Sequence record: NC_047815.1
DNA: 64,000 nucleotides
Strand: one strand, 5' to 3'
Position 1 is the first letter of the stretch. Each line of letters starts with the position of its first letter. Of the stretch, positions 1 through 64,000 are shown piece after piece. The notes below the pieces were generated by a model. It did no database searches. It had not been told where the DNA came from and was given only the letters and a program-made list of their open reading frames with translations. The position numbers and the translations under genes were made by a program.

Positions 1-341
1 TAGTTGTCTGAACCAGGCAGGTCAGCGGTATCGTAATACTGCGGTGCCCACATCAGATTGATGTTTGTCACTGGTTCCCAAGTGTTCTGGAAAGGTGCTG
101 TCGCAGTCTTTGATTTACGTGCGAGGAATGTGCGATAGTAATCGCTGTTCTTGTCCATGCACAGCCAGATAACATTCATCGGCAGTACATAGTCGAACGG
201 TTCTGTTTCGCAGACGATCTGAGTGCAACTGATATTCAGTACGGGATTGATTTGACGAGTGGTCTGTGCCACAGTCGTATCATCCAAGAAACCAGTAATG
301 CTCAACAGGGCATCCGCAAGCTGATTAAGCGTAGGCGTCAT
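1..341 (-). CDS. Partial CDS running off the left edge; paralog of the 210-aa protein upstream; probable virion protein
   Basis: Hand translation, absent from the ORF track. ATG at 341 after AAGGA RBS, open to base 1: MTPTLNQLADALLSITG...VLPMNVIWLCMDKNSDYYRTFLARKSKTATAPFQNTW...QYYDTADL. Confidence 0.8.
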   Translation of the reverse strand, partial: MTPTLNQLADALLSITGFLDDTTVAQTTRQINPVLNISCTQIVCETEPFDYVLPMNVIWLCMDKNSDYYRTFLARKSKTATAPFQNTWEPVTNINLMWAPQYYDTADLPGSDN

Positions 342-351
342 GCTGTTTTCC

Positions 352-984
352 TTAGCTGTTGCTCAGTTCATCTTCACGAATATGTCGCCATTGAAGGCTG
401 TCATCTTCCAGCACAAGGACTTGATACAAGGCAGGCTTGTCTTGGTCTTTGATTGGAACGTGTTCTTCACCAGTCGTGCCGTTGATGCTTAACATCGTTG
501 CAGGCTTTTCTGGATGAGTGTGATCAAGAGGCTTACGATCATCAGTAAGTGTCTCATCACCTTCAAGAATAACACGCGAGCTGGACTCAGGATAGCTGAG
601 ATAACCAACACCGTGAGTCAAGCTGGTGGCAAGTGGAGGCAGTTCAGTATTGATAACACCAAGATCGCTTGGGTCATATGTCTGTTCGCCCATAGCGTCA
701 TCATAGAAATATAACGCTGTCCACACATCTTGATATGGGTCTGAGGCGTGCTTCGTTGTACGCTTGAACACTTGTTGGAAAGTGTCTGACTCTGGATTCA
801 TATCAATCCAGATAGCGTTGATTGGAAGCACGACGTAACGCGGACACGAATACGCGCAATAGAACAACAGACCCAACGTGCTGCCTTGCGCAGGCAAGCG
901 GAACATAATCGGGTTCTTGTTCTGATTGTGAATGTTCGTGAGAAGCTCGACGTTACTTACGAACTGGGTAAGTTTCAGTTCCAT
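352..984 (-). CDS. Hypothetical 210-aa protein, probable virion protein
   Basis: ORF with GGAG RBS, downstream of tail sheath and preceded by a CTAATTT motif. Confidence 0.75.
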   Translation of the reverse strand: MELKLTQFVSNVELLTNIHNQNKNPIMFRLPAQGSTLGLLFYCAYSCPRYVVLPINAIWIDMNPESDTFQQVFKRTTKHASDPYQDVWTALYFYDDAMGEQTYDPSDLGVINTELPPLATSLTHGVGYLSYPESSSRVILEGDETLTDDRKPLDHTHPEKPATMLSINGTTGEEHVPIKDQDKPALYQVLVLEDDSLQWRHIREDELSNS

Positions 985-1017
985 CGTTTTCTCCGTTTAT
1001 CCTAAATCAGGTAGTTA

Positions 1018-1024
1018 AAATTAG
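1018..1024 (-). promoter_or_regulatory. CTAATTT promoter-like motif
   Basis: Intergenic, 34 nt upstream of the start at 984. Confidence 0.5.
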
Positions 1025-1034
1025 CGAACATCGG

Positions 1035-1736
1035 TTATTCTACGCCAGAGCCGGGATTAGAAGAACCATAAACAATACTAAACACATAGTCCACGCTGTC
1101 AAACGGGAAGTCGTTACGATAGATAACGTAGTCGAAACCTTCTAGCGTTACTTCGGCTGGTCCAGCAAAGTTAAAGTCATCAAACTCTTGTGCACCGTCC
1201 CAGCTACCAGCAAAGCCATAACTGCCGCTTGTGTAGTCACGGAAATAACCGTAACCCAGCTCTTTAGGCCAAGCAACATAAAAGAACTTGCGATTGTCAC
1301 TGGTCGAAGCATCAGGAGGACATGTAATGAACTGTTCACCCTCTTTGCTGAGTTTGGTTGTGAGTGCTTTGAAGAATGCGCTGTTGTATTGGTCGATCGA
1401 GGTTACTTTATCCAAGATACCAAAGCGAGGACTGAACTGACCACCCTCAGGAACAGACACATGCACAGGTGAGGTGCGTAGTACCTCTTTCTCACCATTG
1501 TCCAGCACAACGGCAACCAAATCGTATTCACCGCTATCGACTGTGAGAGCAAAGCTCGTCACCAACTGTGCGTCAGCAGCGGCTACTGTTTTTAACGCAC
1601 GATTGCTTGCAGTGTCAAACAGTTGTAGGCTACCACCAGCAGGTACGGCTGTGTCTAGTGCGATGTGAAAAAGGCATTGACTGTTTAAGTTAACAAAGCA
1701 ATAGCTAAGATTGCCATTTGCGCTGAGACTTGCCAC
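1035..1736 (-). CDS. Hypothetical 233-aa beta-rich protein, probable tail-associated structural protein
   Basis: GTG start after AAGGAG; directly downstream of sheath; aromatic-rich C-domain (FFYVAWPKELGYG...GFAGSWDG). Confidence 0.7.
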   Translation of the reverse strand: MASLSANGNLSYCFVNLNSQCLFHIALDTAVPAGGSLQLFDTASNRALKTVAAADAQLVTSFALTVDSGEYDLVAVVLDNGEKEVLRTSPVHVSVPEGGQFSPRFGILDKVTSIDQYNSAFFKALTTKLSKEGEQFITCPPDASTSDNRKFFYVAWPKELGYGYFRDYTSGSYGFAGSWDGAQEFDDFNFAGPAEVTLEGFDYVIYRNDFPFDSVDYVFSIVYGSSNPGSGVE

Positions 1737-1757
1737 GAAAGGCTCCTTAAACGTGCA

Positions 1758-1781
1758 AGGGGAGAACCGTAGTCCTCCCCT
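1758..1781 (-). terminator. Stem-loop after the sheath gene (weak terminator or mRNA stabiliser)
   Basis: AGGGGAG...CTCCCCT inverted repeat with no clear U-tail. Confidence 0.35.
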
Positions 1782-1786
1782 GTTGA

Positions 1787-3472
1787 TTATGCAGCTTCAC
1801 CCAGAACTGTGGAGGTGCTACCTTTCGGGTTGATATTGAAGCGATAGATCAGACGCTTGGTAGTACGCGTCGGGTCAAGCACAATATCAAGAACCAGATC
1901 ACCGTTAGCGATTGTCGCATTGGTGTTGTTCGTACGGTCACACACAACCACATAACCCTGACTGCCGCTCTTGCCGCTACGCAGACCACGAGCAAGTTTA
2001 ATCTCTTCGAGGAACTTCTCTACGATGCCTTTCAGGTACTGACGCAGGATATCATCGTTGGGATCAAACAAGCCGACTTTACAGGACTTCTGACAGACTT
2101 CAAGTACGTAACCAACCATACGTTGAATCTGAATCTGTTGGAATGCGCTGGTGGTTGCAAGCAAGGTGTTCGCTTCCCACACAGCAAAACCGCCACCAGC
2201 TTGTTCTGGCAGTTTACGCACGTAGTTAAGCAGCTCACGAGTCATCGCATCTCGGTCATCCTGATCATATTTCTGAGTAAGACCCAGAATGTCCAGAACT
2301 TCTGACGCTTTGATACCAGCAGGTGCGAACCAGCTACCACGATTGTTATCGGTATAGCAGTACACAGCAGCAATCTGACCAGCACAAGGAACAGTCAAGT
2401 AGCGACCAGTATCTGTGTCGAAGATTTTAATATCTGGCGTATACAAGGACATGTTGCGTGCGCTGAGGTTCAGAGTCTGCTTGCGGTAACGAATCGCCTT
2501 AGCAACTGTCTGTTGATCAGTAGGTACACAGCCGATAACGTGACAGTTCAGGTGATTGTCCGCAGCAAGTTTCATACCGCGATGGATGATGTAATCTTCG
2601 ATACCACCAGATACCAGCAGAGTAACACGACATTCTTCTGGGTCACTGTAGTATGTCTGATAGGCAGTGGACAGATCATCACTGGTAACCTTATCGCCAT
2701 CACTGCCGCCTTTCAGGAACACAAAGTCAGTGGTCAGGAAGTCGATATCGGTAGTGAAGTATTCGTTCTGAATAAAGCGGAAGTTGCTTGATTCATCTTC
2801 GAACACGGTACCCACACGGTACTGCTTGTTGAAATCGTCTTTGTAGTCTTTCAGACAGCAGGTGTGAGTTGAAACAGCTACAGAACCAGGCACGTAGTTC
2901 TCGAACTCGTCGATATAAAACAGCTTGGTGTTGTACTTAGTGCGGTCATCAAACGCGTCCAGACCTTTCGGCACAGCAGGACGAATCTGGAGAGCCATGT
3001 TGTTGTTCCAGTCGCCAGGGTTTTCTGTGATGATATAACCAATGGTGTTTTCATTGAGAATATCACCAGGCAAGAAGCCCAGCTCGTCAGGACTGTTGAC
3101 GCCTAAGATGTTGCCATCGTCATCGGTCAAGTTGTTGAGACGCAGTACAGGCTTAACGGCTGTCGGGTCATCAACTGTCAACACAGCAACGGCATACTTG
3201 GCGTTTTTGACAAGTCGCACGTAATAAAGTTGATTTGTTTGCTGCGAAATAGGCAGAGCAACGTACAGACCTAAGCCATACTTTGGATCTTTCAGACCAA
3301 AGATATTTTTCAGATCATCTTCATCAGTGATTGCAACGCGCTGGTTGACAGGGCCACGACGCGCCTGTCCACACATGCCCACAACCGCTGTAGATAATGA
3401 CGTTGCACCGGCAGACAAATCCTTAACGCCAGCATACACGCCAGCGGAGGAATGCTCATTATAAACAGGCAT
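1787..3472 (-). CDS. Contractile tail sheath protein (561 aa)
   Basis: N-terminal AGVY..VKD..AVVG..GQARRGPVNQ, FLKGGSDG, WFAPAG and C-terminal IQIQRM..CDRTNNT..IANG.L motifs typical of the T4 gp18 family. Confidence 0.93.
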   Translation of the reverse strand: MPVYNEHSSAGVYAGVKDLSAGATSLSTAVVGMCGQARRGPVNQRVAITDEDDLKNIFGLKDPKYGLGLYVALPISQQTNQLYYVRLVKNAKYAVAVLTVDDPTAVKPVLRLNNLTDDDGNILGVNSPDELGFLPGDILNENTIGYIITENPGDWNNNMALQIRPAVPKGLDAFDDRTKYNTKLFYIDEFENYVPGSVAVSTHTCCLKDYKDDFNKQYRVGTVFEDESSNFRFIQNEYFTTDIDFLTTDFVFLKGGSDGDKVTSDDLSTAYQTYYSDPEECRVTLLVSGGIEDYIIHRGMKLAADNHLNCHVIGCVPTDQQTVAKAIRYRKQTLNLSARNMSLYTPDIKIFDTDTGRYLTVPCAGQIAAVYCYTDNNRGSWFAPAGIKASEVLDILGLTQKYDQDDRDAMTRELLNYVRKLPEQAGGGFAVWEANTLLATTSAFQQIQIQRMVGYVLEVCQKSCKVGLFDPNDDILRQYLKGIVEKFLEEIKLARGLRSGKSGSQGYVVVCDRTNNTNATIANGDLVLDIVLDPTRTTKRLIYRFNINPKGSTSTVLGEAA

Positions 3473-3499
3473 ATTCGGGTCTCCTTAATAGACTGCTAG

Positions 3500-3506
3500 A
3501 AATTAT
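3500..3506 (-). promoter_or_regulatory. ATAATTT variant of the CTAATTT motif upstream of sheath
   Basis: 28 nt upstream of the sheath start. Confidence 0.4.
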
Positions 3507-3521
3507 CGTTCAAGAGCCCAG

Positions 3522-3555
3522 AAAAGAGAAAAGGGCGCCGACAGGCACCCTTTTG
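3522..3555 (-). terminator. Intrinsic terminator
   Basis: AAGGGCGCC-GACA-GGCACCCTT hairpin with a U-rich tail on minus. Confidence 0.7.
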
Positions 3556-3556
3556 T

Positions 3557-4672
3557 TTAGCAGCAAACTACATCTTGTTCCTCATGCGCTAACCGCACTT
3601 GAGGGTACATCTGTTCAAACTGTTTGCGGCTCATCTGGAAGCCAGCAGCATTGCCGTGACCATTACCAGTGAACTGCATCGCTACCTGTTTAGCTGAGTG
3701 TGGCTCAGTACCGTTACAACCAATGCTGCGCACGCTAACAAATACAGTATCAGGCTGTTTGTCAGTGATGCGAGGCATGATAACAAGCTGGAAGTGTGGG
3801 TAGTTTTCAAAAACAAACTGTGCTGCTTCTGAACCTAAAGCACGAGGAGCAGGCAACACGACGTGATTAAACATCAGACCGCCTTCACCATTAGAGAAGT
3901 AGCTGTTGTGTTTGATCATCTGCGCAATCTTTTCGTTGCGCTTGACAATACGGTCACGTCCGATAGCACGCAATTCTTCAATGTCACCGTTCATGATTAG
4001 GAATCGCGCTTTAGCAACAGTCGAAGGCAGTGATTCAAAAATAATACCACCAGCTTCTGGATCGCTAAACAGTTCAGGCGCATAGCCTTCATAGAACTCA
4101 AACGCTTTGGTGATGTGACGCTGCCAAGTATCACGGTCACTGACCAACTGTGCCATGCGAATCAAGTTACCTAAATAACGAGCATAACGCGGGCTGTTGA
4201 AGCGACTGAGATTCTTCATGTAGGCAAGCAGCGCACCACTACCAGCAGCATTAAAGATCATCTCAGGATTAGCGTGAACACCGATAGCACGACACTCTGC
4301 ATCGTAACGTTGCTGAGTACGAACATTGTGGTGGTCGAGTACAACAAAGTTGGTACCGAAGCGTTGTGTCATCACCGCCATCTGACGTTCAGACAACGAG
4401 AAGTCAACAACAATCACTTTGTCGTACTGCACGCCTTCCTCGACGACTTCAACTTCAACGTCATCAACAATCTGTTTAACAACAGGGTTGGTTTGCATGA
4501 TGGCGGGCATTTGGTCGAGGCGCACACCGTTCACGTCAAGAATATCGCCGTCGTTTGGTACATAGTTGCTTGCCATGTAATGAACAATGTCATCTGCATG
4601 TGCAAGGCCAGATATTGCTGCGGCAAAGCTACCGTCAGCGCATTTGTGGTGATAGATAATTAGGACTTTCAC
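3557..4672 (-). CDS. DHH-family phosphoesterase (NrnB/oligoribonuclease-like), 371 aa
   Basis: YHHKCADG, VVDFS, VLDHH, SGA.LA, DRDTW and C-terminal GNGHGNAAGF (DHHA1 GGGH.AAG). Confidence 0.85.
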   Translation of the reverse strand: MKVLIIYHHKCADGSFAAAISGLAHADDIVHYMASNYVPNDGDILDVNGVRLDQMPAIMQTNPVVKQIVDDVEVEVVEEGVQYDKVIVVDFSLSERQMAVMTQRFGTNFVVLDHHNVRTQQRYDAECRAIGVHANPEMIFNAAGSGALLAYMKNLSRFNSPRYARYLGNLIRMAQLVSDRDTWQRHITKAFEFYEGYAPELFSDPEAGGIIFESLPSTVAKARFLIMNGDIEELRAIGRDRIVKRNEKIAQMIKHNSYFSNGEGGLMFNHVVLPAPRALGSEAAQFVFENYPHFQLVIMPRITDKQPDTVFVSVRSIGCNGTEPHSAKQVAMQFTGNGHGNAAGFQMSRKQFEQMYPQVRLAHEEQDVVCC

Positions 4673-5508
4673 ATCCAGTTCCTTTCTCGTTCTAAGGTTG
4701 ACAACTGCTCTCGCAGAGCGTGAATCTGCTGGTGCAGATTACTGCGCACGGTACTCAGTGCCGTGGTATAATCATACATCAGACTCACTTGTAGAATCTG
4801 CCAAGCACCCATACTTCTGATCTGTTCAATCTGCGCACGCAACACATCACGGCGTTGACGAGCTGCGATCAATTGATCAATTAGACTAACCTTTCCATAG
4901 TCATGACCATACACACGTTTGTACAGACGCTCTAACTTGCGTAAGTCCATGTCCATACGCGCGGTTGTTGCTTCACGGAAAACGTCTAATCTGCTAGTGT
5001 TGCCACACTTGTCTGGATGTGTCTTTAATACTATCTTGCGGTAAATCTGATCACACTTTCTTTTTGTTTCGATATAGTTGTTGTGCGCCTGACGGTCGGC
5101 TTCCGACATTTCTTCATCATCGTCGTGCGCCATATGGCTGCGCGATGCTTCGTCGTCTTCATCCTCACCGTATTCATCGTTTAGTGCTTTCTTGACGCGT
5201 TCGGCTGCTGCTTGTTGTTCAAGGTCATCGGACTCTGACATTTCTTTATGAAGGGCGCTGATCTGACTAAGCAGAGACATCACCTCCACGTTCTCTTCTC
5301 GGCAGTCGTCGTCTACACGTTTCATAAAATCATTGAGGCGCTCGGTGTCGAAGTTCAACATCGTTTCGAGACGGTCAATATCTTCTGCCAGTTCTTCAAG
5401 TTCACTTTGACCTGTTTCGCTGTCTAGATCAAGTTCCTCTGTCTGTGGTTCGTCTTCAATCACAGCAACAGATCGGCTGCCTTCGGGTACCATCAGTTGA
5501 GTAAGCAT
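4669..5508 (-). CDS. J-domain (DnaJ-like) protein with acidic coiled-coil N-terminus, 279 aa
   Basis: IYRKIVLKTHPDK (HPD motif) followed by F.EAT.A helix. Confidence 0.75.
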   Translation of the reverse strand: MLTQLMVPEGSRSVAVIEDEPQTEELDLDSETGQSELEELAEDIDRLETMLNFDTERLNDFMKRVDDDCREENVEVMSLLSQISALHKEMSESDDLEQQAAAERVKKALNDEYGEDEDDEASRSHMAHDDDEEMSEADRQAHNNYIETKRKCDQIYRKIVLKTHPDKCGNTSRLDVFREATTARMDMDLRKLERLYKRVYGHDYGKVSLIDQLIAARQRRDVLRAQIEQIRSMGAWQILQVSLMYDYTTALSTVRSNLHQQIHALREQLSTLERERNWM

Positions 5509-5702
5509 TATGGACGCGTAAGCTCCTGAATTGATTTCTGAACCAGCTCCTTGAGACGCTCTGGACAGGCAGTGTTACGAGGCATAGTCTTTTTCAACCA
5601 AGCTAGATTGTTGCCTGACGTTGAGACTTCTGCACGGAAGGAAGGCAGACCAAGAACATTGCTGTGCTTTTTGAGCAACTGATTCAATTCATTGAGTAAC
5701 AT
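5508..5702 (-). CDS. Hypothetical 64-aa protein
   Basis: ORF abutting the J-domain gene, with GGA RBS. Confidence 0.65.
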   Translation of the reverse strand: MLLNELNQLLKKHSNVLGLPSFRAEVSTSGNNLAWLKKTMPRNTACPERLKELVQKSIQELTRP

Positions 5703-5712
5703 CGTTTTCCTC

Positions 5713-6333
5713 TTACAAAGGTGAAGTCATTAGATCGAGAATATTTTTCACAACATGCTGTGGACCAATCGATACAGCACCTGCTACTGGAAGATGAATG
5801 CGTGAGGTGAACAGCTCAACGGGATCAATATTACCGCCTGTCACAACAACGCGAGGAACCTTCGGAAACATTTCAAGAATGTCTCTCAAGCGTTCTAACT
5901 TGTAGCTTGTGCTTTCCATCGTTATGTTGGTAATCACAAGGAATGAAGGTCGTGTTGCTCTCAGCTTGTCGTAATCAAAACGATCATTGTACAACGTAAC
6001 CCAGCGAGGTTTAGCTACACGGCCTTCGGTGTCTTGCACCGCGTTTGCAAACACATTCAACGCAGCGAGTTTAGCGCGATGGTCACTTGGAAAACTACTC
6101 AACACAGTGATACGCGGCTCTACTTCAAGCGGATGGTCCATAAGGTGAGCCAGATACTCAAGCTGCTCTGACTTCGGAACCATCTTGCCTTTGAAATAGT
6201 TTGAACGAGGTTTAAAGTCTTGTACGGCAGTGGTAATGTCGTACTCATCACGTTCGCCCCACAAAAGCTGCGGGTCAACACCAAGTGATTGCAAGTGCTT
6301 CGCTTCACCAGCATCAAACTGAAACTTTAACAT
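5713..6333 (-). CDS. Hypothetical 206-aa protein, possibly a degenerate DnaC/IstB-like P-loop protein
   Basis: Pattern ITVLSSFPSDHRAKLAA / PSFLVITNI / ERLRDILE / PRVVVTG follows the IstB/DnaC layout but has no intact Walker A or B. Confidence 0.4.
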   Translation of the reverse strand: MLKFQFDAGEAKHLQSLGVDPQLLWGERDEYDITTAVQDFKPRSNYFKGKMVPKSEQLEYLAHLMDHPLEVEPRITVLSSFPSDHRAKLAALNVFANAVQDTEGRVAKPRWVTLYNDRFDYDKLRATRPSFLVITNITMESTSYKLERLRDILEMFPKVPRVVVTGGNIDPVELFTSRIHLPVAGAVSIGPQHVVKNILDLMTSPL

Positions 6334-6364
6334 CTGCTTGTTCTCGGTTGCTTCTCATGCTTGT

Positions 6365-6373
6365 TATTTACAG
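6365..6373 (-). promoter_or_regulatory. CTGTAAATA promoter-like motif
   Basis: Intergenic, upstream of 6333. Confidence 0.55.
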
Positions 6374-6421
6374 ATTCTGTTGAGACTGAGAGGCCTAAGC
6401 AAGACCTCTCATGAAACAAGA

Positions 6422-6793
6422 TTACATCAGGGCTAGGTTTGGATCTACGTATGAAACGTTGTAGACAATAGACCAACCGCTGTCTGTGTTTGCGTTTGGA
6501 ACAATCTGATAATCACGCACAAGGAAGATGCCTTGAGAATCTTCTCCAAGACCGTCGTTGTAGTCTTTGAAGCTCGGACCGCCTTTGATAAGATCAGCAA
6601 TACCTTCAGGCCAGTCATAGTTGCTGTTAACATCAGGCACATCATAAACATGCTGATACATTGGATAGTGACTAAACTGATTGTCAGTATCTTTGGAAAC
6701 CCAATCAAGGTGTTTATAACCAAGACGGGTTGCAACGCTGTCACTGAGACCGTGCTGCTGAGCCAGACGTTGTACTTGATCGATGCGTAACAT
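6422..6793 (-). CDS. Hypothetical 123-aa protein
   Basis: ORF with GAGG RBS; ATAATTT motif at 6824-6830. Confidence 0.7.
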   Translation of the reverse strand: MLRIDQVQRLAQQHGLSDSVATRLGYKHLDWVSKDTDNQFSHYPMYQHVYDVPDVNSNYDWPEGIADLIKGGPSFKDYNDGLGEDSQGIFLVRDYQIVPNANTDSGWSIVYNVSYVDPNLALM

Positions 6794-6873
6794 GTGTTAC
6801 CTCTGTATCGGTGAGTGTTGATCAAATTATACGACACAAATGAAAAGAGCCGGCGTCTGCCAGCTCTATTTGG

Positions 6874-7314
6874 TTACATCTTCATTGTGAGACGCAGCGT
6901 GTTAAGTTGGGTTTCGAGGATACGGAGTTTAGCTTGACCTAGTTGTTCGTAAGCAACAAGGGTCGGGTCAGTCTTGCACAAGGCTTCATACACAACGCGC
7001 ACGCTGTCATCGACCAAGGAGTCAGCAAGCACACGAGGCTTGTCTTGCTCGATGTACTTAGCTACTCGAATGCGGACACAGTTACCGTCTGGTGTACCCA
7101 TCTCAACAACACGGAACTTGGTTCCGTAGTCCGCTAAGATTTCTGAGGCATCGACAACAATACGCACAGGCTCAAAGTGCTGGCGTTGTTTTTCAGCGTA
7201 AGTAAGCGTATACCACTCGCCCTCATCTTCCTCAGCTTGACCTTGCTGTATCTCAAAGTCAGCACGCCACAGTGCTTCAAATACAAGGCGTGGAATATCA
7301 CTTTGTTGAATCAT
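6874..7314 (-). CDS. Hypothetical 146-aa protein
   Basis: Start overlaps the helicase stop codon. Confidence 0.7.
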   Translation of the reverse strand: MIQQSDIPRLVFEALWRADFEIQQGQAEEDEGEWYTLTYAEKQRQHFEPVRIVVDASEILADYGTKFRVVEMGTPDGNCVRIRVAKYIEQDKPRVLADSLVDDSVRVVYEALCKTDPTLVAYEQLGQAKLRILETQLNTLRLTMKM

Positions 7315-8918
7315 TAGAATCTCCTCATACCCAGATTACTCGGTATACCTTTCTTCTGTGGTTCAGGTTCAAAGTAGTCAGGCAGCTCGCCATCAAGCAC
7401 ATCACCTCTCGACACTACACCCATCCAATCACGCAGCTTTTTCGGAGTGCGCTTGGCTTTAGCGTAGTTGAACTCCCAACACATCTTGAGAACTGAACGA
7501 GCAAAGCCCATCGATTTCTCCATACGAGGATCGATGAACATACGAATAACTGGCGTGCGCTTGTCTGCTGCTGGAGTTAAGATACGACATGACTCCTGCT
7601 TCCAGTTTGGCTTGTTGTTCATCGGCATGATATAATACAGCGTATCCCATGCTGGAACGTTCAGCCCGCGCTGCATCAAACGACGCATACCAACAACACA
7701 ACGAATACGACCTTCACGCGCTGCGTCAACAATCGGCTTACGCTTCTTGGCTTCACGCGCACCACCAAGGAACACGGCAGCAATCTCTTCACCATAATGC
7801 TCATTGATACGACGCACAAGATCACGCGCTTGTTCAGTGAACATGATTGGAATAACAAGACTGCGACCTGCATCGAGATCACGAATAATCCACTCAAATA
7901 TCTTGTCGTTGCGATCAGGATGATTAGCAAGGAACTTACAGAAACGCATCCAACCACTCTTGTTGTTGTAGTTCGCTTTGTTGAACACTTTGTTCGAGGT
8001 CTTGTGAATCGTAACCTTCGGACGCAGCTCTTTAACATATGCTTTAGCAACAACAGGTCCCATCACCGATTCAACAATCCAGTGCTTGCCGTCTTTACGT
8101 TTCGGAGTTGCTGTCAGACCATAACGAAACTTCATGGTAAGGTTGGCAAGCGTTCGGCTAAAACACGCGGCATTTGCAGCATGAACCTCATCTACGAATA
8201 TCGTACCGAAGTTATCATTCAACAGTTTCATGCGTTTGCGTGCTTGCTTGTTATCCCCAATCAACGATTGATACGTGATCAGGATGATCTGAAAGTTTTC
8301 GTAATCAACATCTTTCTTCGGAAAGCCAAACAGTTTCTTGCCTGTCTTTTCTTCAAGGTCAGGCAAGTTGGTCATCTGCTCAATCGTTTCATAGAAGCCA
8401 TCAAGAAAGTCTTTCTGGTCAGCCATGATGATTGTCTTGTAGCCTGTCTCAATAGCACCAGCAGTACCCATAACAGTCTTGCCGCTACGAGGCGGTGCTT
8501 GCAAGAGTCCACTCAGTTCGCCTAACAGATCGGCAAACGGTTCTTCCTGATAGTCACGAAGTTTGCTTGTGAACTTAACAGGGTAATCATATTTAACGCG
8601 ACTGGTGTTGTTGATGAACTTACAGTTCTTTGTCTTCAACCCTGTCGTTTCTTCAAAACGATGCAACTCACCATACGGAATTGAAACGCAACGCTGGCCT
8701 TTCTTGTCGGTCAACTTTGCAAGCACGGTGATATCCAGCAGACCGCCTTTGGAACATGATCGACATTCCTCACTCGGTCTGACAGACTTGAACTCACAGT
8801 TCTTACACACTGCATTTTCGAACTCGTACTTGGTCAGCTTTTTGATGATAGACGGCGCATCAACAACCTTGATAGGTATATGAATGCGGCTATCAACAAT
8901 TACCTTCGGCTTGGCCAC
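7314..8918 (-). CDS. SF2 DNA helicase, UvsW/Rad25-like (534 aa)
   Basis: LRDYQ Q-motif, PPRSGKT, VDEVH, LTATP, RGLNVP; N-terminal CxxC..CxxC. Confidence 0.9.
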   Translation of the reverse strand: MAKPKVIVDSRIHIPIKVVDAPSIIKKLTKYEFENAVCKNCEFKSVRPSEECRSCSKGGLLDITVLAKLTDKKGQRCVSIPYGELHRFEETTGLKTKNCKFINNTSRVKYDYPVKFTSKLRDYQEEPFADLLGELSGLLQAPPRSGKTVMGTAGAIETGYKTIIMADQKDFLDGFYETIEQMTNLPDLEEKTGKKLFGFPKKDVDYENFQIILITYQSLIGDNKQARKRMKLLNDNFGTIFVDEVHAANAACFSRTLANLTMKFRYGLTATPKRKDGKHWIVESVMGPVVAKAYVKELRPKVTIHKTSNKVFNKANYNNKSGWMRFCKFLANHPDRNDKIFEWIIRDLDAGRSLVIPIMFTEQARDLVRRINEHYGEEIAAVFLGGAREAKKRKPIVDAAREGRIRCVVGMRRLMQRGLNVPAWDTLYYIMPMNNKPNWKQESCRILTPAADKRTPVIRMFIDPRMEKSMGFARSVLKMCWEFNYAKAKRTPKKLRDWMGVVSRGDVLDGELPDYFEPEPQKKGIPSNLGMRRF

Positions 8919-8920
8919 TT

Positions 8921-9469
8921 TTATTTCCTTGAGTTCGGTATGTTAAACTCACGCTGGTTGATGATGTTCAAGGTGTCTACCATCGACTTGAAAGCAAACC
9001 CTGCTTTATCAATGTCTTTGATATACAGTTCAATCTCATCAATCAACAACGACAGGTCATCGCTGTACTTGTAGTAGGCGGACATAACGTTGCGGACAGC
9101 GCGTTCACGCTCTTTGGCTGCACCTAATGCTTTGAGATCACGCGCGTAAGTAACTGTGGCATAATCTTGAAAGCGGTCAAGCGTATCATCGAGGAGTTTC
9201 TTGGCTGTCTTTACAGTTGCCAGTATCTCTGTCATGCGACTACGATACGATTGATCCTGAACAATGGACTCAGCCAGTTTGTTCAGTGACTTAGGATTCG
9301 CATCAAGCGTCAGCGTTCTAACTTTGCGCATTGAAAACAAGTTGCGCGCCTCTGACTGATATTCAGCAACAGGCAGTTGGAACATGCTGTTTGTCTTAAA
9401 CAAATTACGAACGTTCTTGTAACGCTTGTCTTCCTTGATCTTGAGACGAATACGTTTCACGTCATCCAT
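8921..9469 (-). CDS. 182-aa helical protein, possible UvsY-like recombination mediator
   Basis: C-terminal DIDKAGFAFKSMVD resembles T4 UvsY DAIKSRGFAIKHIQD; adjacent to the UvsW-like helicase. Confidence 0.4.
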   Translation of the reverse strand: MDDVKRIRLKIKEDKRYKNVRNLFKTNSMFQLPVAEYQSEARNLFSMRKVRTLTLDANPKSLNKLAESIVQDQSYRSRMTEILATVKTAKKLLDDTLDRFQDYATVTYARDLKALGAAKERERAVRNVMSAYYKYSDDLSLLIDEIELYIKDIDKAGFAFKSMVDTLNIINQREFNIPNSRK

Positions 9470-9903
9470 TAATCACCTCTGTCCGAGATAAGCAATGGGC
9501 TGCTTGGCACTTTAGCTGGCGTGGCATAGAAGCAGCCATGCCCATCATTGTACACGAGTAAGCCACCAGACTGAGCTTCGGTCGGGCATACGAAAGTTGT
9601 TATCTTGTCTTGTGGTGGCATATAGCCTACACCAAGATTGCTAAACTTACACCAACGAGCACTGATATCCAGCAAGCTACCTACAACGTTATCAGCAAGA
9701 CGCAGATAGCTTTGATTAAAGTGATGGCTATGACTGATTGGTGCAACAGTATCAACACGAAGCTGGTGGCCGTAGATTGGTTTGTTTACAAGCACAAACA
9801 TGCGACGACCACGAGGAGCTTCTATCTCATGCAAAAAATCTTGCATAAGGTTAGAAAGGTCGCCCAAGAGCAACCCTTTCTTTACACGAAATGGATGAAT
9901 CAT
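9469..9903 (-). CDS. Hypothetical 144-aa protein
   Basis: ORF overlapping both neighbours. Confidence 0.65.
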   Translation of the reverse strand: MIHPFRVKKGLLLGDLSNLMQDFLHEIEAPRGRRMFVLVNKPIYGHQLRVDTVAPISHSHHFNQSYLRLADNVVGSLLDISARWCKFSNLGVGYMPPQDKITTFVCPTEAQSGGLLVYNDGHGCFYATPAKVPSSPLLISDRGD

Positions 9904-11078
9904 GCAGGCAGATATCCGAAGTACAACAGCGTGTCGCCGTCAAACTTATAGTTGAGACTGAACGCTTTCAGATTCTTGATGCTTGAACCATGAAAGCCCA
10001 TAGCATGACGTTCTTCACGTCCAATGTTCTTCAACATTTCACGGACGATACGCATGTCCATCATTGTTGCAATCTCTTTCTCGACGGGTTTACCCAGCGT
10101 CAAACTGTCTTGCACACTACCACTATCGTTACCGAACTTGATACGGAACTCTTTCTTCTTGATCAAGATATGCGCATTGGTACCGCCTTTCTTGTCAAGC
10201 AGAGTTGCAATGTTTGTGAATGGTGCTTGCAGGTCACCTTTAACAACAACACCCACCAGCGGATTACCGAGTTGCGCCAGCATGTTATCGATAAAGCGGT
10301 AGTCTTCGTCGTTCGCCTGAATCGGAGGCAAGGTAAGAACAAAGCTATCGGACTCTGCTGCAAACGAACTGCTGTCAACGTGAAAGTTAACACGCTCTTC
10401 CGCACAGAACTTGCTGACCAAATCAAACATTTCTGAGGTCAAGCTGAAACGGAACTTGTCGGTCTGCTTCTGCAACGGTGCGATGTAACGAGCCGACGTC
10501 CAGTTTCCAGGACTCTGCACGCGAATATCTTTGCCGGTACATTCAACACGACAGATAACAGTTGACGCTGTGATTGGGTCTTTCAGTCGAGCATAACGAA
10601 TGCCTGTGGTCATCTTGTCGATAACTTCACGCGACATTTCATGACCGCCTTTGATATGGTGACGCAGACCTTCTTCAACCATCGGAATCTGTTCTTCCGA
10701 AAGCTGGCGCACTTTAAAGTCAGACTTGTACTTGCCTGTCTTGGCAGTCATCTGAATCATCTTGCCATCAAACGCAAGGTCGAGTTGACCACGCTTGTTG
10801 ATCAGACCAGCAAGCTGAATAGGATCGATGTTGAATACGGTGTCGCGATCTGCTGTAGCACCAGCAACGTGATACGCTACAAACGTATCTGGAGTACGAC
10901 CCAGCACAAACACATCTGAATCATACGTTACCATAAGATGAATGTGAGTTAGCTTATCCGCGCTCTCACTAAATCGAGTAACACTATCTACACGTTTCAA
11001 AATGTCAGACAGAATATTGCCGTCTAACGAAATCGCACAACTAGGACTAATCTTTTTGGGAAGTCGGCATTTCTTCAT
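9900..11078 (-). CDS. dnaN: DNA polymerase sliding clamp, beta-subunit-like (392 aa)
   Basis: Size and three-domain alternating beta/alpha pattern resemble DnaN; located next to the polymerase; highly divergent. Confidence 0.6.
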   Translation of the reverse strand: MKKCRLPKKISPSCAISLDGNILSDILKRVDSVTRFSESADKLTHIHLMVTYDSDVFVLGRTPDTFVAYHVAGATADRDTVFNIDPIQLAGLINKRGQLDLAFDGKMIQMTAKTGKYKSDFKVRQLSEEQIPMVEEGLRHHIKGGHEMSREVIDKMTTGIRYARLKDPITASTVICRVECTGKDIRVQSPGNWTSARYIAPLQKQTDKFRFSLTSEMFDLVSKFCAEERVNFHVDSSSFAAESDSFVLTLPPIQANDEDYRFIDNMLAQLGNPLVGVVVKGDLQAPFTNIATLLDKKGGTNAHILIKKKEFRIKFGNDSGSVQDSLTLGKPVEKEIATMMDMRIVREMLKNIGREERHAMGFHGSSIKNLKAFSLNYKFDGDTLLYFGYLPA

Positions 11079-11340
11079 CTTTTTTCTCTGTTATGAATTG
11101 TAACTGACCTTCGATATTTACAGCTTTAATCGACTGTCCTGTGGAGGCGAATAGTCCATTCAACACTCCGAGAAAATCTGCAACGCAACAGCCTGATGAT
11201 GTGCTGAATACGTCAATGTCTGGCGGCACATCGCCTGGGTTAAGCTGCCAGCAAGTACGCAAGACAGCTAACACAAAGTCAGGACGATGCACCAAGTGCG
11301 TGTTGAGAAAGTCACACGCTTGCTCGGTGCTTATTGTCAA
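11047..11340 (-). CDS. Hypothetical 97-aa protein
   Basis: Overlaps the polymerase stop and the clamp start. Confidence 0.6.
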   Translation of the reverse strand: MTISTEQACDFLNTHLVHRPDFVLAVLRTCWQLNPGDVPPDIDVFSTSSGCCVADFLGVLNGLFASTGQSIKAVNIEGQLQFITEKKDEEMPTSQKD

Positions 11341-14300
11341 TTGAGATAACCTCTTACGGCTTTCTTAACAATACTTTTAGGAATCTTGATCTTCTTCTTG
11401 GCAGGCGCTGAGACTGCTGTTGCGGCTGCGGCTTTCTTGGCACGCTCTTCCGCTTCGAATGCCTCATACTTGGCCGTATTATCAGGAAGTTCACGATGCC
11501 ACTGCTTGATATTCTTCTGATCAAGTTTCGTCAGTGGATTCACTTTGTCCATGCTGCGAATCTTGATGTTGTTAGCCCACAGTTGCTTCTTCATCCAATC
11601 GGACATTAAGCTGTACTGGTTTTCCATGATGCTGTCAAGAACCTGCTCAACATCAAGGTCTTTCTCACCAAGCTCGTCACGCTTCTGCTCCAGACCTTTC
11701 TGAATCAGTTTACGCAGCTTCGCATACGAGAAGTCCCAGCCACCAACATCTTTCTCTGATGCACCGATTTCAAAATCAATCTCAGGCACAGAGGTAAACT
11801 CGAACCCATGACGCTCTTTAACTATCTGCACAACGGCTGAGGTCATCGCACGCTCAATCATATCAAGCGCAAGGAATATCCAGTCGTAAGCACAGTCTAC
11901 GGTTAAGGAGTCATGTACAGATACGTTAAGCGCAAAGTCAGGATATTTACCATTCGCTTTCCAGTATTCGTACTTCATACGGTCAAGAATACGAATAGCC
12001 GACATCATCAAGTCAGAACCAAATCCCTGCACTGGACTGTTTACTGCACGACGATCACAGGCTGCATGAACCATGTTTGCTTCACGATGCGACTCAGGCA
12101 CCATAAAGCCCCACAGATGACGACGACGACCAACTGGTGATTCTACGTAATAGTGTTCATGAGCAAAGCGTTTGATCTTCTCAAACCACTTCAAGCCGAT
12201 TGGGAAACGTTTAAGGAACTTCGCTTTAATGTCAGCTATCTCCTCAACTTCACGTCCCGTTGACTTCGCAAGACCTTTATCACCTTGCTGATAGATAAGA
12301 CCAAAGATTACCGTTTTAACCGCGTTACGAATCGGCTTGGTAACTTCCATGATCGGAACACCGAAGAAGTAACTAGCGTTAATCTTGTGAACGTCACCTT
12401 CAATATCAACAAGGTGGTGAATCCAAGGATCAGGCACAGTACGATAACGGTGGCGCAAGCGACGACCAACTTCAAACACTTCTGCAACTTCTGCGTCTCC
12501 ACTGATGATTGACCAACCACGAACTTCGTGTGCTGAGTAGTCGACCTTGATAAGCAAGCGTCCAGGACGCGCAATCAAGATACGTTTAATCAACTTGCCC
12601 AGTTCACTACGGCTAGGCACCTGCTGTAAATTTGGATCAGATGCAGATGTACGACCTGTCACAACTCCGAGATAACTATACGTCGGTCGGATTGAACGGT
12701 CATGCTTGAAGTCTTCTGACTCACCCCACAGTCTAAGCAAACTGTTTACGTAAGCATTCTTTAGCTTGTACGCTTTGCCCAGCTTGTTGTACAACGACAC
12801 CAGTGGAACATCTTTGTACGCCTCTTGGAAGTCTTTATCGAGCTTACCCGTCGGCTTACCGTTGTCGCGCTTCTTCTCACCTTCTTTCAGCGGCTTGAGC
12901 TTCATCACATCAAAGAACAGGACTTGTTTGTGCTCGTTCTTTGACATATCAAACTTGGTTACTTCGACTCTTCCCATCAGACCAAACTTAGGCACATCAT
13001 CATCTACCAAGATAGCTTTGTTTGCTGCTTTAACTTCTGGACTGTTCAGGAAGTCACGCTCAACGTTTTTGATTTCTTCGTTGATTGGACTGTTCGGCAG
13101 GTTCAGTTTAAACAGATAATCAATATCTGCCATCGCACCTGTCGTTTCCATAATTGAGAACGCATGAATCTGGTCTGAGATTTGTTCCGAGACCATACTG
13201 TTGTACTTGGCGTACTTGATATCCTTCGCACGTTTAACTTGCTGCTCGGCAATCAAGAACGGAACGATAACGTCAAGTCCAGCATATTCTTGAACTGATT
13301 CGTCAAGGTCAACGTCTGCGATTGTCGCACGTTTCTCTTTACCGAACGTCACGTCATAATAAACAGTCGTTCCATACTGCATCGCAAGGTTAGCCAAGTT
13401 ATAATAACCATGACCAAACAATGTCATCAAGTTCTTTGCATTCTCGTCAAACGCAAACTCACCTGCCTGAATATCCCACACGTTAGCAGCATAACTACGA
13501 ATACCAAAGTTAGATCGCAACACGTTCAGGTCGAACTTGGCGTTTACGTAGATCTGATACTTGTTCTGGTTTTCTTCAAAGTAATCACGCATCAGGTCAC
13601 TGATCTTGCGCAACTCCTTAGGACTGAACGGGCTATCACGATGATAGATAGGAATAACATAGGCTGTCTTGCCGTCTGAGGACAACTGAACGGTCATCAA
13701 TTTGTTCTTGATTCGGTTCAAGTTCTCTGTTTCTGTATCGACTGCGACCTTCTTCGCTTTCTTCATCATGCGCAGAACTTTCTCTACGCCTTTGATTGTC
13801 GTTACATACTTGAGATTCCAGTTACGGTTCTTGCCGCACGTTACTTGAGGAATACGGTACGGCATTCCTTTCTGAAACATAGGCAACATCCAGCGCGACA
13901 TATAACCCAGCGTGTAGCTTGTGCCTTTGATGTTACGTGGATTCAGCACTGCGTTGTAGCTCACGTTTGGAACATGAACAAACTTGTGCTTGCCGTTTTT
14001 GGTCTTGAGTGAGGTTGGAATCTCAACACCATACCAGTTATGCGCAAGTCCACCGCTGTAGTTGATCTTGTCAGCGTTGAGTGCCTTAAATGGTTCTGTG
14101 CCAAACGTCATTACATAATCAGGCTTATACTCAACGATCATATCACGAATGCGTTGGCTAAATGCTTCTGCCGCATCTGACTTGTACTGTTCAGACTTTT
14201 CATAGGTCTTGAACATGTTGTAGCTTACAACAAGGAAGTTCCAGTCATCAATCGTTGTCTTGAGTGGAAACACATCTTCAAGATACTGAATCTGATTGAG

Positions 14301-14498
14301 GAACACAGCACCAGTCGTGCCGCTGAATATCTTACCGTTTTCTAAATCTTCTGACGGCATGTGGTCAAGAATAAACAATGCCTTGCCGCCCTTATTCGTC
14401 TTGCTCGTGCCTTTAAGCACACGAACAAAATCGTAACTCTGCACGTCGGAAAATGACTTAGGCAGATCAAAGTCTAGTGCCAAATGTTTTGTCTTCAC
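11337..14498 (-). CDS. Family A DNA polymerase with N-terminal UDG-like domain and 3'-5' exonuclease (1053 aa)
   Basis: ExoI AVDTETE, ExoII NAKFD, ExoIII YAGLD; TGRTSASDPNLQQVP; motif A DYSAHEVR; motif B RNAVKTVIFGLIY; motif C VHDS; GTG start. Confidence 0.95.
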   Translation of the reverse strand: MKTKHLALDFDLPKSFSDVQSYDFVRVLKGTSKTNKGGKALFILDHMPSEDLENGKIFSGTTGAVFLNQIQYLEDVFPLKTTIDDWNFLVVSYNMFKTYEKSEQYKSDAAEAFSQRIRDMIVEYKPDYVMTFGTEPFKALNADKINYSGGLAHNWYGVEIPTSLKTKNGKHKFVHVPNVSYNAVLNPRNIKGTSYTLGYMSRWMLPMFQKGMPYRIPQVTCGKNRNWNLKYVTTIKGVEKVLRMMKKAKKVAVDTETENLNRIKNKLMTVQLSSDGKTAYVIPIYHRDSPFSPKELRKISDLMRDYFEENQNKYQIYVNAKFDLNVLRSNFGIRSYAANVWDIQAGEFAFDENAKNLMTLFGHGYYNLANLAMQYGTTVYYDVTFGKEKRATIADVDLDESVQEYAGLDVIVPFLIAEQQVKRAKDIKYAKYNSMVSEQISDQIHAFSIMETTGAMADIDYLFKLNLPNSPINEEIKNVERDFLNSPEVKAANKAILVDDDVPKFGLMGRVEVTKFDMSKNEHKQVLFFDVMKLKPLKEGEKKRDNGKPTGKLDKDFQEAYKDVPLVSLYNKLGKAYKLKNAYVNSLLRLWGESEDFKHDRSIRPTYSYLGVVTGRTSASDPNLQQVPSRSELGKLIKRILIARPGRLLIKVDYSAHEVRGWSIISGDAEVAEVFEVGRRLRHRYRTVPDPWIHHLVDIEGDVHKINASYFFGVPIMEVTKPIRNAVKTVIFGLIYQQGDKGLAKSTGREVEEIADIKAKFLKRFPIGLKWFEKIKRFAHEHYYVESPVGRRRHLWGFMVPESHREANMVHAACDRRAVNSPVQGFGSDLMMSAIRILDRMKYEYWKANGKYPDFALNVSVHDSLTVDCAYDWIFLALDMIERAMTSAVVQIVKERHGFEFTSVPEIDFEIGASEKDVGGWDFSYAKLRKLIQKGLEQKRDELGEKDLDVEQVLDSIMENQYSLMSDWMKKQLWANNIKIRSMDKVNPLTKLDQKNIKQWHRELPDNTAKYEAFEAEERAKKAAAATAVSAPAKKKIKIPKSIVKKAVRGYLN

Positions 14499-14541
14499 AC
14501 AGTAAGCCCTTATGTTCGGTGTGAGATATAAATCACATTTG

Positions 14542-14550
14542 TATTTACAG
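14542..14550 (-). promoter_or_regulatory. CTGTAAATA promoter-like motif upstream of the polymerase
   Basis: Intergenic exact copy. Confidence 0.55.
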
Positions 14551-14572
14551 TTTCCAAACTGTATGGGAATAG

Positions 14573-14601
14573 AAAAAGGGATAGCCTAAGCCATCCCTTT
14601 A
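14573..14601 (-). terminator. Intrinsic terminator with cUUAGg loop
   Basis: AAAAGGGAUGGC-UUAG-GCUAUCCCUUUU on minus. Confidence 0.75.
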
Positions 14602-14606
14602 GAGTG

Positions 14607-15755
14607 TTATTTACGCTTCTTGTTATGAATGAAAGCACGCATGCCGTCAAAGTCGTTGGCAGTGAAGGACTTGCTATCAGAGCCGTCGCCTGGTGTAATG
14701 ATCCACTTGCCTTTGTCTGTTCCGTTGTACGGATCATCAAAGCTAATGTGCAGACTGTTGGTGCCGACGTGACCATCGATTTCCCATTCTTCGCCTGGTT
14801 TAGACTTGAATGATTCGCCGCTGTTGTCGATGCCATACACCAAACTATCAGCACCAAGCACTTGAGCCAGCTTTTTGGTAAACGTGACACGCTGAGTATG
14901 CGTCATGTTGCGAAGTTCAGTGATCTTATATGTCTTAGGCATATCAACTGCTTTGACCTTATTGATCACAGAACTAGTCTTGCCTACAACCGCACGGACT
15001 TCTTTGGCGAGAGCAGCCGCAGTTGGTTTACGCATAGGGCTACCGAATGCAAACTTACCACCTTTCGTTTCAGCCGACACAGACCAATCAGAGGACGATG
15101 AATATTCGTTGAAGTGGAAAGGAGGATCGATTGATACGCTGACATAGCGACCGTTAGGGTTCAGCGCAACAAAGTGCCACGGACTTGATTGACCATTAGC
15201 ATTCTGTACAGGCAGACCAGCAAACTCCAGACCAGTAGCTTCTGAGATCTGTGCGGCGATGCTGTCAATCTGCGCCTGACTGACGGTATTCATGAACTTC
15301 GGACTAATGCTTGCGATGTTCACTTTAGGCAAGTCTTTCTGCGTGTTGGTGCGAGCAGCAACAACTGGTTTGCCTGGAGTCTTGGTACGCGCTGTAGGAG
15401 TGGCAGTACCTTTCAGACCAGTCTTTGAAGCACGCGGAGCTTTAATCTGACGCAGGGCGTTAACAATCTGCACCAGAGTTTTAGCCTGCACTAATGCACG
15501 CACACCAGTGATGGTAGACTTGCCACCAGCAGTTTTCTTGAATGCTGCAACCTGTGCGCTGTCAGTTTTCAACAGGTCAAGGACGGGCAGCACTTTGGTA
15601 TCGGTGTTGAGTTCTTTGATCTTGTGCAGGTCTTCGAGACGCTTGACGATAGCTTCACCCTTAGTACCAAACAGTTCTTTGGCTAAGGCTACCTGTGCTT
15701 TAGTTGCAGAGGTTGAAGCAACGCCCGTGTTGAGGTTGAGATTAATCAGAGGCAT
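14607..15755 (-). CDS. Hypothetical 382-aa protein with Lys/Ala/Thr-rich N-half and two C-terminal globular segments
   Basis: Long ORF with genome-typical codon usage. Confidence 0.75.
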   Translation of the reverse strand: MPLINLNLNTGVASTSATKAQVALAKELFGTKGEAIVKRLEDLHKIKELNTDTKVLPVLDLLKTDSAQVAAFKKTAGGKSTITGVRALVQAKTLVQIVNALRQIKAPRASKTGLKGTATPTARTKTPGKPVVAARTNTQKDLPKVNIASISPKFMNTVSQAQIDSIAAQISEATGLEFAGLPVQNANGQSSPWHFVALNPNGRYVSVSIDPPFHFNEYSSSSDWSVSAETKGGKFAFGSPMRKPTAAALAKEVRAVVGKTSSVINKVKAVDMPKTYKITELRNMTHTQRVTFTKKLAQVLGADSLVYGIDNSGESFKSKPGEEWEIDGHVGTNSLHISFDDPYNGTDKGKWIITPGDGSDSKSFTANDFDGMRAFIHNKKRK

Positions 15756-16384
15756 TATTTGCGTCCCTTATTACGATTTTTCAGCCAGTCATTTTGCTGC
15801 TGAGATTTATCTTCGGACGTAGAGTCTTCTTTGCCTTCTTGAAGGCTGTCTGCGTCCTCGTCCACTTCCTCTTCTGACTCCTGTGCCTGTTTCTCAGACT
15901 CATCAGAAGGCTCTGCTGTTTGCTCGCGGTTGGTATCGGCGTTCGCATCATACGGCTTGAGCGTATCTACTTTTACAGCTTCCGATTGATGCTGACCGCG
16001 TGCTGTGATCTGTGGCTGTTGTTCATCATGCACAGGCTCAACATTCTCTGCCTGCATAACGTGATTGTGAACATGCTCTGCGGTCAGCATCTGGCCTTTC
16101 TCTGACGCGAGAATTTCTTCGGCACGCGCTTGATCCCACTTGTCCCACAGAATATCAAGACCTTGATAGCTGTAGTTCATGCCTTTAGGCAGCTTGCCAC
16201 GACCAACAAACGGCAAACCATTAGAAGGCACGGCGGGTTCAAACGAATCGTCGAGTTCCCACTTCGCTTTAGCAGCAACACACTTCGGGCCCCAAGCACC
16301 ATCACACACGCCGTCATAGTAACCAAGCATGGTCATGATCAGTTGTTGCTTTTGATAGAATTTATTAAGCATGATCTTCTCCAC
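15755..16384 (-). CDS. 209-aa protein with peptidoglycan-binding-like N-terminus and acidic tail
   Basis: QLIMTMLGYYDGVCDGAWGPKC matches the PG_binding_1 pattern LGY..G..DG.FGP.T; C-terminal third is E/D/Q-rich. Confidence 0.55.
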   Translation of the reverse strand: MEKIMLNKFYQKQQLIMTMLGYYDGVCDGAWGPKCVAAKAKWELDDSFEPAVPSNGLPFVGRGKLPKGMNYSYQGLDILWDKWDQARAEEILASEKGQMLTAEHVHNHVMQAENVEPVHDEQQPQITARGQHQSEAVKVDTLKPYDANADTNREQTAEPSDESEKQAQESEEEVDEDADSLQEGKEDSTSEDKSQQQNDWLKNRNKGRK

Positions 16385-16407
16385 GAAGAAAGGGGCCGAA
16401 GCCCCTT
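16385..16407 (-). terminator. Intrinsic terminator with cUUCGg loop
   Basis: AAGGGGC-UUCG-GCCCCUU followed by UCUUC. Confidence 0.75.
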
Positions 16408-16410
16408 ATG

Positions 16411-19400
16411 TCACACGTCTGTTGATTTAGACTGAGTGAGTTTAAGTTTTTCAAGTGCAGCGATGCATCGTTTGAAATTAGTAACCTTGTAGCCTGCTTT
16501 CATGATCTTGGTCAAGCGTGCTTTAGCCGTAGCCACGTTCTTAACAAAGCCAATCCACATACCACTAGATTTCTCAAACGTACCGAACTTACGCATGTTC
16601 GGAATCTTCTGCCCTGCGATACGCGCCATCTTAGGGTTAGTGGCAAGGTCGAACATGATACGCATACGATCTTGCATAACCATTGGGTAGCATTTGACGT
16701 GTGCTTTGTCGTTTGCTGCCTTGTGGCGAATCAGGAAGAACTGTTTCAGGCTCGACTGCATGTGGGTTGCAATCTGAGTATCAAACGTCAAGCGTTTGCC
16801 TGTAAACATATCCTGAATGAACTCCAGACGCTTAGAACTCGGACCATCGAATTCCAATTTCTTGGTGATTTCGATATAGTCGAGGAAGCGTTCAAAGTCC
16901 TCGTAGTAATACAGGTCGATAAACACATAGTCACCGAACTCTACAAACTCAAACTGCTTCATCGATTTTGCATCGGCATCTGCGGAATCAGCATACAGCG
17001 CAACAAAGCCGTTGTACACAGTCGGAGTAATCTCCAGACTCATATCAGCGCCAGACAAGTCTTCGAGGCTAACAGCTTTGGTACCGACACGTACTGCCTT
17101 CGCAGCAGGCTTGATTGTGTTATTGAGTTCAGGCAGGGTTTCAACACGACGCACGCGTTTAGCCGCTTCCTTAACACCCTCATTAACAGGTTTCTTCTGC
17201 GCGACATTCTCAGCACGTTTCTTGGCGCGAGCCGTTTCACGTTCAACCTTGATGACTTTCTTGCGAGTCTCGGTCGTGTTAACAGTTGCTGTTTCGTCTT
17301 GAATGCTTTCTTCCACTTCAATACGATTGGCTTCTGCGTTAGCACGCTTACGATCCTGTTCAGTTGCCCAAGGCTTACGCACTTTGAAGAACGTATCAAG
17401 GTCGCGTTTGCCTACTTTCATTGCACAGTGAATTTTGGTTGCTGGGATAGTGACAAGTTCTTCACTGCCAGCAAGACGCACACGCACAGTTGAAATAGGG
17501 CTGTCTGATTTCAGCTTGCCATCAACGTTACGCACGTTAACACCAACGATGATACCGTTACCGAACTCAGTCACAACAGGCATACGATGCACACTGTTTT
17601 TCAGCGTCTCACCATCACCGAAGTTCTGACCACGTGCCCAATCAAGCAGACGCACAAGACCCCAGTTGTTACGGTCTGGAATCTTCTGGTTAGCAACGAT
17701 AGGGAACTGATCAAGCACACGGAAGTTACGCAGTGCAGGCTCTGGAGTCAGAGGCAGCATTGCAGCAACCGTAGTCTTACGCATTTCTGCGAACTCAGCG
17801 GTTTCGATTTCGTTGAGGTCACGCTTGGCAAGGAAGTAGTCGATGAAGTCTTCCATGGTGTTTGCGTTGATCAAGAGGTTTTTATTCATCTTGATTGGAG
17901 GCAGTTCATACTTATCGAGATCAGCATAACGCTCGTTGCCTTTCTCATCGAACTGAGTTTTCTCCAGCGTCTTCCACATGAGACGTGCAACTTTACCAAC
18001 TTCCAGCGTGCGGTTAGTCATGATCCAGTCGATGAATACCAGCTCACGTTTCATGTCACCAGCTTTGCCGTTCTCGTCAATCTGTGCCGCAGCAACATCA
18101 GGACGGAAGATACGTGCGGTTGACTGGTCATACACACCAGGAGACCAAGGCGTATCGACACGAATGATACGACTACCCATCTGCATGTTGTGGCCTTCTG
18201 AGATTGCCTGTTCGTTGGCAATCAGAATCTGCACATCAGGGTTGGTCTTGAACGCATCGAGGTTAGCAACTTTGTCTTGACCCAGCTTGCCGACTTCACC
18301 GTGGAACAACACAGCAACGCGCTTGTATTGCTCAGGTAAGGCATTGTAAACTGCGTTAGCACTACGAGTATAGCGCGTAAACACAATCAGCTTGCCCTGC
18401 ACCTCTTCTTTCCAGTATTCTGGATCTTCTGGAGGCGGAGTCATTGACGGCGGCAGCATGTTACGACGATAACCATCGGTCTGCTTACGGGCCATGAACT
18501 TACGGCCTTGGTAAACAGCAATGTCATACTCTTTCGGTACAACGCCTGGTGACCAATCGTAGGTCTGCTGTTCGTTGCCTGTCTCTGGATCGGTATCGCG
18601 TTCCTTCTGAACTTCAAAGTGCTTGCGAATACGTTCAACCACAGTCAGCACTTTAACAGAGGTGAACTCTTTGACGCCAGCCTGCTCGAAGGTCTCACGC
18701 GCAATGTCGTCGCCCATCGGGTCAGTCAACATCTGCTCCATACGCTGGAAGTACAGATTGAGGTCAGCGTTTGATGCAAGCAGTGCGCCCAACACATCGC
18801 CATCTTCTGACGTGTCTAAGTCGTTCGGGTCAATGCCGGATTCATCTTCTGACTCACCACCATCACCAGTACCTTCTTCATCATCCTCGTCACCGCCACC
18901 AGCTTTCTTCTTCGCGTCAGCAGCCGCTTGATCAAGAAGGTCTAACAGCTCTTGATACATCGCATCGTAGGTCTGTTTGTGCAGGTCAGAGTATGGAACC
19001 TTAGCCGAGTCAATGTCAACGTTCAGGAACGTATCGATTGGGTTAGGAAGCATAAACGCCCATGACTTACGCTTGTACGCAATGAAAGCTGTGTGATTCG
19101 ACAGACGACTGTGCGCACGACGAATCATGGCAAGCGTACCATCCCCTTGATCAGTAATATCAAGGTTGTCGCCAAAGATAGCAGGAGTTAACAGCGCAGC
19201 CTGACCAACAATGTCTGACACGCGGTCTGTTACCAGAGTACCAGTAGCGATACGCGCATAGCGAACACTTGGTGCGGTAAAGATTGCTTTGGCGTTGAAG
19301 TGTACCTGACTACCTGACTGACCGCCAGAGTAGTTCTTGACCTTGTGCGATTCATCGATAATCACGTAGCTAAAGTTGAAACGATTAACAAACTCAACAG

Positions 19401-22266
19401 CACCACGAATACGAACACGCACGCCGCCAATATCAACGTTGAGAACACCAGTCTGCAAGAAGCTGAGACCAGCAACGAAGATAGTATTCTGAGGCGCCTG
19501 ACTGATAACATCATAGAGACGTTCCTCACCCCAGGTGTTCACAGTGTCACTGGTGATTGGAATTGCGTTCCAGCCATCAGCAATCTTGTGCAGATCGTCA
19601 CACCAGTTAGCAACAAGGTTGGTAGGGCACACGATCAGAGGACGAATATTCGGCTCACCGAGTTCGTCAAGCTCTTTCATCATGGCCATGATATCGGTCA
19701 GACCGATAATCGTTTTACCACCACCAGGTGCGATAAAGATTGTTGCATAGCGTGGACGACGACGCAGCGTCTGGTGAGCACCCAGCTGGTGAGGCATCAG
19801 TGCAGCACCTTCTTTCAGACCAGGCACGCGAATGTCTTCGATGCTGATACCTTGATCTGGTTTCAAACGCTCAACTTCGTTCTCAGCCTGTTCAAACACT
19901 TCCATGCTGCTCGGAATCACATCGCTGTACATGGTAGCGAATGGAAGAATCATGTGAATCAAGCGGTCGGACGTAGGTGCTGCGGCATCTTCTGCAAGGC
20001 TGGAGAACAGCTTTTTGCGATCACCGTTTTTGAGTGCAGCACACATCTGACGGAACAAGGAACCACCGAAGTAGTTGTTCAGTCGAGCGAGGTCACTCAG
20101 TTTACCGTTCTTGCTCATCTGGAAGAAATGCGTATGGTCTTGCATCGCTTCTGTAGCAGCCGTGATACTGCCCATTTCCTGCATCAAGGTAGTGATGAGG
20201 TTTGAGCCGCGCAGACCACTAGCATCGTTGAGCACGCGAGTAATCGTGCGCAACAGCAACAGTTCAGGAGGCATCTGATCGTTAACATCAAAGTTGTTTT
20301 CAATCAGGCCCTGATACAAGTTGTTGTCATAGCTTGAATCAGTCAGAGAGGCATCATCACCAGTAAAGCCAAGTTCTTCACGCGCTTGCTGCACAAGAGT
20401 TTTAACGTCAGGTGCTTGCTTGGTTTTTACCATGTGTCCATAAGTAGCACACACGTGGGCGATGATAGAATACAGCTGGTCTGTACCTTCACCGTTAGCG
20501 TATTCAATCTGCTTGTCGTTTGCGCTGAGGATGAACTTACCGTTAGACGCTTCGGCGCGAGCAGCAGCCAGTTTCAAGTCTTCTGCGGCTTGGAACTTAG
20601 GGCTGTAGCTCTTAGCAATCGATTCGATCACAGTCGGCAAGTTACGGAAGTTAGGACTTTCACCAGGTTCAGCGAAGTCATAGCCCAACATGTCCGCAGT
20701 GTCGAGTGCGGTAGGAATCTTAGCACCAACAGTACGAGTAGCGTTAACGCTGATACCACCAGAGCTTGACGTTGACACAAGCACAGAGAAGTCTGGATCA
20801 ATACCGATACAGATGTTGCCGTATTTAGACAATGACTTGGCTTCTGTCTGCATCTTCTGGTCAATGTCCAGATCGTTCTCACGCGCAGCAAACACAGCGG
20901 TACGCAAGGTATCGTGGTCAGTGGACAGAGGAATACCACGAGCAAACAGCGTCTCAAGCACACGGTTCAGGTCATGCTCATACTTGGTTACTGTTGCTGG
21001 GTCAATATCATCACGCTTAGGCAAGCAGGCCATCGTACCGTTAGGCATGATAGTCAGACCACGATCGTCCGCCAGCGACTCATGCACGCTGTAGCCGAAC
21101 TTCTCACGCAGTGCTTTCATCTTAGGCAAGGTAGTTGCTGAGGTAACATAGCGTGGGATAGCAGCACGACGAGTAACGCTGCCACTAGCACGGCTTGTAC
21201 CTTGAACACGCAGATAGTATTCAGCCCAGCCTTGGAACCAGCGATAAACACACATAGCAGTCAAGTCAGTAGCACCTTGACAGATGTATTCAACAATCGG
21301 TTTTTCCAAGTTAACAATGATACCCGCTTCGGCACGCACGTCAACAGCGAGGTTGACAGGGTTAATCTCTACAGGCTGGTCTTTGCTAACACGCAGCGCC
21401 TGCATTTTACGATCAAGCAGGTTACGACCAGGAACACTACGCACACCAAGCTGCATGAACGGAGCAAGAACATCAGTGACTTTCTTGTCCATGTTCTGGA
21501 AGATGTTCAGATCTTGGCTTGACAGCGAAGGATGAATCGCGTACAGGATGTTGTTGAGTGCAGACCAATCAAAGTCGAGATTGACACGCACCATACGGCA
21601 ATAGAACAGGGCTTGTCCACCACGACGAGGTTCGCCGAAGATGGATTCATGCAGTTGGTTAGCAGCACGAATAGCGTTCTGTGCAATCTCTGCCTGATAC
21701 ACGCGGATGTTCTTGTCTTGGAACTGCTCGTCGTTGTCGAGACGAGGACGGTTACCACCTTGTTCGTTGAGTAAGTTGAAGTTACCCATCGCAGCAGCAG
21801 GCGTAGACGAAGCTGGCGTGCCGCTCATGATAATGTCATGACCTCCAGGGAAACGCTCTGAGCCTTCAATGATTGCGCTGTCACGGCTTGACATGTTAGA
21901 TGCCAGCAGCGTTTTAACATCACGAATCAGTTTAGGTGCATTGTACAGCGCATCGATCTTAGCAACTTCACCACCAACCATGGTTCCGATACGACGAGCG
22001 AACTCACCATCATCAGCTTCTAAGGCATCTTCAAATTCAGCAGCGTTCTCAACGATAAAGCCAATAACGTTGTAGGCCAGATAAATTCGAGCAACAGTAG
22101 CAGCAGCAAAGCGGCCTACCTGTTCGAACAGGGCACGGTTCTTACCGCCCTGATACATCTGGTCCATGCGCTGTGCGACATCGGGATCAATCGGATGTAC
22201 AGCAAGCGCATTCTCAACGCTTTCAGCAATCTGACTTGAGCCAGTTTTTGACGTACTAATAAGCAT
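16411..22266 (-). CDS. Giant SNF2-family ATPase/helicase (1951 aa)
   Basis: LMPHQ, APGGGKT, LIVCPTNLVANW, IIDESHKVKN, ATGT, LIVFTRY, SEGHNMQ, DTPWSP, QSTARIFRP. Confidence 0.9.
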   Translation of the reverse strand: MLISTSKTGSSQIAESVENALAVHPIDPDVAQRMDQMYQGGKNRALFEQVGRFAAATVARIYLAYNVIGFIVENAAEFEDALEADDGEFARRIGTMVGGEVAKIDALYNAPKLIRDVKTLLASNMSSRDSAIIEGSERFPGGHDIIMSGTPASSTPAAAMGNFNLLNEQGGNRPRLDNDEQFQDKNIRVYQAEIAQNAIRAANQLHESIFGEPRRGGQALFYCRMVRVNLDFDWSALNNILYAIHPSLSSQDLNIFQNMDKKVTDVLAPFMQLGVRSVPGRNLLDRKMQALRVSKDQPVEINPVNLAVDVRAEAGIIVNLEKPIVEYICQGATDLTAMCVYRWFQGWAEYYLRVQGTSRASGSVTRRAAIPRYVTSATTLPKMKALREKFGYSVHESLADDRGLTIMPNGTMACLPKRDDIDPATVTKYEHDLNRVLETLFARGIPLSTDHDTLRTAVFAARENDLDIDQKMQTEAKSLSKYGNICIGIDPDFSVLVSTSSSGGISVNATRTVGAKIPTALDTADMLGYDFAEPGESPNFRNLPTVIESIAKSYSPKFQAAEDLKLAAARAEASNGKFILSANDKQIEYANGEGTDQLYSIIAHVCATYGHMVKTKQAPDVKTLVQQAREELGFTGDDASLTDSSYDNNLYQGLIENNFDVNDQMPPELLLLRTITRVLNDASGLRGSNLITTLMQEMGSITAATEAMQDHTHFFQMSKNGKLSDLARLNNYFGGSLFRQMCAALKNGDRKKLFSSLAEDAAAPTSDRLIHMILPFATMYSDVIPSSMEVFEQAENEVERLKPDQGISIEDIRVPGLKEGAALMPHQLGAHQTLRRRPRYATIFIAPGGGKTIIGLTDIMAMMKELDELGEPNIRPLIVCPTNLVANWCDDLHKIADGWNAIPITSDTVNTWGEERLYDVISQAPQNTIFVAGLSFLQTGVLNVDIGGVRVRIRGAVEFVNRFNFSYVIIDESHKVKNYSGGQSGSQVHFNAKAIFTAPSVRYARIATGTLVTDRVSDIVGQAALLTPAIFGDNLDITDQGDGTLAMIRRAHSRLSNHTAFIAYKRKSWAFMLPNPIDTFLNVDIDSAKVPYSDLHKQTYDAMYQELLDLLDQAAADAKKKAGGGDEDDEEGTGDGGESEDESGIDPNDLDTSEDGDVLGALLASNADLNLYFQRMEQMLTDPMGDDIARETFEQAGVKEFTSVKVLTVVERIRKHFEVQKERDTDPETGNEQQTYDWSPGVVPKEYDIAVYQGRKFMARKQTDGYRRNMLPPSMTPPPEDPEYWKEEVQGKLIVFTRYTRSANAVYNALPEQYKRVAVLFHGEVGKLGQDKVANLDAFKTNPDVQILIANEQAISEGHNMQMGSRIIRVDTPWSPGVYDQSTARIFRPDVAAAQIDENGKAGDMKRELVFIDWIMTNRTLEVGKVARLMWKTLEKTQFDEKGNERYADLDKYELPPIKMNKNLLINANTMEDFIDYFLAKRDLNEIETAEFAEMRKTTVAAMLPLTPEPALRNFRVLDQFPIVANQKIPDRNNWGLVRLLDWARGQNFGDGETLKNSVHRMPVVTEFGNGIIVGVNVRNVDGKLKSDSPISTVRVRLAGSEELVTIPATKIHCAMKVGKRDLDTFFKVRKPWATEQDRKRANAEANRIEVEESIQDETATVNTTETRKKVIKVERETARAKKRAENVAQKKPVNEGVKEAAKRVRRVETLPELNNTIKPAAKAVRVGTKAVSLEDLSGADMSLEITPTVYNGFVALYADSADADAKSMKQFEFVEFGDYVFIDLYYYEDFERFLDYIEITKKLEFDGPSSKRLEFIQDMFTGKRLTFDTQIATHMQSSLKQFFLIRHKAANDKAHVKCYPMVMQDRMRIMFDLATNPKMARIAGQKIPNMRKFGTFEKSSGMWIGFVKNVATAKARLTKIMKAGYKVTNFKRCIAALEKLKLTQSKSTDV

Positions 22267-22766
22267 TATGCGCCACCCAGTTTTCCGTTGTTATCAATGA
22301 TTTTGCGCCACAGAGGACTTGCAGGAATCTTGCGATCTGTAGCGAGGTCAAGCAACGCACTTGCCAAAGCATAACGCTGCATCGGCTGTAAACGCTGGAA
22401 AGCATCCAGTGTATCGATAGATGCAATCACGTCGTTGGTACGCTGTTTGTAAATGTCGCGGTATTCAGCAATCATCTGCAACAGGTCAACGTGGTCATCA
22501 TCTTCATCAGCTTCGGCAGCACGTTGAGCAGCACGAATAGTCTGGGCTAGCACATCAACAAGACGAAGCAGGTCTTCCTGCGTGTATGCTACAAAGGTAG
22601 GCAGTCCGCCATTCTCCATAACATCAAGTACCGATTGAGGCAGGGTAATCGGCGTGCGGTCAGCACTGATAGATTGCAACAAGGCTTGTGCGCTCAACGC
22701 AGAGGTAGAATCACCTCGCGCTAGGTCAGCAAGTGTTGCTCTCAGCCTCTCGTTAGTTTCGGACAC
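22266..22766 (-). CDS. Hypothetical 166-aa helical protein
   Basis: GTG start after AGGAG; stop overlaps the SNF2 ATG. Confidence 0.75.
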   Translation of the reverse strand: MSETNERLRATLADLARGDSTSALSAQALLQSISADRTPITLPQSVLDVMENGGLPTFVAYTQEDLLRLVDVLAQTIRAAQRAAEADEDDDHVDLLQMIAEYRDIYKQRTNDVIASIDTLDAFQRLQPMQRYALASALLDLATDRKIPASPLWRKIIDNNGKLGGA

Positions 22767-22775
22767 ACTGTTCTC

Positions 22776-23558
22776 CTAAATAAAAATGCTGCGTGCTAAA
22801 CTGATCAGCTTTCTCTCCATTTCCTGCTTGCGATGACTTCCTAAAAAGCACAACATGCGAGGACTCGAAACATGTAATACAAAACTGTTGCCCTTACATC
22901 TGATACAACTGATGCCGAGTTTCTCGTTCCATTCGTGCCAAAGTCTAGGTTGAGCCATCGCTGTTTCAACAGGTGGATAAGTATCTGGCACGACAGGAAT
23001 TGGAGAGCGAGCAAGTTTCTTGGTCAAATTATCAGTTTTGAACAAAGCCTTCGGTTGTTTGCTCGAAAACCAGTAAGGAACCTTGCTGTGCAAGACCTCA
23101 CCTATCTTGGGTATCTTGCCCTTAACAGGCTTTGGTACATACACAAGATAGATCTCAAGGCTTGCGTTGATGCAGTTAGCAATGGGATTATATGTGCTGT
23201 TGACAACAACCTTAACGTCAGCAACGCGCAGCAGCTCGGCGAGACGAATACGGTCAGTCCAGAACTTGTAATCGTACTGAGTTGCCTTTAATGTGACACG
23301 GGCTTCTTTCACGCTGTCAGACATTACACCAGGCACGGCACGCACAAGGAACTGAGTGCTTTGCTTGCTGAGGCTAGACAAGAAGCCTTGAACAACACGC
23401 GTCATGCCTTGAGGTTGAGGTGAACTGTTGTAAAGATCTTGCGCTGTTTGTGTTGAGATATAGGCAGACCACGCTTCAAGATACTCAGGCGCAACGCAGT
23501 CAGGAAAGCCATGAATATCCATAGTAGGCTCTGAACCGTAATCACGAAGTCTACCCAC
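22776..23558 (-). CDS. Hypothetical 260-aa protein
   Basis: GTG start overlapping the HNH stop. Confidence 0.7.
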   Translation of the reverse strand: MGRLRDYGSEPTMDIHGFPDCVAPEYLEAWSAYISTQTAQDLYNSSPQPQGMTRVVQGFLSSLSKQSTQFLVRAVPGVMSDSVKEARVTLKATQYDYKFWTDRIRLAELLRVADVKVVVNSTYNPIANCINASLEIYLVYVPKPVKGKIPKIGEVLHSKVPYWFSSKQPKALFKTDNLTKKLARSPIPVVPDTYPPVETAMAQPRLWHEWNEKLGISCIRCKGNSFVLHVSSPRMLCFLGSHRKQEMERKLISLARSIFI

Positions 23559-23917
23559 TAGCGACCCCCATGAAGCAAGCGACTGCCTCGACGATTAGCA
23601 CGTCCTATCTTCTGGCTGTCACAGTCATGACACAACAGCTTGAGATTGTTCTTCATGTTGCTGCCGCCCTGTGAGTGCGTGACTGTGTGATCGAGGATAA
23701 GCTGAGAGGTAGCCTTACCACAACGTTGACAACGAGCACCACGCTCCTGAATGATCTGCGCTTTGAGTGAGGACCATTCACTACGATCCATTCGCTGGTG
23801 GGTACCAACACGATTGCGATCAAGCGATGTAACACCCGCAAGACGCTGTGATGTGCTTGGTTTGCCCCAACTGTTATTCTTTCTGGCAGCAATGCCACCA
23901 CGAGGTCTATATGTCAT
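23558..23917 (-). CDS. Small HNH endonuclease (119 aa)
   Basis: CQRCG...LDH...GGSN...NLKLLCHDCD. Confidence 0.85.
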   Translation of the reverse strand: MTYRPRGGIAARKNNSWGKPSTSQRLAGVTSLDRNRVGTHQRMDRSEWSSLKAQIIQERGARCQRCGKATSQLILDHTVTHSQGGSNMKNNLKLLCHDCDSQKIGRANRRGSRLLHGGR

Positions 23918-23946
23918 AACTGCCTCATCATTATCGTTAACACGGG

Positions 23947-23955
23947 TATTTACAG
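23947..23955 (-). promoter_or_regulatory. CTGTAAATA promoter-like motif upstream of HNH
   Basis: Intergenic exact copy. Confidence 0.55.
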
Positions 23956-23960
23956 TTTTG

Positions 23961-24779
23961 TTATGAACTTGAGCTAAATATCTGAACCGTCTTGTCCAAG
24001 CTGTTTAGATAAGCTGATTGCATATCCTGAGCATTACGACCAAGTATTTTATCAGAGGCAGCACGCATGTTTGCAATGGAATCAGGGTCAAGGTGACCGT
24101 TAGCCCAAGCCATCAGTTCTTGACTGTACTTGATCAGACTGTTGCCGCACGCTTCGGTGAGAGGTGTTATAACTTCTGCGTTGAGTATCTCACCCATCTG
24201 ACCAACATCACGCAGCGCACGAAGGTCAGCAATAACCTCACGCATCTGATTGTAGATCTGCATCAAGGCATAAACGTCACGGCTCTGCTTTGATTTAAAG
24301 TATTGCTGTTCACAGGTACGAGCCATATCACGCAGTTTGGTGAACATGATAAGGTATTCCGCTATCTGCTCATTTTCCTGTTTCATAACATCAGGAATCT
24401 CAGCCAACAGCTCACCAACTTGTGCCTCCATCGAGGATACTTCTGTGGTGCTGGGTAAACCTTTCTTCTTTTTCTTTTTCTGCGCTATCTCAGCCTCAGC
24501 AGCGTTCTTTTTCTTCTTGGGCTTTGCTGCTTTTTCTTCTTTGGTTTTCTTTTGCTTTGGAGGAGGTAGCTCAAGCAACGCAGAGGCATCAAAGCTGGTT
24601 GGAAGATCATCATCAAGAAGCGACTTGGTCTTCTTCTTTTTGATTTTGACGGAGCTAACAACTTTTGCTGTCTTAGCCTTTTTGGCAGTTGATTTGGCTT
24701 TAGTGCCAGTTTTCTTTTTCTTTGATGGTCGAGCCGATTGTCCGATAGCATCGAGATCATCAAGGCTGATTGCTGCCAT
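23961..24779 (-). CDS. Hypothetical 272-aa protein with poly-Lys N-half and helical C-domain
   Basis: ATG at 24779 after GAGGA is preferred to the track's TTG at 24794; several KKKK runs. Confidence 0.7.
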   Translation of the reverse strand: MAAISLDDLDAIGQSARPSKKKKTGTKAKSTAKKAKTAKVVSSVKIKKKKTKSLLDDDLPTSFDASALLELPPPKQKKTKEEKAAKPKKKKNAAEAEIAQKKKKKKGLPSTTEVSSMEAQVGELLAEIPDVMKQENEQIAEYLIMFTKLRDMARTCEQQYFKSKQSRDVYALMQIYNQMREVIADLRALRDVGQMGEILNAEVITPLTEACGNSLIKYSQELMAWANGHLDPDSIANMRAASDKILGRNAQDMQSAYLNSLDKTVQIFSSSS

Positions 24780-24802
24780 AGGAAAAATCCTCAATAGAAA
24801 CG

Positions 24803-24830
24803 AAAAAGGGAACCCCGCGAGGCTCCCTTT
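24803..24830 (-). terminator. Intrinsic terminator
   Basis: AAAGGGA.CC..GG.TCCCTTT hairpin with U-tail. Confidence 0.65.
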
Positions 24831-24835
24831 AGGGT

Positions 24836-25633
24836 TTAGAACGAATGGTTACGAATAATGTCAGCCATCTTTTCGTAATACTCTGGGCTGTAGCGGAACA
24901 CTTGCGCGTAGTAAGCAAGCAGCTTGTCTACGTCAACGCCACCAGCAGCACTCAGACTATCGATCTGTGGGAATTGCTTTTCGTCCAGCTCGTTGCCATC
25001 CAGCACAGCAACCATTGACAGTGAACTGATTTGCTCTTGCTCACCGCTTTTGTCAACAACAAGGAAGCTGTTGTCGTCAGTTACCTGTGCAGCAACAAAG
25101 CCAACACGCAGGTCACCAGACTCACTGACATAGCTAATCATGTCGCCGCCCTGAGCACCAGACAAATCAGCTTGATATGCATTCAGCATACGGCTGAGTT
25201 CTGGGTTCTGGCTGGCCAACTGAGCTGGAGTTGCACTTGACACACTACGCAGCATTTCCAGCAGGTCATCGTTGTCGCTGATATCCTGATTGCGCACCAG
25301 AACCTGCTCACCAGATTCAGATTTGCGCAAGGTCCACAGACGGTCTGACTTGTCCATGTACATGTTCTTGCTTACGCTGCGCATCTGGCCGATTTCAGCA
25401 ACGTCTTTAACGTCCTGCATACGAGTCAGAACACTGCGAACGAAGGTCTGAGTACGACCGCTGTTGATTTCAACGCTTGAACCAGGTACTACCATGTATT
25501 CACGATCGGTTGACTCAGACACAGCAGCACCGTAGTTATCGGCAATGCTTTCATCTGGTCCGTGTACGACCTGCATAAGAGCAACGGCTTGGTTGCCGCT
25601 GATGCTTTCGATCTGTTTGATATAAGCCTTCAT
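24836..25633 (-). CDS. Hypothetical 265-aa protein, probable virion protein
   Basis: AGGAG RBS; CTAATTT motif at 25660-25666. Confidence 0.75.
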   Translation of the reverse strand: MKAYIKQIESISGNQAVALMQVVHGPDESIADNYGAAVSESTDREYMVVPGSSVEINSGRTQTFVRSVLTRMQDVKDVAEIGQMRSVSKNMYMDKSDRLWTLRKSESGEQVLVRNQDISDNDDLLEMLRSVSSATPAQLASQNPELSRMLNAYQADLSGAQGGDMISYVSESGDLRVGFVAAQVTDDNSFLVVDKSGEQEQISSLSMVAVLDGNELDEKQFPQIDSLSAAGGVDVDKLLAYYAQVFRYSPEYYEKMADIIRNHSF

Positions 25634-25659
25634 GTCGGTCTCCTGAATATAGACGCTAC

Positions 25660-25666
25660 AAAATTA
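25660..25666 (-). promoter_or_regulatory. CTAATTT promoter-like motif
   Basis: 27 nt upstream of 25633. Confidence 0.5.
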
Positions 25667-25678
25667 GTAAATTGAGGT

Positions 25679-26842
25679 TTAGGTTGTCACGCGATAGCGA
25701 GTATTCACCCAAATGCTGCGATTGCCGAACGTTGCCCACTTGGTCGTTGGTGCGTTGATAACACCAAGACGACCCATAGCGCGAGCACCATCAATTGCTC
25801 CGCCACCCACGCTACCATCACCTTCATTGATTCCGGCTTTGGACAGCTTGTTCTTGAGATTGGTCACAGGACCTTGCATCTCAGTTTCAATACGTCCCAA
25901 CGCCGCTTCAATTGCAGGCGTGCGGTCCATATTCAAGTTTACTACCTGGCCAGTAAAGTCAAACGCAAGACTGCCTTCTGCCTGTAGCTGTGCAGCAAGC
26001 GCATAGTAACATGCACACACAACCCAAGCATTCAACAAGGTACCTTGCATGTTTGTGCCAGTAAAACCAGTCGCACGCGAGCCAAGCTGATTGAACAACG
26101 CAAGTCCACGATACAGATACATAACGAGGTCTGACTGAGTATACTCAAGTTCAGGGATAACGTTTTGCTGTCGTGCCTTGTTGATGTAGCCTTCAATCAT
26201 CGACACAGCCACGGTAACTTGTGGTGTGATTGCCCAGATGGTGTACGTGAAGAAACGCTGGGATTTGCGTCGTCCATCGTCGTGTCGCACAACAAGAGCC
26301 ATCGGTTCAAGTCTGCGGCTTGCTGCCCATAATGGAATACGGAACGAACAGGTATCACGACGATTAGCCAGCATCATCACACCACTGTCTTTAGCAGTAA
26401 CGCCATTGACAATCATTTGGTTATTGATACTAAGCTGGAAAGTAAGAGTATCGCGCTGCGTGTCAAAATGAAACGGTAAGGTAACATCAAACGTTGAGTC
26501 TTCACCCATCAGCGTTACGATATCCGATACACGAACATCCATTGCGGGATCAACGTAGATGCGTTCCTTACTGCGAACCGTACCTTCTTCTGATTCATAC
26601 GTCCAGATGAGGTCGAACTGCTTTTCATCGTAGAGACCTAACTCAGGTATAGCAATGTCTGCTACCCACTGACCAGGCGTTTCACCTGTAGTAGCAACAA
26701 CTTCTGCAATGATACCTCTGTCCGATGGATCAATCAGTTTAACGATAGGACCCATCGTGTCTTCACGAGGATATAGCGGTTCGTCGAATTCATCCAGAAA
26801 CGTTTCTTCAACCGAGATAATCTGCCCTTCGACTGTACGCAT
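25679..26842 (-). CDS. 387-aa protein, possible neck/head-completion protein
   Basis: Beta-rich N-domains plus a helical C-domain (YYALAAQLQAEG..FDFTGQVVNLNMDRT) reminiscent of head-tail adaptors; function is inference. Confidence 0.35.
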   Translation of the reverse strand: MRTVEGQIISVEETFLDEFDEPLYPREDTMGPIVKLIDPSDRGIIAEVVATTGETPGQWVADIAIPELGLYDEKQFDLIWTYESEEGTVRSKERIYVDPAMDVRVSDIVTLMGEDSTFDVTLPFHFDTQRDTLTFQLSINNQMIVNGVTAKDSGVMMLANRRDTCSFRIPLWAASRRLEPMALVVRHDDGRRKSQRFFTYTIWAITPQVTVAVSMIEGYINKARQQNVIPELEYTQSDLVMYLYRGLALFNQLGSRATGFTGTNMQGTLLNAWVVCACYYALAAQLQAEGSLAFDFTGQVVNLNMDRTPAIEAALGRIETEMQGPVTNLKNKLSKAGINEGDGSVGGGAIDGARAMGRLGVINAPTTKWATFGNRSIWVNTRYRVTT

Positions 26843-26844
26843 AA

Positions 26845-27948
26845 CTAGGCCTCGGTAAGTGCCATGTACTCGGCAAGAGTACGTAGCTGAACATTGTAAC
26901 TGCCGCTAAGTATCGCACGCGCCATAGCAAGATGGTTAGATGCAGCAGCAATCACCAGCTTTGATTGATACTCAGGCAAGCGTTGCATGTTTTGATTAAG
27001 ATTCTCAAAGTACATGCGAACAAAGTTGGTGCGATCAATCTGATTTGATTCCAGCGCAGAACAATCGATACGACCGTTAAGCAGTAGGTACAGTGCTGTC
27101 TGTATCTCAGGACCAACATCAGGAATACCTGAAGCCATTGCTGCGCTGATTTTCATCAGGCCTTTCGCAATGTAGTCTGCTACCTTAGTGTCGATATAGT
27201 TCGACATTGTGGTGCTGACGTCAGGCATATACAGACCGCTGAGAATGTACGTGCAGAAATACTGCGGGAAGTCACGATCAAACAGTTCAGGACTTAGGGC
27301 AACGCTGAATTGCTTCCACATGGCAGAACAATAGTGCCACTCTGTGTAGGGCAGATTGCGCATTGCCTGCTGCACGCTGAGGTTGTTGTCCTGACTGTCA
27401 AGCACACTGATATCCTGTGTGATATAACGAGCGGCATACTGAGGTTGCGGGTCAACTGTTAAGAAGTTACGCGACACAGTACCAACAACGTTGTGTAACA
27501 CAGTCAGGAACTCAAGCCCGTTACCGTTCAGCGCAAAAGAGAACGAGCGCGGAACACCGATAGTAACGTATTCGTTAATATTGTTCTCGCCCCAGAGACG
27601 GAAGTAACGACTGCGACCGTTGATTTGATTTGGGCGCGGCAAGATACGATTCTGTCGTGGCTTCATGCAAAACGTAAACACAAGACCACTATCAATCATA
27701 ATCACGCTGGGATCAGGCATGTTTGAATAACCCATGCTCATGTTCGCATCTGGTGCGTACACGTTTACCAGCGTAAAGTTCTGTGCCTTAGTGAAAGGCA
27801 TCTGCGCCGAAATCAAACCGAGGAGAACTTGCTTGAGAATCGCATCAACAACATAGGGAGTGGCCATGCGCATTTGGTTAGCGCGATACTGACCACTGTA
27901 TGTATTCTCTTTGAAGGTGCGATCTACTTTGAAGTGCTGTACAGCCAT
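26845..27948 (-). CDS. Hypothetical 367-aa protein
   Basis: Long ORF translationally coupled to its neighbours. Confidence 0.8.
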   Translation of the reverse strand: MAVQHFKVDRTFKENTYSGQYRANQMRMATPYVVDAILKQVLLGLISAQMPFTKAQNFTLVNVYAPDANMSMGYSNMPDPSVIMIDSGLVFTFCMKPRQNRILPRPNQINGRSRYFRLWGENNINEYVTIGVPRSFSFALNGNGLEFLTVLHNVVGTVSRNFLTVDPQPQYAARYITQDISVLDSQDNNLSVQQAMRNLPYTEWHYCSAMWKQFSVALSPELFDRDFPQYFCTYILSGLYMPDVSTTMSNYIDTKVADYIAKGLMKISAAMASGIPDVGPEIQTALYLLLNGRIDCSALESNQIDRTNFVRMYFENLNQNMQRLPEYQSKLVIAAASNHLAMARAILSGSYNVQLRTLAEYMALTEA

Positions 27949-29234
27949 TACTTCACAGACTGTTTCAGCACACGTTTCTGTTGAGCGTTCAGGCCCAGCA
28001 CATCAGCGAACTGATCAATCTTGGCCAAGGTCAACACACCCTTCGCAGTACCGCTGCTGGTGGTGATACTGACTTTAACGTATTCGCGACCATTACGCCC
28101 GTTGACGATTTGATGGATGATGCTGTTCTTGCCACTGCGTCCAGCACGGAACACGGTCGAGGCCATAGCAAGAATCTCTTGAATAGCTTCACGCTTCTCG
28201 TTGGCACTGAGGCCCTGAACAAGACGCACATACAGACTATCGTTCTGAACACGCACGTTGTCAAAGATCTCACGATCTTTACCGCGAATGTTGTGACGCT
28301 CAGAACCGAACATGGTGTTGTTACGCAGCTCACCAGTATCACGATTCAGAGGACGACGTTCACTGTAGTTCAGGAAGCCATCGATTGCCAGCAAGCTGTT
28401 GACCGCTTTCTTGAGAGAAGGAACGGTTTCAACTGTACGACCATACGGGAAGCTGCCAGGAACTTTCTCATCCACCAGCGTTGTAACATAGTTGGTGCTG
28501 AGACCGTTAGCTACCGCAACAGAAGTAGTCAACACAATAGCATAGTTCTGGTGATGGATATTGTCGCTGTTAACGAAGTCATCAACAAAGATATAGGTCT
28601 GGAACGTGATTGGGTCAGTGCCTTTAGCGATAAAGGTGCGAGTACGAATCTTGCTGTACTGCTCACGGTTCAGAATCTTTGACAGGTAGTTAGCAATGGT
28701 TGCGGCTAACTTGGTATGTTCTTTTGGAGTACCGTTTTTAACGTCGATACTCATCAGTTTAATCATACGGTTCTGAGTTTCTGTTGCGTCTTTGATAACG
28801 CTCAACAGGCTGTCAGCCGCTTTGTTCTGATCTTTGAAAGCAGTAAAGGTCTTGCTGCTAAGGATCTGATATGCAATACCCAGCTCGGTGATGGCTTGGT
28901 TGAGATTGCTTACCTGTTGATTGTACTTGGCCTTGTCTTGAATCTTGGTAATGTCGATTTTAGACAGGTCGATAACGGTGTTGAGGTCGATTGCTTTAGT
29001 TTGCTTCTGTGCCACAGTGCCTTTGAGATCACTGAGGTCTACGGCTCGGGCACTTAAACTTGCCAGAGTCTTTGGAATCTTGAAGGAGCTAACGCTAGCA
29101 ATCACACCGTCGAGAATGTTGCGGAACTCAGTCGCTGTACGAGCGTTACGCAAGCCGCGCATATTCTCTGAACTATAGTTAACGGAAGTGCTGATAGAGT
29201 TAATCACTTCCTTCTTTTTGGCAGTCTTAGCCAT
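27948..29234 (-). CDS. Hypothetical 428-aa protein
   Basis: GAGG RBS; both promoter motifs lie upstream (29273, 29318). Confidence 0.8.
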   Translation of the reverse strand: MAKTAKKKEVINSISTSVNYSSENMRGLRNARTATEFRNILDGVIASVSSFKIPKTLASLSARAVDLSDLKGTVAQKQTKAIDLNTVIDLSKIDITKIQDKAKYNQQVSNLNQAITELGIAYQILSSKTFTAFKDQNKAADSLLSVIKDATETQNRMIKLMSIDVKNGTPKEHTKLAATIANYLSKILNREQYSKIRTRTFIAKGTDPITFQTYIFVDDFVNSDNIHHQNYAIVLTTSVAVANGLSTNYVTTLVDEKVPGSFPYGRTVETVPSLKKAVNSLLAIDGFLNYSERRPLNRDTGELRNNTMFGSERHNIRGKDREIFDNVRVQNDSLYVRLVQGLSANEKREAIQEILAMASTVFRAGRSGKNSIIHQIVNGRNGREYVKVSITTSSGTAKGVLTLAKIDQFADVLGLNAQQKRVLKQSVK

Positions 29235-29272
29235 GGTAGTCCTCGTCAGTGTGAGAATATGAATACTCGATG

Positions 29273-29279
29273 AAATTAG
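29273..29279 (-). promoter_or_regulatory. CTAATTT promoter-like motif
   Basis: 39 nt upstream of 29234. Confidence 0.5.
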
Positions 29280-29317
29280 CGTTTAGGTCGGGATATTCAT
29301 GGATTATGTACTGTGTG

Positions 29318-29325
29318 TATTTACA
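29318..29325 (-). promoter_or_regulatory. TGTAAATA promoter-like motif
   Basis: Intergenic, in tandem with CTAATTT. Confidence 0.45.
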
Positions 29326-29345
29326 AATATTCTGACCTAAGACGT

Positions 29346-29378
29346 AAAAAAGGACAGCCGAAGCCGTCCTTTTTTTTT
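29346..29378 (-). terminator. Strong intrinsic terminator (cUUCGg) with U-runs on both sides
   Basis: AAAAAAAGGACAGCCGAAGCCGTCCTTTTTTTT. Confidence 0.85.
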
Positions 29379-29403
29379 GTTTCATGCTCGATCAGTCAGC
29401 GAC

Positions 29404-30090
29404 TTAAACTTCTACGCTGCCTTTCTTACGAGTACGAGCCGCTTTTTTAGCGCCAGCTTTCTGAGCTGCGGTACCTTTATGCTCGGTCACTTTAGCAGTA
29501 GTCTGACGACCACCTTTCAGACGCGGCATTGGTTTCAGCTTAGGCTTTTTCAGAGCTACTTTAGCCGGTGCTACTTTCGGAGTTACCAGTTTGCCGTTCT
29601 TGATAGAAGGCTTACGGGCGATACGCGCTTTCAGACGAGCTTTCTGTTTAGCCAGCAGGTTAGAGTAACCAGCTTTCTGTTTTGCGGCCAGGTTAGAACG
29701 CGCAACAGACTGACGGCTCAGCAGCAGCTTACGAACAGCAGCCTGAGATTTCTTGGTCGCTGAAACGCCAGTTTTATATTTCTTCAGGCGTTCTGCCAGG
29801 CGAGCCTGAACAGTTTTGGTTTTCGCTTTAGCACGCTGACCTTTCAGGTGAGAAGCACGAGCGTTGTCGAACTTTTTCTCAGAAGCAGTACGCTTGGTAG
29901 CAGTACCGCCTTTACGACCGGCAGCAGCTTTCTTCGCAGTGGTAGAAGCAGCTTTGGCAGCGCGTGGTTTACGAGTGGTAGTTTTCTTAGCAGTAGCAGT
30001 ACCGCCTTTTTTACCAGCCGCAGCTTTCTTAGCTTTGGTACCGCCCTTAACTGGATCTTGAGGGCTAGTCAGTTTACGTTTAACAGCCAT
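29404..30090 (-). CDS. Histone H1/Hc2-like Lys/Ala-rich basic protein (228 aa)
   Basis: Dominated by K, A, R and T; AKKAAAG(K/R)KGGTAT repeated twice; GAGGATATAACC RBS; codons typical of highly expressed genes (CGT, CTG, GCT, AAA). Confidence 0.8.
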   Translation of the reverse strand: MAVKRKLTSPQDPVKGGTKAKKAAAGKKGGTATAKKTTTRKPRAAKAASTTAKKAAAGRKGGTATKRTASEKKFDNARASHLKGQRAKAKTKTVQARLAERLKKYKTGVSATKKSQAAVRKLLLSRQSVARSNLAAKQKAGYSNLLAKQKARLKARIARKPSIKNGKLVTPKVAPAKVALKKPKLKPMPRLKGGRQTTAKVTEHKGTAAQKAGAKKAARTRKKGSVEV

Positions 30091-30172
30091 GGTTATATCC
30101 TCTTTTCAGGTTGGCGCCGCGTCCGCTTTGTTCGGAGCGACACGAGAAACAATTTCTCAAATTTGCATACGA

Positions 30173-30179
30173 AAATTAG
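30173..30179 (-). promoter_or_regulatory. CTAATTT promoter-like motif upstream of the histone-like gene
   Basis: 83 nt upstream of 30090. Confidence 0.5.
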
Positions 30180-30221
30180 CATAATACCCAAACTTTTTCC
30201 GAGTATTATTCCAAATTTATT

Positions 30222-31271
30222 TTATGCAGACGTGTACCCGATTTCTGACAGCACACTGTCTATTTCCAACTTCGCACGCTTGCGCAAAGGTTTACTAATA
30301 CCTGACTCCTTAAGATAAGCTGTTAGGCCATCCTTAGGATTAATCTCGGAGAGTTCCAATTCTGAAACATCTATGGTATCTATATTATTGAGATCTACCG
30401 ATTTATTCGAGGTATTTATTTGGGAAATATTAGGAATGCGAATGCGTATGTCAGCAGGAATAGATATACCATCACGGACGATTAAACGATAACGGATAGC
30501 TGGGTTAGCTTCCAACTGCGACCATTTGCGTTGATCGTCAATCAGCACGGTTTCGAGTCTGAACCCAGGCTTGCTGTCGATGAACTTGTGTTTTACTATC
30601 AGACGATTCTTAACGTACTTGGCTTGGATGTGAACGTAACCTTTAGGCAATGCTTCACCGAAAGTCTTTTGATAAGGACTGCCGCAATACAAGAAACGTT
30701 TTTCTTCCAAGTGTTGATACAGATGAATGTGACCACTGATTGTGTAGTCGCGTTCGTCTACTGCAATATCTTTCTTGGCATGAAGCGGACGACCGTTATC
30801 ACCAAGAGCACCAACAGCTTCAACGTGACAAAAGTTAAGACACGGTTTCTTGTGGCGAATGCTTTCCTTAGCAGGATGCGGAAGAAAGTTAACAACAATG
30901 TCTTCCAGCTTGAGTTGCTTAGGTCGGAGATAGATGTGCAACGACTTGAGGAAAGACCACTCGGTAAACTGTTGAATAAGGTCCATTGAGGTCTGAGTTG
31001 AGTCAGCCCAATCGTGGTTGCCACCTGAATAGTAAGTTTCAATAACACCTTCGTATTTCAGGAAGTGTTGCAACAACAAACGTTTAGTATCATCAGACAT
31101 GCGATACTTGTCGGTAATATCGCCAGGAACAATCATGTACTTGATGCCGTGCTCTACAGCATATTGATACACACGGTCGATGGTCTCAAGTTGACGCTCA
31201 ACGTGATCTTGAGGAAAGTGTTTGGCTAATCCTTCTAAGTGCCAGTCGCTGCATACAATGGCTTCTAACAT
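30222..31271 (-). CDS. sbcD: SbcD/Mre11-like metallophosphoesterase nuclease (349 aa)
   Basis: SDWH, PGDITD, GGNHD, SGHIH, YCGSP. Confidence 0.9.
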   Translation of the reverse strand: MLEAIVCSDWHLEGLAKHFPQDHVERQLETIDRVYQYAVEHGIKYMIVPGDITDKYRMSDDTKRLLLQHFLKYEGVIETYYSGGNHDWADSTQTSMDLIQQFTEWSFLKSLHIYLRPKQLKLEDIVVNFLPHPAKESIRHKKPCLNFCHVEAVGALGDNGRPLHAKKDIAVDERDYTISGHIHLYQHLEEKRFLYCGSPYQKTFGEALPKGYVHIQAKYVKNRLIVKHKFIDSKPGFRLETVLIDDQRKWSQLEANPAIRYRLIVRDGISIPADIRIRIPNISQINTSNKSVDLNNIDTIDVSELELSEINPKDGLTAYLKESGISKPLRKRAKLEIDSVLSEIGYTSA

Positions 31272-31301
31272 AACAGTGCTCTTGTTGTTTCTGATGGTCG
31301 T

Positions 31302-31310
31302 TATTTACAG
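31302..31310 (-). promoter_or_regulatory. CTGTAAATA promoter-like motif upstream of sbcD
   Basis: Intergenic exact copy directly after a terminator. Confidence 0.55.
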
Positions 31311-31336
31311 AAAAGGGCAGCCTAAGCCACCCTTTT
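31311..31336 (-). terminator. Intrinsic terminator with cUUAGg loop
   Basis: AAAAGGGUGGC-UUAG-GCUGCCCUUUU. Confidence 0.75.
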
Positions 31337-31338
31337 AT

Positions 31339-33492
31339 TTATCGATTGTCTCTGGCCTGACGTGCAAGGAATTGAGCTAGTTCTGCTTCTTCACTAAGCT
31401 CATCGTTGTCACTCATGTCGGGAGCGCCGATGTCGGCATCATCCATCCAACTGTCGTCCCACTCACCTACGTCGTCATCGTCCTCATCTTCGTCATCAAA
31501 CAAGATGTTGTTAGCACGAGCTGGTGTTGGCGCAGGTTCATCTTCGTCATCATCGCCCTCTTCTGGATCTTCAAACGCGTCATCCCAATCATCATCGTCG
31601 TCACTCATGTCTGGAATGTCATCATCCTCACCATCTTCCATCTCCGCTTTTACATCAAGAATGATGTCGGCGCGATACTCAGCCAGTGCTGTTTCGAATA
31701 CCTTGTCAGCAATCGTTGAGGCAGAGTCGTCGGATTTAACCATCGCGGTAGAGGTTCTGGATTCAGGATCGATTATACCATACACTGGATAGAGATCATC
31801 AAGCGCATTGAAACGGTAGCGACTGAAATTATGGTTTTCTACAACGTAGCTAACAGTGAACTCTTTAGCACCTGTCTCCTCAGCTATGGAAGATACAAGA
31901 TTGAGATAATCACCGCCACGCAGAGCGTCCATATGTACAGGTTTGTAACCCTTAAACACTTCGCTAGCATACTTGAAATATTCAGGCAGCACATGTTCTC
32001 GATTGCGCTCAAGGCTTTCAAGAGACGCAGGAGATTCACCAACACGATTTGCCAAAGAGATAACAGCAGGAGCAATGCACTCGGTCTGCATTTCGTCCTC
32101 ATCATCATACTCTTCTTCAATATCAGCAGGTACAACGTTGTCGTTGTTTATGCGACTTGCCGTATACCAGAAGTTACGTTCAGCATCAGCAGTATCTTTA
32201 ACCAAAGTCCAGATCTCGGAAAGTGCTTTAGGATAACCGCCTTTAATATGGTCTTCACGACTGTAGCTATACGGAATGATGTTGAACAGATGTTTGTTAA
32301 AGAAATTCTCACGATCTGAATCAGGCAAGATTTGCAAGAACATGTCCATAGCTTTAACAGAGCGGCTTGACTTGCGCCACATGTCCAGAACGTATTTAGA
32401 ATCAGAGCCAGTTGTTGTGACTAAGGCACGACTGAGATCTTGAAACTCTTGCAGCTTGTCTGTGCGAATCATGTCATCTGCCAGCAGAGACCAACGGGCT
32501 GTCTTCCAACCAGCAAGAGCAAGCATTGCTGGAATTTTCGGGTAACGTTGAGAGGCACGTCGCGCAATGTCGAACTCTTCTGTGTTAACACCGTCAAGAA
32601 GTCTGTCTCGGTGGTTAACAAACTGATCAACAAAGGTCTTGAGATCACCTTTAGCTAGTGGCTGTTCTAGGTCATACACATACTCAGCACCACGCTTGTC
32701 GTCATACAGCTTAGGCGCCAGTTCATATACACCTTGACGAGGTGATGCGGCAATCTTAGGATTGATGTGCTCATCCAGCCACGCCTGCAACGTGTGAACA
32801 AAAGGCATGGTAGAATCTGGATAAGCGTACTCTACCAGATACATCGCATTAACCTTACCCCCAATCTTGAGCTGACTGTTTTTAACGCCTTTAGTACGTT
32901 CATAGAAAGGCTTGGCAAGACAGCGAGCAATAGGTTTGTTGATGTTGCGATCTTTGGGTTCAATTAAATACGCGATCAACGTGCCTTGATTAATATCGTG
33001 ACCAACATACTTACGGTTGCTGCCATCAACAAGATGCATACAGCTAGTCCAGCCTCGATCTGTAGACATGCCTGCAATATCGTAAGGATGCATCGAGATA
33101 CAGATAAGCTGGTGGTTGCGTGTTGCATTGGTCAGAGATTTACGTTGAGGGTCAGAGTCGAATGCTTTCTTGGCTTCGGCGGATTTAAGAGCGCGACCTA
33201 TACGCACGACACGACCATGACGATCTTTGCCTGTACCAGCAACGTAATCAACAATCTCAATATCTTTCAAGCGGAGTTCGTCTTCAACCAGCTTAGGAGG
33301 CTTGACGTTATCCACTATGTTTTTGATAACGTTGTCTGTCTTGGCGTCAATATAGATGCGCATGGCTTTACGGCCACGCTTGCCGCTGATCTGTTCAAAC
33401 AATTTCAACAGCGTAGGATTAGGCTTCCACCCTTTAACAAACTTTCTGTACAGTGATGGAGGCAAAGCACTGAGGCTAACAACGATTTCCAT
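31339..33492 (-). CDS. Hypothetical 717-aa protein with N-terminal MEIVVSLSA motif and very acidic C-tail
   Basis: Central ISMHPYDIAGMSTDRGWTSCM segment; last ~100 aa largely D/E. Confidence 0.85.
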   Translation of the reverse strand: MEIVVSLSALPPSLYRKFVKGWKPNPTLLKLFEQISGKRGRKAMRIYIDAKTDNVIKNIVDNVKPPKLVEDELRLKDIEIVDYVAGTGKDRHGRVVRIGRALKSAEAKKAFDSDPQRKSLTNATRNHQLICISMHPYDIAGMSTDRGWTSCMHLVDGSNRKYVGHDINQGTLIAYLIEPKDRNINKPIARCLAKPFYERTKGVKNSQLKIGGKVNAMYLVEYAYPDSTMPFVHTLQAWLDEHINPKIAASPRQGVYELAPKLYDDKRGAEYVYDLEQPLAKGDLKTFVDQFVNHRDRLLDGVNTEEFDIARRASQRYPKIPAMLALAGWKTARWSLLADDMIRTDKLQEFQDLSRALVTTTGSDSKYVLDMWRKSSRSVKAMDMFLQILPDSDRENFFNKHLFNIIPYSYSREDHIKGGYPKALSEIWTLVKDTADAERNFWYTASRINNDNVVPADIEEEYDDEDEMQTECIAPAVISLANRVGESPASLESLERNREHVLPEYFKYASEVFKGYKPVHMDALRGGDYLNLVSSIAEETGAKEFTVSYVVENHNFSRYRFNALDDLYPVYGIIDPESRTSTAMVKSDDSASTIADKVFETALAEYRADIILDVKAEMEDGEDDDIPDMSDDDDDWDDAFEDPEEGDDDEDEPAPTPARANNILFDDEDEDDDDVGEWDDSWMDDADIGAPDMSDNDELSEEAELAQFLARQARDNR

Positions 33493-33510
33493 AATGTTCT
33501 CTTGCGTGAC

Positions 33511-34020
33511 TTATCGATGTTTAAAATTAGTTTGAAACTTTAACCAATCACGCCATAAATGCTTTACTGGTTTGTTTTTTCTCTCTGCATAGTCTACACA
33601 ATTCTGTGTACCTGAAGGGGCGCCGCAAGCCATTGCATACAACTGACTGGTGTTGTCAACTATAAAGTTGTTGCGTTGGTTCAGCGCAATTGGGGCATGT
33701 TCCTTGGCCCACTCTTGTTCCGACACGACTATTATCACTTCATTGCTGCGGTTTAGTATCGTGTCGAGTTCCAACACACTTGACAAAGGCCAACGTGCGT
33801 TAAAGCCCAGAAAAGGAATACAGCTAACTACCCGATGACCCTGATCAAGGGCAGCGGTTGCAACAGCCATATCAAAACCCAAAGCACAGCCGTGATAGAC
33901 TGTGTGTTCATCCTCAATCCTCAACATCTGATTGTGAACAAACTTATACAAGCGTTGACGCGCTTGATCATTAAAGCCACCGAGGCGGTTTGGTCTGTGG
34001 CCTGTAAATCCGATATTCAT
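33511..34020 (-). CDS. YspA/DUF1273 SLOG-family protein (169 aa)
   Basis: IGFTGHRP..LGG, HGCALGFD, RNNFIVD, SGTQNCV.YA. Confidence 0.8.
   Translation of the reverse strand: MNIGFTGHRPNRLGGFNDQARQRLYKFVHNQMLRIEDEHTVYHGCALGFDMAVATAALDQGHRVVSCIPFLGFNARWPLSSVLELDTILNRSNEVIIVVSEQEWAKEHAPIALNQRNNFIVDNTSQLYAMACGAPSGTQNCVDYAERKNKPVKHLWRDWLKFQTNFKHR
33524..33530 (-). promoter_or_regulatory. CTAATTT promoter-like motif at the end of the YspA gene
   Basis: 32 nt upstream of 33492. Confidence 0.4.
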
Positions 34021-34027
34021 CTATCAG

Positions 34028-34036
34028 TATTTACAG
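34028..34036 (-). promoter_or_regulatory. CTGTAAATA motif overlapping the stop codon of the upstream gene
   Basis: Exact copy just upstream of 34020. Confidence 0.45.
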
Positions 34037-34915
34037 AGTTACCTTCTGTTGGGCTGTGAGGAACGTTATGGACTGCCTGGTGCCTGGATCAACACTGGCT
34101 GCAACGTTAAAGTCTGTGCCGCGTGCTAACCTAATATAAATGTTCTTACTCGAAACATAACCCAGAGCAAACTGTAGTGTTACTTTCTCAGCAGTCCTAG
34201 ATGTTGCCAGTTTAGCAGTGTACTTGCCAGGCACAGCTACGGTGCTGTCCGAAACAAAGTTTGATGGACCAACTGTTGGTGAGTAAGGAGCAGCAACATA
34301 ATCTACTTTCTTAGTATTCATAACAGTCAAGACAGGATTGACCGTCACTGTACTCAGCAGGGCACTGAGGCCAGGCCAAGACTTTGAGTAGGTTTGCTTT
34401 GTACTGAATGTTCCGTCAGCGAATGCTTGCCAACCAACATACGTCATCGTGATAGCAGGAAGTATGCCCAAAAGAGGCACTGTATTCTTGATACCAAATG
34501 AAGGCGCTGTTAGTTCCTGACTACTGACCGTGTCCAAAGCACTAGGCCACAGCACAGCAGTAGGTCCAGCAGTTGAGTCGTAAGCATAGTTTGATAGAAC
34601 ACTTGCAAACGGACTTTTACCCCAAGCAACACTGTTGTGAAATATATCCACCAGCTTTGAATATGTCTCACTTCCTTGTGCGTATCGCAACTGTGTTAGG
34701 TAATAAGTTGTTCGCGTTGAGTCTACACCTCTTACAGGATTTGTTGTGCCACTAAAACCTAATGCAGCACGACTATCCCTCAAGATGGAACTCAGGTTGT
34801 TGAGAAGAACATCAGTCTTTTTATTAACGGAGGTGTCAAGCGTTGGGTCAAAGAACAAAAGTTCTCGACACTGATCCGATAAGTCAGACGGTGAGAAGTT
34901 GGTGACAAACTGCAT
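34031..34915 (-). CDS. 294-aa S/T/aromatic-rich protein, paralog of 35012-35893
   Basis: MQFV...ELLFFDPTLD N-terminus and DF.V...PGT C-terminus shared with its neighbour. Confidence 0.8.
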   Translation of the reverse strand: MQFVTNFSPSDLSDQCRELLFFDPTLDTSVNKKTDVLLNNLSSILRDSRAALGFSGTTNPVRGVDSTRTTYYLTQLRYAQGSETYSKLVDIFHNSVAWGKSPFASVLSNYAYDSTAGPTAVLWPSALDTVSSQELTAPSFGIKNTVPLLGILPAITMTYVGWQAFADGTFSTKQTYSKSWPGLSALLSTVTVNPVLTVMNTKKVDYVAAPYSPTVGPSNFVSDSTVAVPGKYTAKLATSRTAEKVTLQFALGYVSSKNIYIRLARGTDFNVAASVDPGTRQSITFLTAQQKVTL

Positions 34916-35011
34916 ATCTGTCTCCTTTTAGTTTTTTGTCGATGGCATTCCTCTTTAGTTAGCTGCTTGACGTCCTAAGCAGGTTGATGAAACCTATCTT
35001 CCATGAGAGGT

Positions 35012-35893
35012 TTAAACCTCAATAACATCTTTACGAATAAAGCGCATTGGAGGTTTAGTTCCAGGCACAGCACTATTATCTGTACCTACAAGAAAATCGC
35101 TTTGATCAAACTTAAACATACTACCAAGTGATGCGTAGTATGTCAGGCCACAATCAAATACAACCGTTTCATCAGAGGCGGCCAGTTGTCCCTGAATGTA
35201 GCACAGCAAGTTATCATCAATAGGTTGCGAATCCCACAATATCTGATTTGTACCCGAAGCATAGCTTATACTGTAAGCATATCGAACACGACCATAGTTA
35301 CTTAACTTGGCTGTGGCTCGTACCTCAACTGTTTGATAAGGTTGTCTCTCACTTCCGTTAGCTCCGGCAGATCCGCTTGTGTAGGAATTACTACTTCCGT
35401 AGTAGTAACCATAAGCAAAGCTGATATTCCACGAGTAACCGCCATAACTACCAGCATTGTATGTGTTTTGATACGACAAACGACTAAACGCAACAGTACG
35501 GCTGCCCTCACCGTATAGGCGTGTCATCATAAAATCTTTCGCACCAGCAGCTATGCTTTGGAAAGTTCCTGTATACAGTTCTTTATCAGCTCCCTTAGAT
35601 AGGGCTGTTCGATTCTGCTGGGTCATACCTACAGTAAAACCACGAACAGCACCTTCGGGATCTTGATATTTAAAGTTAGATAGCCAGAACTTGTCTTGTT
35701 GTTGACCAACCACACCGTTAACTAAACCCTCACCAACAATACCGCGAGAATATGCAGATGTGTTAATGTAATCGCTTACGCTGTTTATCTGGTTTAGATC
35801 GTATTGACTGTCATCTAACACGGTATCAAACAGAACGATCTCAGGAGTTCCACGCTGAGTATTAAGATGCCAGTTACCCATTACAAGTTGCAT
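35012..35893 (-). CDS. 293-aa G/S/Y-rich protein, paralog of 34031-34915
   Basis: MQLV...EIVLFDTVLD and DFLV...PGT. Confidence 0.8.
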   Translation of the reverse strand: MQLVMGNWHLNTQRGTPEIVLFDTVLDDSQYDLNQINSVSDYINTSAYSRGIVGEGLVNGVVGQQQDKFWLSNFKYQDPEGAVRGFTVGMTQQNRTALSKGADKELYTGTFQSIAAGAKDFMMTRLYGEGSRTVAFSRLSYQNTYNAGSYGGYSWNISFAYGYYYGSSNSYTSGSAGANGSERQPYQTVEVRATAKLSNYGRVRYAYSISYASGTNQILWDSQPIDDNLLCYIQGQLAASDETVVFDCGLTYYASLGSMFKFDQSDFLVGTDNSAVPGTKPPMRFIRKDVIEV

Positions 35894-35933
35894 ATCTCTA
35901 ACCTCTAACCTTCACCTTTGTAGGTGCATACAG

Positions 35934-36299
35934 TCAAGCAATGACCTCAATACGATGATCACGACTAGCCCACACTGCTTCACGAATGGTGCGAGGCATG
36001 ATGATGCAGCCACTTGAAGCCGAACCGGGATTACGCAAGCTATCACCGTGCATCTGAAAAGCACTGCGACCAAACATTTCGTTTGAACTGTCTGGAACTA
36101 AGTCCATAGCATAAGGACCTGTCTTAAGGCTTGTGTGCGGCGGATTCAGCGTGTAGCAACCAACAGGCACAGGTCCCATGTTAGGAACTGTCTGACACTC
36201 ATGACGATTCTTGTACTCGCCTTTACCAGCATAGCCTTTAGCAACTAGCTTGCCGCTTGCATCACGCAGTTCACCCGTAGATTGTTTGTATTGCCACAT
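35934..36299 (-). CDS. Tlde1/DUF2778-like L,D-transpeptidase-fold protein (121 aa)
   Basis: Start reassigned to MWQYKQSTG after AAGGAG; GYAG, GPVPVG.Y, GRSAFQMHGDS..GSASSGCI (HxxxS.GC catalytic motif). Confidence 0.85.
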   Translation of the reverse strand: MWQYKQSTGELRDASGKLVAKGYAGKGEYKNRHECQTVPNMGPVPVGCYTLNPPHTSLKTGPYAMDLVPDSSNEMFGRSAFQMHGDSLRNPGSASSGCIIMPRTIREAVWASRDHRIEVIA

Positions 36300-36323
36300 A
36301 GGAAATCTCCTTCGGAAACGACA

Positions 36324-36343
36324 AAGCCCCAATTAAGGGGCTT
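36324..36343 (-). terminator. Hairpin terminator
   Basis: AAGCCCC-AATTAA-GGGGCTT. Confidence 0.55.
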
Positions 36344-36412
36344 ATAGGACTAGTTTGCTGATTTGATTCCAAGATCACGCGCTTTAGCAGATTTAGAAAC
36401 AGCGCCGATGCT

Positions 36413-38050
36413 CTATTTAGTAGAACCTTTACGGCCAACACTAACAATTGCTGCACGCTGACGCGCACCAGCAGTTTCAAGCATATCTTGGATATGGTCA
36501 CTGTCAATGCCGTGCTTTTTCATATCCGCAGCAGAAATATCGTAACGCACATCATCTTTCGTTACGATGGTAATACTGCCATCTTTTTTAGTCGCGTAGT
36601 TGGACTTTTTGAAATCAGACTTTTTGATAGGCGTACCAAGTGCTGAACGAAGGGCCTTCATCTGTGCGCGATCTTCTAATGCAAAGCCTTTCATCATATC
36701 TGCAACACGTTCAGCATGACCAGCACGAGGTACTTTCTGATAGCGAGGCTTCTTGCCCATCAGACCTTGAGCACGCGCTTGTTTTTCTTTCGCTGCGCTG
36801 TGTCCGCCAGTAGCACCAGCCATACCTTTCTTAGGTGCTACAGTTTTAGCAGGGGCACGTTGGGCAGCAGCGGTAACTTTACCTGCACCAAGTGCTTCAA
36901 ACTTAGAGTCTGGGGCAAACTTAGGTTTGAAAGTACCGCGCTTACCGTCAGCACCAAACACGTCAGTTTTAACGGCAGCCAGTTTCTTAGCACTAGCCAA
37001 GATGTCCGCATTTACAGGCATCTTCAATCCACCAAGACCGTGACTACGCGCTGACTTGTTTGCAGCACTCAGAGCAGCTTTAGCAGTTTTGTTCAGTGCG
37101 CTAGCCTGACCTTTCAGCGTTTTAGCCTTAGCCTTTAGTGCTTTCTTGCGCTCAGGTGTTGAAGCCTTCTCGGCAGCGGCAGCGGTTTTCTCGTGCTGTG
37201 CTGCAACGCGTAACGCTTTGGTACGATCTGACTTAGCTTGCTTGAGGTGAGTTTTAATCTCGGTCAAGGCAGCACGCTTACTGCTAGGCAGAACCAATTC
37301 TGCTTTACCACTAACGCGAGCAAATTTATAGCTAGGTGCTTTTGCAGATTCTGACACTAATTCCTGACCGGGAATGGTGAGACGGATAAGCGACATATCA
37401 TGGTTCCTTAAATTTTCATATCGTCGAGAGTAACGACCGCTACGTGCTGTCGCCGGATCCGGCTGTGCAACGTTGACGTCATCAAAGTTTTTATGAAGTT
37501 CACTGGCAATAGCTTCTCGCAGCTCAGCCACATGTTCTTCGTCGTTGTCCGCAGAAGGATCTGCAAGACTGATTTCAATTTCACCACGAGGTTGATTGTA
37601 TACAGCGTAGCGAATTGGTGCAATGGTTTGAGTCTGACGCCATTCTTCCAGCACTGTGTCAATCAGCGGACTTGCTTCAATGCCAAAGTCATCAAGACTG
37701 AACTTGATACTAGACAATGGTGGAGGTCCGCTGTGACTGACAACCGCACTGTGTTTAATGTTTTCAATAGCGCGTGTTGCATCATACATCGTTTGCAGAC
37801 CACGTTCATGCAACATGATCTTGCTGCCGATAGTATAATCACTTGCCATCATGCCGACTTGAATAAGGTCTACACTCAACACAGAATAATCACCATCAGG
37901 CGTTGCGATAACAAACGCATAGCGTGGGTTACGCATTGTGCCACCAAGCTTTTGACAAGCTAAGATGCGAGCAGCAGGGTTGGTGCGCTGGAAGATTTTC
38001 TGTAGTTGTAAGTTAGTAAGATCAGCACTCAGAGAAACAACCTTCTCCAT
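36413..38050 (-). CDS. Hypothetical 545-aa protein with MEKVVSLSA N-terminus and Lys/Ala-rich C-half
   Basis: Long ORF coupled to the endolysin stop. Confidence 0.85.
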   Translation of the reverse strand: MEKVVSLSADLTNLQLQKIFQRTNPAARILACQKLGGTMRNPRYAFVIATPDGDYSVLSVDLIQVGMMASDYTIGSKIMLHERGLQTMYDATRAIENIKHSAVVSHSGPPPLSSIKFSLDDFGIEASPLIDTVLEEWRQTQTIAPIRYAVYNQPRGEIEISLADPSADNDEEHVAELREAIASELHKNFDDVNVAQPDPATARSGRYSRRYENLRNHDMSLIRLTIPGQELVSESAKAPSYKFARVSGKAELVLPSSKRAALTEIKTHLKQAKSDRTKALRVAAQHEKTAAAAEKASTPERKKALKAKAKTLKGQASALNKTAKAALSAANKSARSHGLGGLKMPVNADILASAKKLAAVKTDVFGADGKRGTFKPKFAPDSKFEALGAGKVTAAAQRAPAKTVAPKKGMAGATGGHSAAKEKQARAQGLMGKKPRYQKVPRAGHAERVADMMKGFALEDRAQMKALRSALGTPIKKSDFKKSNYATKKDGSITIVTKDDVRYDISAADMKKHGIDSDHIQDMLETAGARQRAAIVSVGRKGSTK

Positions 38051-38051
38051 A

Positions 38052-38624
38052 TTATGCTCCCACTTGTTTGGTGATATTGATCACGCGAGTAACCCAACCC
38101 CAGAAGTTTTCTTCCTGGGTCTTATCAGCATAAGCCAGATTGTACAGCTTGCCGATACGCAGACCATTATAGACATAGCTGAAAATCTTGATGCCATCAG
38201 CACCACGAGCTTGACTCAAGCTACCTAATGCATTCAGTGTACCAGGACCAATAGCGCCATCTTCGGCAATATCTTTCCACAGCTTCTGCTGGTTGTTTGA
38301 AGTGTTGAGCAGACCTTGTAAGACTTTTGCAGCAGCACCAGCACCTGAGTTAACAGCATAGTCAAATACCCAAACTGCGAGAGATGGGCTGTACTTCTCA
38401 AGCTCACTGCAACGACATTTGTCCCAATAGTTCGCGCTGTAGATAGCGTAAGCGATCTCATAAGGCAGATCTTGCATCTGACCTTTATATCCGTAAGCAC
38501 GCGCTGTTTTCTCAGTCACGCCCCAACGAGTAGGACCGCCACGGTCAGCAGCACGATTGGTATACTTTGAACCGCCTTCACGGTCAATGACTTCTTTGAT
38601 TGAATTATCTTTGAACACGGTCAT
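38052..38624 (-). CDS. Glycoside hydrolase family 108 endolysin with C-terminal PG-binding domain (190 aa)
   Basis: EGG.KYTN.AADRGGPTRWGVT; FDYAVNSG; EDGAIGPGTL.AL; FWGWV.R; start reassigned to MTVFK after GAGG. Confidence 0.9.
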   Translation of the reverse strand: MTVFKDNSIKEVIDREGGSKYTNRAADRGGPTRWGVTEKTARAYGYKGQMQDLPYEIAYAIYSANYWDKCRCSELEKYSPSLAVWVFDYAVNSGAGAAAKVLQGLLNTSNNQQKLWKDIAEDGAIGPGTLNALGSLSQARGADGIKIFSYVYNGLRIGKLYNLAYADKTQEENFWGWVTRVINITKQVGA

Positions 38625-38653
38625 GATAGAATTCCTCTGTAGATCACAAAGGA

Positions 38654-38660
38654 AAATTAG
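38654..38660 (-). promoter_or_regulatory. CTAATTT promoter-like motif upstream of endolysin
   Basis: 30 nt upstream of 38624. Confidence 0.5.
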
Positions 38661-38664
38661 CATA

Positions 38665-38695
38665 GAAACAAGAAAGGGCGCCCGAAGGCACCCTG
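38665..38695 (-). terminator. Intrinsic terminator with cUUCGg loop
   Basis: AGGGUGCC-UUCG-GGCGCCCUUUCUUGUUU. Confidence 0.7.
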
Positions 38696-38815
38696 TTAGT
38701 TACGCTTGCTGTCGAGCCATACAAAAATCGCAAAAGCAATACCAACTACAACCAACACGATACCGCTCACGATCAATTCTGACTGATAGGCTGTTAAACT
38801 CTGATTATTGCCCAC
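38696..38815 (-). CDS. 39-aa single-TM mini-protein (below the ORF-track cutoff)
   Basis: GTG..TAA: MGNNQSLTAYQSELIVSGIVLVVVGIAFAIFVWLDSKRN; fills the gap up to the terminator. Confidence 0.55.
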   Translation of the reverse strand: MGNNQSLTAYQSELIVSGIVLVVVGIAFAIFVWLDSKRN

Positions 38816-39126
38816 AGGATTATTCCGTTCAAGATACCAACATCTACGACATACAACTTAGGCCAGAAGCCAAACCCATGAGTGTGCTGCACAAGTTCCG
38901 TGTAGACAACACTCATCAACGCTGATAAGCAACAGAACACGAGAACACATATGGCTGCGCGTATCATATCTACTTCAACAAAACAAACGAGGCTGGTCAC
39001 TAACAAGACGCTTACGGAAGCAACATTGAAGCCCACTCGATCTGGTCCTTTAAGAATAGCAGGACTGGTAAGGAGGGCTGCAATGATGCACAGCCAACCA
39101 ACAGCACTAGCATCTACGGACAGCAT
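38794..39126 (-). CDS. 110-aa multi-TM membrane protein, holin candidate
   Basis: Three to four hydrophobic segments; upstream of endolysin; TGATG overlap start. Confidence 0.5.
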   Translation of the reverse strand: MLSVDASAVGWLCIIAALLTSPAILKGPDRVGFNVASVSVLLVTSLVCFVEVDMIRAAICVLVFCCLSALMSVVYTELVQHTHGFGFWPKLYVVDVGILNGIILWAIIRV

Positions 39127-39842
39127 CACTCTACCCCTTGATTACCAACGCGAGCGTCAACGATGTTGTCTACCTTGTTGACGTTGCCTTGAATATAACC
39201 CAGCTCAAAGATCTGCACGTCATGCTTGAGGACAGCTTCACCAAGAGTCTGACAACGACCGCTGTTAATATCACGGAACGCTGCACACAGTCGGCTTGTT
39301 ACAGGCTGTGCGAGAATCTTGATCAAACGATGACGATTGATAGGACTCAGGGTGATTGGAATACCGTCCACCAGCTTAGCGATAGTGCCACCTCCACCAT
39401 TGTAAATCCACGTACAGATAGCGGCAGTAACTGGCTTCTGATGTGTCTTTGATGGTAAGGTGTAGATGAACGTCATCATGCTGTGGAACAAGCTGTTTGC
39501 AATAGCACGGCGTTTCAGATCTTCGAGATAGCTGCCAACTGGAACGAGCTTGGCTTTGCTTGGTTGTTTGTCCTCAATAGAAGTTGAGACGTCGAGACCG
39601 TAACGTGACAACAGTTCACGATGACCAAACACCCAAACAATGTGAGTATGCAGATCACGAATGCTTGATGCATTACGATCATACTCACGCGTACCAACAA
39701 CAAAGATATGCTTGTGATATTTGCCTGCAGGATCAAGGAAGCCTGACTGAGGAACAAATGTCACACGCTTTGCTTGACCAGTTTTCAACAAGTGACCAAA
39801 CACCTGCTCTGGACTATGATCAGTAACGGCGATTACAGGCAT
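39126..39842 (-). CDS. Hypothetical 238-aa protein
   Basis: Coupled ORF. Confidence 0.7.
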   Translation of the reverse strand: MPVIAVTDHSPEQVFGHLLKTGQAKRVTFVPQSGFLDPAGKYHKHIFVVGTREYDRNASSIRDLHTHIVWVFGHRELLSRYGLDVSTSIEDKQPSKAKLVPVGSYLEDLKRRAIANSLFHSMMTFIYTLPSKTHQKPVTAAICTWIYNGGGGTIAKLVDGIPITLSPINRHRLIKILAQPVTSRLCAAFRDINSGRCQTLGEAVLKHDVQIFELGYIQGNVNKVDNIVDARVGNQGVE

Positions 39843-40138
39843 GGTGTCGAATCATCCTTGCTTTTTCCCCAAACACGATCTATGATGCGCTCACGAATGG
39901 CTTTAGCCACAACTGGATGAGCATAGATAGTGTCACTGGCGATGCGTACCTGACAACTGTGTTGAATACGTTCTTCCATTTCAACAGGTTCAAAGTTCCA
40001 CGTTACAAGTCGTTCGACAAAGCTACGACGACGAGGAACACGAACAACTGCGGTCATGCGTGAATCTTCTACAATACGATAGTTGTGGTACTTAAAGAGA
40101 TTCTGGAAAATCTCATCGTAGTTTTTATAGTTCAGCAT
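39833..40138 (-). CDS. Hypothetical 101-aa protein, paralog of 40125-40427
   Basis: VEDSRM...ERL...DTIYAHP. Confidence 0.7.
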   Translation of the reverse strand: MLNYKNYDEIFQNLFKYHNYRIVEDSRMTAVVRVPRRRSFVERLVTWNFEPVEMEERIQHSCQVRIASDTIYAHPVVAKAIRERIIDRVWGKSKDDSTPCL

Positions 40139-40427
40139 CGGCTTTCCTTACATACTGTTCGAGGGCCCGCTTGACCTCTTGCGCATAATGCGGATGCACG
40201 TTGATCGTGTCATTAGTAATATGCGCACAGTCATCTGGTTCAGTGTGTGAGACAATGCGAGTACGGCTGCTGCCGAACAGACGTCGAATGATATTGTTCG
40301 GTATTTCTTCACGAACTGTTTTAATCAATCGGCTATCAACAACAACTTTGTAACGCGCAAACACACAGGGATTTGCCACGATGTTTTGTACAGAATAAAC
40401 AAGCGTGGTAGTTGGCTTTGTGATCAT
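40125..40427 (-). CDS. Hypothetical 100-aa protein, paralog of 39833-40138
   Basis: VVDSRL...RRL...DTINVHP. Confidence 0.7.
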   Translation of the reverse strand: MITKPTTTLVYSVQNIVANPCVFARYKVVVDSRLIKTVREEIPNNIIRRLFGSSRTRIVSHTEPDDCAHITNDTINVHPHYAQEVKRALEQYVRKADAEL

Positions 40428-42733
40428 GCTGCAACCTTCTCTAGCGTACTGCGTCCTTCACGCTTTGTAATCTTCCATCTGTTATCAGAAAACTCATCAT
40501 CCAGAGGCGTAATCCAGAAGATGTTCGGAACGATTTGCTTCAACACAGGCAAGAAGTTTTCTACCAAGTGATGAATAACGCTTTCGCTGCAATGAGATTC
40601 AGGCTCATCAAGCACTATGAAATTAGTACGACGGTTCTGAGGAATGAACGGCATGATTGCAATTGCATACAACAGACGGAAACAGTTTTGCTCTGCACCA
40701 CTCATGATACTGATATCGGTTGTCTGCTTTGATGCAACACGGGTGATTGATGCAACAACACCTTGCTTGTTAGTGCTGAGAGTAAAACGCATAGGCTCAG
40801 GAAACACGAGAGGACTGTATTCGTTGAGCTTGTCTTCAATCTGTTTCAAGCGACCTTCAACAGCACGCAGTTTAAGCGCGTTGTTTGAGTATGCCTTATA
40901 CAGGACTTCCAACACTTCACGACGATCAATCATCGGCTGGAGACGTTTCAGCTTCTGTCTGATTTCAGTCAAGGTTTCTTCGTAGTGGTCATGTTCCTGA
41001 ATACGTGACTGGAGTGCCTGTGCCTTACGCTCACGTTCAGCAATGTCAGAGGTCAGGGTTTTGATTTCCTGATCAGCAACAGTGTATTGCTTATCGATCT
41101 CTTTGAACGATTTCTCTGGACGATTAAACGCTTTCAAAGTCTGCTGGAGTTCTTGCAGAGTCTCAAGTTGCTCAATCTGGTTTTCAATATCACGCTGCTT
41201 GCCTTTAGGCTTCTCAACCTTTTTAGGACGACGCAATGATTCCAACTGAGTTGTCAGCTTGTCGAAACGTTTAGCCTTACCGTGTTGACGCACTACCTCT
41301 TCAATCTCGTCTTCAACAGACTTGAGTTTCTTTTCAAGGTCTTTGCGACGAAGTTTAGGACGCTTGACCTTGTTTTGTTTTAGGTCATCAAGCTCCGAAC
41401 GAAACGTGTGATACGCAATAGCATCATCACACTCACCGATAGTCTTCTCAGCACGACGGGCAGCTTTAGCCATGCTTTTAAGATCGACGTCTTGACTACA
41501 GGTAGGACAGGTTGTGCCATCATCAAGATGTTCATGCAGACGGTGATAAGCCTTTATGATTGCTCTGGCTTCTGCTCTTTCTTCTTGCGCCTCTTCAAGA
41601 GTTCGGCTAGGACTTTTGAGCTTAGCGAGGTCGTCACCCAACTCTTGGACTCTTCCACAGTAGGCGTCGTAGGCTTGTTCTTGTTCATCTAACTTTTCCA
41701 GGTCAGATTCAAGTTCCTCGCTTTGTTTAACGAGGGCGGTGTGCTGCTTGATAAGTTTCTTGGTATCAACAGTCTTTTTCAGACCAATCTTCTTGACAGC
41801 CTGTTCAAGTTCTGTGCGCTGCTGCTTGTACTCATCAAGTTCTTCGGCATACTCAGCATAAGCATCAAACAAGTTAAGCTGTTTGCGTAGGTGCTTGAGT
41901 TCCGCTTTAGCATCTTTGGAAGCAACACCAAGTTCTCGTATCTGTCGCAGGGTTTGTTCATACTGCTTGGCATTGTTGCGGACTGTGCTGAGGTTTACGA
42001 AAGCCTCATACAATTCGTTGCGCTGCTCTTTAAGCTGGTCACACTTACGGATAATCTTTTTCAGACGCTTGCGATCTTCGTCTGTTATCTTGGTCTGGTT
42101 CTGCTTGCGCTGGGTAACGTCCAGCATATCAGCTAAACCTTTCGATTCAGTTTCAGCATCACGCGCTGCATCAAGTCTTTTCTTGAGACTTGCCCGAATC
42201 TGATCATACACATCAAGGTTAAACAGCGAGGTCAGATACTGGAGACGCTCAGCAGGCTTTGCACGTTGAAACGGATGCGGTATCTGCGTTTGAATATAGC
42301 AGTAGCTGTAGAACTCATCGCTGTTCAGTGGAAAGTTACGACCAATCCAATCCCGCGCTACATCTTGACGGTCAACTTTCTGATCATCACCATCAAGAAA
42401 TATCTTGTACTTCTTTGCTGTCTGAATAACAGTAAGGTCTTTGCCTTGAGGCGTGCCCCACGTTAATTCGATTTCACTTTCTTTGTGACCCAGCATGTTA
42501 GTCTTGGCTTTCTTTGCCAAGGCTAGTGGGTCAGCTTCGAACAACAGGGTTGGGATAGCACCGAACATCAAGCTCTTGCCAACACCGTTCTTGTTGTTGC
42601 GAACATCTGGACTGTCAAGGTTCTCACCGCTGATAGTCGCAAATCCTTCAGTATCGAGACCGGTAAGTTCCAGTTCCTCGTAAGTGCCTACACGCTTTAA
42701 ACGAATAGACTTCAAGCGAATTCCATGCTGCAT
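40424..42733 (-). CDS. sbcC: SbcC/Rad50-like SMC ATPase (~769 aa)
   Basis: Walker A with insert (GEN..NGVGKS), coiled coils, CPTC zinc hook, MSGAE signature, FIVLDEPESH Walker B/D-loop. Confidence 0.92.
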   Translation of the reverse strand: MQHGIRLKSIRLKRVGTYEELELTGLDTEGFATISGENLDSPDVRNNKNGVGKSLMFGAIPTLLFEADPLALAKKAKTNMLGHKESEIELTWGTPQGKDLTVIQTAKKYKIFLDGDDQKVDRQDVARDWIGRNFPLNSDEFYSYCYIQTQIPHPFQRAKPAERLQYLTSLFNLDVYDQIRASLKKRLDAARDAETESKGLADMLDVTQRKQNQTKITDEDRKRLKKIIRKCDQLKEQRNELYEAFVNLSTVRNNAKQYEQTLRQIRELGVASKDAKAELKHLRKQLNLFDAYAEYAEELDEYKQQRTELEQAVKKIGLKKTVDTKKLIKQHTALVKQSEELESDLEKLDEQEQAYDAYCGRVQELGDDLAKLKSPSRTLEEAQEERAEARAIIKAYHRLHEHLDDGTTCPTCSQDVDLKSMAKAARRAEKTIGECDDAIAYHTFRSELDDLKQNKVKRPKLRRKDLEKKLKSVEDEIEEVVRQHGKAKRFDKLTTQLESLRRPKKVEKPKGKQRDIENQIEQLETLQELQQTLKAFNRPEKSFKEIDKQYTVADQEIKTLTSDIAERERKAQALQSRIQEHDHYEETLTEIRQKLKRLQPMIDRREVLEVLYKAYSNNALKLRAVEGRLKQIEDKLNEYSPLVFPEPMRFTLSTNKQGVVASITRVASKQTTDISIMSGAEQNCFRLLYAIAIMPFIPQNRRTNFIVLDEPESHCSESVIHHLVENFLPVLKQIVPNIFWITPLDDEFSDNRWKITKREGRSTLEKVAA

Positions 42734-42921
42734 CAAATATACTCTGAGATCTCTTCAACAAGAATGTTAGTTACGCCATGCTGCTTGGCCAGTTGATCAA
42801 GTTCACGCTCAGTAAAATCACGAGCGGATTCAGCCACAATAACCTGAGTTTGCGTGTCGTGTTTGTCGTTGTTTTCTTGGTTGTAGAAAGCGCGATAGGT
42901 AATAACTGGATGACGTTGCAT
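42733..42921 (-). CDS. Hypothetical 62-aa protein
   Basis: ATG at 42921 after GGAG. Confidence 0.6.
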   Translation of the reverse strand: MQRHPVITYRAFYNQENNDKHDTQTQVIVAESARDFTERELDQLAKQHGVTNILVEEISEYI

Positions 42922-42923
42922 AG

Positions 42924-43124
42924 CTATCTCCAACTACAAGTTGGTTGAACAAAGATATCCGAGCCGCGATACTGTGCTTTGATTGCATTCAGTTCTTGAG
43001 CTGGTGGGTTGTACGGAACTTCTTTGATGATTTCGAGTTCCGTTACAGGCTGATTAGTGTATGGATCAATATCAACAACGTGACGACAAATCTGGAATGC
43101 TGGGTGTGTTTTTAAACCGTACAT
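42924..43124 (-). CDS. Hypothetical 66-aa protein
   Basis: First gene after the CTGTAAATA motif at 43168. Confidence 0.6.
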   Translation of the reverse strand: MYGLKTHPAFQICRHVVDIDPYTNQPVTELEIIKEVPYNPPAQELNAIKAQYRGSDIFVQPTCSWR

Positions 43125-43167
43125 ATGTATACCTAATTCTGTTTAGTTGAGCAAGTTCTATACTGGT

Positions 43168-43176
43168 TATTTACAG
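43168..43176 (-). promoter_or_regulatory. CTGTAAATA promoter-like motif heading the sbcC operon
   Basis: Intergenic exact copy. Confidence 0.55.
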
Positions 43177-43191
43177 AATTTTCTCAGCCAG

Positions 43192-43223
43192 AAACAGAAA
43201 AGGGCGGCCCGTTAAGGCTGCCC
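43192..43223 (-). terminator. Intrinsic terminator
   Basis: GGGCGGCC-CGTTAA-GGCTGCCC hairpin with U-tail on minus. Confidence 0.65.
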
Positions 43224-43472
43224 AGAGAATTTGTGACGCTTGCCGCTATTCATGTAGTGGTCTGAGTAGAAAGGACCGCTAACGCCTTTCAGACCTAACT
43301 TGCGTTTGATCTTGTTCTTGCGTGCAAACTGAAACTTTAGGTGCTTGTTGCGTTCACGCTTGCGACTCATAGGCCAGTCACGCATCTGATTCTCAATACG
43401 ACGAAGACTCTGGTCTACTTTAACAAGTGCTTGGTAACTCTCATCAGCGGAGAAACTTATTACGATTTCCAT
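43212..43472 (-). CDS. Small basic 86-aa protein with MEIVISFSA N-terminus
   Basis: TGATG overlap start after AAGGAG; K/R-rich. Confidence 0.75.
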   Translation of the reverse strand: MEIVISFSADESYQALVKVDQSLRRIENQMRDWPMSRKRERNKHLKFQFARKNKIKRKLGLKGVSGPFYSDHYMNSGKRHKFSGQP

Positions 43473-43912
43473 CAACGTCTCCTTAAAGTCTTACGCTTGT
43501 CAGGATTAGTGCGTTTAGGTCGCTTGATCATGTGGTACGCTTTTCTGGATTGAGCGATCAAACGACGGAGTTCTTTGCGACGATCACGCTTGGCGTCGGT
43601 GTCTTTATCAGTGCCCTCATCGTTCTTCAAACGGTCGAGTTCCGCACTGAGTCTATCAATCTGTTGAGCACGGCCTAGCTTTTGTTGCTGCACACGGACA
43701 ATGTCCTGTTGTGTCTGACGACTACGCTGGGCGTGTTGCATCTTTTTACGAGCACCTTCAACAGGCTTACCTGCTGTTTGTGTCTCGGTTACATGACGTC
43801 GAGCTTTGGTCTCATTACGTCTCGCATTCTGCAATTCATTCTGACTGTTCTCAAGACTGACTCGTTGATTCTCAGTCATCTTGGATTGACTTAAACTGAT
43901 AAGGATTTCCAT
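43472..43912 (-). CDS. Basic coiled-coil 146-aa protein with MEILISLSQ N-terminus
   Basis: Start reassigned to the ATG after GGAG; R/K/Q-rich. Confidence 0.75.
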   Translation of the reverse strand: MEILISLSQSKMTENQRVSLENSQNELQNARRNETKARRHVTETQTAGKPVEGARKKMQHAQRSRQTQQDIVRVQQQKLGRAQQIDRLSAELDRLKNDEGTDKDTDAKRDRRKELRRLIAQSRKAYHMIKRPKRTNPDKRKTLRRR

Positions 43913-43925
43913 ACGTGCTCCAAAT

Positions 43926-43965
43926 AAAAAGGGGCTGACCACCGTGAAGATGAGTCAACCCCTTT
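43926..43965 (-). terminator. Intrinsic terminator
   Basis: AAAAGGGG.TGAC...GTCA.CCCCTTT. Confidence 0.55.
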
Positions 43966-44062
43966 CTGGTCAAGACGCGCTATGCGTCCGGCCTTCTGGC
44001 CTACCATACTTTTATTACCCTGTGTTGGTAACAGGGAGATAGGGATCACCTCCACGCAGGCA

Positions 44063-44530
44063 CTACTTAGCAAATTCATACGAACCTAACAACGAACTTG
44101 GTTTAAGTTGCATCTGCTCAACAGCAGGTTCAATGTCGCGTGTTTTGTAGTAGCTGATCAATTCCTGTTCTGTTCTGAACCATAGTAGTTCATCGCTTTT
44201 GAAAGGAACAATCAGAAACTGACGCTGACCAAGAACGTTAAGCGGCATATAAACATCACCGGTAAACGGTTGATTGCGTACTGGCAGCGTTTGCATCACA
44301 GTACGGAAATCATCTGCTGTGCGCATTTGGCGATCACCAATAATCCACACTGCGCCTTGTCCGCTGGTGGTCGCAACAACTGGACCATACACAGACATAA
44401 AGCGGCCGAACTCATCTGCATTGAATCGTGAACTACCAAACACAAAGCGGGATAGATTCTTCAAATCACTTGCGCTGAACGGCGGGCGCAAACGGCAGTG
44501 ATTCTTGTTCTTGACAATGAGACCAGACAT
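44063..44530 (-). CDS. Hypothetical 155-aa protein
   Basis: GAGGG RBS; CTAATTT motif at 44571-44577. Confidence 0.7.
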   Translation of the reverse strand: MSGLIVKNKNHCRLRPPFSASDLKNLSRFVFGSSRFNADEFGRFMSVYGPVVATTSGQGAVWIIGDRQMRTADDFRTVMQTLPVRNQPFTGDVYMPLNVLGQRQFLIVPFKSDELLWFRTEQELISYYKTRDIEPAVEQMQLKPSSLLGSYEFAK

Positions 44531-44570
44531 GGCAACGCCCTCATGGCTTGCAGTCTCTTGCTATAGACAT

Positions 44571-44577
44571 AAATTAG
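44571..44577 (-). promoter_or_regulatory. CTAATTT promoter-like motif
   Basis: 41 nt upstream of 44530. Confidence 0.5.
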
Positions 44578-44604
44578 CATTGAGGCTGAGTATTTGTGGA
44601 AGGA

Positions 44605-44635
44605 AAAAGTGAAAGGGAGACCGCAATGATCTCCC
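44605..44635 (-). terminator. Intrinsic terminator after dnaX
   Basis: GGGAGA...TCTCCC hairpin with U-rich tail on minus. Confidence 0.55.
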
Positions 44636-44642
44636 ACGTAAA

Positions 44643-45935
44643 TTAGTCCTTAGACCGCTTCTTTTTCTTCTTCACTTTCTTTTCAGACTTATCTGCATCA
44701 GTGTCAAACGGTACTACTTCCACACTCATCTTGCCGCTGTAGAGATCTGCCATAAGAGTTGTGACTAAACTCTCCAACATAATATCTGCTGGCACACTGG
44801 TATTGTTGAATGCTACTTCGGCGTCGGCAAGTGCTCGCTGCAAATAGATCAATCGAACGGGATTAACTTCAATCTTGTTCTGCTTGGCCATCGCAAGAAA
44901 CATCTTGAGTCCTGCTGTTTGCCACTTGTTCGTTTCGGCCATGTGACCGATGATGCCATGAATAACCCAACGTGCTTTCATCACAATCGCACGAGGATTA
45001 TTTGCTTCACGAAGGAACTGGATAACAGCTATCAAGTCCATATCCAGATAAGCACCAATCATGGAAACTGCTTTCGCTTCCATTTCGATTTCTGGATCGG
45101 CTGACGCAAGCTCGTTGACAAGTTCCTTATCAAACTTCTCACCACCAACAACTGACGAGTAGATTGTCTGCAACATGCCGATAGCACCACGCATCTGACC
45201 ACCAGCATACTCTGCTACTTGCTGAATAGCATCAGTGGCGCGATCAAGTGCTTTGTCTTTCTTAGGCAAGATGCCTTCTGTGTCTGCAATCTCTGTCAGA
45301 CGCTTGGCAATCACGTCTACTTTGATTGGCTGAATCGGAAGATTAGTAGCACGACTAACAATGGTCGGCTTCATCTTCTCTGGGTTCGTTGTAACAAAGA
45401 TCCACACAGTATGTTCTGGCGGTTCTTCTGTTGTCACAAGAAACTTGGATTCAGCTTGAGGACTCATGAGGTGTGCTTCGTCAAGAATAAACACACGACG
45501 CTTAAACATCGGACTGAGTGTTGCGCTGTCAATGATCTTTTGACTGCCATCAACTTTACCGTGGTCGCCACCCATATCATACTGCATGATATCAGGATGT
45601 GCATCTTTACCCATGTCCGCCATACGACATGACTGACACTTACCACAAGCACTAAACGAATCGCAGTTGATGTACTTGGCAATCAGACGAGCAAACGTTG
45701 TCTTGCCTGATCCATAATGACCAGTAACAAGAATGGTTGCAGGCACGATGCCGCTCTTTGTCCAACCACGAAAGATCTTAACGATGTGATCTTGACCCAC
45801 GTAATCAGCAATAACACGCGGACGATATTTCGCTGCGAAGTTTACTGTGGTCAGTTTAACAACTTCGGTAGATTCACCTTTCTTCTTCTTTTTAGGTTCA
45901 TCATCACCGAAACTGCGTTTTTTAACTTTTGCCAT
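44643..45935 (-). CDS. dnaX: Clamp loader ATPase, DNA pol III gamma/tau-like (430 aa)
   Basis: AAKYRP..DYVGQ.H, GHYGSGKTT.ARL.AK..NC, CGKCQSC zinc module, VFILDEAH, EEPP.H, SRA arginine finger. Confidence 0.92.
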   Translation of the reverse strand: MAKVKKRSFGDDEPKKKKKGESTEVVKLTTVNFAAKYRPRVIADYVGQDHIVKIFRGWTKSGIVPATILVTGHYGSGKTTFARLIAKYINCDSFSACGKCQSCRMADMGKDAHPDIMQYDMGGDHGKVDGSQKIIDSATLSPMFKRRVFILDEAHLMSPQAESKFLVTTEEPPEHTVWIFVTTNPEKMKPTIVSRATNLPIQPIKVDVIAKRLTEIADTEGILPKKDKALDRATDAIQQVAEYAGGQMRGAIGMLQTIYSSVVGGEKFDKELVNELASADPEIEMEAKAVSMIGAYLDMDLIAVIQFLREANNPRAIVMKARWVIHGIIGHMAETNKWQTAGLKMFLAMAKQNKIEVNPVRLIYLQRALADAEVAFNNTSVPADIMLESLVTTLMADLYSGKMSVEVVPFDTDADKSEKKVKKKKKRSKD

Positions 45936-45968
45936 TGTATGCCCTATTTAGTATATGCTCTCGTATGA

Positions 45969-45977
45969 TATTTACAG
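45969..45977 (-). promoter_or_regulatory. CTGTAAATA promoter-like motif upstream of dnaX
   Basis: Intergenic exact copy. Confidence 0.55.
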
Positions 45978-45995
45978 ATTTTAAGTCCTCAGACG

Positions 45996-46029
45996 AAAAA
46001 ATGGGACAGACCAAATCCATGGCTGTCCC
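45996..46029 (-). terminator. Intrinsic terminator
   Basis: GGGACAG...CTGTCCC with U-run on minus. Confidence 0.6.
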
Positions 46030-46112
46030 TGTATAAAATGTTTACATTCAATGAGCAATAAAGACACAATCCTAGGAAAATCCTAGAGGGCATTCACAGT
46101 GGCAACAGTGAA

Positions 46113-46316
46113 TTAGGCTACAAGCGAAAGTGAAGGTTCTACTCTTGCACTCACACTCGAAAACAGGTTAAACTCTGGTGGCGGGTTCTTGTCGATTCCG
46201 CTAATCAATTTTTCTACTTCTGTATAACTGCGAATGTCAGAACGAACAACGCGAGTTTCAAAGGTTCCATCTGGCCGGATTAAGTCGACCACTACACGGT
46301 AACAACTTCTCAGCAT
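46113..46316 (-). CDS. Hypothetical 67-aa protein
   Basis: GGGAG RBS; CTGTAAATA at 46375-46383. Confidence 0.65.
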   Translation of the reverse strand: MLRSCYRVVVDLIRPDGTFETRVVRSDIRSYTEVEKLISGIDKNPPPEFNLFSSVSARVEPSLSLVA

Positions 46317-46374
46317 TTTAATCTCCCACAGAAGGGACCAACATTGATCCCTGCTTTTTAACTTTGCTGCTCTA

Positions 46375-46383
46375 TATTTACAG
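46375..46383 (-). promoter_or_regulatory. CTGTAAATA promoter-like motif
   Basis: Intergenic exact copy. Confidence 0.55.
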
Positions 46384-46414
46384 AAACAACAAACTTCTGG
46401 GCGTGAGACTATTC

Positions 46415-46738
46415 TTATTTTTTCTCAATCTCTGAAATCTTGGCTTCAAGGCGATTGGTCAGCGAATCAATCACAGACTTGACACCATTAACGATTGAGA
46501 CTATCTCGGTGTGTTGTTGCTGTATCGAGGCAACAGCAGCACCAACAGTTTGTGCCTGTTCTGTGATAGTTTCAGCGCCATTACGAATCTTGGTAACGTG
46601 CTGATCGAGTTCTGAATTGACCTGATCAACATAACGTTGCGATTCGTTTGGATGACGCTTAGTCCACCACACGCCAAATGCAAAGCACAAGGCACCAAAC
46701 ACAATCATAGCAATTAACCAAAGGAAGTTGTTTCCCAT
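46415..46738 (-). CDS. 107-aa protein with N-terminal membrane anchor and coiled coil
   Basis: Start reassigned to MGNNFLWLIAMIVFGALCFAFGVWW after GGAG; heptad-like C-part. Confidence 0.75.
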   Translation of the reverse strand: MGNNFLWLIAMIVFGALCFAFGVWWTKRHPNESQRYVDQVNSELDQHVTKIRNGAETITEQAQTVGAAVASIQQQHTEIVSIVNGVKSVIDSLTNRLEAKISEIEKK

Positions 46739-46766
46739 ACCATATCTCCAAAAATAGTGTTGATTG

Positions 46767-47243
46767 GAGCGTACCGCAACTAGAACTCGGTAAGCACCGT
46801 ATGTCCTGTTGTAGTTTGTACAGGACTCCAATACACACTTGCGAGAATATGTATTGGAGTCCACTCGGCGAGCAACGCGAGAAGCAACCGAGTGTTCTCC
46901 CCCTCAGATTAAGGCGCGTAGAGGGATTCGCGCCCGAGAGAGTCTTACACCTAAATGTTGTATCGCAGACGACGGCACAGGTAGCGTCTGTTGGCATCTG
47001 CATACAACGAGGTTGCTCTGCTCTTGTCCGCATGACGGTGCGGACGCGGCAGCAGGCAGTTGACCTGAAGAGACAGTTCGAGGAAACCAACTGCCTGCTG
47101 CAAACTCTCACTCATAAGCCCTTTAACAACGCGAACCGTGAGAGTATGAATTGGTTGCGGTGTACAGTTGCTCGTAAAAAGGAGAGAGACCAGAGGGAAA
47201 TCCAGTCTCTCTCAAACGTGCAGAAGCAAACTCCCTATGCTTC
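46767..47243 (-). ncRNA. Putative large structured non-coding RNA or highly structured leader, family unknown
   Basis: About ten helices of 6-17 bp, a long-range closing helix (46767-46780 with 47154-47173), an H-type pseudoknot at 46901-46934, and G-U wobbles that favour the minus strand. Confidence 0.6.
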
Positions 47244-47258
47244 ACTTGTTACGCTATT

Positions 47259-47265
47259 TAATTAG
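47259..47265 (-). promoter_or_regulatory. CTAATT(A) variant motif upstream of the structured element
   Basis: Shares the 10-mer CTCACTAATT with the motif at 56040. Confidence 0.4.
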
Positions 47266-47306
47266 TGAGTTTTGATGGATCTACTAAGAAAATTCTTATG
47301 AATTTT

Positions 47307-47885
47307 TTAGGCCATCTTGAGAAACAGTTGCATTGCGTTTAAAGTCCTAAAGAACTCATCACGTTCAAAACTACTGATACGGAAGGGGTGGTCGATGTGC
47401 GTGTTCCAGAACTGAGTGCGCAACAAGACGTTAGACGCAAGGGGTTCAGCACTGTCGAACACTGGCTTATCATCTACCAGAATAAATTTATCGTGACCGA
47501 ACTGTTCACGAAGGTAGGTCAGCTTGTTGTTGTGTGTCTTGGGATCAATAACATGAATGGTTTCGAAGTGGTGACGAATACGATGATGCTCTAAACTGAT
47601 CAACGTTTCCTTGCGACCATCAGCATGATAACCACGATGGGTGCAAATGGTTAGACGATAACCTCTGTCACGCAGCAAGTCCAACGTGTTTGCTACAAAA
47701 GGCATCAAGTTCAATTGACGCATAAACTTGGCGTCGTCCAACAACTCAAGGAAGTGTGGACCGCCGTTGACTGTTGTAATATAATGACCTTGACAATCAA
47801 TGCCACGACTTTTTAATTGCTGATCAAAATAATGATAAGTCGCAAACGCTGTATCGTCAAGGTCAATCACTATATCTTGTATCAT
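47307..47885 (-). CDS. HAD-superfamily 5'(3')-deoxyribonucleotidase-like hydrolase (192 aa)
   Basis: IVIDLDDT motif I, ICTHRG motif II, LVDDKP motif IV. Confidence 0.8.
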   Translation of the reverse strand: MIQDIVIDLDDTAFATYHYFDQQLKSRGIDCQGHYITTVNGGPHFLELLDDAKFMRQLNLMPFVANTLDLLRDRGYRLTICTHRGYHADGRKETLISLEHHRIRHHFETIHVIDPKTHNNKLTYLREQFGHDKFILVDDKPVFDSAEPLASNVLLRTQFWNTHIDHPFRISSFERDEFFRTLNAMQLFLKMA

Positions 47886-48262
47886 TAGTGTTCTACGCTC
47901 TTGAAAAGGACTGGCGTGTTTGAAATGAATGCCAAGTTGAGATTGAATTCCGATTTCTCACGAACAAAGTTGTCGTGGTCATGGACTTCAAACACAGGAC
48001 ACCCATCAACAATGAAACTTTCCTGACTGACAAGATCAATATCATCCTGTCTGCCTGGAACCATTTCCAGCGGACTGATCATCCACCGTCGCCCTTCCGA
48101 ATCACTTACAATATAGCCAACATAATCACGGCTGCCACGATGGACTACAAACAGTTTCTGGCCTACGGTTTCAATTGGCTGTTCATCGAAATCATCAACA
48201 ACATCGTTGAGGTTTTCGTCGTCTCTGAAATCTAAATCGAAATCATGGTCCACGTTCGACAT
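47885..48262 (-). CDS. Hypothetical 125-aa acidic protein
   Basis: GGAG RBS; coupled to the next gene. Confidence 0.7.
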   Translation of the reverse strand: MSNVDHDFDLDFRDDENLNDVVDDFDEQPIETVGQKLFVVHRGSRDYVGYIVSDSEGRRWMISPLEMVPGRQDDIDLVSQESFIVDGCPVFEVHDHDNFVREKSEFNLNLAFISNTPVLFKSVEH

Positions 48263-48845
48263 TGGTTGATACTCCTTTGAGACCGCGTATCACATAGTCG
48301 CTCAATCCGATCAACATGGAACGACCGACAGACGTATGCATACGTTGATTAACTGCGACGTTTACAAGGTTGTTCACAGCTTCTTCGATATGTTGTCCCG
48401 TTCTTGCACAAACGTGCCCGATCATAACTTCAGGAGATTGAGCAAAGAACGTTAAGATCTCAGCGTCATGCAGAATCTTTCCTTTATCTGTCATGGGCGC
48501 TAGTGGTGTTTCTTGGTCTCTGATAAAACTAGTTACAGATGAGCCATCTATTTTATGAGACGTATTGCCAAATACCTTAACGAGACTCAGGGCAGCAGGC
48601 ATTGAGTACAGGTTGTCAACTGCCACAATGCGCAAAAACAAACTTGCTGCCAATAGGTTGTGATCGATGTGCAGACGTTCAGAGGTCAGAGTTAAAATGT
48701 CGTGCGAAAGACCAACAACGTTTAGCGAAAAGTCTCGGGTATACACAGGGTGATGTTTGTTGTGAGTGTCAAAGAAACTCAGTGCGGAACTAAGTCCGCT
48801 TCGTTGCAACAAAACCTCACCCTTGATGCTGTTGATGCGGTACAT
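48243..48845 (-). CDS. Hypothetical 200-aa protein
   Basis: Coupled ORF. Confidence 0.7.
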   Translation of the reverse strand: MYRINSIKGEVLLQRSGLSSALSFFDTHNKHHPVYTRDFSLNVVGLSHDILTLTSERLHIDHNLLAASLFLRIVAVDNLYSMPAALSLVKVFGNTSHKIDGSSVTSFIRDQETPLAPMTDKGKILHDAEILTFFAQSPEVMIGHVCARTGQHIEEAVNNLVNVAVNQRMHTSVGRSMLIGLSDYVIRGLKGVSTNVERGP

Positions 48846-49813
48846 CAGTCAGCACGTATTTCTTTAAGGCTGTTCTTGATAGCCTTACGCAAGGTCTTGC
48901 CAACATCAATTCCAGTAACGTGACGAGCAAAGGTGTAGGCAAACAGTGACTGTGCGTTTTTCATTGCAGCCTTCTCAAGGTCAGGACGACCCTCGGCAAC
49001 TTCAATTTCACCAGGCCACAGTTCAGCAACAGCAGCCGAGTCCTGTTGAGCAATCAGTTCCAGTTCTCTGACAGAAATAGAACGTTGACGCGCAATAGAG
49101 CGGAATACCAGATCAACAAATGGCAGCAGGTCTTCGGACACAACGTTCTTGACGTCTTTAGCGTCACCAGCATTGAGGAAGTCTTCAAGCAGGGTAGCTA
49201 AGGTTGCTTTGTCCAGACGGTGAACGTTGCGCAGTTTGTTGAAGGTCATCAACCAGCGAACTTTACGCTTTGACGTCAGCAGGTGAGTCCACACACTTTC
49301 CCCCAGCGCGTACAACAAGCGATTATAAACATCTTCGCCAACTGCGGTGCTGTCTAAGAAAATGGTAATCTCATCCTGCCACTCTTCCTTGCGGAACTTT
49401 GACTTGAAGCTGTGCGTCTTTGATCCAGACTGCTGCACAAAGTTGATAGCGCCAAGACGACGCAGCGCCTCATGCAGACGATATTTGTCGATGATCTTAG
49501 GCAAACGCTTGACACCGATACGCGCTGATTTGCGAATCTCGTCTGGTCGGCCATACAGATGCATCTTTGGAAGTGGGCTAATGTCAGGCAAGCTGTGGTA
49601 AGGTCTAACAGTAACGCCAAACGCGCTGGCACCTGGTTCAGGGTCAGCACCAAGAACGCAGAGTAAATCTACGCTCGGACTAAATTTGATTGTCTCTACT
49701 TCCGGCAGGTGCATGGTGTTTGCGAGAATGCCTACAGTCTTGCCTGTTGCAAGTACCAACACATTCTTGTTACCCGACCGAACGACGAGATAATCGTTTT
49801 CTTTATGTTTCAT
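48845..49813 (-). CDS. Hypothetical 322-aa protein
   Basis: Long ORF downstream of the CTGTAAACA variant at 49864-49872. Confidence 0.8.
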   Translation of the reverse strand: MKHKENDYLVVRSGNKNVLVLATGKTVGILANTMHLPEVETIKFSPSVDLLCVLGADPEPGASAFGVTVRPYHSLPDISPLPKMHLYGRPDEIRKSARIGVKRLPKIIDKYRLHEALRRLGAINFVQQSGSKTHSFKSKFRKEEWQDEITIFLDSTAVGEDVYNRLLYALGESVWTHLLTSKRKVRWLMTFNKLRNVHRLDKATLATLLEDFLNAGDAKDVKNVVSEDLLPFVDLVFRSIARQRSISVRELELIAQQDSAAVAELWPGEIEVAEGRPDLEKAAMKNAQSLFAYTFARHVTGIDVGKTLRKAIKNSLKEIRAD

Positions 49814-49840
49814 TTTAAATCCCGAAATTCTATCGTGCAG

Positions 49841-49999
49841 TTAAATTACGACTGTGTAGGAATTGTTTACAGAAACCAGCAAGCGATTCTGGCTGAGACT
49901 TTTCTTAATCTGCTCATAGGCTTCGACCTGATGAGGAAGAAGCATAGGACGGATGTTCTGCAATTGTGGTTGTGTGCGACGACGGCCAGTTGCAGTCAA
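49841..49999 (-). CDS. Possible 52-aa mini-ORF
   Basis: TTG..TAA fills the gap: MTATGRRR...MLLPHQVEAYEQIKKSL...; weak RBS. Confidence 0.35.
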   Translation of the reverse strand: MTATGRRRTQPQLQNIRPMLLPHQVEAYEQIKKSLSQNRLLVSVNNSYTVVI

Positions 50000-50000
50000 C

Positions 50001-50531
50001 TCACTTTTCTTTACGGACATCGGCTGTTACCTCACGCGGTAAGTGGCAGGAAGAAACGCAGCTAGCACACCAACTTCCTGAAGTGCAGGACAGACTGGAA
50101 ACTATTGGTTGATGATGATCGTCAAGAACAATAATCAACTGTTCGAACCAATGGTCAGTATCATGCATTGCCAACTCAAGCGCGGCAATGTCATAGCTGG
50201 TGGCTATCTGTCGATCTATAACAACGTATTGTGGGCGACTGCTTGATGCAATATCACCAGCAATCTGACCCACACCCAAACCTTTAGGAACAATGTATCG
50301 TTCAATCTCTGCCGTGACTTCGCGTTCGTCTCGGGTGATCATTGTTAGTTCAAAACCAAATGCTTGCATACGTTCAACGAACACGTGGTCGAAGATTCTA
50401 AAAACAGAACGGTCAACGGACACGTCTACTACAGATATACCAAGTGGGCGATCTACGCGGACTGTTGCGCGAAAGCCTTCTACTTGGGAGAAACTCGAAA
50501 TCAGAGCATTAACGATATGGGCTTTATACAA
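50001..50531 (-). CDS. Hypothetical 176-aa protein
   Basis: TTG start; Cys-rich C-end. Confidence 0.6.
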   Translation of the reverse strand: MYKAHIVNALISSFSQVEGFRATVRVDRPLGISVVDVSVDRSVFRIFDHVFVERMQAFGFELTMITRDEREVTAEIERYIVPKGLGVGQIAGDIASSSRPQYVVIDRQIATSYDIAALELAMHDTDHWFEQLIIVLDDHHQPIVSSLSCTSGSWCASCVSSCHLPREVTADVRKEK

Positions 50532-50580
50532 GGTGTTGTTGTCTCACTAAGAGGAAAAATGAATCAATATATTATTGGTA

Positions 50581-50727
50581 TTATTCGTCGTCGGGATCAA
50601 CGCCGACTTTGCGGCAGAACTCGTCGAACTCTTCTTCGGACATTGTTTCCATAGCTTTGTTACGAACAATGTCCCAATGCTCTTCGGTTAATGAACGAAG
50701 AAACATCAACTCATCTTCATTAAACAT
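50581..50727 (-). CDS. 48-aa acidic mini-protein (below the track cutoff)
   Basis: GGAG + ATG: MFNEDELMFLRSLTEEHWDIVRNKAMETMSEEEFDEFCRKVGVDPDDE. Confidence 0.7.
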   Translation of the reverse strand: MFNEDELMFLRSLTEEHWDIVRNKAMETMSEEEFDEFCRKVGVDPDDE

Positions 50728-50729
50728 AG

Positions 50730-51068
50730 TTACTCCTTATCAGGGTCTCGTTGAATGAACGCATCGGATTTACCTAACTCGATTTCCAACATGCGTTCAA
50801 GGTCAAAGCCGTGTAGAGGATGTTGTGCAGGAAACTGCTGATCAACCTCTGACTTTTTCTTGTAGTAAACGAAAGCAGGCGTGACGAACTCTGACTTTTT
50901 GTTGAAGTCAAAGTTTTCAGCATTGCGCAACACCTTCTGCCTAGCCCGCTGTTTATTGCTGCGGTGTCGGTCAAGACAACTCTTAGTATCAAGGTCGTCA
51001 AAGATACCAGTACGACGCACGTACCTAAAGTTCGGATGAACACTGATATGTTTTACGATTGCAGTCAT
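50730..51068 (-). CDS. Hypothetical 112-aa protein
   Basis: Overlaps the stop of the upstream gene. Confidence 0.65.
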   Translation of the reverse strand: MTAIVKHISVHPNFRYVRRTGIFDDLDTKSCLDRHRSNKQRARQKVLRNAENFDFNKKSEFVTPAFVYYKKKSEVDQQFPAQHPLHGFDLERMLEIELGKSDAFIQRDPDKE

Positions 51069-52042
51069 CTGGAATATTTCCCATAGACGCGATATATCAA
51101 ACCTTCCGTACGTTCGATAATCGCATATTTAATACTGCGACTTGGATTATATTCACCAGAAATCATTTCTGAAACATGAATATTCTTAGCACTACCAACA
51201 TCAATAGAGGCAGCGCGAAGTTTAAACCCAGTACCAATTGAGAAGTTTTGATTGGACTCAGCACCAACAAGCGCAGTTGGCATAGGTCCTTTCTTTCCTT
51301 TGAAAATCCATTTATCCCAAATAGCGTTACATGCTTTTGTACCGCGAGTAACAATCGATCGAGGTACATCGCCACCAATCTTTTTCCTTAGAGCAGTTAT
51401 ATATTGAGAAGAAGGCTCGGGTAAGGTTTTCTTGATTGAAGTTTTACGCAGCTTCTCATTCCAAGAATCGTAAGCTATGACTTTTGCTTTACGATAATGG
51501 TCTAATATCACTGCCTGTTCAATGTTAGCCTCAATCAAGAAACAGAAAATATTGGGATCATTCTCACGGCGCTCATTGTGTTGCTTGCGCAAGCGAGTGT
51601 TTATTTCGTATTTAATATACGAAGCCCAATTATAGATACAAACCAAATGCAGCAGGTCTGTGTCGCGTCCTTTTCCCACAGCCCAAAACACAAGCGGGAT
51701 TGCATAAGCTAATATGCAATCCTTATCAAACATAGCCTTCTTCAATTTTTCAATATCAATCGCATTCTCATCTTGAGGCGAAAGAAGAATCTCACATTTT
51801 CTGTGACTTGTTGCCAGTGAACTATTACCCTCATACATTTCATCAATGGTTGTTTCACCAATAAGATCAAGTGCCTGCTGCGGAGTAACTTTTGGCCAAG
51901 TATCAAGATTCAGCAGAGGTGCCTGCCGCATTTTGAATTCGTACAAAAAGAGAAAATCGTTAACTGTCAGACGAGCAGGCAACTCAAATTCTTTTTGGTC
52001 AGACACCGACGCGGTCGACGCCGGGCGCTTTGCCTTAACCAT
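51065..52042 (-). CDS. Hypothetical 325-aa protein, AT-rich
   Basis: GAGG RBS; follows the PolA-like gene. Confidence 0.75.
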   Translation of the reverse strand: MVKAKRPASTASVSDQKEFELPARLTVNDFLFLYEFKMRQAPLLNLDTWPKVTPQQALDLIGETTIDEMYEGNSSLATSHRKCEILLSPQDENAIDIEKLKKAMFDKDCILAYAIPLVFWAVGKGRDTDLLHLVCIYNWASYIKYEINTRLRKQHNERRENDPNIFCFLIEANIEQAVILDHYRKAKVIAYDSWNEKLRKTSIKKTLPEPSSQYITALRKKIGGDVPRSIVTRGTKACNAIWDKWIFKGKKGPMPTALVGAESNQNFSIGTGFKLRAASIDVGSAKNIHVSEMISGEYNPSRSIKYAIIERTEGLIYRVYGKYSR

Positions 52043-52051
52043 TACATGTCC

Positions 52052-53710
52052 TCATTCTTTTTCGTAATATTTCGCATATGCTCTATTTACAGTATTCTCT
52101 TGATTGCCAGACACCGTTTTAGACATAATGCATCGTTTGTCGTTCTTGAAGGTGTGGCCATTTTCCCAAACCTTGTCAAACAATCGAATTGCGTCAGTGG
52201 TTGTGCAGAATGGCTTTTCCTCCATATCGATACAATTGTTGTAAGTACCACAAACGATAGCTCCATCAAACTCAGCACTGCACCAAAGATTTTGAGCAAG
52301 CACCTCAAGAAGTTTTTGGCTCTCTCGACCTTGAATGTAATGACTCAAAATCGAATAACGTTCCTTCTTGATTTTAGTGAAGGGTATTTGATACGAACAT
52401 TCAACATCGTTGACAAATGAATAAACCGCATTACGATTGTAGGCTTTTTCGATCAATCGATCAATCAATTGAGATACAATATCCGCCGCAGGTTTATAAA
52501 TACTTTTCCATTTCTGCCATATGCCCAACACATAGGCATTTTGCGCGAGTTCAGTTTGTTTTGGAGAATCAGGTACGATAAGAGATTCGAGAACTTTAAG
52601 AACTTTAGAATCCTTCCACAAGGCTTTGGCCAAAGGTGTTAACACTGATCTGCGGTTGTCACCAATAGACACAGTTATTTTATACTGATTCTGCCAGCCC
52701 TTGTAGATTCCACCAAAGTTTAACGTCTTGGCAGTGTCGCGCGTTACACCTAACGTTTTAGCCAAGTAACCATGATCGATATGAATAGTATCTGGTATTT
52801 CCAGATCGTTTTCTTCAAGAAGTTCTTTGAGAATGGTTATATGAGCCTGACTCATATCATAGTTGGTACCATATGTATGATCAAAACACAAACGCTTAAC
52901 AGGTTTAAGAAATGCCTGACTGATACCAAACATACGACTGCCGACATCGTTGATGTAATACTGGTCATAGAACTCAACGATGCGATCTTTTTCCGTGCCA
53001 CCAACAACTTTGAAGCCAAGCCTAGACGCTCGTTCCAACACAGCCCATAGTTTGGAGTACGCGCTGTGCTTTCCGTGATAGTCGAGGTTTCTCAGACAAT
53101 CTAAGGCTCTATCAAGATAAAATCTGTAAGGACGTTGATTATCAATAGCCCTCTCGATAAGATCTGAAATTTCAGCCTTTCCTCGTCTAAGATTTGCTGG
53201 ACGCACTATACGGTGTTTGATAATCTCAGGCACTATGGAACGTTCAATCAGGTCAGACTTTGATTTAGCCTTAGGTCTACGTCGAAGCCTGACGGTTATA
53301 TCGTATAGAGGTTCATCTACGGTATTAGCCTTACGGAATTTCCGCTCAAATGATGGTTTAAACTGCCATTCTCGACAACGCCCTTTTATATAGTCGAAAG
53401 GCGTTACAATTAATACGGACTCCAGCCAAGCCTGAATTTCAGGATTTTTACGATAAACCAAGGCATATCTAGCAGGATTTCTACTGTCTCGAAACCAATT
53501 GTACGGTACAGGCACTTGATGCTTCATTTTACGTCCAGTAAGACCTGTGCGTTCTGCGATGTGCAGGAACAAGAAGGACAAACTGTCGTAAAATCTATTT
53601 ACATCTGCCCCAATAGGAACAGGGCAGCTTTGAATCGTATCCCAAAATACTTTATGGGCAGACATGGGAACTAAACGCGTCCCACGATAGGCAAAGTTGC
53701 TTTTCTTCAT
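52052..53710 (-). CDS. Divergent family-A-like (PolA/T7-RNAP superfamily) palm-domain protein, ~552 aa, no exonuclease
   Basis: Motif A NYDMSQAH, motif B RDTAKTLNFGGIYKG and motif C AEFDGAIV, in the correct order. Confidence 0.65.
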   Translation of the reverse strand: MKKSNFAYRGTRLVPMSAHKVFWDTIQSCPVPIGADVNRFYDSLSFLFLHIAERTGLTGRKMKHQVPVPYNWFRDSRNPARYALVYRKNPEIQAWLESVLIVTPFDYIKGRCREWQFKPSFERKFRKANTVDEPLYDITVRLRRRPKAKSKSDLIERSIVPEIIKHRIVRPANLRRGKAEISDLIERAIDNQRPYRFYLDRALDCLRNLDYHGKHSAYSKLWAVLERASRLGFKVVGGTEKDRIVEFYDQYYINDVGSRMFGISQAFLKPVKRLCFDHTYGTNYDMSQAHITILKELLEENDLEIPDTIHIDHGYLAKTLGVTRDTAKTLNFGGIYKGWQNQYKITVSIGDNRRSVLTPLAKALWKDSKVLKVLESLIVPDSPKQTELAQNAYVLGIWQKWKSIYKPAADIVSQLIDRLIEKAYNRNAVYSFVNDVECSYQIPFTKIKKERYSILSHYIQGRESQKLLEVLAQNLWCSAEFDGAIVCGTYNNCIDMEEKPFCTTTDAIRLFDKVWENGHTFKNDKRCIMSKTVSGNQENTVNRAYAKYYEKE

Positions 53711-53740
53711 CAATACTCGCTTTTGCTCTTTCTTGTTGGT

Positions 53741-53748
53741 TATTTACA
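53741..53748 (-). promoter_or_regulatory. TGTAAATA promoter-like motif
   Basis: Upstream of 53710. Confidence 0.5.
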
Positions 53749-54210
53749 CTTTCCTTGCAGATAACCAACTATAGGGAGTATCAATACGGTATAAGTCTCT
53801 ACTTCTAGCTCTCTCAACCATCATCATATCAGGCATATATCAGTCAGATCAGCGTGAGCATGAGCCACTTTGGGTCACAATAAATAGCAAAATCAGACCG
53901 AGTAGAATCGCACGCTGGTAGCTTCTAACATAGCCGATAGGTGCATAGAATTCAAATCCATGCAAAAAATGAATTATATAGCAAATCGTGTCCGCAATAA
54001 GGTATTTCGATCCGCGCTATACCTGTGGAGCGTATAGGGACACCGCTGGTCGATAATCGTAAGGTTGAGAATTGCTAAAAACAGCTAAAAATCGACGATT
54101 TCTCAGGGATTGCAATTCTAATCGCCTGACGGGCGCCTACAAGCATGTCCTGCGGGCGCCTAAAATCCATGATTTTCAGACAAATCTCACCGTATTTTCA
54201 ACGGCGAAGA
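53749..54210. other. Long non-coding region with direct and inverted repeats (origin or packaging-site candidate)
   Basis: AAATCG-A-CGATTT palindrome 54089-54101; CGGGCGCCTA at 54130 and 54153; GCTAAAAA twice (54074, 54084); AGAATTGC/GCAATTCT inverted pair. Confidence 0.35.
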
Positions 54211-54903
54211 CTATTTTTTACGGCTAACAACCTGATTCAGCTTTTTGCCTATCTGATTAAAGATACGCTGAACCGTTTCACCGTCGTGATTTTTAATCGC
54301 CAGTGCAAGCTGTTCACCCTGTTCACGGCTCAATTCTGGCATAACCAGCTTCAACATCTGACTGCGCATCTTAGCTGATGGGCTTTTACCACGCGATTCG
54401 CTGGCCATCATAGTTGTAGCAGGCACACCGGCACGCTGTTGGTCTTCCACAGGAGTAGCTTCTGCGCCGGAAGGACGATTCACAATGCGACTAGGGTAAT
54501 CACCGCGTAGGATAGCAGCCAAACGCTCGCCCAGAGGTGCAAACAGCCGTTCAAATTCAGTTTTAGGCTGCCAGCTCTCGTCGCTGCTGTAGGTAAACAC
54601 ATCTTCGGTCATGATACGACCCTGTTTGCCTTCAACAGCCTTAACAGCCTGCTCACGACCTACCTGCTGCTCATCGTCAGTCTTTTTCAACTGGACAACA
54701 GCACGAGAACGCTTAGGTGCCACATAGCTGCGATTGTCTTCTCCCAGAACCTTGCCTGTCAAGCGGCTTTCATCGCCCATACCACGTACAGGAATATCTT
54801 CAACCGGCTCAGCCTCGTTTGTATGATCCACTGTTGCCTTTGTGAAATTGCCGCGCTGCACACGATATTCGCGGCTTTCGCTCAAGTTAATTTTTAGCTT
54901 CAT
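54211..54903 (-). CDS. Hypothetical 230-aa protein (MKLKINLSESR...)
   Basis: Start reassigned to the ATG after GAGGG, just downstream of the upstream gene's stop. Confidence 0.75.
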   Translation of the reverse strand: MKLKINLSESREYRVQRGNFTKATVDHTNEAEPVEDIPVRGMGDESRLTGKVLGEDNRSYVAPKRSRAVVQLKKTDDEQQVGREQAVKAVEGKQGRIMTEDVFTYSSDESWQPKTEFERLFAPLGERLAAILRGDYPSRIVNRPSGAEATPVEDQQRAGVPATTMMASESRGKSPSAKMRSQMLKLVMPELSREQGEQLALAIKNHDGETVQRIFNQIGKKLNQVVSRKK

Positions 54904-54911
54904 GTTGCCCT

Positions 54912-56018
54912 CTATCGGATTAAGTAGCCTTTTTCGATGTTGTATTGCAATTCCTTGCGCTGAACAGGACGAGTGGTACACACCCATTCCCAAGCCTGTT
55001 GATGCGCTGTGCGCTTCTTCGGCACCTCAGTTACTTTCAACACATAACGACGATCCGGCAGCACCAGTAAATCTTCTGGTTCAATCAAACCTACTTTGGC
55101 TGGCAGCACAACCGTGATGTTACCGATTGTGAGTTCCTGATCGTAGTTCAAGGTGTTGGCTTCTTCGCTGATGTTGCAGTTAACGCCGCTAACACCTAGA
55201 TCAAAGATAAACACGCAATGCGTAAAGATCTCAACATTGCAGACACGAATAATAATATTCTGTCCACGATGCTTGTCTAGGATGTCCATAGTCAGTTCAG
55301 TTGTCTGTCCGTTGATAACTGCCATAGGACGTGTGCCTGCACCAAACACTTTATCGTTGCTGCGCACGCTGTAGGTTGCTGAACGGAAGAACTTAGGCAC
55401 TGTCACATCAAAGTCAACAAAGCCCTTTTTGACCACCTGCCTGAACGCCGCTGGTGCCACAGATTGGTCCAGCGTGTAGCCCTCAATGCCTCGAACGTGG
55501 TGATGTGACATAACTACATACTGAAAGCCAACGGCAGCAAATCCTGGCTGAACACCTTGACGATAGCAGATACCACAGTTGACAACGTTGCCTCCATCCC
55601 AGCGTGTATCAAACTCCTCGCCAGTTGTCATTGCATCTGCCGCATCGATCAATGCCTTGCCTGCTGGATTAATTTCATCGAGCGGCACAGCGGTAGGACG
55701 TCCACCACCAAACATTGTACGTGCGGAAGGCGCGATACTGACACCAGCAGATTGTGCATCGGATTCACGGGCTACCGATTTCATTGCACCGATCTGATCA
55801 TCAAACGCCGTGTTGTCAACGCGGTTGCAGCTACACACAAGACCAAACTTGGCTCGCTTGTAAATGATGCAGCGCGTGGCGTCAACTGCCAAAGCCTGTT
55901 CCACTTTGGACTGAACTACCTCGATAACACTGTCCAAACGTTTTTGTACTCGCTCACCCTCATAAGTCTTGTAGGTCTTGTAGGGCGTGCGTGGTTTTCC
56001 TCGATTTACCCAGCTCAT
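54912..56018 (-). CDS. 368-aa protein with CSC/CxxC motifs, possible head-closure or neck protein
   Basis: GAGGAG RBS; CTAATTT motif at 56040; function is inference. Confidence 0.35.
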   Translation of the reverse strand: MSWVNRGKPRTPYKTYKTYEGERVQKRLDSVIEVVQSKVEQALAVDATRCIIYKRAKFGLVCSCNRVDNTAFDDQIGAMKSVARESDAQSAGVSIAPSARTMFGGGRPTAVPLDEINPAGKALIDAADAMTTGEEFDTRWDGGNVVNCGICYRQGVQPGFAAVGFQYVVMSHHHVRGIEGYTLDQSVAPAAFRQVVKKGFVDFDVTVPKFFRSATYSVRSNDKVFGAGTRPMAVINGQTTELTMDILDKHRGQNIIIRVCNVEIFTHCVFIFDLGVSGVNCNISEEANTLNYDQELTIGNITVVLPAKVGLIEPEDLLVLPDRRYVLKVTEVPKKRTAHQQAWEWVCTTRPVQRKELQYNIEKGYLIR

Positions 56019-56039
56019 ACAGTTCTCCTCTAGTGTTCA

Positions 56040-56046
56040 AAATTAG
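56040..56046 (-). promoter_or_regulatory. CTAATTT promoter-like motif
   Basis: 22 nt upstream of 56018. Confidence 0.5.
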
Positions 56047-56136
56047 TGAGTATATTTTCGCATTCGCACCTCACAATAGTTATTTATCTGAGTCAAAACT
56101 ATTACGCCCAAAAAGCCAATACAGTGGAGTGTTTTT

Positions 56137-56685
56137 ATGCGCATTTTAGCGGGCGACCCTGGAAAAGTTAATTTCGCACTCTCGGTAATTGAAGTTAACG
56201 GACGCAATCTGGATGTGTTAGGAACGCGCATGTTCAAGCGTCCTATCCAGAATCTGCATTATGATATGCGTCAGCCCACGCGAGAGTTTTTAAAAGAGAT
56301 ACGCGAGATCAACAAGTTGTACGGACCGTTTGATGCCATGTGCTTTGAACGCTTTCAGTCTCGTGGTCTCGGTGGTAACACGATTGAAGCAATCAGTTTG
56401 ATGCTGGGTGTGCTGTCGGCTTTTGCCTTGCAGCAAAACATTCCGCTTGATCTGATAACCGCATCGCAGTGGAAGAATGCTTTCAATCGTCACATGGATC
56501 TTAAAGGCTATTATGCTGAATACAACCTTACGTCCAAAAAGAGTCGCAAGGCAATCCATGAATTTGATGCATCACTGATTGGCGTGTATACCTTTTATCG
56601 CCACAGCAACATCAAACCTTTTGGCGGCTTCAACAAAGTCATTGAGCCTTTTGTTGAACGCTTTCTCTCAAGCCCAATACTGTAG
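56137..56685 (+). CDS. ruvC: RuvC-like Holliday junction resolvase (182 aa)
   Basis: ILAGDPG..NFA.S.I, CFERFQ, HEFDASLIG. Confidence 0.8.
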   Translation: MRILAGDPGKVNFALSVIEVNGRNLDVLGTRMFKRPIQNLHYDMRQPTREFLKEIREINKLYGPFDAMCFERFQSRGLGGNTIEAISLMLGVLSAFALQQNIPLDLITASQWKNAFNRHMDLKGYYAEYNLTSKKSRKAIHEFDASLIGVYTFYRHSNIKPFGGFNKVIEPFVERFLSSPIL

Positions 56686-56694
56686 GGAAACCGT

Positions 56695-56994
56695 ATGGTC
56701 AACGACGCACGCATCGCTGAGTTTTTATCAGAGTATGCAAAACAAACGGTCATGCTACAACACGGTAACATGCCTTCCCAGCCTGTAACAGAGACTGAGA
56801 TCAAGTTTGTGTCGAACAGGACTGAGCATGATTTTGAACGTAAGTTTTTATCAGAGCTAGCTCGTCAATGTGAAATGCGAGGTATTACAGGCAAGATTGA
56901 AAAAATCTATCATCGCCCGGTGTCAAGCGTTCCTATCGACGACACACGTAGCCTGACCCAAATCATGATCGGTTTTTCTTACGGTCTAGCCTGA
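56695..56994 (+). CDS. Hypothetical 99-aa protein
   Basis: AGGGA RBS; follows ruvC. Confidence 0.65.
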   Translation: MVNDARIAEFLSEYAKQTVMLQHGNMPSQPVTETEIKFVSNRTEHDFERKFLSELARQCEMRGITGKIEKIYHRPVSSVPIDDTRSLTQIMIGFSYGLA

Positions 56995-56998
56995 AATT

Positions 56999-57007
56999 CT
57001 GTAAATA
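56999..57007 (+). promoter_or_regulatory. CTGTAAATA promoter-like motif (plus strand)
   Basis: Orientation flips with gene direction; upstream of 57048. Confidence 0.6.
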
Positions 57008-57047
57008 GGCCATAGATAAACTTATCTGTAAATCACAGGATTTATTT

Positions 57048-57674
57048 ATGGTTGCTACAAAACAGCGTCAACAGAAAATACAAGTTACGGTCTTACAGGA
57101 TAACAGGCCGATTAACATCTGTCCTGAGCTGGAAAACAGTTCGGAACCCTTTCGCTTTCGTGGTCAGTGTCCTGTAACGCGTTGTCAGTATTGCACGCGT
57201 GCTACGGAGACTGGTTGTATGTCGCTTGATCGTCGTGAGTCGGCAGACAAGACAATTAGCCACAAAGAGATTGCGTACTACAAGAAAGGTCTGTTTCCCG
57301 AACTGCGTGAGTGTGACAACAAGCAATTGGACACCATGATCCGCCAAGCACAGACTCGTGCTAAGGCCGCTGTTGCACTAAGCAGTTACCTCACATCACT
57401 TGATGACAGTGACTGTGACAAATCTTTTGTTTATGTGGTTGGCAAACATCCAATGGTAGATCAGGTCCATAACTACTTGAGCCAGACCTTAGATGGGTAT
57501 CGCGTTTGGATGCTTGCTTATCTTGACGACACACAGCTCTTTCGTCAAACCGTACGTCGCATCGCCGACATTGAAATCCAATTAGGATCAACGCTGCGTC
57601 TCACTCCCAAGAAGTATTTGGGATTCTGTGCTGCGCTGAAAAAACTTAAACAATCTGGAGATAAAAATGGCTGA
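57048..57674 (+). CDS. Hypothetical 208-aa protein with Cys-rich N-domain
   Basis: CPE...CPVTRCQYC...C. Confidence 0.75.
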   Translation: MVATKQRQQKIQVTVLQDNRPINICPELENSSEPFRFRGQCPVTRCQYCTRATETGCMSLDRRESADKTISHKEIAYYKKGLFPELRECDNKQLDTMIRQAQTRAKAAVALSSYLTSLDDSDCDKSFVYVVGKHPMVDQVHNYLSQTLDGYRVWMLAYLDDTQLFRQTVRRIADIEIQLGSTLRLTPKKYLGFCAALKKLKQSGDKNG

Positions 57675-59397
57675 GATTACGCTGGAGCAATATAAGGAGT
57701 TGCTGTCGCGCAACGTTCTTAATGAGCCTGCATTCATCGTATCTAATCGCACCGTTCCGCAAGGCGATATCGGATTTCAAGTGTTGGGTGAAAACCTGAA
57801 AATGAAATCTGTCATCATTCCTGCTGGTGTTGGTAACTTTGATCTGACTCACCTTGCACCACTTGCTCATCTGCTTGCGTCAAGCGATATTAAAGCACTG
57901 CTGGACAAGCGCATGATCGCACTGATGAATCCTGGTGATATGCCTGAGCCATCAAAGACAATCGATCAGCCAACAATCGATCCAGCAGTAGAAGGCTCGA
58001 CTGTGGTTACTGGTACAACTGTGCCAAACGCCACTGTGTTTGTTATCCAAGGCGACAACACCTGGCGCTCAACTTCAGATTCATCAGGTCGCTTCTCAGT
58101 TCCTGTAAGTGGTCTGGTCGAAGGTGAATATCGTGTGCTGGTAAATGCTGATGGTTACGCTGGTCGTGAGTTCACGTTTACTGCTGGCGCACGCCCGAAT
58201 CAAGATTATCCATTAGTTACTAACGTTCAGGGTGAATATCGTGGCACGCATATTACGGGCACCACAGTTCCTAACGCCGATGTTTCTGCTACTTTTGACG
58301 GCAAGTCCTTTGACGATACTGCCGACAGCAACGGCGCGTTTGACATTACGACCGACCCATTACCATTCCAGCCTGTCACTCTGACTTTTGCTGCGGATGG
58401 CTACAACACGCATGAACAGCAATTCACTCCTGCTCAGATCAGCATGGCCAATTTAAGCATTGATACTCCTGCTTACTTTGACACAGAGATCTCAGGCAGT
58501 GCAGAACCTGAATCCGTTGTTACTGTAGCTCCAGACGGTCAGCAAGAAGTCACTGCCGATGTTGCAGACAACGGTGACTACACCGCCACCATTCAGCCTC
58601 TGCGTGGTGCTGTTAAAGTCTATGCTAACGCTGCTGGTTTCCGTCAGACAGAAACTACTGCACAGCCTAATCGTCAAGTGCTGGGCAACATCACTGTCAA
58701 CAGCGTTGCAGATACCGACACAGAAGTATCTGGTAACGTTGCTGACGTTAATCCTGCCGCCAACGATCTGACCATTGAAGTCGTAACTCAGAACGGCCAA
58801 GTGAATGGTACTGTTGCTGCCGATGGTTCGTTCATCGTTCAGGGTGTTGACCTGACCAAAGGTACAACTGGTACTGTGACTATCAAGTCTGCGGAATACG
58901 AAGACAAACAGCAGCAGTTCTCTATCCTGCAATCGTTTGATACCTTCACCGTAAATCAGCTTGACGAAGGTCAGCCTGTAACGGGTAACACTGTTGCGAA
59001 TACTAATATCACATTGACACAGGGTGAAAACACCGCTAGTGGTTCAAGCAACGCACAAGGTGCATTCAGCATCAATCTGACCAACGCGCACAGCGGTCCA
59101 GTAGATGTAGCTCTGAGCCGTAACGGTTACGTGCCTGAAAACTTGCAGGCCCAGCTTGTGGTTACTGTGTTGCTTGACGTTGACGCGTTTGCTATCGGTG
59201 CTACATCAGTCACTGGTAACGCAACGCCAAACGCCACTGTTGAGTTTGTTCAAGATCAGAACACGGCTCAGGCAGTTGCAGACACTGACGGTGAGTTCAC
59301 TATCACCCTAACCGATCCGACTGTTGCGGGTAACTATACCGTTACTGCTACTCTCGAAAACTTTGAAGCACGTTCTGCTTCTGGCACTTTGGCTTAA
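57667..59397 (+). CDS. Ig-like repeat virion decoration protein (576 aa, about six repeats)
   Basis: Repeats (V/I)(T/S)G(T/N)(T/A).P(N/E)..V of about 75 aa with DS.G.F.I motifs; N-domain shared with the next gene. Confidence 0.8.
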   Translation: MAEITLEQYKELLSRNVLNEPAFIVSNRTVPQGDIGFQVLGENLKMKSVIIPAGVGNFDLTHLAPLAHLLASSDIKALLDKRMIALMNPGDMPEPSKTIDQPTIDPAVEGSTVVTGTTVPNATVFVIQGDNTWRSTSDSSGRFSVPVSGLVEGEYRVLVNADGYAGREFTFTAGARPNQDYPLVTNVQGEYRGTHITGTTVPNADVSATFDGKSFDDTADSNGAFDITTDPLPFQPVTLTFAADGYNTHEQQFTPAQISMANLSIDTPAYFDTEISGSAEPESVVTVAPDGQQEVTADVADNGDYTATIQPLRGAVKVYANAAGFRQTETTAQPNRQVLGNITVNSVADTDTEVSGNVADVNPAANDLTIEVVTQNGQVNGTVAADGSFIVQGVDLTKGTTGTVTIKSAEYEDKQQQFSILQSFDTFTVNQLDEGQPVTGNTVANTNITLTQGENTASGSSNAQGAFSINLTNAHSGPVDVALSRNGYVPENLQAQLVVTVLLDVDAFAIGATSVTGNATPNATVEFVQDQNTAQAVADTDGEFTITLTDPTVAGNYTVTATLENFEARSASGTLA

Positions 59398-59412
59398 TCA
59401 GTTTAAACTCTC

Positions 59413-59431
59413 AAGGGCTGTCATGGCCCTT
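59413..59431 (+). terminator. Short hairpin terminator
   Basis: AAGGGC-TGTCATG-GCCCTT. Confidence 0.45.
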
Positions 59432-59458
59432 TAAAACTAAATATTCTGGAGAATTACC

Positions 59459-60109
59459 ATGGGCGTTAAAGTAAAACCGATTACGTTAAACACGTACATT
59501 GACAGCTACGACATTTCAAAGGCACCGAGCCTGTTCGTTGTTAACCGCACCAACCCTCTGGGCGACATTGCGTTTAACTGTATCAATGACATGGGACAGC
59601 AGACTGCCGTTATCATTCCGGCAACTACTATCCCAATCGATCTGACCACTCAGGTCCCTGCTGATCTGTTGATTCGCAGCAGCTACTTCAAGCGTGTGTT
59701 GGAAAAATCGCGTGCGCGTATCATTACTACTGAATCCGCAGAGGCGTATATTGCAGACAGCCCGCGCTATCAGGAAGAATACAATCGCGTTAACAAGATT
59801 GATCAGGACGCGCGTGCTGGTGTGGGCGATCTGGAGAACGATGAAGAGATCGATCTGGATATGGGCAGCCGTGGCAAGCGTAGCATCAAACATGAAAACG
59901 AAGACGTATCTTCCAACATGTTTGTTAACGCATTCATTGAGCGTTGCAACGGCGATGACTACGATGACCATGCGCTGGAAGCTGAGTTCCTGAACAAAGG
60001 TCTCAACCTGCCAGTTAAAGAACTGCGTACCTTGTTGAAGTATGTTAACCGTCAAATCATTCGTGATCTGATTGTTGAAGCTATCAACGACGCAGAAGAA
60101 CCAGTTTAA
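59459..60109 (+). CDS. 216-aa protein, N-domain paralogous to the Ig-repeat protein
   Basis: NRTNPLGDIAF...VIIPA...DLT...SS.FK..LEK. Confidence 0.8.
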   Translation: MGVKVKPITLNTYIDSYDISKAPSLFVVNRTNPLGDIAFNCINDMGQQTAVIIPATTIPIDLTTQVPADLLIRSSYFKRVLEKSRARIITTESAEAYIADSPRYQEEYNRVNKIDQDARAGVGDLENDEEIDLDMGSRGKRSIKHENEDVSSNMFVNAFIERCNGDDYDDHALEAEFLNKGLNLPVKELRTLLKYVNRQIIRDLIVEAINDAEEPV

Positions 60110-60111
60110 AT

Positions 60112-60150
60112 AAAAAAGGGAGGCCCCGTAATGAGGTCTCCCTTTTGTTT
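60112..60150. terminator. Bidirectional terminator between convergent genes
   Basis: AAAAAAGGGAGGCC...GGTCTCCCTTTTG. Confidence 0.8.
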
Positions 60151-61222
60151 ATGCCGCACGCCTTTTCTTTTTACTAACTGCTTTCTCAGCAGGCTTTCTG
60201 TTCCAGCCTAAACGTTTAGCAGGAATCAAACAACCTTTACCATATTTGTCACGCAGCACTGATTTCACTTCACGTATGATTTCAATCGGACAGTTATCTG
60301 GGTCTAGTTTGATCAACTTACCTTTATCATCTTTCTCACGAGGAAGTTTGAAGTGCTTTGATTTAAGACCGCTTGCACGAAACGCTTCATCAATCTTGCC
60401 GCGCAACAGTTTACCACCACCATCGTTATCAGTCATGGTATACACAGTACCGATATCAAGCATTTCAATTGAGCGAACTTTTGTTGAACCGAACTGCTCT
60501 GCACCCAACACAGCAAGAGCTGGAATGCCATACGACAACAAAGCAAGCGCATCACGAGGACCTTCAACAAGCACAACATAACGCAGCTTGTATTTGCGAA
60601 TCATCTTGCGTGTCAACTCAATCGGGAACAAGCCTTTATCTTTTGCCCAATCACCTTGTGAGTTTATATAGCTGGAGCCGTTCATCTGTTTAGACAGATA
60701 AGCAGCGACACCACCTATATATTTTGAACCATGCTTGCACGGAAAGAAACATACGTTTGAACCGGTACGCTGTGCATTCAACAGGCCACCAGCATCTTGC
60801 ACAAGTCTGCCTGGATAACCGCGCCACTCAACATCTTCTGGCCACTGCATGTAACTTGAACGACCGAGTGCTTTCATCAACAACGCTACTGATGCATAGG
60901 TACCAACTCGATTGCCAATCTTTTCATATGTCTGACGCAGCGCAGACAGCGAGTTTGTTCCAGCATCTTTTAACTTCCAGCCTTTGATGACTGCAAGACC
61001 TGCGTGCTCTGCAAGCTGATTCCAGTTGCCTCGAACACCACAACCAAAACAGTGATAAAACCCTAAAGGTATTTCCATACCAACTGATGTATAGATACCA
61101 CAGCTTGGTGTTTTATCGTGGTGAAACGGACAGCAGACCATCACTGTGTCACCATTATACTTCTTATCACCAGGCAGTTTGCCGATCTCTTCTATGATCG
61201 TCTGGTGAACGTCTTCGGACAT
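60149..61222 (-). CDS. dnaG: DNA primase (CHC2 zinc finger + TOPRIM), 357 aa
   Basis: CCPFHHDKTPS...HCFGCG; LVEGPRDAL; TDNDGGG. Confidence 0.9.
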   Translation of the reverse strand: MSEDVHQTIIEEIGKLPGDKKYNGDTVMVCCPFHHDKTPSCGIYTSVGMEIPLGFYHCFGCGVRGNWNQLAEHAGLAVIKGWKLKDAGTNSLSALRQTYEKIGNRVGTYASVALLMKALGRSSYMQWPEDVEWRGYPGRLVQDAGGLLNAQRTGSNVCFFPCKHGSKYIGGVAAYLSKQMNGSSYINSQGDWAKDKGLFPIELTRKMIRKYKLRYVVLVEGPRDALALLSYGIPALAVLGAEQFGSTKVRSIEMLDIGTVYTMTDNDGGGKLLRGKIDEAFRASGLKSKHFKLPREKDDKGKLIKLDPDNCPIEIIREVKSVLRDKYGKGCLIPAKRLGWNRKPAEKAVSKKKRRAA

Positions 61223-61238
61223 ATTGTCACCCGTTTGT

Positions 61239-61245
61239 CTAATTT
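61239..61245 (+). promoter_or_regulatory. CTAATTT motif (plus strand)
   Basis: 46 nt upstream of 61292. Confidence 0.5.
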
Positions 61246-61265
61246 AAACATGTACACTTAGGCGA

Positions 61266-61274
61266 TATTTACAG
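61266..61274 (-). promoter_or_regulatory. CTGTAAATA motif upstream of primase
   Basis: Exact copy in the divergent intergenic region. Confidence 0.55.
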
Positions 61275-61291
61275 TATTAGGAGCTGACACT

Positions 61292-61603
61292 ATGGCCGTC
61301 TACGCTACAAACACAACACGCCGTTTTTATCACGCTCACTGGTGCCGTCTTGCTCGTCATATTGGTCTGGATATTCAGCGTTACGCCGCATTTAACGGCG
61401 AAGATATGATTGGCCTGAAACTGCCGCGTGAGGGTTTCACTGCCGAGCAGTTGTTCACAAAGATGAACACCCTGAATAAAATTTCACAGACGGTAGAGAA
61501 CAAAGTACCTATGCGGGTTTACCTGTTTGGTGCTCGTCGCTATCGCTTTGTGCTTTTCGAGCAGTTTATCTCAGTAACAGAGGTATCTAATGAGGACGTT
61601 TGA
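61292..61603 (+). CDS. Hypothetical 103-aa protein
   Basis: AGGAG RBS. Confidence 0.7.
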   Translation: MAVYATNTTRRFYHAHWCRLARHIGLDIQRYAAFNGEDMIGLKLPREGFTAEQLFTKMNTLNKISQTVENKVPMRVYLFGARRYRFVLFEQFISVTEVSNEDV

Positions 61604-62666
61604 TGCCGTACCTAAGTTTATCGATCACAGGAAGTTGTCGCGTATCGGTAAAATGATTGATGCAGCCCTTGACCACACGGTTAAGGAGCGTCGTGAATAC
61701 GTAAAAAAGCGCGTTAGTCCCAGCATGTTTCCTATTTGCAGTGTGCAAGAGTATGCCAAGCAACTGTACTCAAAACACAACCGTGCAATGACGGGTGAAT
61801 CAGGAACCATGCTGAACATCTTTGCTAAAGCTGGTACAGGCATGCATGAATCAGTACAGAATGCTTTAGGCTTTAGCGGTCAGATGGTTGGTCACTGGAA
61901 GTGTCAGAACAGGAAATGTGCTGAACACCACAAGACCAAAGACGTGTGGAAAGATGGGCGCCGTGTCAAGAAGGGTAAGTACACGCGTACAAACTCGACT
62001 GACAACATGTGCCCCAACTGCAAGCAGCCTATGGCTTACAGTGAACTCAAGGTTCTCTATAAATCTCTTAAAGGATTTGTTGATGGGTTAATCGACAACC
62101 TTGATGGAACATACAGCATCATCGATCTGAAATCAACTATGGTCAGTAAAGCACAGGACGGTTCGTTCTTTGTCAAGTACCATCGCTATCAGATCGCTAC
62201 CTACGCCTACATCTTGTCAAAGCGTTATGGCTACAACATTGTGGACTACACGCTTGTGTATGTACCTCGTGATAATCCCAAGAAGTTTGTGGAGAAGTCA
62301 TTTGTCTACGACGAGAAAGAGGCACGAGCAGCGCGTGACTTTATGATGAAGCAGATCAATGCATGGGATGCAACGATCAAGTCTCTGCGCAAGGGTGATG
62401 CCAAGTACGCAATCAAACACAAGCCATGCCGTTCTGAGAAATATTATTGGGATGAGTTTCATGGCTATGATGAATGCCCTTTTTTGAACTACTGCTTTAT
62501 TGAATCTCGCCTTACGGAATTCCTTGAGCGTCTTGAACAGACAATCATGGCAAATCCTGACATGACCTACGCTGAGGTTGTTCGCCCACAAGCTGAACCG
62601 CAACAGGGTCTTGTCAAAAAGAAATTTCGAGAGAAGACCAAAGTCGTCAAGCAGTTTGAACTATGA
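61590..62666 (+). CDS. Cas4-like PD-(D/E)xK exonuclease with zinc-ribbon insert (358 aa)
   Basis: SPSMFPIC, GTGMHE, GFVDGL, IIDLKS, YQIATYA, C-terminal C...CPFLNYC; insert CQNRKC..CPNC. Confidence 0.85.
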   Translation: MRTFDAVPKFIDHRKLSRIGKMIDAALDHTVKERREYVKKRVSPSMFPICSVQEYAKQLYSKHNRAMTGESGTMLNIFAKAGTGMHESVQNALGFSGQMVGHWKCQNRKCAEHHKTKDVWKDGRRVKKGKYTRTNSTDNMCPNCKQPMAYSELKVLYKSLKGFVDGLIDNLDGTYSIIDLKSTMVSKAQDGSFFVKYHRYQIATYAYILSKRYGYNIVDYTLVYVPRDNPKKFVEKSFVYDEKEARAARDFMMKQINAWDATIKSLRKGDAKYAIKHKPCRSEKYYWDEFHGYDECPFLNYCFIESRLTEFLERLEQTIMANPDMTYAEVVRPQAEPQQGLVKKKFREKTKVVKQFEL

Positions 62667-63076
62667 AACGAGACTTTCAACGATCAGTTATGAGGATTCA
62701 AGAGGCTGTCAACATCTTGGAGTATGTCGGTCACGACTACGAACAACTCCAAACGGTGTCAGACAGCCTTGTTGATCCCCGTCTCATTCAGGACAAGAGC
62801 TATTGCCTGAGTGTTATGCTGTTGAGCCAAACGGCTATCACCGTTGCTCGCTATTTCGAAAGTATCAACCAGCTTGATATAAAGCGGCAGATGCTTGAAA
62901 ACAAATTGTACACGCCAGAGATAGGCAACAAGATCAAACGCATGGCAGAAGCGCGTCGTACCATAGAGCGTAACGTTGCGTGCTATCAAGGTCTGTTATC
63001 TTATCGCAGCAATCTAGTGCTGAACATCGTTCGTGGCGTTCCATTCGAAAACAGATATTTCAGACAGGAGCCTTAA
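62663..63076 (+). CDS. Hypothetical 137-aa protein
   Basis: Overlaps the stop of the upstream gene. Confidence 0.7.
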   Translation: MKRDFQRSVMRIQEAVNILEYVGHDYEQLQTVSDSLVDPRLIQDKSYCLSVMLLSQTAITVARYFESINQLDIKRQMLENKLYTPEIGNKIKRMAEARRTIERNVACYQGLLSYRSNLVLNIVRGVPFENRYFRQEP

Positions 63077-63077
63077 A

Positions 63078-63569
63078 TTGGAAATCATTGTCAGCATTAG
63101 TGCCACAGGCGCTGAAAAGAGTCGCAATCGTGTGGACAGCCAAGAGTCCACCACTGGTCGTGTAGACCTCAGCGAATACACAAACCTTGAAAAGAAGATT
63201 CGTCAAACAGAGGAAGCAAAAGAGAAGCAAGATCTTGCTAAAAAGGCGAGTGGCGAAAATTCTGTAAAGAAAAAGAAAGCTACTAAACCTGATGCAGATG
63301 ATGCTGGTGGAGACGACGATGATGATTCAGCAGATAATGCCTCATTTGGATTCGACGACGACTCCTCAGATGACTCTGGATCTGATGATGGAGACGACTC
63401 CGATGATTCCTCAGATAGCAAGCCCAAGAAAGGTAAAGGAAAGAAACCAGCGTCCGATGATGAAGATGGATCTGACGAATCCGAAGGTGACGACGGGTCT
63501 GACTCTGATGAAGACGATTCAGGATCAGATGACGAAGAGGAACTTGACGAAGCAGACTTGGAAGAGTGA
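63078..63569 (+). CDS. 163-aa D/E/S/G-rich low-complexity protein with MEIIVSISA N-terminus
   Basis: TTG at 63078, 7 nt after CAGGAG; acidic tail with a KPKKGKGKK insert. Confidence 0.75.
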   Translation: MEIIVSISATGAEKSRNRVDSQESTTGRVDLSEYTNLEKKIRQTEEAKEKQDLAKKASGENSVKKKKATKPDADDAGGDDDDDSADNASFGFDDDSSDDSGSDDGDDSDDSSDSKPKKGKGKKPASDDEDGSDESEGDDGSDSDEDDSGSDDEEELDEADLEE

Positions 63570-64000
63570 CGTTGAGAAGTATGAGGCACTGCGTGATGTG
63601 ATGATAGCGATCAGCTATTCACTGAAAGTTATGCAGTATCCCTCGCTTCAGGCTTCTCTTGTGCAGCACAACAACCTGCTTGTGTTGAGTCACATTTGGT
63701 TCTGGGGAAAACCCAGTGACCAGTGGAGCTACTTTAAAAACCCTGTAGGTCAAACGAATCTTGTGTGGCTGGTGATGCAGCTTACGGGTGTTGCCTGTTA
63801 CTTCGGACTGACCCCTGTTGTTCACAGCTTTCACAGTTCTGGTTCTAATCCTCGTATGCTCGACACTATTCAACAGGTCAATCGACAGATTAGTGATCGC
63901 GCTCAGTATCAACGAGACAGACAGTTTGAACGCTGTGTAAGTCAAGAACTCGGTCTGCCTCCAACAGCCTTCTATGTATTACGGGAATTAAATTCCAATG
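63529..64000 (+). CDS. Partial hypothetical CDS running off the right edge
   Basis: Hand translation from ATG 63529: MTKRNLTKQTWKSDVEKYEALRD..., open to the end of the window. Confidence 0.65.
   Translation, partial: MTKRNLTKQTWKSDVEKYEALRDVMIAISYSLKVMQYPSLQASLVQHNNLLVLSHIWFWGKPSDQWSYFKNPVGQTNLVWLVMQLTGVACYFGLTPVVHSFHSSGSNPRMLDTIQQVNRQISDRAQYQRDRQFERCVSQELGLPPTAFYVLRELNSN

Follow-up and report, generated by a model that had tools for sequence, protein, structure and literature searches.

The analysed window is a 64,000-nucleotide stretch of sequence record NC_047815.1. An open reading frame of 553 codons lies on its minus strand at 52052-53713 and opens at a TTG codon (53713); the annotated coding sequence starts at the ATG at 53710 and encodes 552 amino acids (52052-53710). 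Residue positions given here follow the 553-residue numbering from the TTG. From the ORF list and an identity of 99.8-100% to YP_009789619, the frame was assigned to gp214 of the Erwinia jumbo phage vB_EamM_Yoloswag, which is annotated as 'hypothetical' and belongs to PHROG 30690 (function unknown, E=0). Homologues with intact catalytic residues were found at this very locus in 64 records, from jumbo phages of Erwinia, Dickeya and Yersinia. Searches with gp214 and its relatives against Pfam, NCBIfam and PADLOC returned nothing of note, and Pfam DNA_pol_A matched neither gp214 nor any of 23 relatives. A PDB search with the single gp214 sequence gave no match, and a second word-based homology search added no relatives.

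Immediately downstream of gp214 lies gp213 (51065-52042, minus strand, 325 aa), a very fast-evolving candidate partner that is retained alongside the polymerase in the Yoloswag, Rivsvirus and Dickeya types; it had no Pfam, PHROG or PDB match and no fold recognisable by sequence. It is followed by the small genes gp212 to gp209 (49841-51068, minus strand), and a conserved peptidase gene (48845-49813) bounds this side. Between conserved flanks, the phages carry a hypervariable cassette made up of the non-coding region upstream of gp214, the polymerase gene itself and the genes that follow it. When SNUABM_7 is compared with SNUABM_2, similarity at the DNA level breaks off where the gp215-like gene ends and returns at the peptidase gene; inside this gap the polymerases share 23% identity, against 69-93% for the flanking genes. 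The same swap pattern was seen between Yoloswag and SNUABM_5. Related jumbo phages exchange the non-coding region, the polymerase gene and gp213 to gp209 together, as one module. The surroundings of gp214 include a DnaG-like primase, a PD-(D/E)XK (Cas4-like) nuclease, a Holliday-junction resolvase and a clamp loader, and no integrase, resolvase or transposase was found near the phage copies.

gp214 is the second polymerase of this phage, next to a complete PolA replicase. The first-pass annotation, made from the sequence alone, had placed a full family A replicase at 11337-14498, and matches to DNA_pol_A (E 1.4e-54) and DNA_pol_A_exo1 bore this out. It had read gp214 itself as a divergent, exonuclease-less, TV-Pol-type protein of the PolA superfamily, a reading upheld by the predicted fold, the collinear motifs and the hhalign match to the group of Microcystis phage Ma-LMM01 gp030 described below. 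When the gp214 family was aligned by hhalign with nine phage PolA polymerase domains, five motifs were collinear over 194 columns (E 0.0019), with a score of 35.4 compared with 14.0 ± 2.2 for column-shuffled controls; the alignment worked only against this nine-sequence profile and was unsuccessful against a single PolA sequence. An hmmsearch of the PDB with the gp214 family retrieved only motif B of Pol gamma (E 0.04-1). An AF2 model built on a 24-sequence alignment reached a pLDDT of 88.1 and a pTM of 0.83, superseding an earlier model from 10 close homologues with a palm pLDDT of 68 and weak Foldseek matches. A palm/fingers fold had been expected for gp214, and the best 34 PDB matches of the model in Foldseek all belonged to the PolA superfamily (Taq Pol I, T7 RNAP, Pol gamma). 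The Taq large fragment gave a compact alignment over 310-340 columns (probability 1.0, E 6e-3). In BFVD, the best matches after gp214's own family were phage proteins and giant-virus proteins of ~1000 aa, ahead of canonical Pol I. These profile and model comparisons make it very likely that gp214 is a polymerase of the TV-Pol type within the PolA superfamily, as predicted.

With canonical family A enzymes (Pol I/Klenow/Taq, T7 DNAP, Pol gamma and the phage's own replicase), gp214 shares the palm/fingers/thumb fold and the motif order, which in its family runs from a TGR/NLQxxP-like Arg through motifs A, B, QG and C. Unlike them, it lacks a 3'-5' exonuclease domain (the absence of exonuclease motifs noted earlier held, as no such domain or motif was detected), a Pfam DNA_pol_A match and the steric-gate Glu; its fingers and thumb are shorter, its motif C is E(H/F)DG where theirs is VHDE, and it carries an additional, DNA-binding-like domain at the N-terminus.

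The polymerase elements were delimited by invariance, hhalign and the model, all on the minus strand. Thumb, hairpin and the 'VGGRxFE..GGFQxLP' motif occupy 52928-53128; in the AF2 model the thumb consists of two long helices (200-232) followed by a beta-hairpin (234-248), and hhalign aligns the motif, with its invariant G258 and R260, with TGRLSS..PNLQNIP of PolA. The motif A strand and helix span 52829-52867 (residues 283-295), including the catalytic D286. The fingers (52442-52828, residues 296-424) include D313-H314 and a lineage-specific beta-hairpin insert at 345-358, and within them the motif B O-helix R325xxxK329xxxF333xxxY337 (52697-52741) was identified by K329 invariance, hmmsearch and hhalign. 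An 'LSHxIQGxE' motif (52322-52348, residues 456-464) is by hhalign the counterpart of the PolA 'NxxxQGxxxD' motif preceding motif C. The motif C hairpin (52250-52288, residues 476-488), which holds E481 and the catalytic D483, is followed by a C-terminal extension (52055-52249, residues 489-553) in which K500-P501-F502 is nearly invariant in the family and also occurs in the Ma-LMM01 gp030 group. All three motifs named in the first-pass annotation are present, and two needed repositioning: motif A, NYDMSQAHITIL, covers residues 284-295 at 52829-52864 rather than 52841-52864, and motif C, AEFDGAIV, covers residues 480-487 at 52253-52276, about 8 nt from where it had been put. Motif B, RDTAKTLNFGGIYKG, was recomputed to residues 325-339 (52697-52741).

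R260, D286, K329, H458, G462, E464, E481, D483 and G484 are invariant in 23-24 homologues of 16-20% identity. Conservation of the two Asp residues had been anticipated, and hhalign places both D286 and D483 on the PolA aspartates. That sequences so divergent all keep the metal-binding Asp pair, the Lys of the O-helix, the Arg contacting the template and the QG motif indicates selection for catalysis, and gp214 appears to be a catalytically competent minimal polymerase devoid of proofreading. The same invariance makes it highly improbable that gp214 is an inactive polymerase-fold protein serving only in DNA binding or as a scaffold, even though that reading would fit two peculiarities: an atypical steric-gate residue and the change of His to Phe in the motif C 'HD' of Yoloswag, which has EFDG where most relatives have EHDG and PolA has VHDE.

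The steric-gate position lies five residues after the motif A Asp and corresponds to Klenow E710. hhalign pairs this position with the PolA Glu, and the gp214 family has no Glu there: at least 90% of its members carry Gln, and Yoloswag has His291. Because the Glu is replaced in this way, it is not predictable whether gp214 makes DNA or RNA. T7-like RNAPs (T7 RNAP, POLRMT, N4 RNAPII, vRNAP) belong to the same superfamily, likewise lack a Glu at the gate, and were matched in Foldseek at E 3e-3 to 1e-1, with T7 RNAP the best PDB match by E-value (2.9e-3) and POLRMT and the N4 RNAPs also retrieved. In addition, this phage group has been described as having sigma factors and no RNA polymerase of its own (PMC7412058). 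gp214 could accordingly be an RNA-making enzyme whose N-terminal domain recognises a site or promoter, either a very small single-subunit, DNA-dependent RNA polymerase belonging to the T7 lineage or else an RNA primase; we regard this as unlikely. The T7 RNAP alignments are global and poor, with RMSD values of 18-25 Å, whereas that with Taq Pol I is compact. gp214 is 553 aa long compared with 883 aa for T7 RNAP, and neither a promoter-specificity loop nor an N-terminal domain of T7 type is recognisable in it. It has no Pfam RNA_pol match, and its family has Phe or Tyr at the counterpart of Klenow F762, as DNA polymerases do.

The DNA upstream of gp214 bears on the same alternative. A promoter-like element, TGTAAATA, lies at 53741-53748 (minus strand), 31-38 nt upstream of the gp214 ATG, and is kept upstream of gp214 in relatives. 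It occurs in 15 copies compared with 1.8 expected, among them copies preceding PolA, the DnaG-like primase and the clamp loader, and gp213 has its own at 52084-52091. As TGTAAATA precedes gp214 itself, it is more likely read by the host RNAP with a phage sigma factor than by gp214, which counts against a dedicated RNA polymerase. No other repeated candidate promoter was found. An 11-mer at 53768-53778 was considered as a T7-type promoter and rejected, as it occurs once in the window and is attributable to chance.

Upstream of TGTAAATA lies the gene-free region of 460 nt (53749-54210) that is replaced along with the gene in cassette swaps, and in every readable context a gene-free stretch of 220-670 nt was found upstream of the polymerase gene. 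Conservation in this region is confined to short blocks. An internal block, TGwGACCCwAA...ATCTGnCT (53835-53879, minus strand), is conserved in four phages, with ~53-55% identity among their gp214 proteins. At 54163-54208 (minus strand), a terminator-like hairpin after gp215 is followed by the conserved block GAGATTyGTCTGAAAATCwTGGATT, which overlaps a sigma70-like match. The region is a candidate for holding a cis-acting site. It contains no iterons, its single 13-nt two-copy repeat is not conserved in relatives, and no part of it is markedly AT-rich: GC falls to 32% in the poorest 60-nt window, against 41-42% in the surroundings. GC skew over the window mainly follows gene orientation and locates no origin. 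A structured RNA was also considered here and discarded, with z-scores of -3.9 to -4.6 for the region but -2.5 to -3.9 for coding controls; the upstream regions of relatives scored +1.8 to -5.2. No Rfam family or tRNA was found. A tie between gp214 and this region, as proposed in the first-pass annotation, draws support from its replacement together with the gene and from the gene-free stretch seen in every readable context; the lack of iterons and of an AT-rich stretch, the sparse conservation and a predicted RNA structure no stronger than that of coding controls speak against it.

The N-terminus of gp214 had been described as an unrecognised region of ~300 aa. It actually comprises a separate domain of ~195 residues plus the thumb, and this domain aligns with the N-terminal part of Ma-LMM01 gp030. 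The domain (53129-53674, minus strand, residues ~14-195) is a mixture of helices and strands by AF2 secondary structure. In the model, residues ~71-118 form a helix-helix-helix-beta-hairpin stretch resembling a winged helix, and Pfam gave weak HTH hints for single family members; the modelled domain thus probably contains a winged helix. Alignment of the gp214 family with Ma-LMM01 gp030 by hhalign gave an E-value of 8.4e-11, and alignment with the gp030 family gave 1.2e-13 at a probability of 98% over 368 columns that include the N-terminal domain, beginning at residue 47 (FLFLH...). The real score was 111.5, compared with 15.5 ± 2.3 in the shuffle control.

TV-Pols were defined by Iyer, Abhiman & Aravind 2008 as predicted primase-polymerases with a core of a two-helix thumb, an Arg-bearing beta-hairpin, a two-Asp palm and HTH-type fingers with RxxxK (PMC2579912). 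Ma-LMM01 gp030 is presumed to be the TV-Pol named by these authors, judging from protein size, sequence motifs and transposase genes nearby; a search seeded with it found six relatives only, with no match-up to the species list of Iyer et al. The minimal core is present in gp214 (helices 200-232, strands 234-248, R260, D286, R325xxxK329 and D483), and no further domain was detected. TV-Pols with a TV-PolN domain have the same core, no nuclease domain and 400-600 residues (PMC2579912), and the N-terminal domain of gp214 is probably TV-PolN. Like TV-Pols, relatives of gp214 occur in integrase-bearing mobile elements at restriction-modification hot spots and in phages that retain a normal replicase. 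Unlike TV-Pol inserts, gp214 is a syntenic, always-present gene throughout a jumbo-phage clade, and its phage copies have no adjacent integrase, resolvase, transposase or D5-like helicase. It also differs from TV-Pols in being too divergent for Pfam and NCBIfam and in having Gln or His in place of the steric-gate Glu.

The only TV-Pol-class enzyme with demonstrated activity is CCPol-MP of SCCmec, a proven DNA primase-polymerase in which CCPol by itself acts as an ordinary polymerase and priming depends on MP (PMC7581432). CCPol lies near canonical Pol I, in the CHEAP cluster (PMC10201439), and related Pol-SSB pairs have been reported (Rice 2023, PMC10061031). CCPol-MP (Bebel et al. 2020, PMC7581432) and gp214 have in common that an exonuclease-less A-family polymerase stands beside normal replication enzymes, in the case of CCPol encoded by a mobile element. 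CCPol keeps three exonuclease helices that bind MP, whereas gp214 has no exonuclease remnant and a different N-terminal domain; CCPol retains equivalents of E710 and F762, whereas gp214 lacks the Glu. The CCPol gene is followed by genes for a small OB-fold protein and a helicase. Both kinds of partner occur in CCPol-MP-Cch2 and in TV-Pol-D5 fusions, but neither a helicase nor a small OB-fold, MP-like partner was identified beside gp214.

The dependence of CCPol on MP (PMC7581432), set beside the fact that no MP-like partner was identified for gp214, would favour a non-priming, specialised DNA polymerase that cooperates with the neighbouring recombination genes to fill gaps, bypass lesions or carry out recombination-dependent or break-induced synthesis. 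Complete polymerase motifs combined with a lack of proofreading suit such an enzyme, as do the Holliday-junction resolvase and the PD-(D/E)XK (Cas4-like) nuclease close by. We nevertheless consider this rather unlikely: repair polymerases are seldom inherited as a cassette with a long non-coding region and are not usual in the backbone of integrative islands, and a DNA-binding-like N-terminal domain with very fast divergence fits a specificity function better.

Relatives of gp214 were found in the backbone of RadC-integrase-AlpA islands of Klebsiella, Hafnia, Scandinavium and E. coli. The island copies adjoin a weakly Rep_trans-like gene, and the islands bear variable defence cargo. No homology was detected between the islands' 380-aa neighbour and phage gp216 or gp213. 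In the tree, the phage types and the island type formed separate deep clades. Plasmid searches recovered chromosomal or island copies, plus one copy on a cyanobacterial plasmid without informative context. A role in host interaction or counter-defence would likewise agree with how fast the cassette evolves. The cassette might be a selfish or conflict module: either a domesticated replication gene of a mobile element that takes no part in replicating the phage, or a device for counter-defence or superinfection exclusion whose polymerase would make a decoy or signal nucleic acid. Such a module would agree with a backbone position in defence-cargo islands, with a hypervariable cassette swapped among closely related phages, with the deep separation of phage and island clades and with the insertion of a TV-Pol element in a phage genome already described by Iyer et al. 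(PMC2579912). We give these variants together a low probability, in view of the same locus and intact catalytic residues in all 64 records found, the lack of integrase, resolvase and transposase genes near the phage copies, and the PADLOC result of nothing of note.

We tentatively favour the reading of gp214 as an auxiliary priming or initiating polymerase, not the bulk replicase, and on our analysis rate it slightly short of even. A replication role is suggested by the position of gp214 among replication and recombination genes and by its presence at the same locus in 64 records. That the role is one of a primase or initiator is plausible from the analogy with CCPol-MP (PMC7581432), the island backbone context and the promoter-like TGTAAATA common to replication genes. 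The phage has its own DnaG-type primase (60149-61222), so a second primase is not obviously needed. The upstream-region features noted above and the failure to identify a helicase or small OB-fold partner next to gp214 also count against this role. Under the proposed mechanism, the N-terminal domain, probably with a winged helix, would position gp214 on a specific DNA site; co-inheritance with the gene makes the upstream non-coding region the best candidate for this site. Palm (D286, D483) and O-helix (R325, K329, F333, Y337) would then start and extend a short strand, which would be passed to the phage's own PolA replicase and clamp. Taken as a whole, the best explanation of the locus is a TV-Pol-type minimal polymerase acting as an exchangeable replication-initiation module, a view we hold with a little less than even confidence.

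Origin-specific priming proteins of plasmids, such as ColE2 Rep, join a site-specific DNA-binding domain to a primer-making activity, and are encoded beside a cognate cis site with which they co-vary. The logic proposed for gp214 is the same, although the catalytic fold is unrelated and an origin for gp214 is hypothetical. If gp214, which lacks the steric-gate Glu, were instead a site-specific polymerase of ~550 residues capable of de novo initiation and of using ribonucleotides, with its winged-helix-like N-terminal domain reading a site in the co-inherited non-coding DNA, it would be the smallest PolA-fold RNA polymerase or RNA primase; we think this doubtful. Were it true, cassette swaps would define 'specificity types' of replication or expression among co-infecting jumbo phages and enterobacterial islands.

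TV-Pols were predicted to be primase-polymerases in 2008, and a single, atypical member, CCPol-MP, has been assayed. The gp214 subfamily offers a tractable test case, being present in cultured jumbo phages of Erwinia, Dickeya and Yersinia with a full replisome of PolA, DnaG and clamp loader, and also in defence-bearing integrative islands of enterobacteria. Because its steric-gate residue is Gln or His, gp214 could reveal a switch between DNA and RNA synthesis in the PolA fold, and the sharp bounds of the cassette make its natural variants ready-made specificity swaps. The function of gp214, once shown, would explain the second, proofreading-less polymerase of large phages and would annotate PHROG 30690 and ~64 gene records labelled 'hypothetical', one of which is mis-annotated as a 'putative helicase'.

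The window matched the 259.7-kb genome of the Erwinia jumbo phage vB_EamM_Yoloswag (NC_047815), in which the ORF at 52052-53713 (- strand) is gp214, annotated as a hypothetical protein with the same start (ATG 53710) as in the first-pass annotation. gp214 gave no match in Pfam (no DNA_pol_A), NCBIfam or PADLOC, and PHROG 30690, which takes it in, is of "unknown function". Among 5.8 billion proteins searched by word index, only ten close relatives were found, each from an Erwinia jumbo phage; 22 distant ones of similar length (E 1e-14 to 4e-4) came from an exhaustive profile search through 1.84 billion cluster representatives.

Alignments that included sequences 16-20% identical to gp214 left G258, R260, D286, K329, H458, G462, E464, E481, D483 and G484 invariant (numbering of the 553-residue ORF). 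Counterparts of the family A motifs were found among these columns, including the Arg of the PolA "TGRLSS..PNLQNIP" motif (VGGRxFE..GGFQxLP in the gp214 family), the Asp of motif A, the Lys of the motif B O-helix (complete in Yoloswag as R325xxxK329xxxF333xxxY337) and the "QG" motif, while the motif C Asp lies in EHDG in most members and in EFDG in Yoloswag. When the family profile was compared with the PDB, motif B of Pol gamma was the sole match (E 0.04 to 1). With a reference profile of nine phage PolA polymerase domains, hhalign aligned the five motifs collinearly over 194 columns (E 0.0019), scoring 35.4 versus 14.0 ± 2.2 (maximum 19.1) in 30 column-shuffled controls. The palm was poor (pLDDT 68) in a first AlphaFold model built with the ten close homologues; a second, for which 24 diverse sequences were aligned, had pLDDT 88.1 and pTM 0.83. 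Its top 34 Foldseek matches in the PDB were without exception PolA-superfamily enzymes, among them the Taq Pol I large fragment (probability 1.0), T7 RNAP, POLRMT, Pol gamma, T7 DNA polymerase and DpoZ. The first-pass reading of gp214 as a family-A-like polymerase, for which a missing fold or non-conserved Asp residues had been named as possible refutations, is confirmed, because the five motifs occur in order, the PolA-type fold is present in the model and both Asp residues (D286 and D483) are invariant among homologues. An inactive scaffold carrying this fold and these residues is very improbable.

gp214 has no exonuclease domain, as was also claimed earlier. At the position that hhalign sets opposite the steric-gate Glu (Klenow E710), at least 90% of the family have Gln and Yoloswag has His291, and judged by sequence gp214 is far from canonical Pol I. 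The TV-Pols were defined as minimal PolA-like polymerases by Iyer, Abhiman and Aravind, with a thumb of two helices, a hairpin bearing an Arg, two Asp in the palm, HTH-type fingers with RxxxK and, in a subset, an N-terminal extra domain; they are known from mobile elements and from viruses, one of them Microcystis phage Ma-LMM01 (PMC2579912). In that phage gp030 is a 506-aa hypothetical protein adjoining two transposase genes. The gp214-family profile matched gp030 with E 8.4e-11, and its small family with E 1.2e-13 and 98% probability over 368 columns (score 111.5 versus 15.5 ± 2.3 for shuffled controls), in an alignment that begins at gp214 residue 47 and therefore takes in the N-terminal domain. 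The canonical PolA profile did not detect gp030 at all. In BFVD, the best matches after gp214's own family were unnamed phage proteins and giant-virus proteins of ~1000 aa, which ranked above canonical Pol I and one of which has a replication origin-binding protein domain in its annotation. Based on the gp030-family alignment, N-terminal domain included, and the BFVD ranking, gp214 very probably belongs to the TV-Pol lineage, with a TV-PolN-plus-TV-Pol architecture, where we infer, rather than take from its table, that gp030 is the TV-Pol of the 2008 paper. The TV-Pol-type assignment was thus essentially right, and gp214 is a very divergent new member of an already known class; Erwinia phages go unmentioned in the text of the 2023 PolA reclassification. 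The one assayed enzyme of this class, CCPol of SCCmec, acts as a DNA polymerase and, once the small protein MP is bound, as a DNA primase, and it retains the E710 and F762 equivalents (PMC7581432); it is much nearer canonical Pol I (PMC10201439). gp214 shares the Phe (F762 equivalent) with CCPol but lacks its Glu (E710 equivalent).

By tblastn, the Yoloswag-type polymerase was found in 16 phage records and a second type, ~18% identical to it, in 48 further records (Dickeya JA11/13/29/33/AD1, Erwinia Y3, Alexandra, many pEa_SNUABM phages and Yersinia fHe-Yen9-02). The locus is constant, ~172-187 kb into ~250-267-kb genomes, except in two records with another coordinate start. Phage copies are labelled "hypothetical" throughout, bar one "putative helicase" (6004-7671 of locus L002, from Erwinia phage pEa_SNUABM_5; YP_010303014), a label for which no support was seen: neither a helicase motif nor a match to a helicase family turned up in any member. 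The same synteny occurs on a 193-kb metagenomic contig (PD-(D/E)XK nuclease, DnaG-like primase, Big_6 protein, two small genes, a gap, the polymerase and a ~380-aa gene), with a clamp loader further along. Chromosomes of Klebsiella spallanzanii, Hafnia paralvei, Scandinavium and one Enterobacteriaceae isolate carry a third clade, as does an E. coli record from a plasmid collection; loci L007, L008, L019-L022 and L035 are integrative islands of this clade, from Enterobacterales chromosomes and the one E. coli record. Their order is RadC, integrase, AlpA, a ~380-aa protein with weak similarity to Rep_trans (E 0.005 and 0.017, under the Pfam threshold) and the polymerase, followed by defence cargo that differs from island to island: GmrSD, a HEPN RiboL-PSP protein, or type I R-M together with an AAA_15 ATPase. 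A comparable context was given by Iyer et al. for the N-domain subset (PMC2579912), which places the polymerase in the island backbone, presumably as its replication part, and the islands seem to form a family not yet described, its backbone including a TV-Pol. In a maximum-likelihood tree the Yoloswag, Alexandra/Dickeya and island types formed three deep, well-supported clades, with the branching order among them unresolved.

In the phages, the non-coding region, the polymerase gene and three to five small genes form a cassette sharply bounded by conserved flanks (window 49814-54210; 4502-8348 versus 4464-7891 in the homologous loci L036 and L037). Between Yoloswag and pEa_SNUABM_5, protein identity is 83% for the Holliday-junction resolvase, 73% for gp216 and 61% for gp215, falls to 54% for gp214, 34% for gp213 and 44% for both gp212 and gp210, and returns to 85% for the peptidase and 71% for gp207, so that conserved flanks enclose a fast-evolving block. 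Between Snuvirus SNUABM_7 and Alexandravirus SNUABM_2, with flanking genes 69-93% identical, nucleotide similarity is lost where the gp215-like gene ends and picks up again at the peptidase gene; across this gap the two polymerases share 23% identity, and for the gene after them no similarity could be detected. Identity across both comparisons is therefore 23-54% for the polymerase and 0-34% for the next gene, in contrast to 80-90% for the PolA polymerase domain in 48 records. Because identity falls so sharply between conserved flanks, the block behaves as one replaceable module. An initiator inherited with its cis site would be expected to behave in this way; conflict-driven diversification would fit as well, and we regard a selfish or conflict module as quite unlikely.

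Directly downstream of gp214, gp213 (51065-52042, - strand) gave nothing in Pfam, PHROG or PDB. It is conserved alongside the polymerase in phages of the Yoloswag, Rivsvirus and Dickeya types (E 2e-21 at 26% identity to 11687-12832 of homologous locus L005), and Alexandravirus has an unrelated 174-aa gene in its place. Upstream of the cassette, gp216 (54912-56018, - strand; PHROG 21298), Cys-rich with CxC and CGIC motifs, and gp215 (54211-54903, - strand; PHROG 31583) are conserved clade-wide; the longest gp215 ORF (TTG 54993) runs into gp216, the annotated start being 54903.

The ~460 nt between gp215 and gp214 (53749-54210) are ORF-free, and 220-670 nt upstream of the polymerase gene are gene-free in every readable context. 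Neither iterons nor a conserved hairpin were found there. The lowest 60-nt window has 32% GC, against 41-42% in the surrounding region, and only three blocks are conserved, one just past the gp215 terminator, an internal one of ~45 nt (53835-53879) and the promoter and RBS end. Predicted RNA folding exceeded that of shuffles (z -3.9 to -4.6), but coding controls of the same phage came near (-2.5 to -3.9) and relatives' regions varied (+1.8 to -5.2), so a structured RNA was discounted; Rfam and tRNA scans of the window were empty. CGGGCGCCTAmAA occurs twice at 54130-54165, spaced 23 nt, and is not conserved in pEa_SNUABM_5. An 11-mer identical to the T7 promoter core (ACTATAGGGAG, 53768-53778, + strand) is attributed to chance, since it is single in the window and at least one match occurred in 27 of 100 shuffles. 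It is improbable that gp214 makes RNA, as a minimal RNAP or RNA primase: the steric-gate Glu is lost and T7 RNAP is among the Foldseek matches, but those alignments are loose and a cognate promoter is absent.

The window has 15 copies of the octamer TGTAAATA where 1.8 would be expected, and no shuffle out of 100 had as many. Fourteen copies (6365, 11115, 14542, 23947, 29318, 31302, 34028, 43168, 45969, 46375, 52084, 53596, 53741 and 61266) are on the - strand and one (57000) on the + strand, and 14 of the 15 lie on the sense strand of local genes. Most precede a start codon by 25-45 nt, often directly past a terminator hairpin, and the genes that follow include PolA, the DnaG-like primase, the clamp loader, gp214 (53741-53748) and gp213 (52084-52091); relatives have variants at the same place. 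TGTAAATA appears to mark a class of phage promoters, much as TATAAATA does for T4 late promoters, in which case gp214 would be expressed together with the replication genes.

The full family A replicase noted earlier at 11337-14498 was verified (DNA_pol_A E 1.4e-54, plus a 3'-5' exonuclease domain), and Yoloswag also encodes a clamp loader and a DnaG-type primase (60149-61222). We propose that gp214 may be an active, proofreading-less TV-Pol set on a specific DNA site by its N-terminal domain, in which residues ~71-118 are modelled as a helix-helix-helix-hairpin stretch that looks like a winged helix, with weak HTH hints in single family members. The best candidate site would lie within its own upstream region, where gp214 would start and extend a short strand before the PolA replicase and clamp take over. 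We favour this initiation or priming role tentatively; a non-priming repair or recombination polymerase is unlikely. The point of interest is the cassette behaviour of this divergent TV-Pol. Elsewhere, the 1951-aa ORF at 16411-22266 (- strand) has SNF2-related and Helicase_C domains mid-protein, the remainder being without match. In the PolA replicase (- strand), a Lys/Ala-rich C-terminal tail extends ~140 residues past the polymerase domain; the aligned phage PolA segments stop before it and, as these loci were clipped at the tblastn match (flank 0), are silent on its presence in those polymerases. Some 230 residues precede the exonuclease domain of the replicase.
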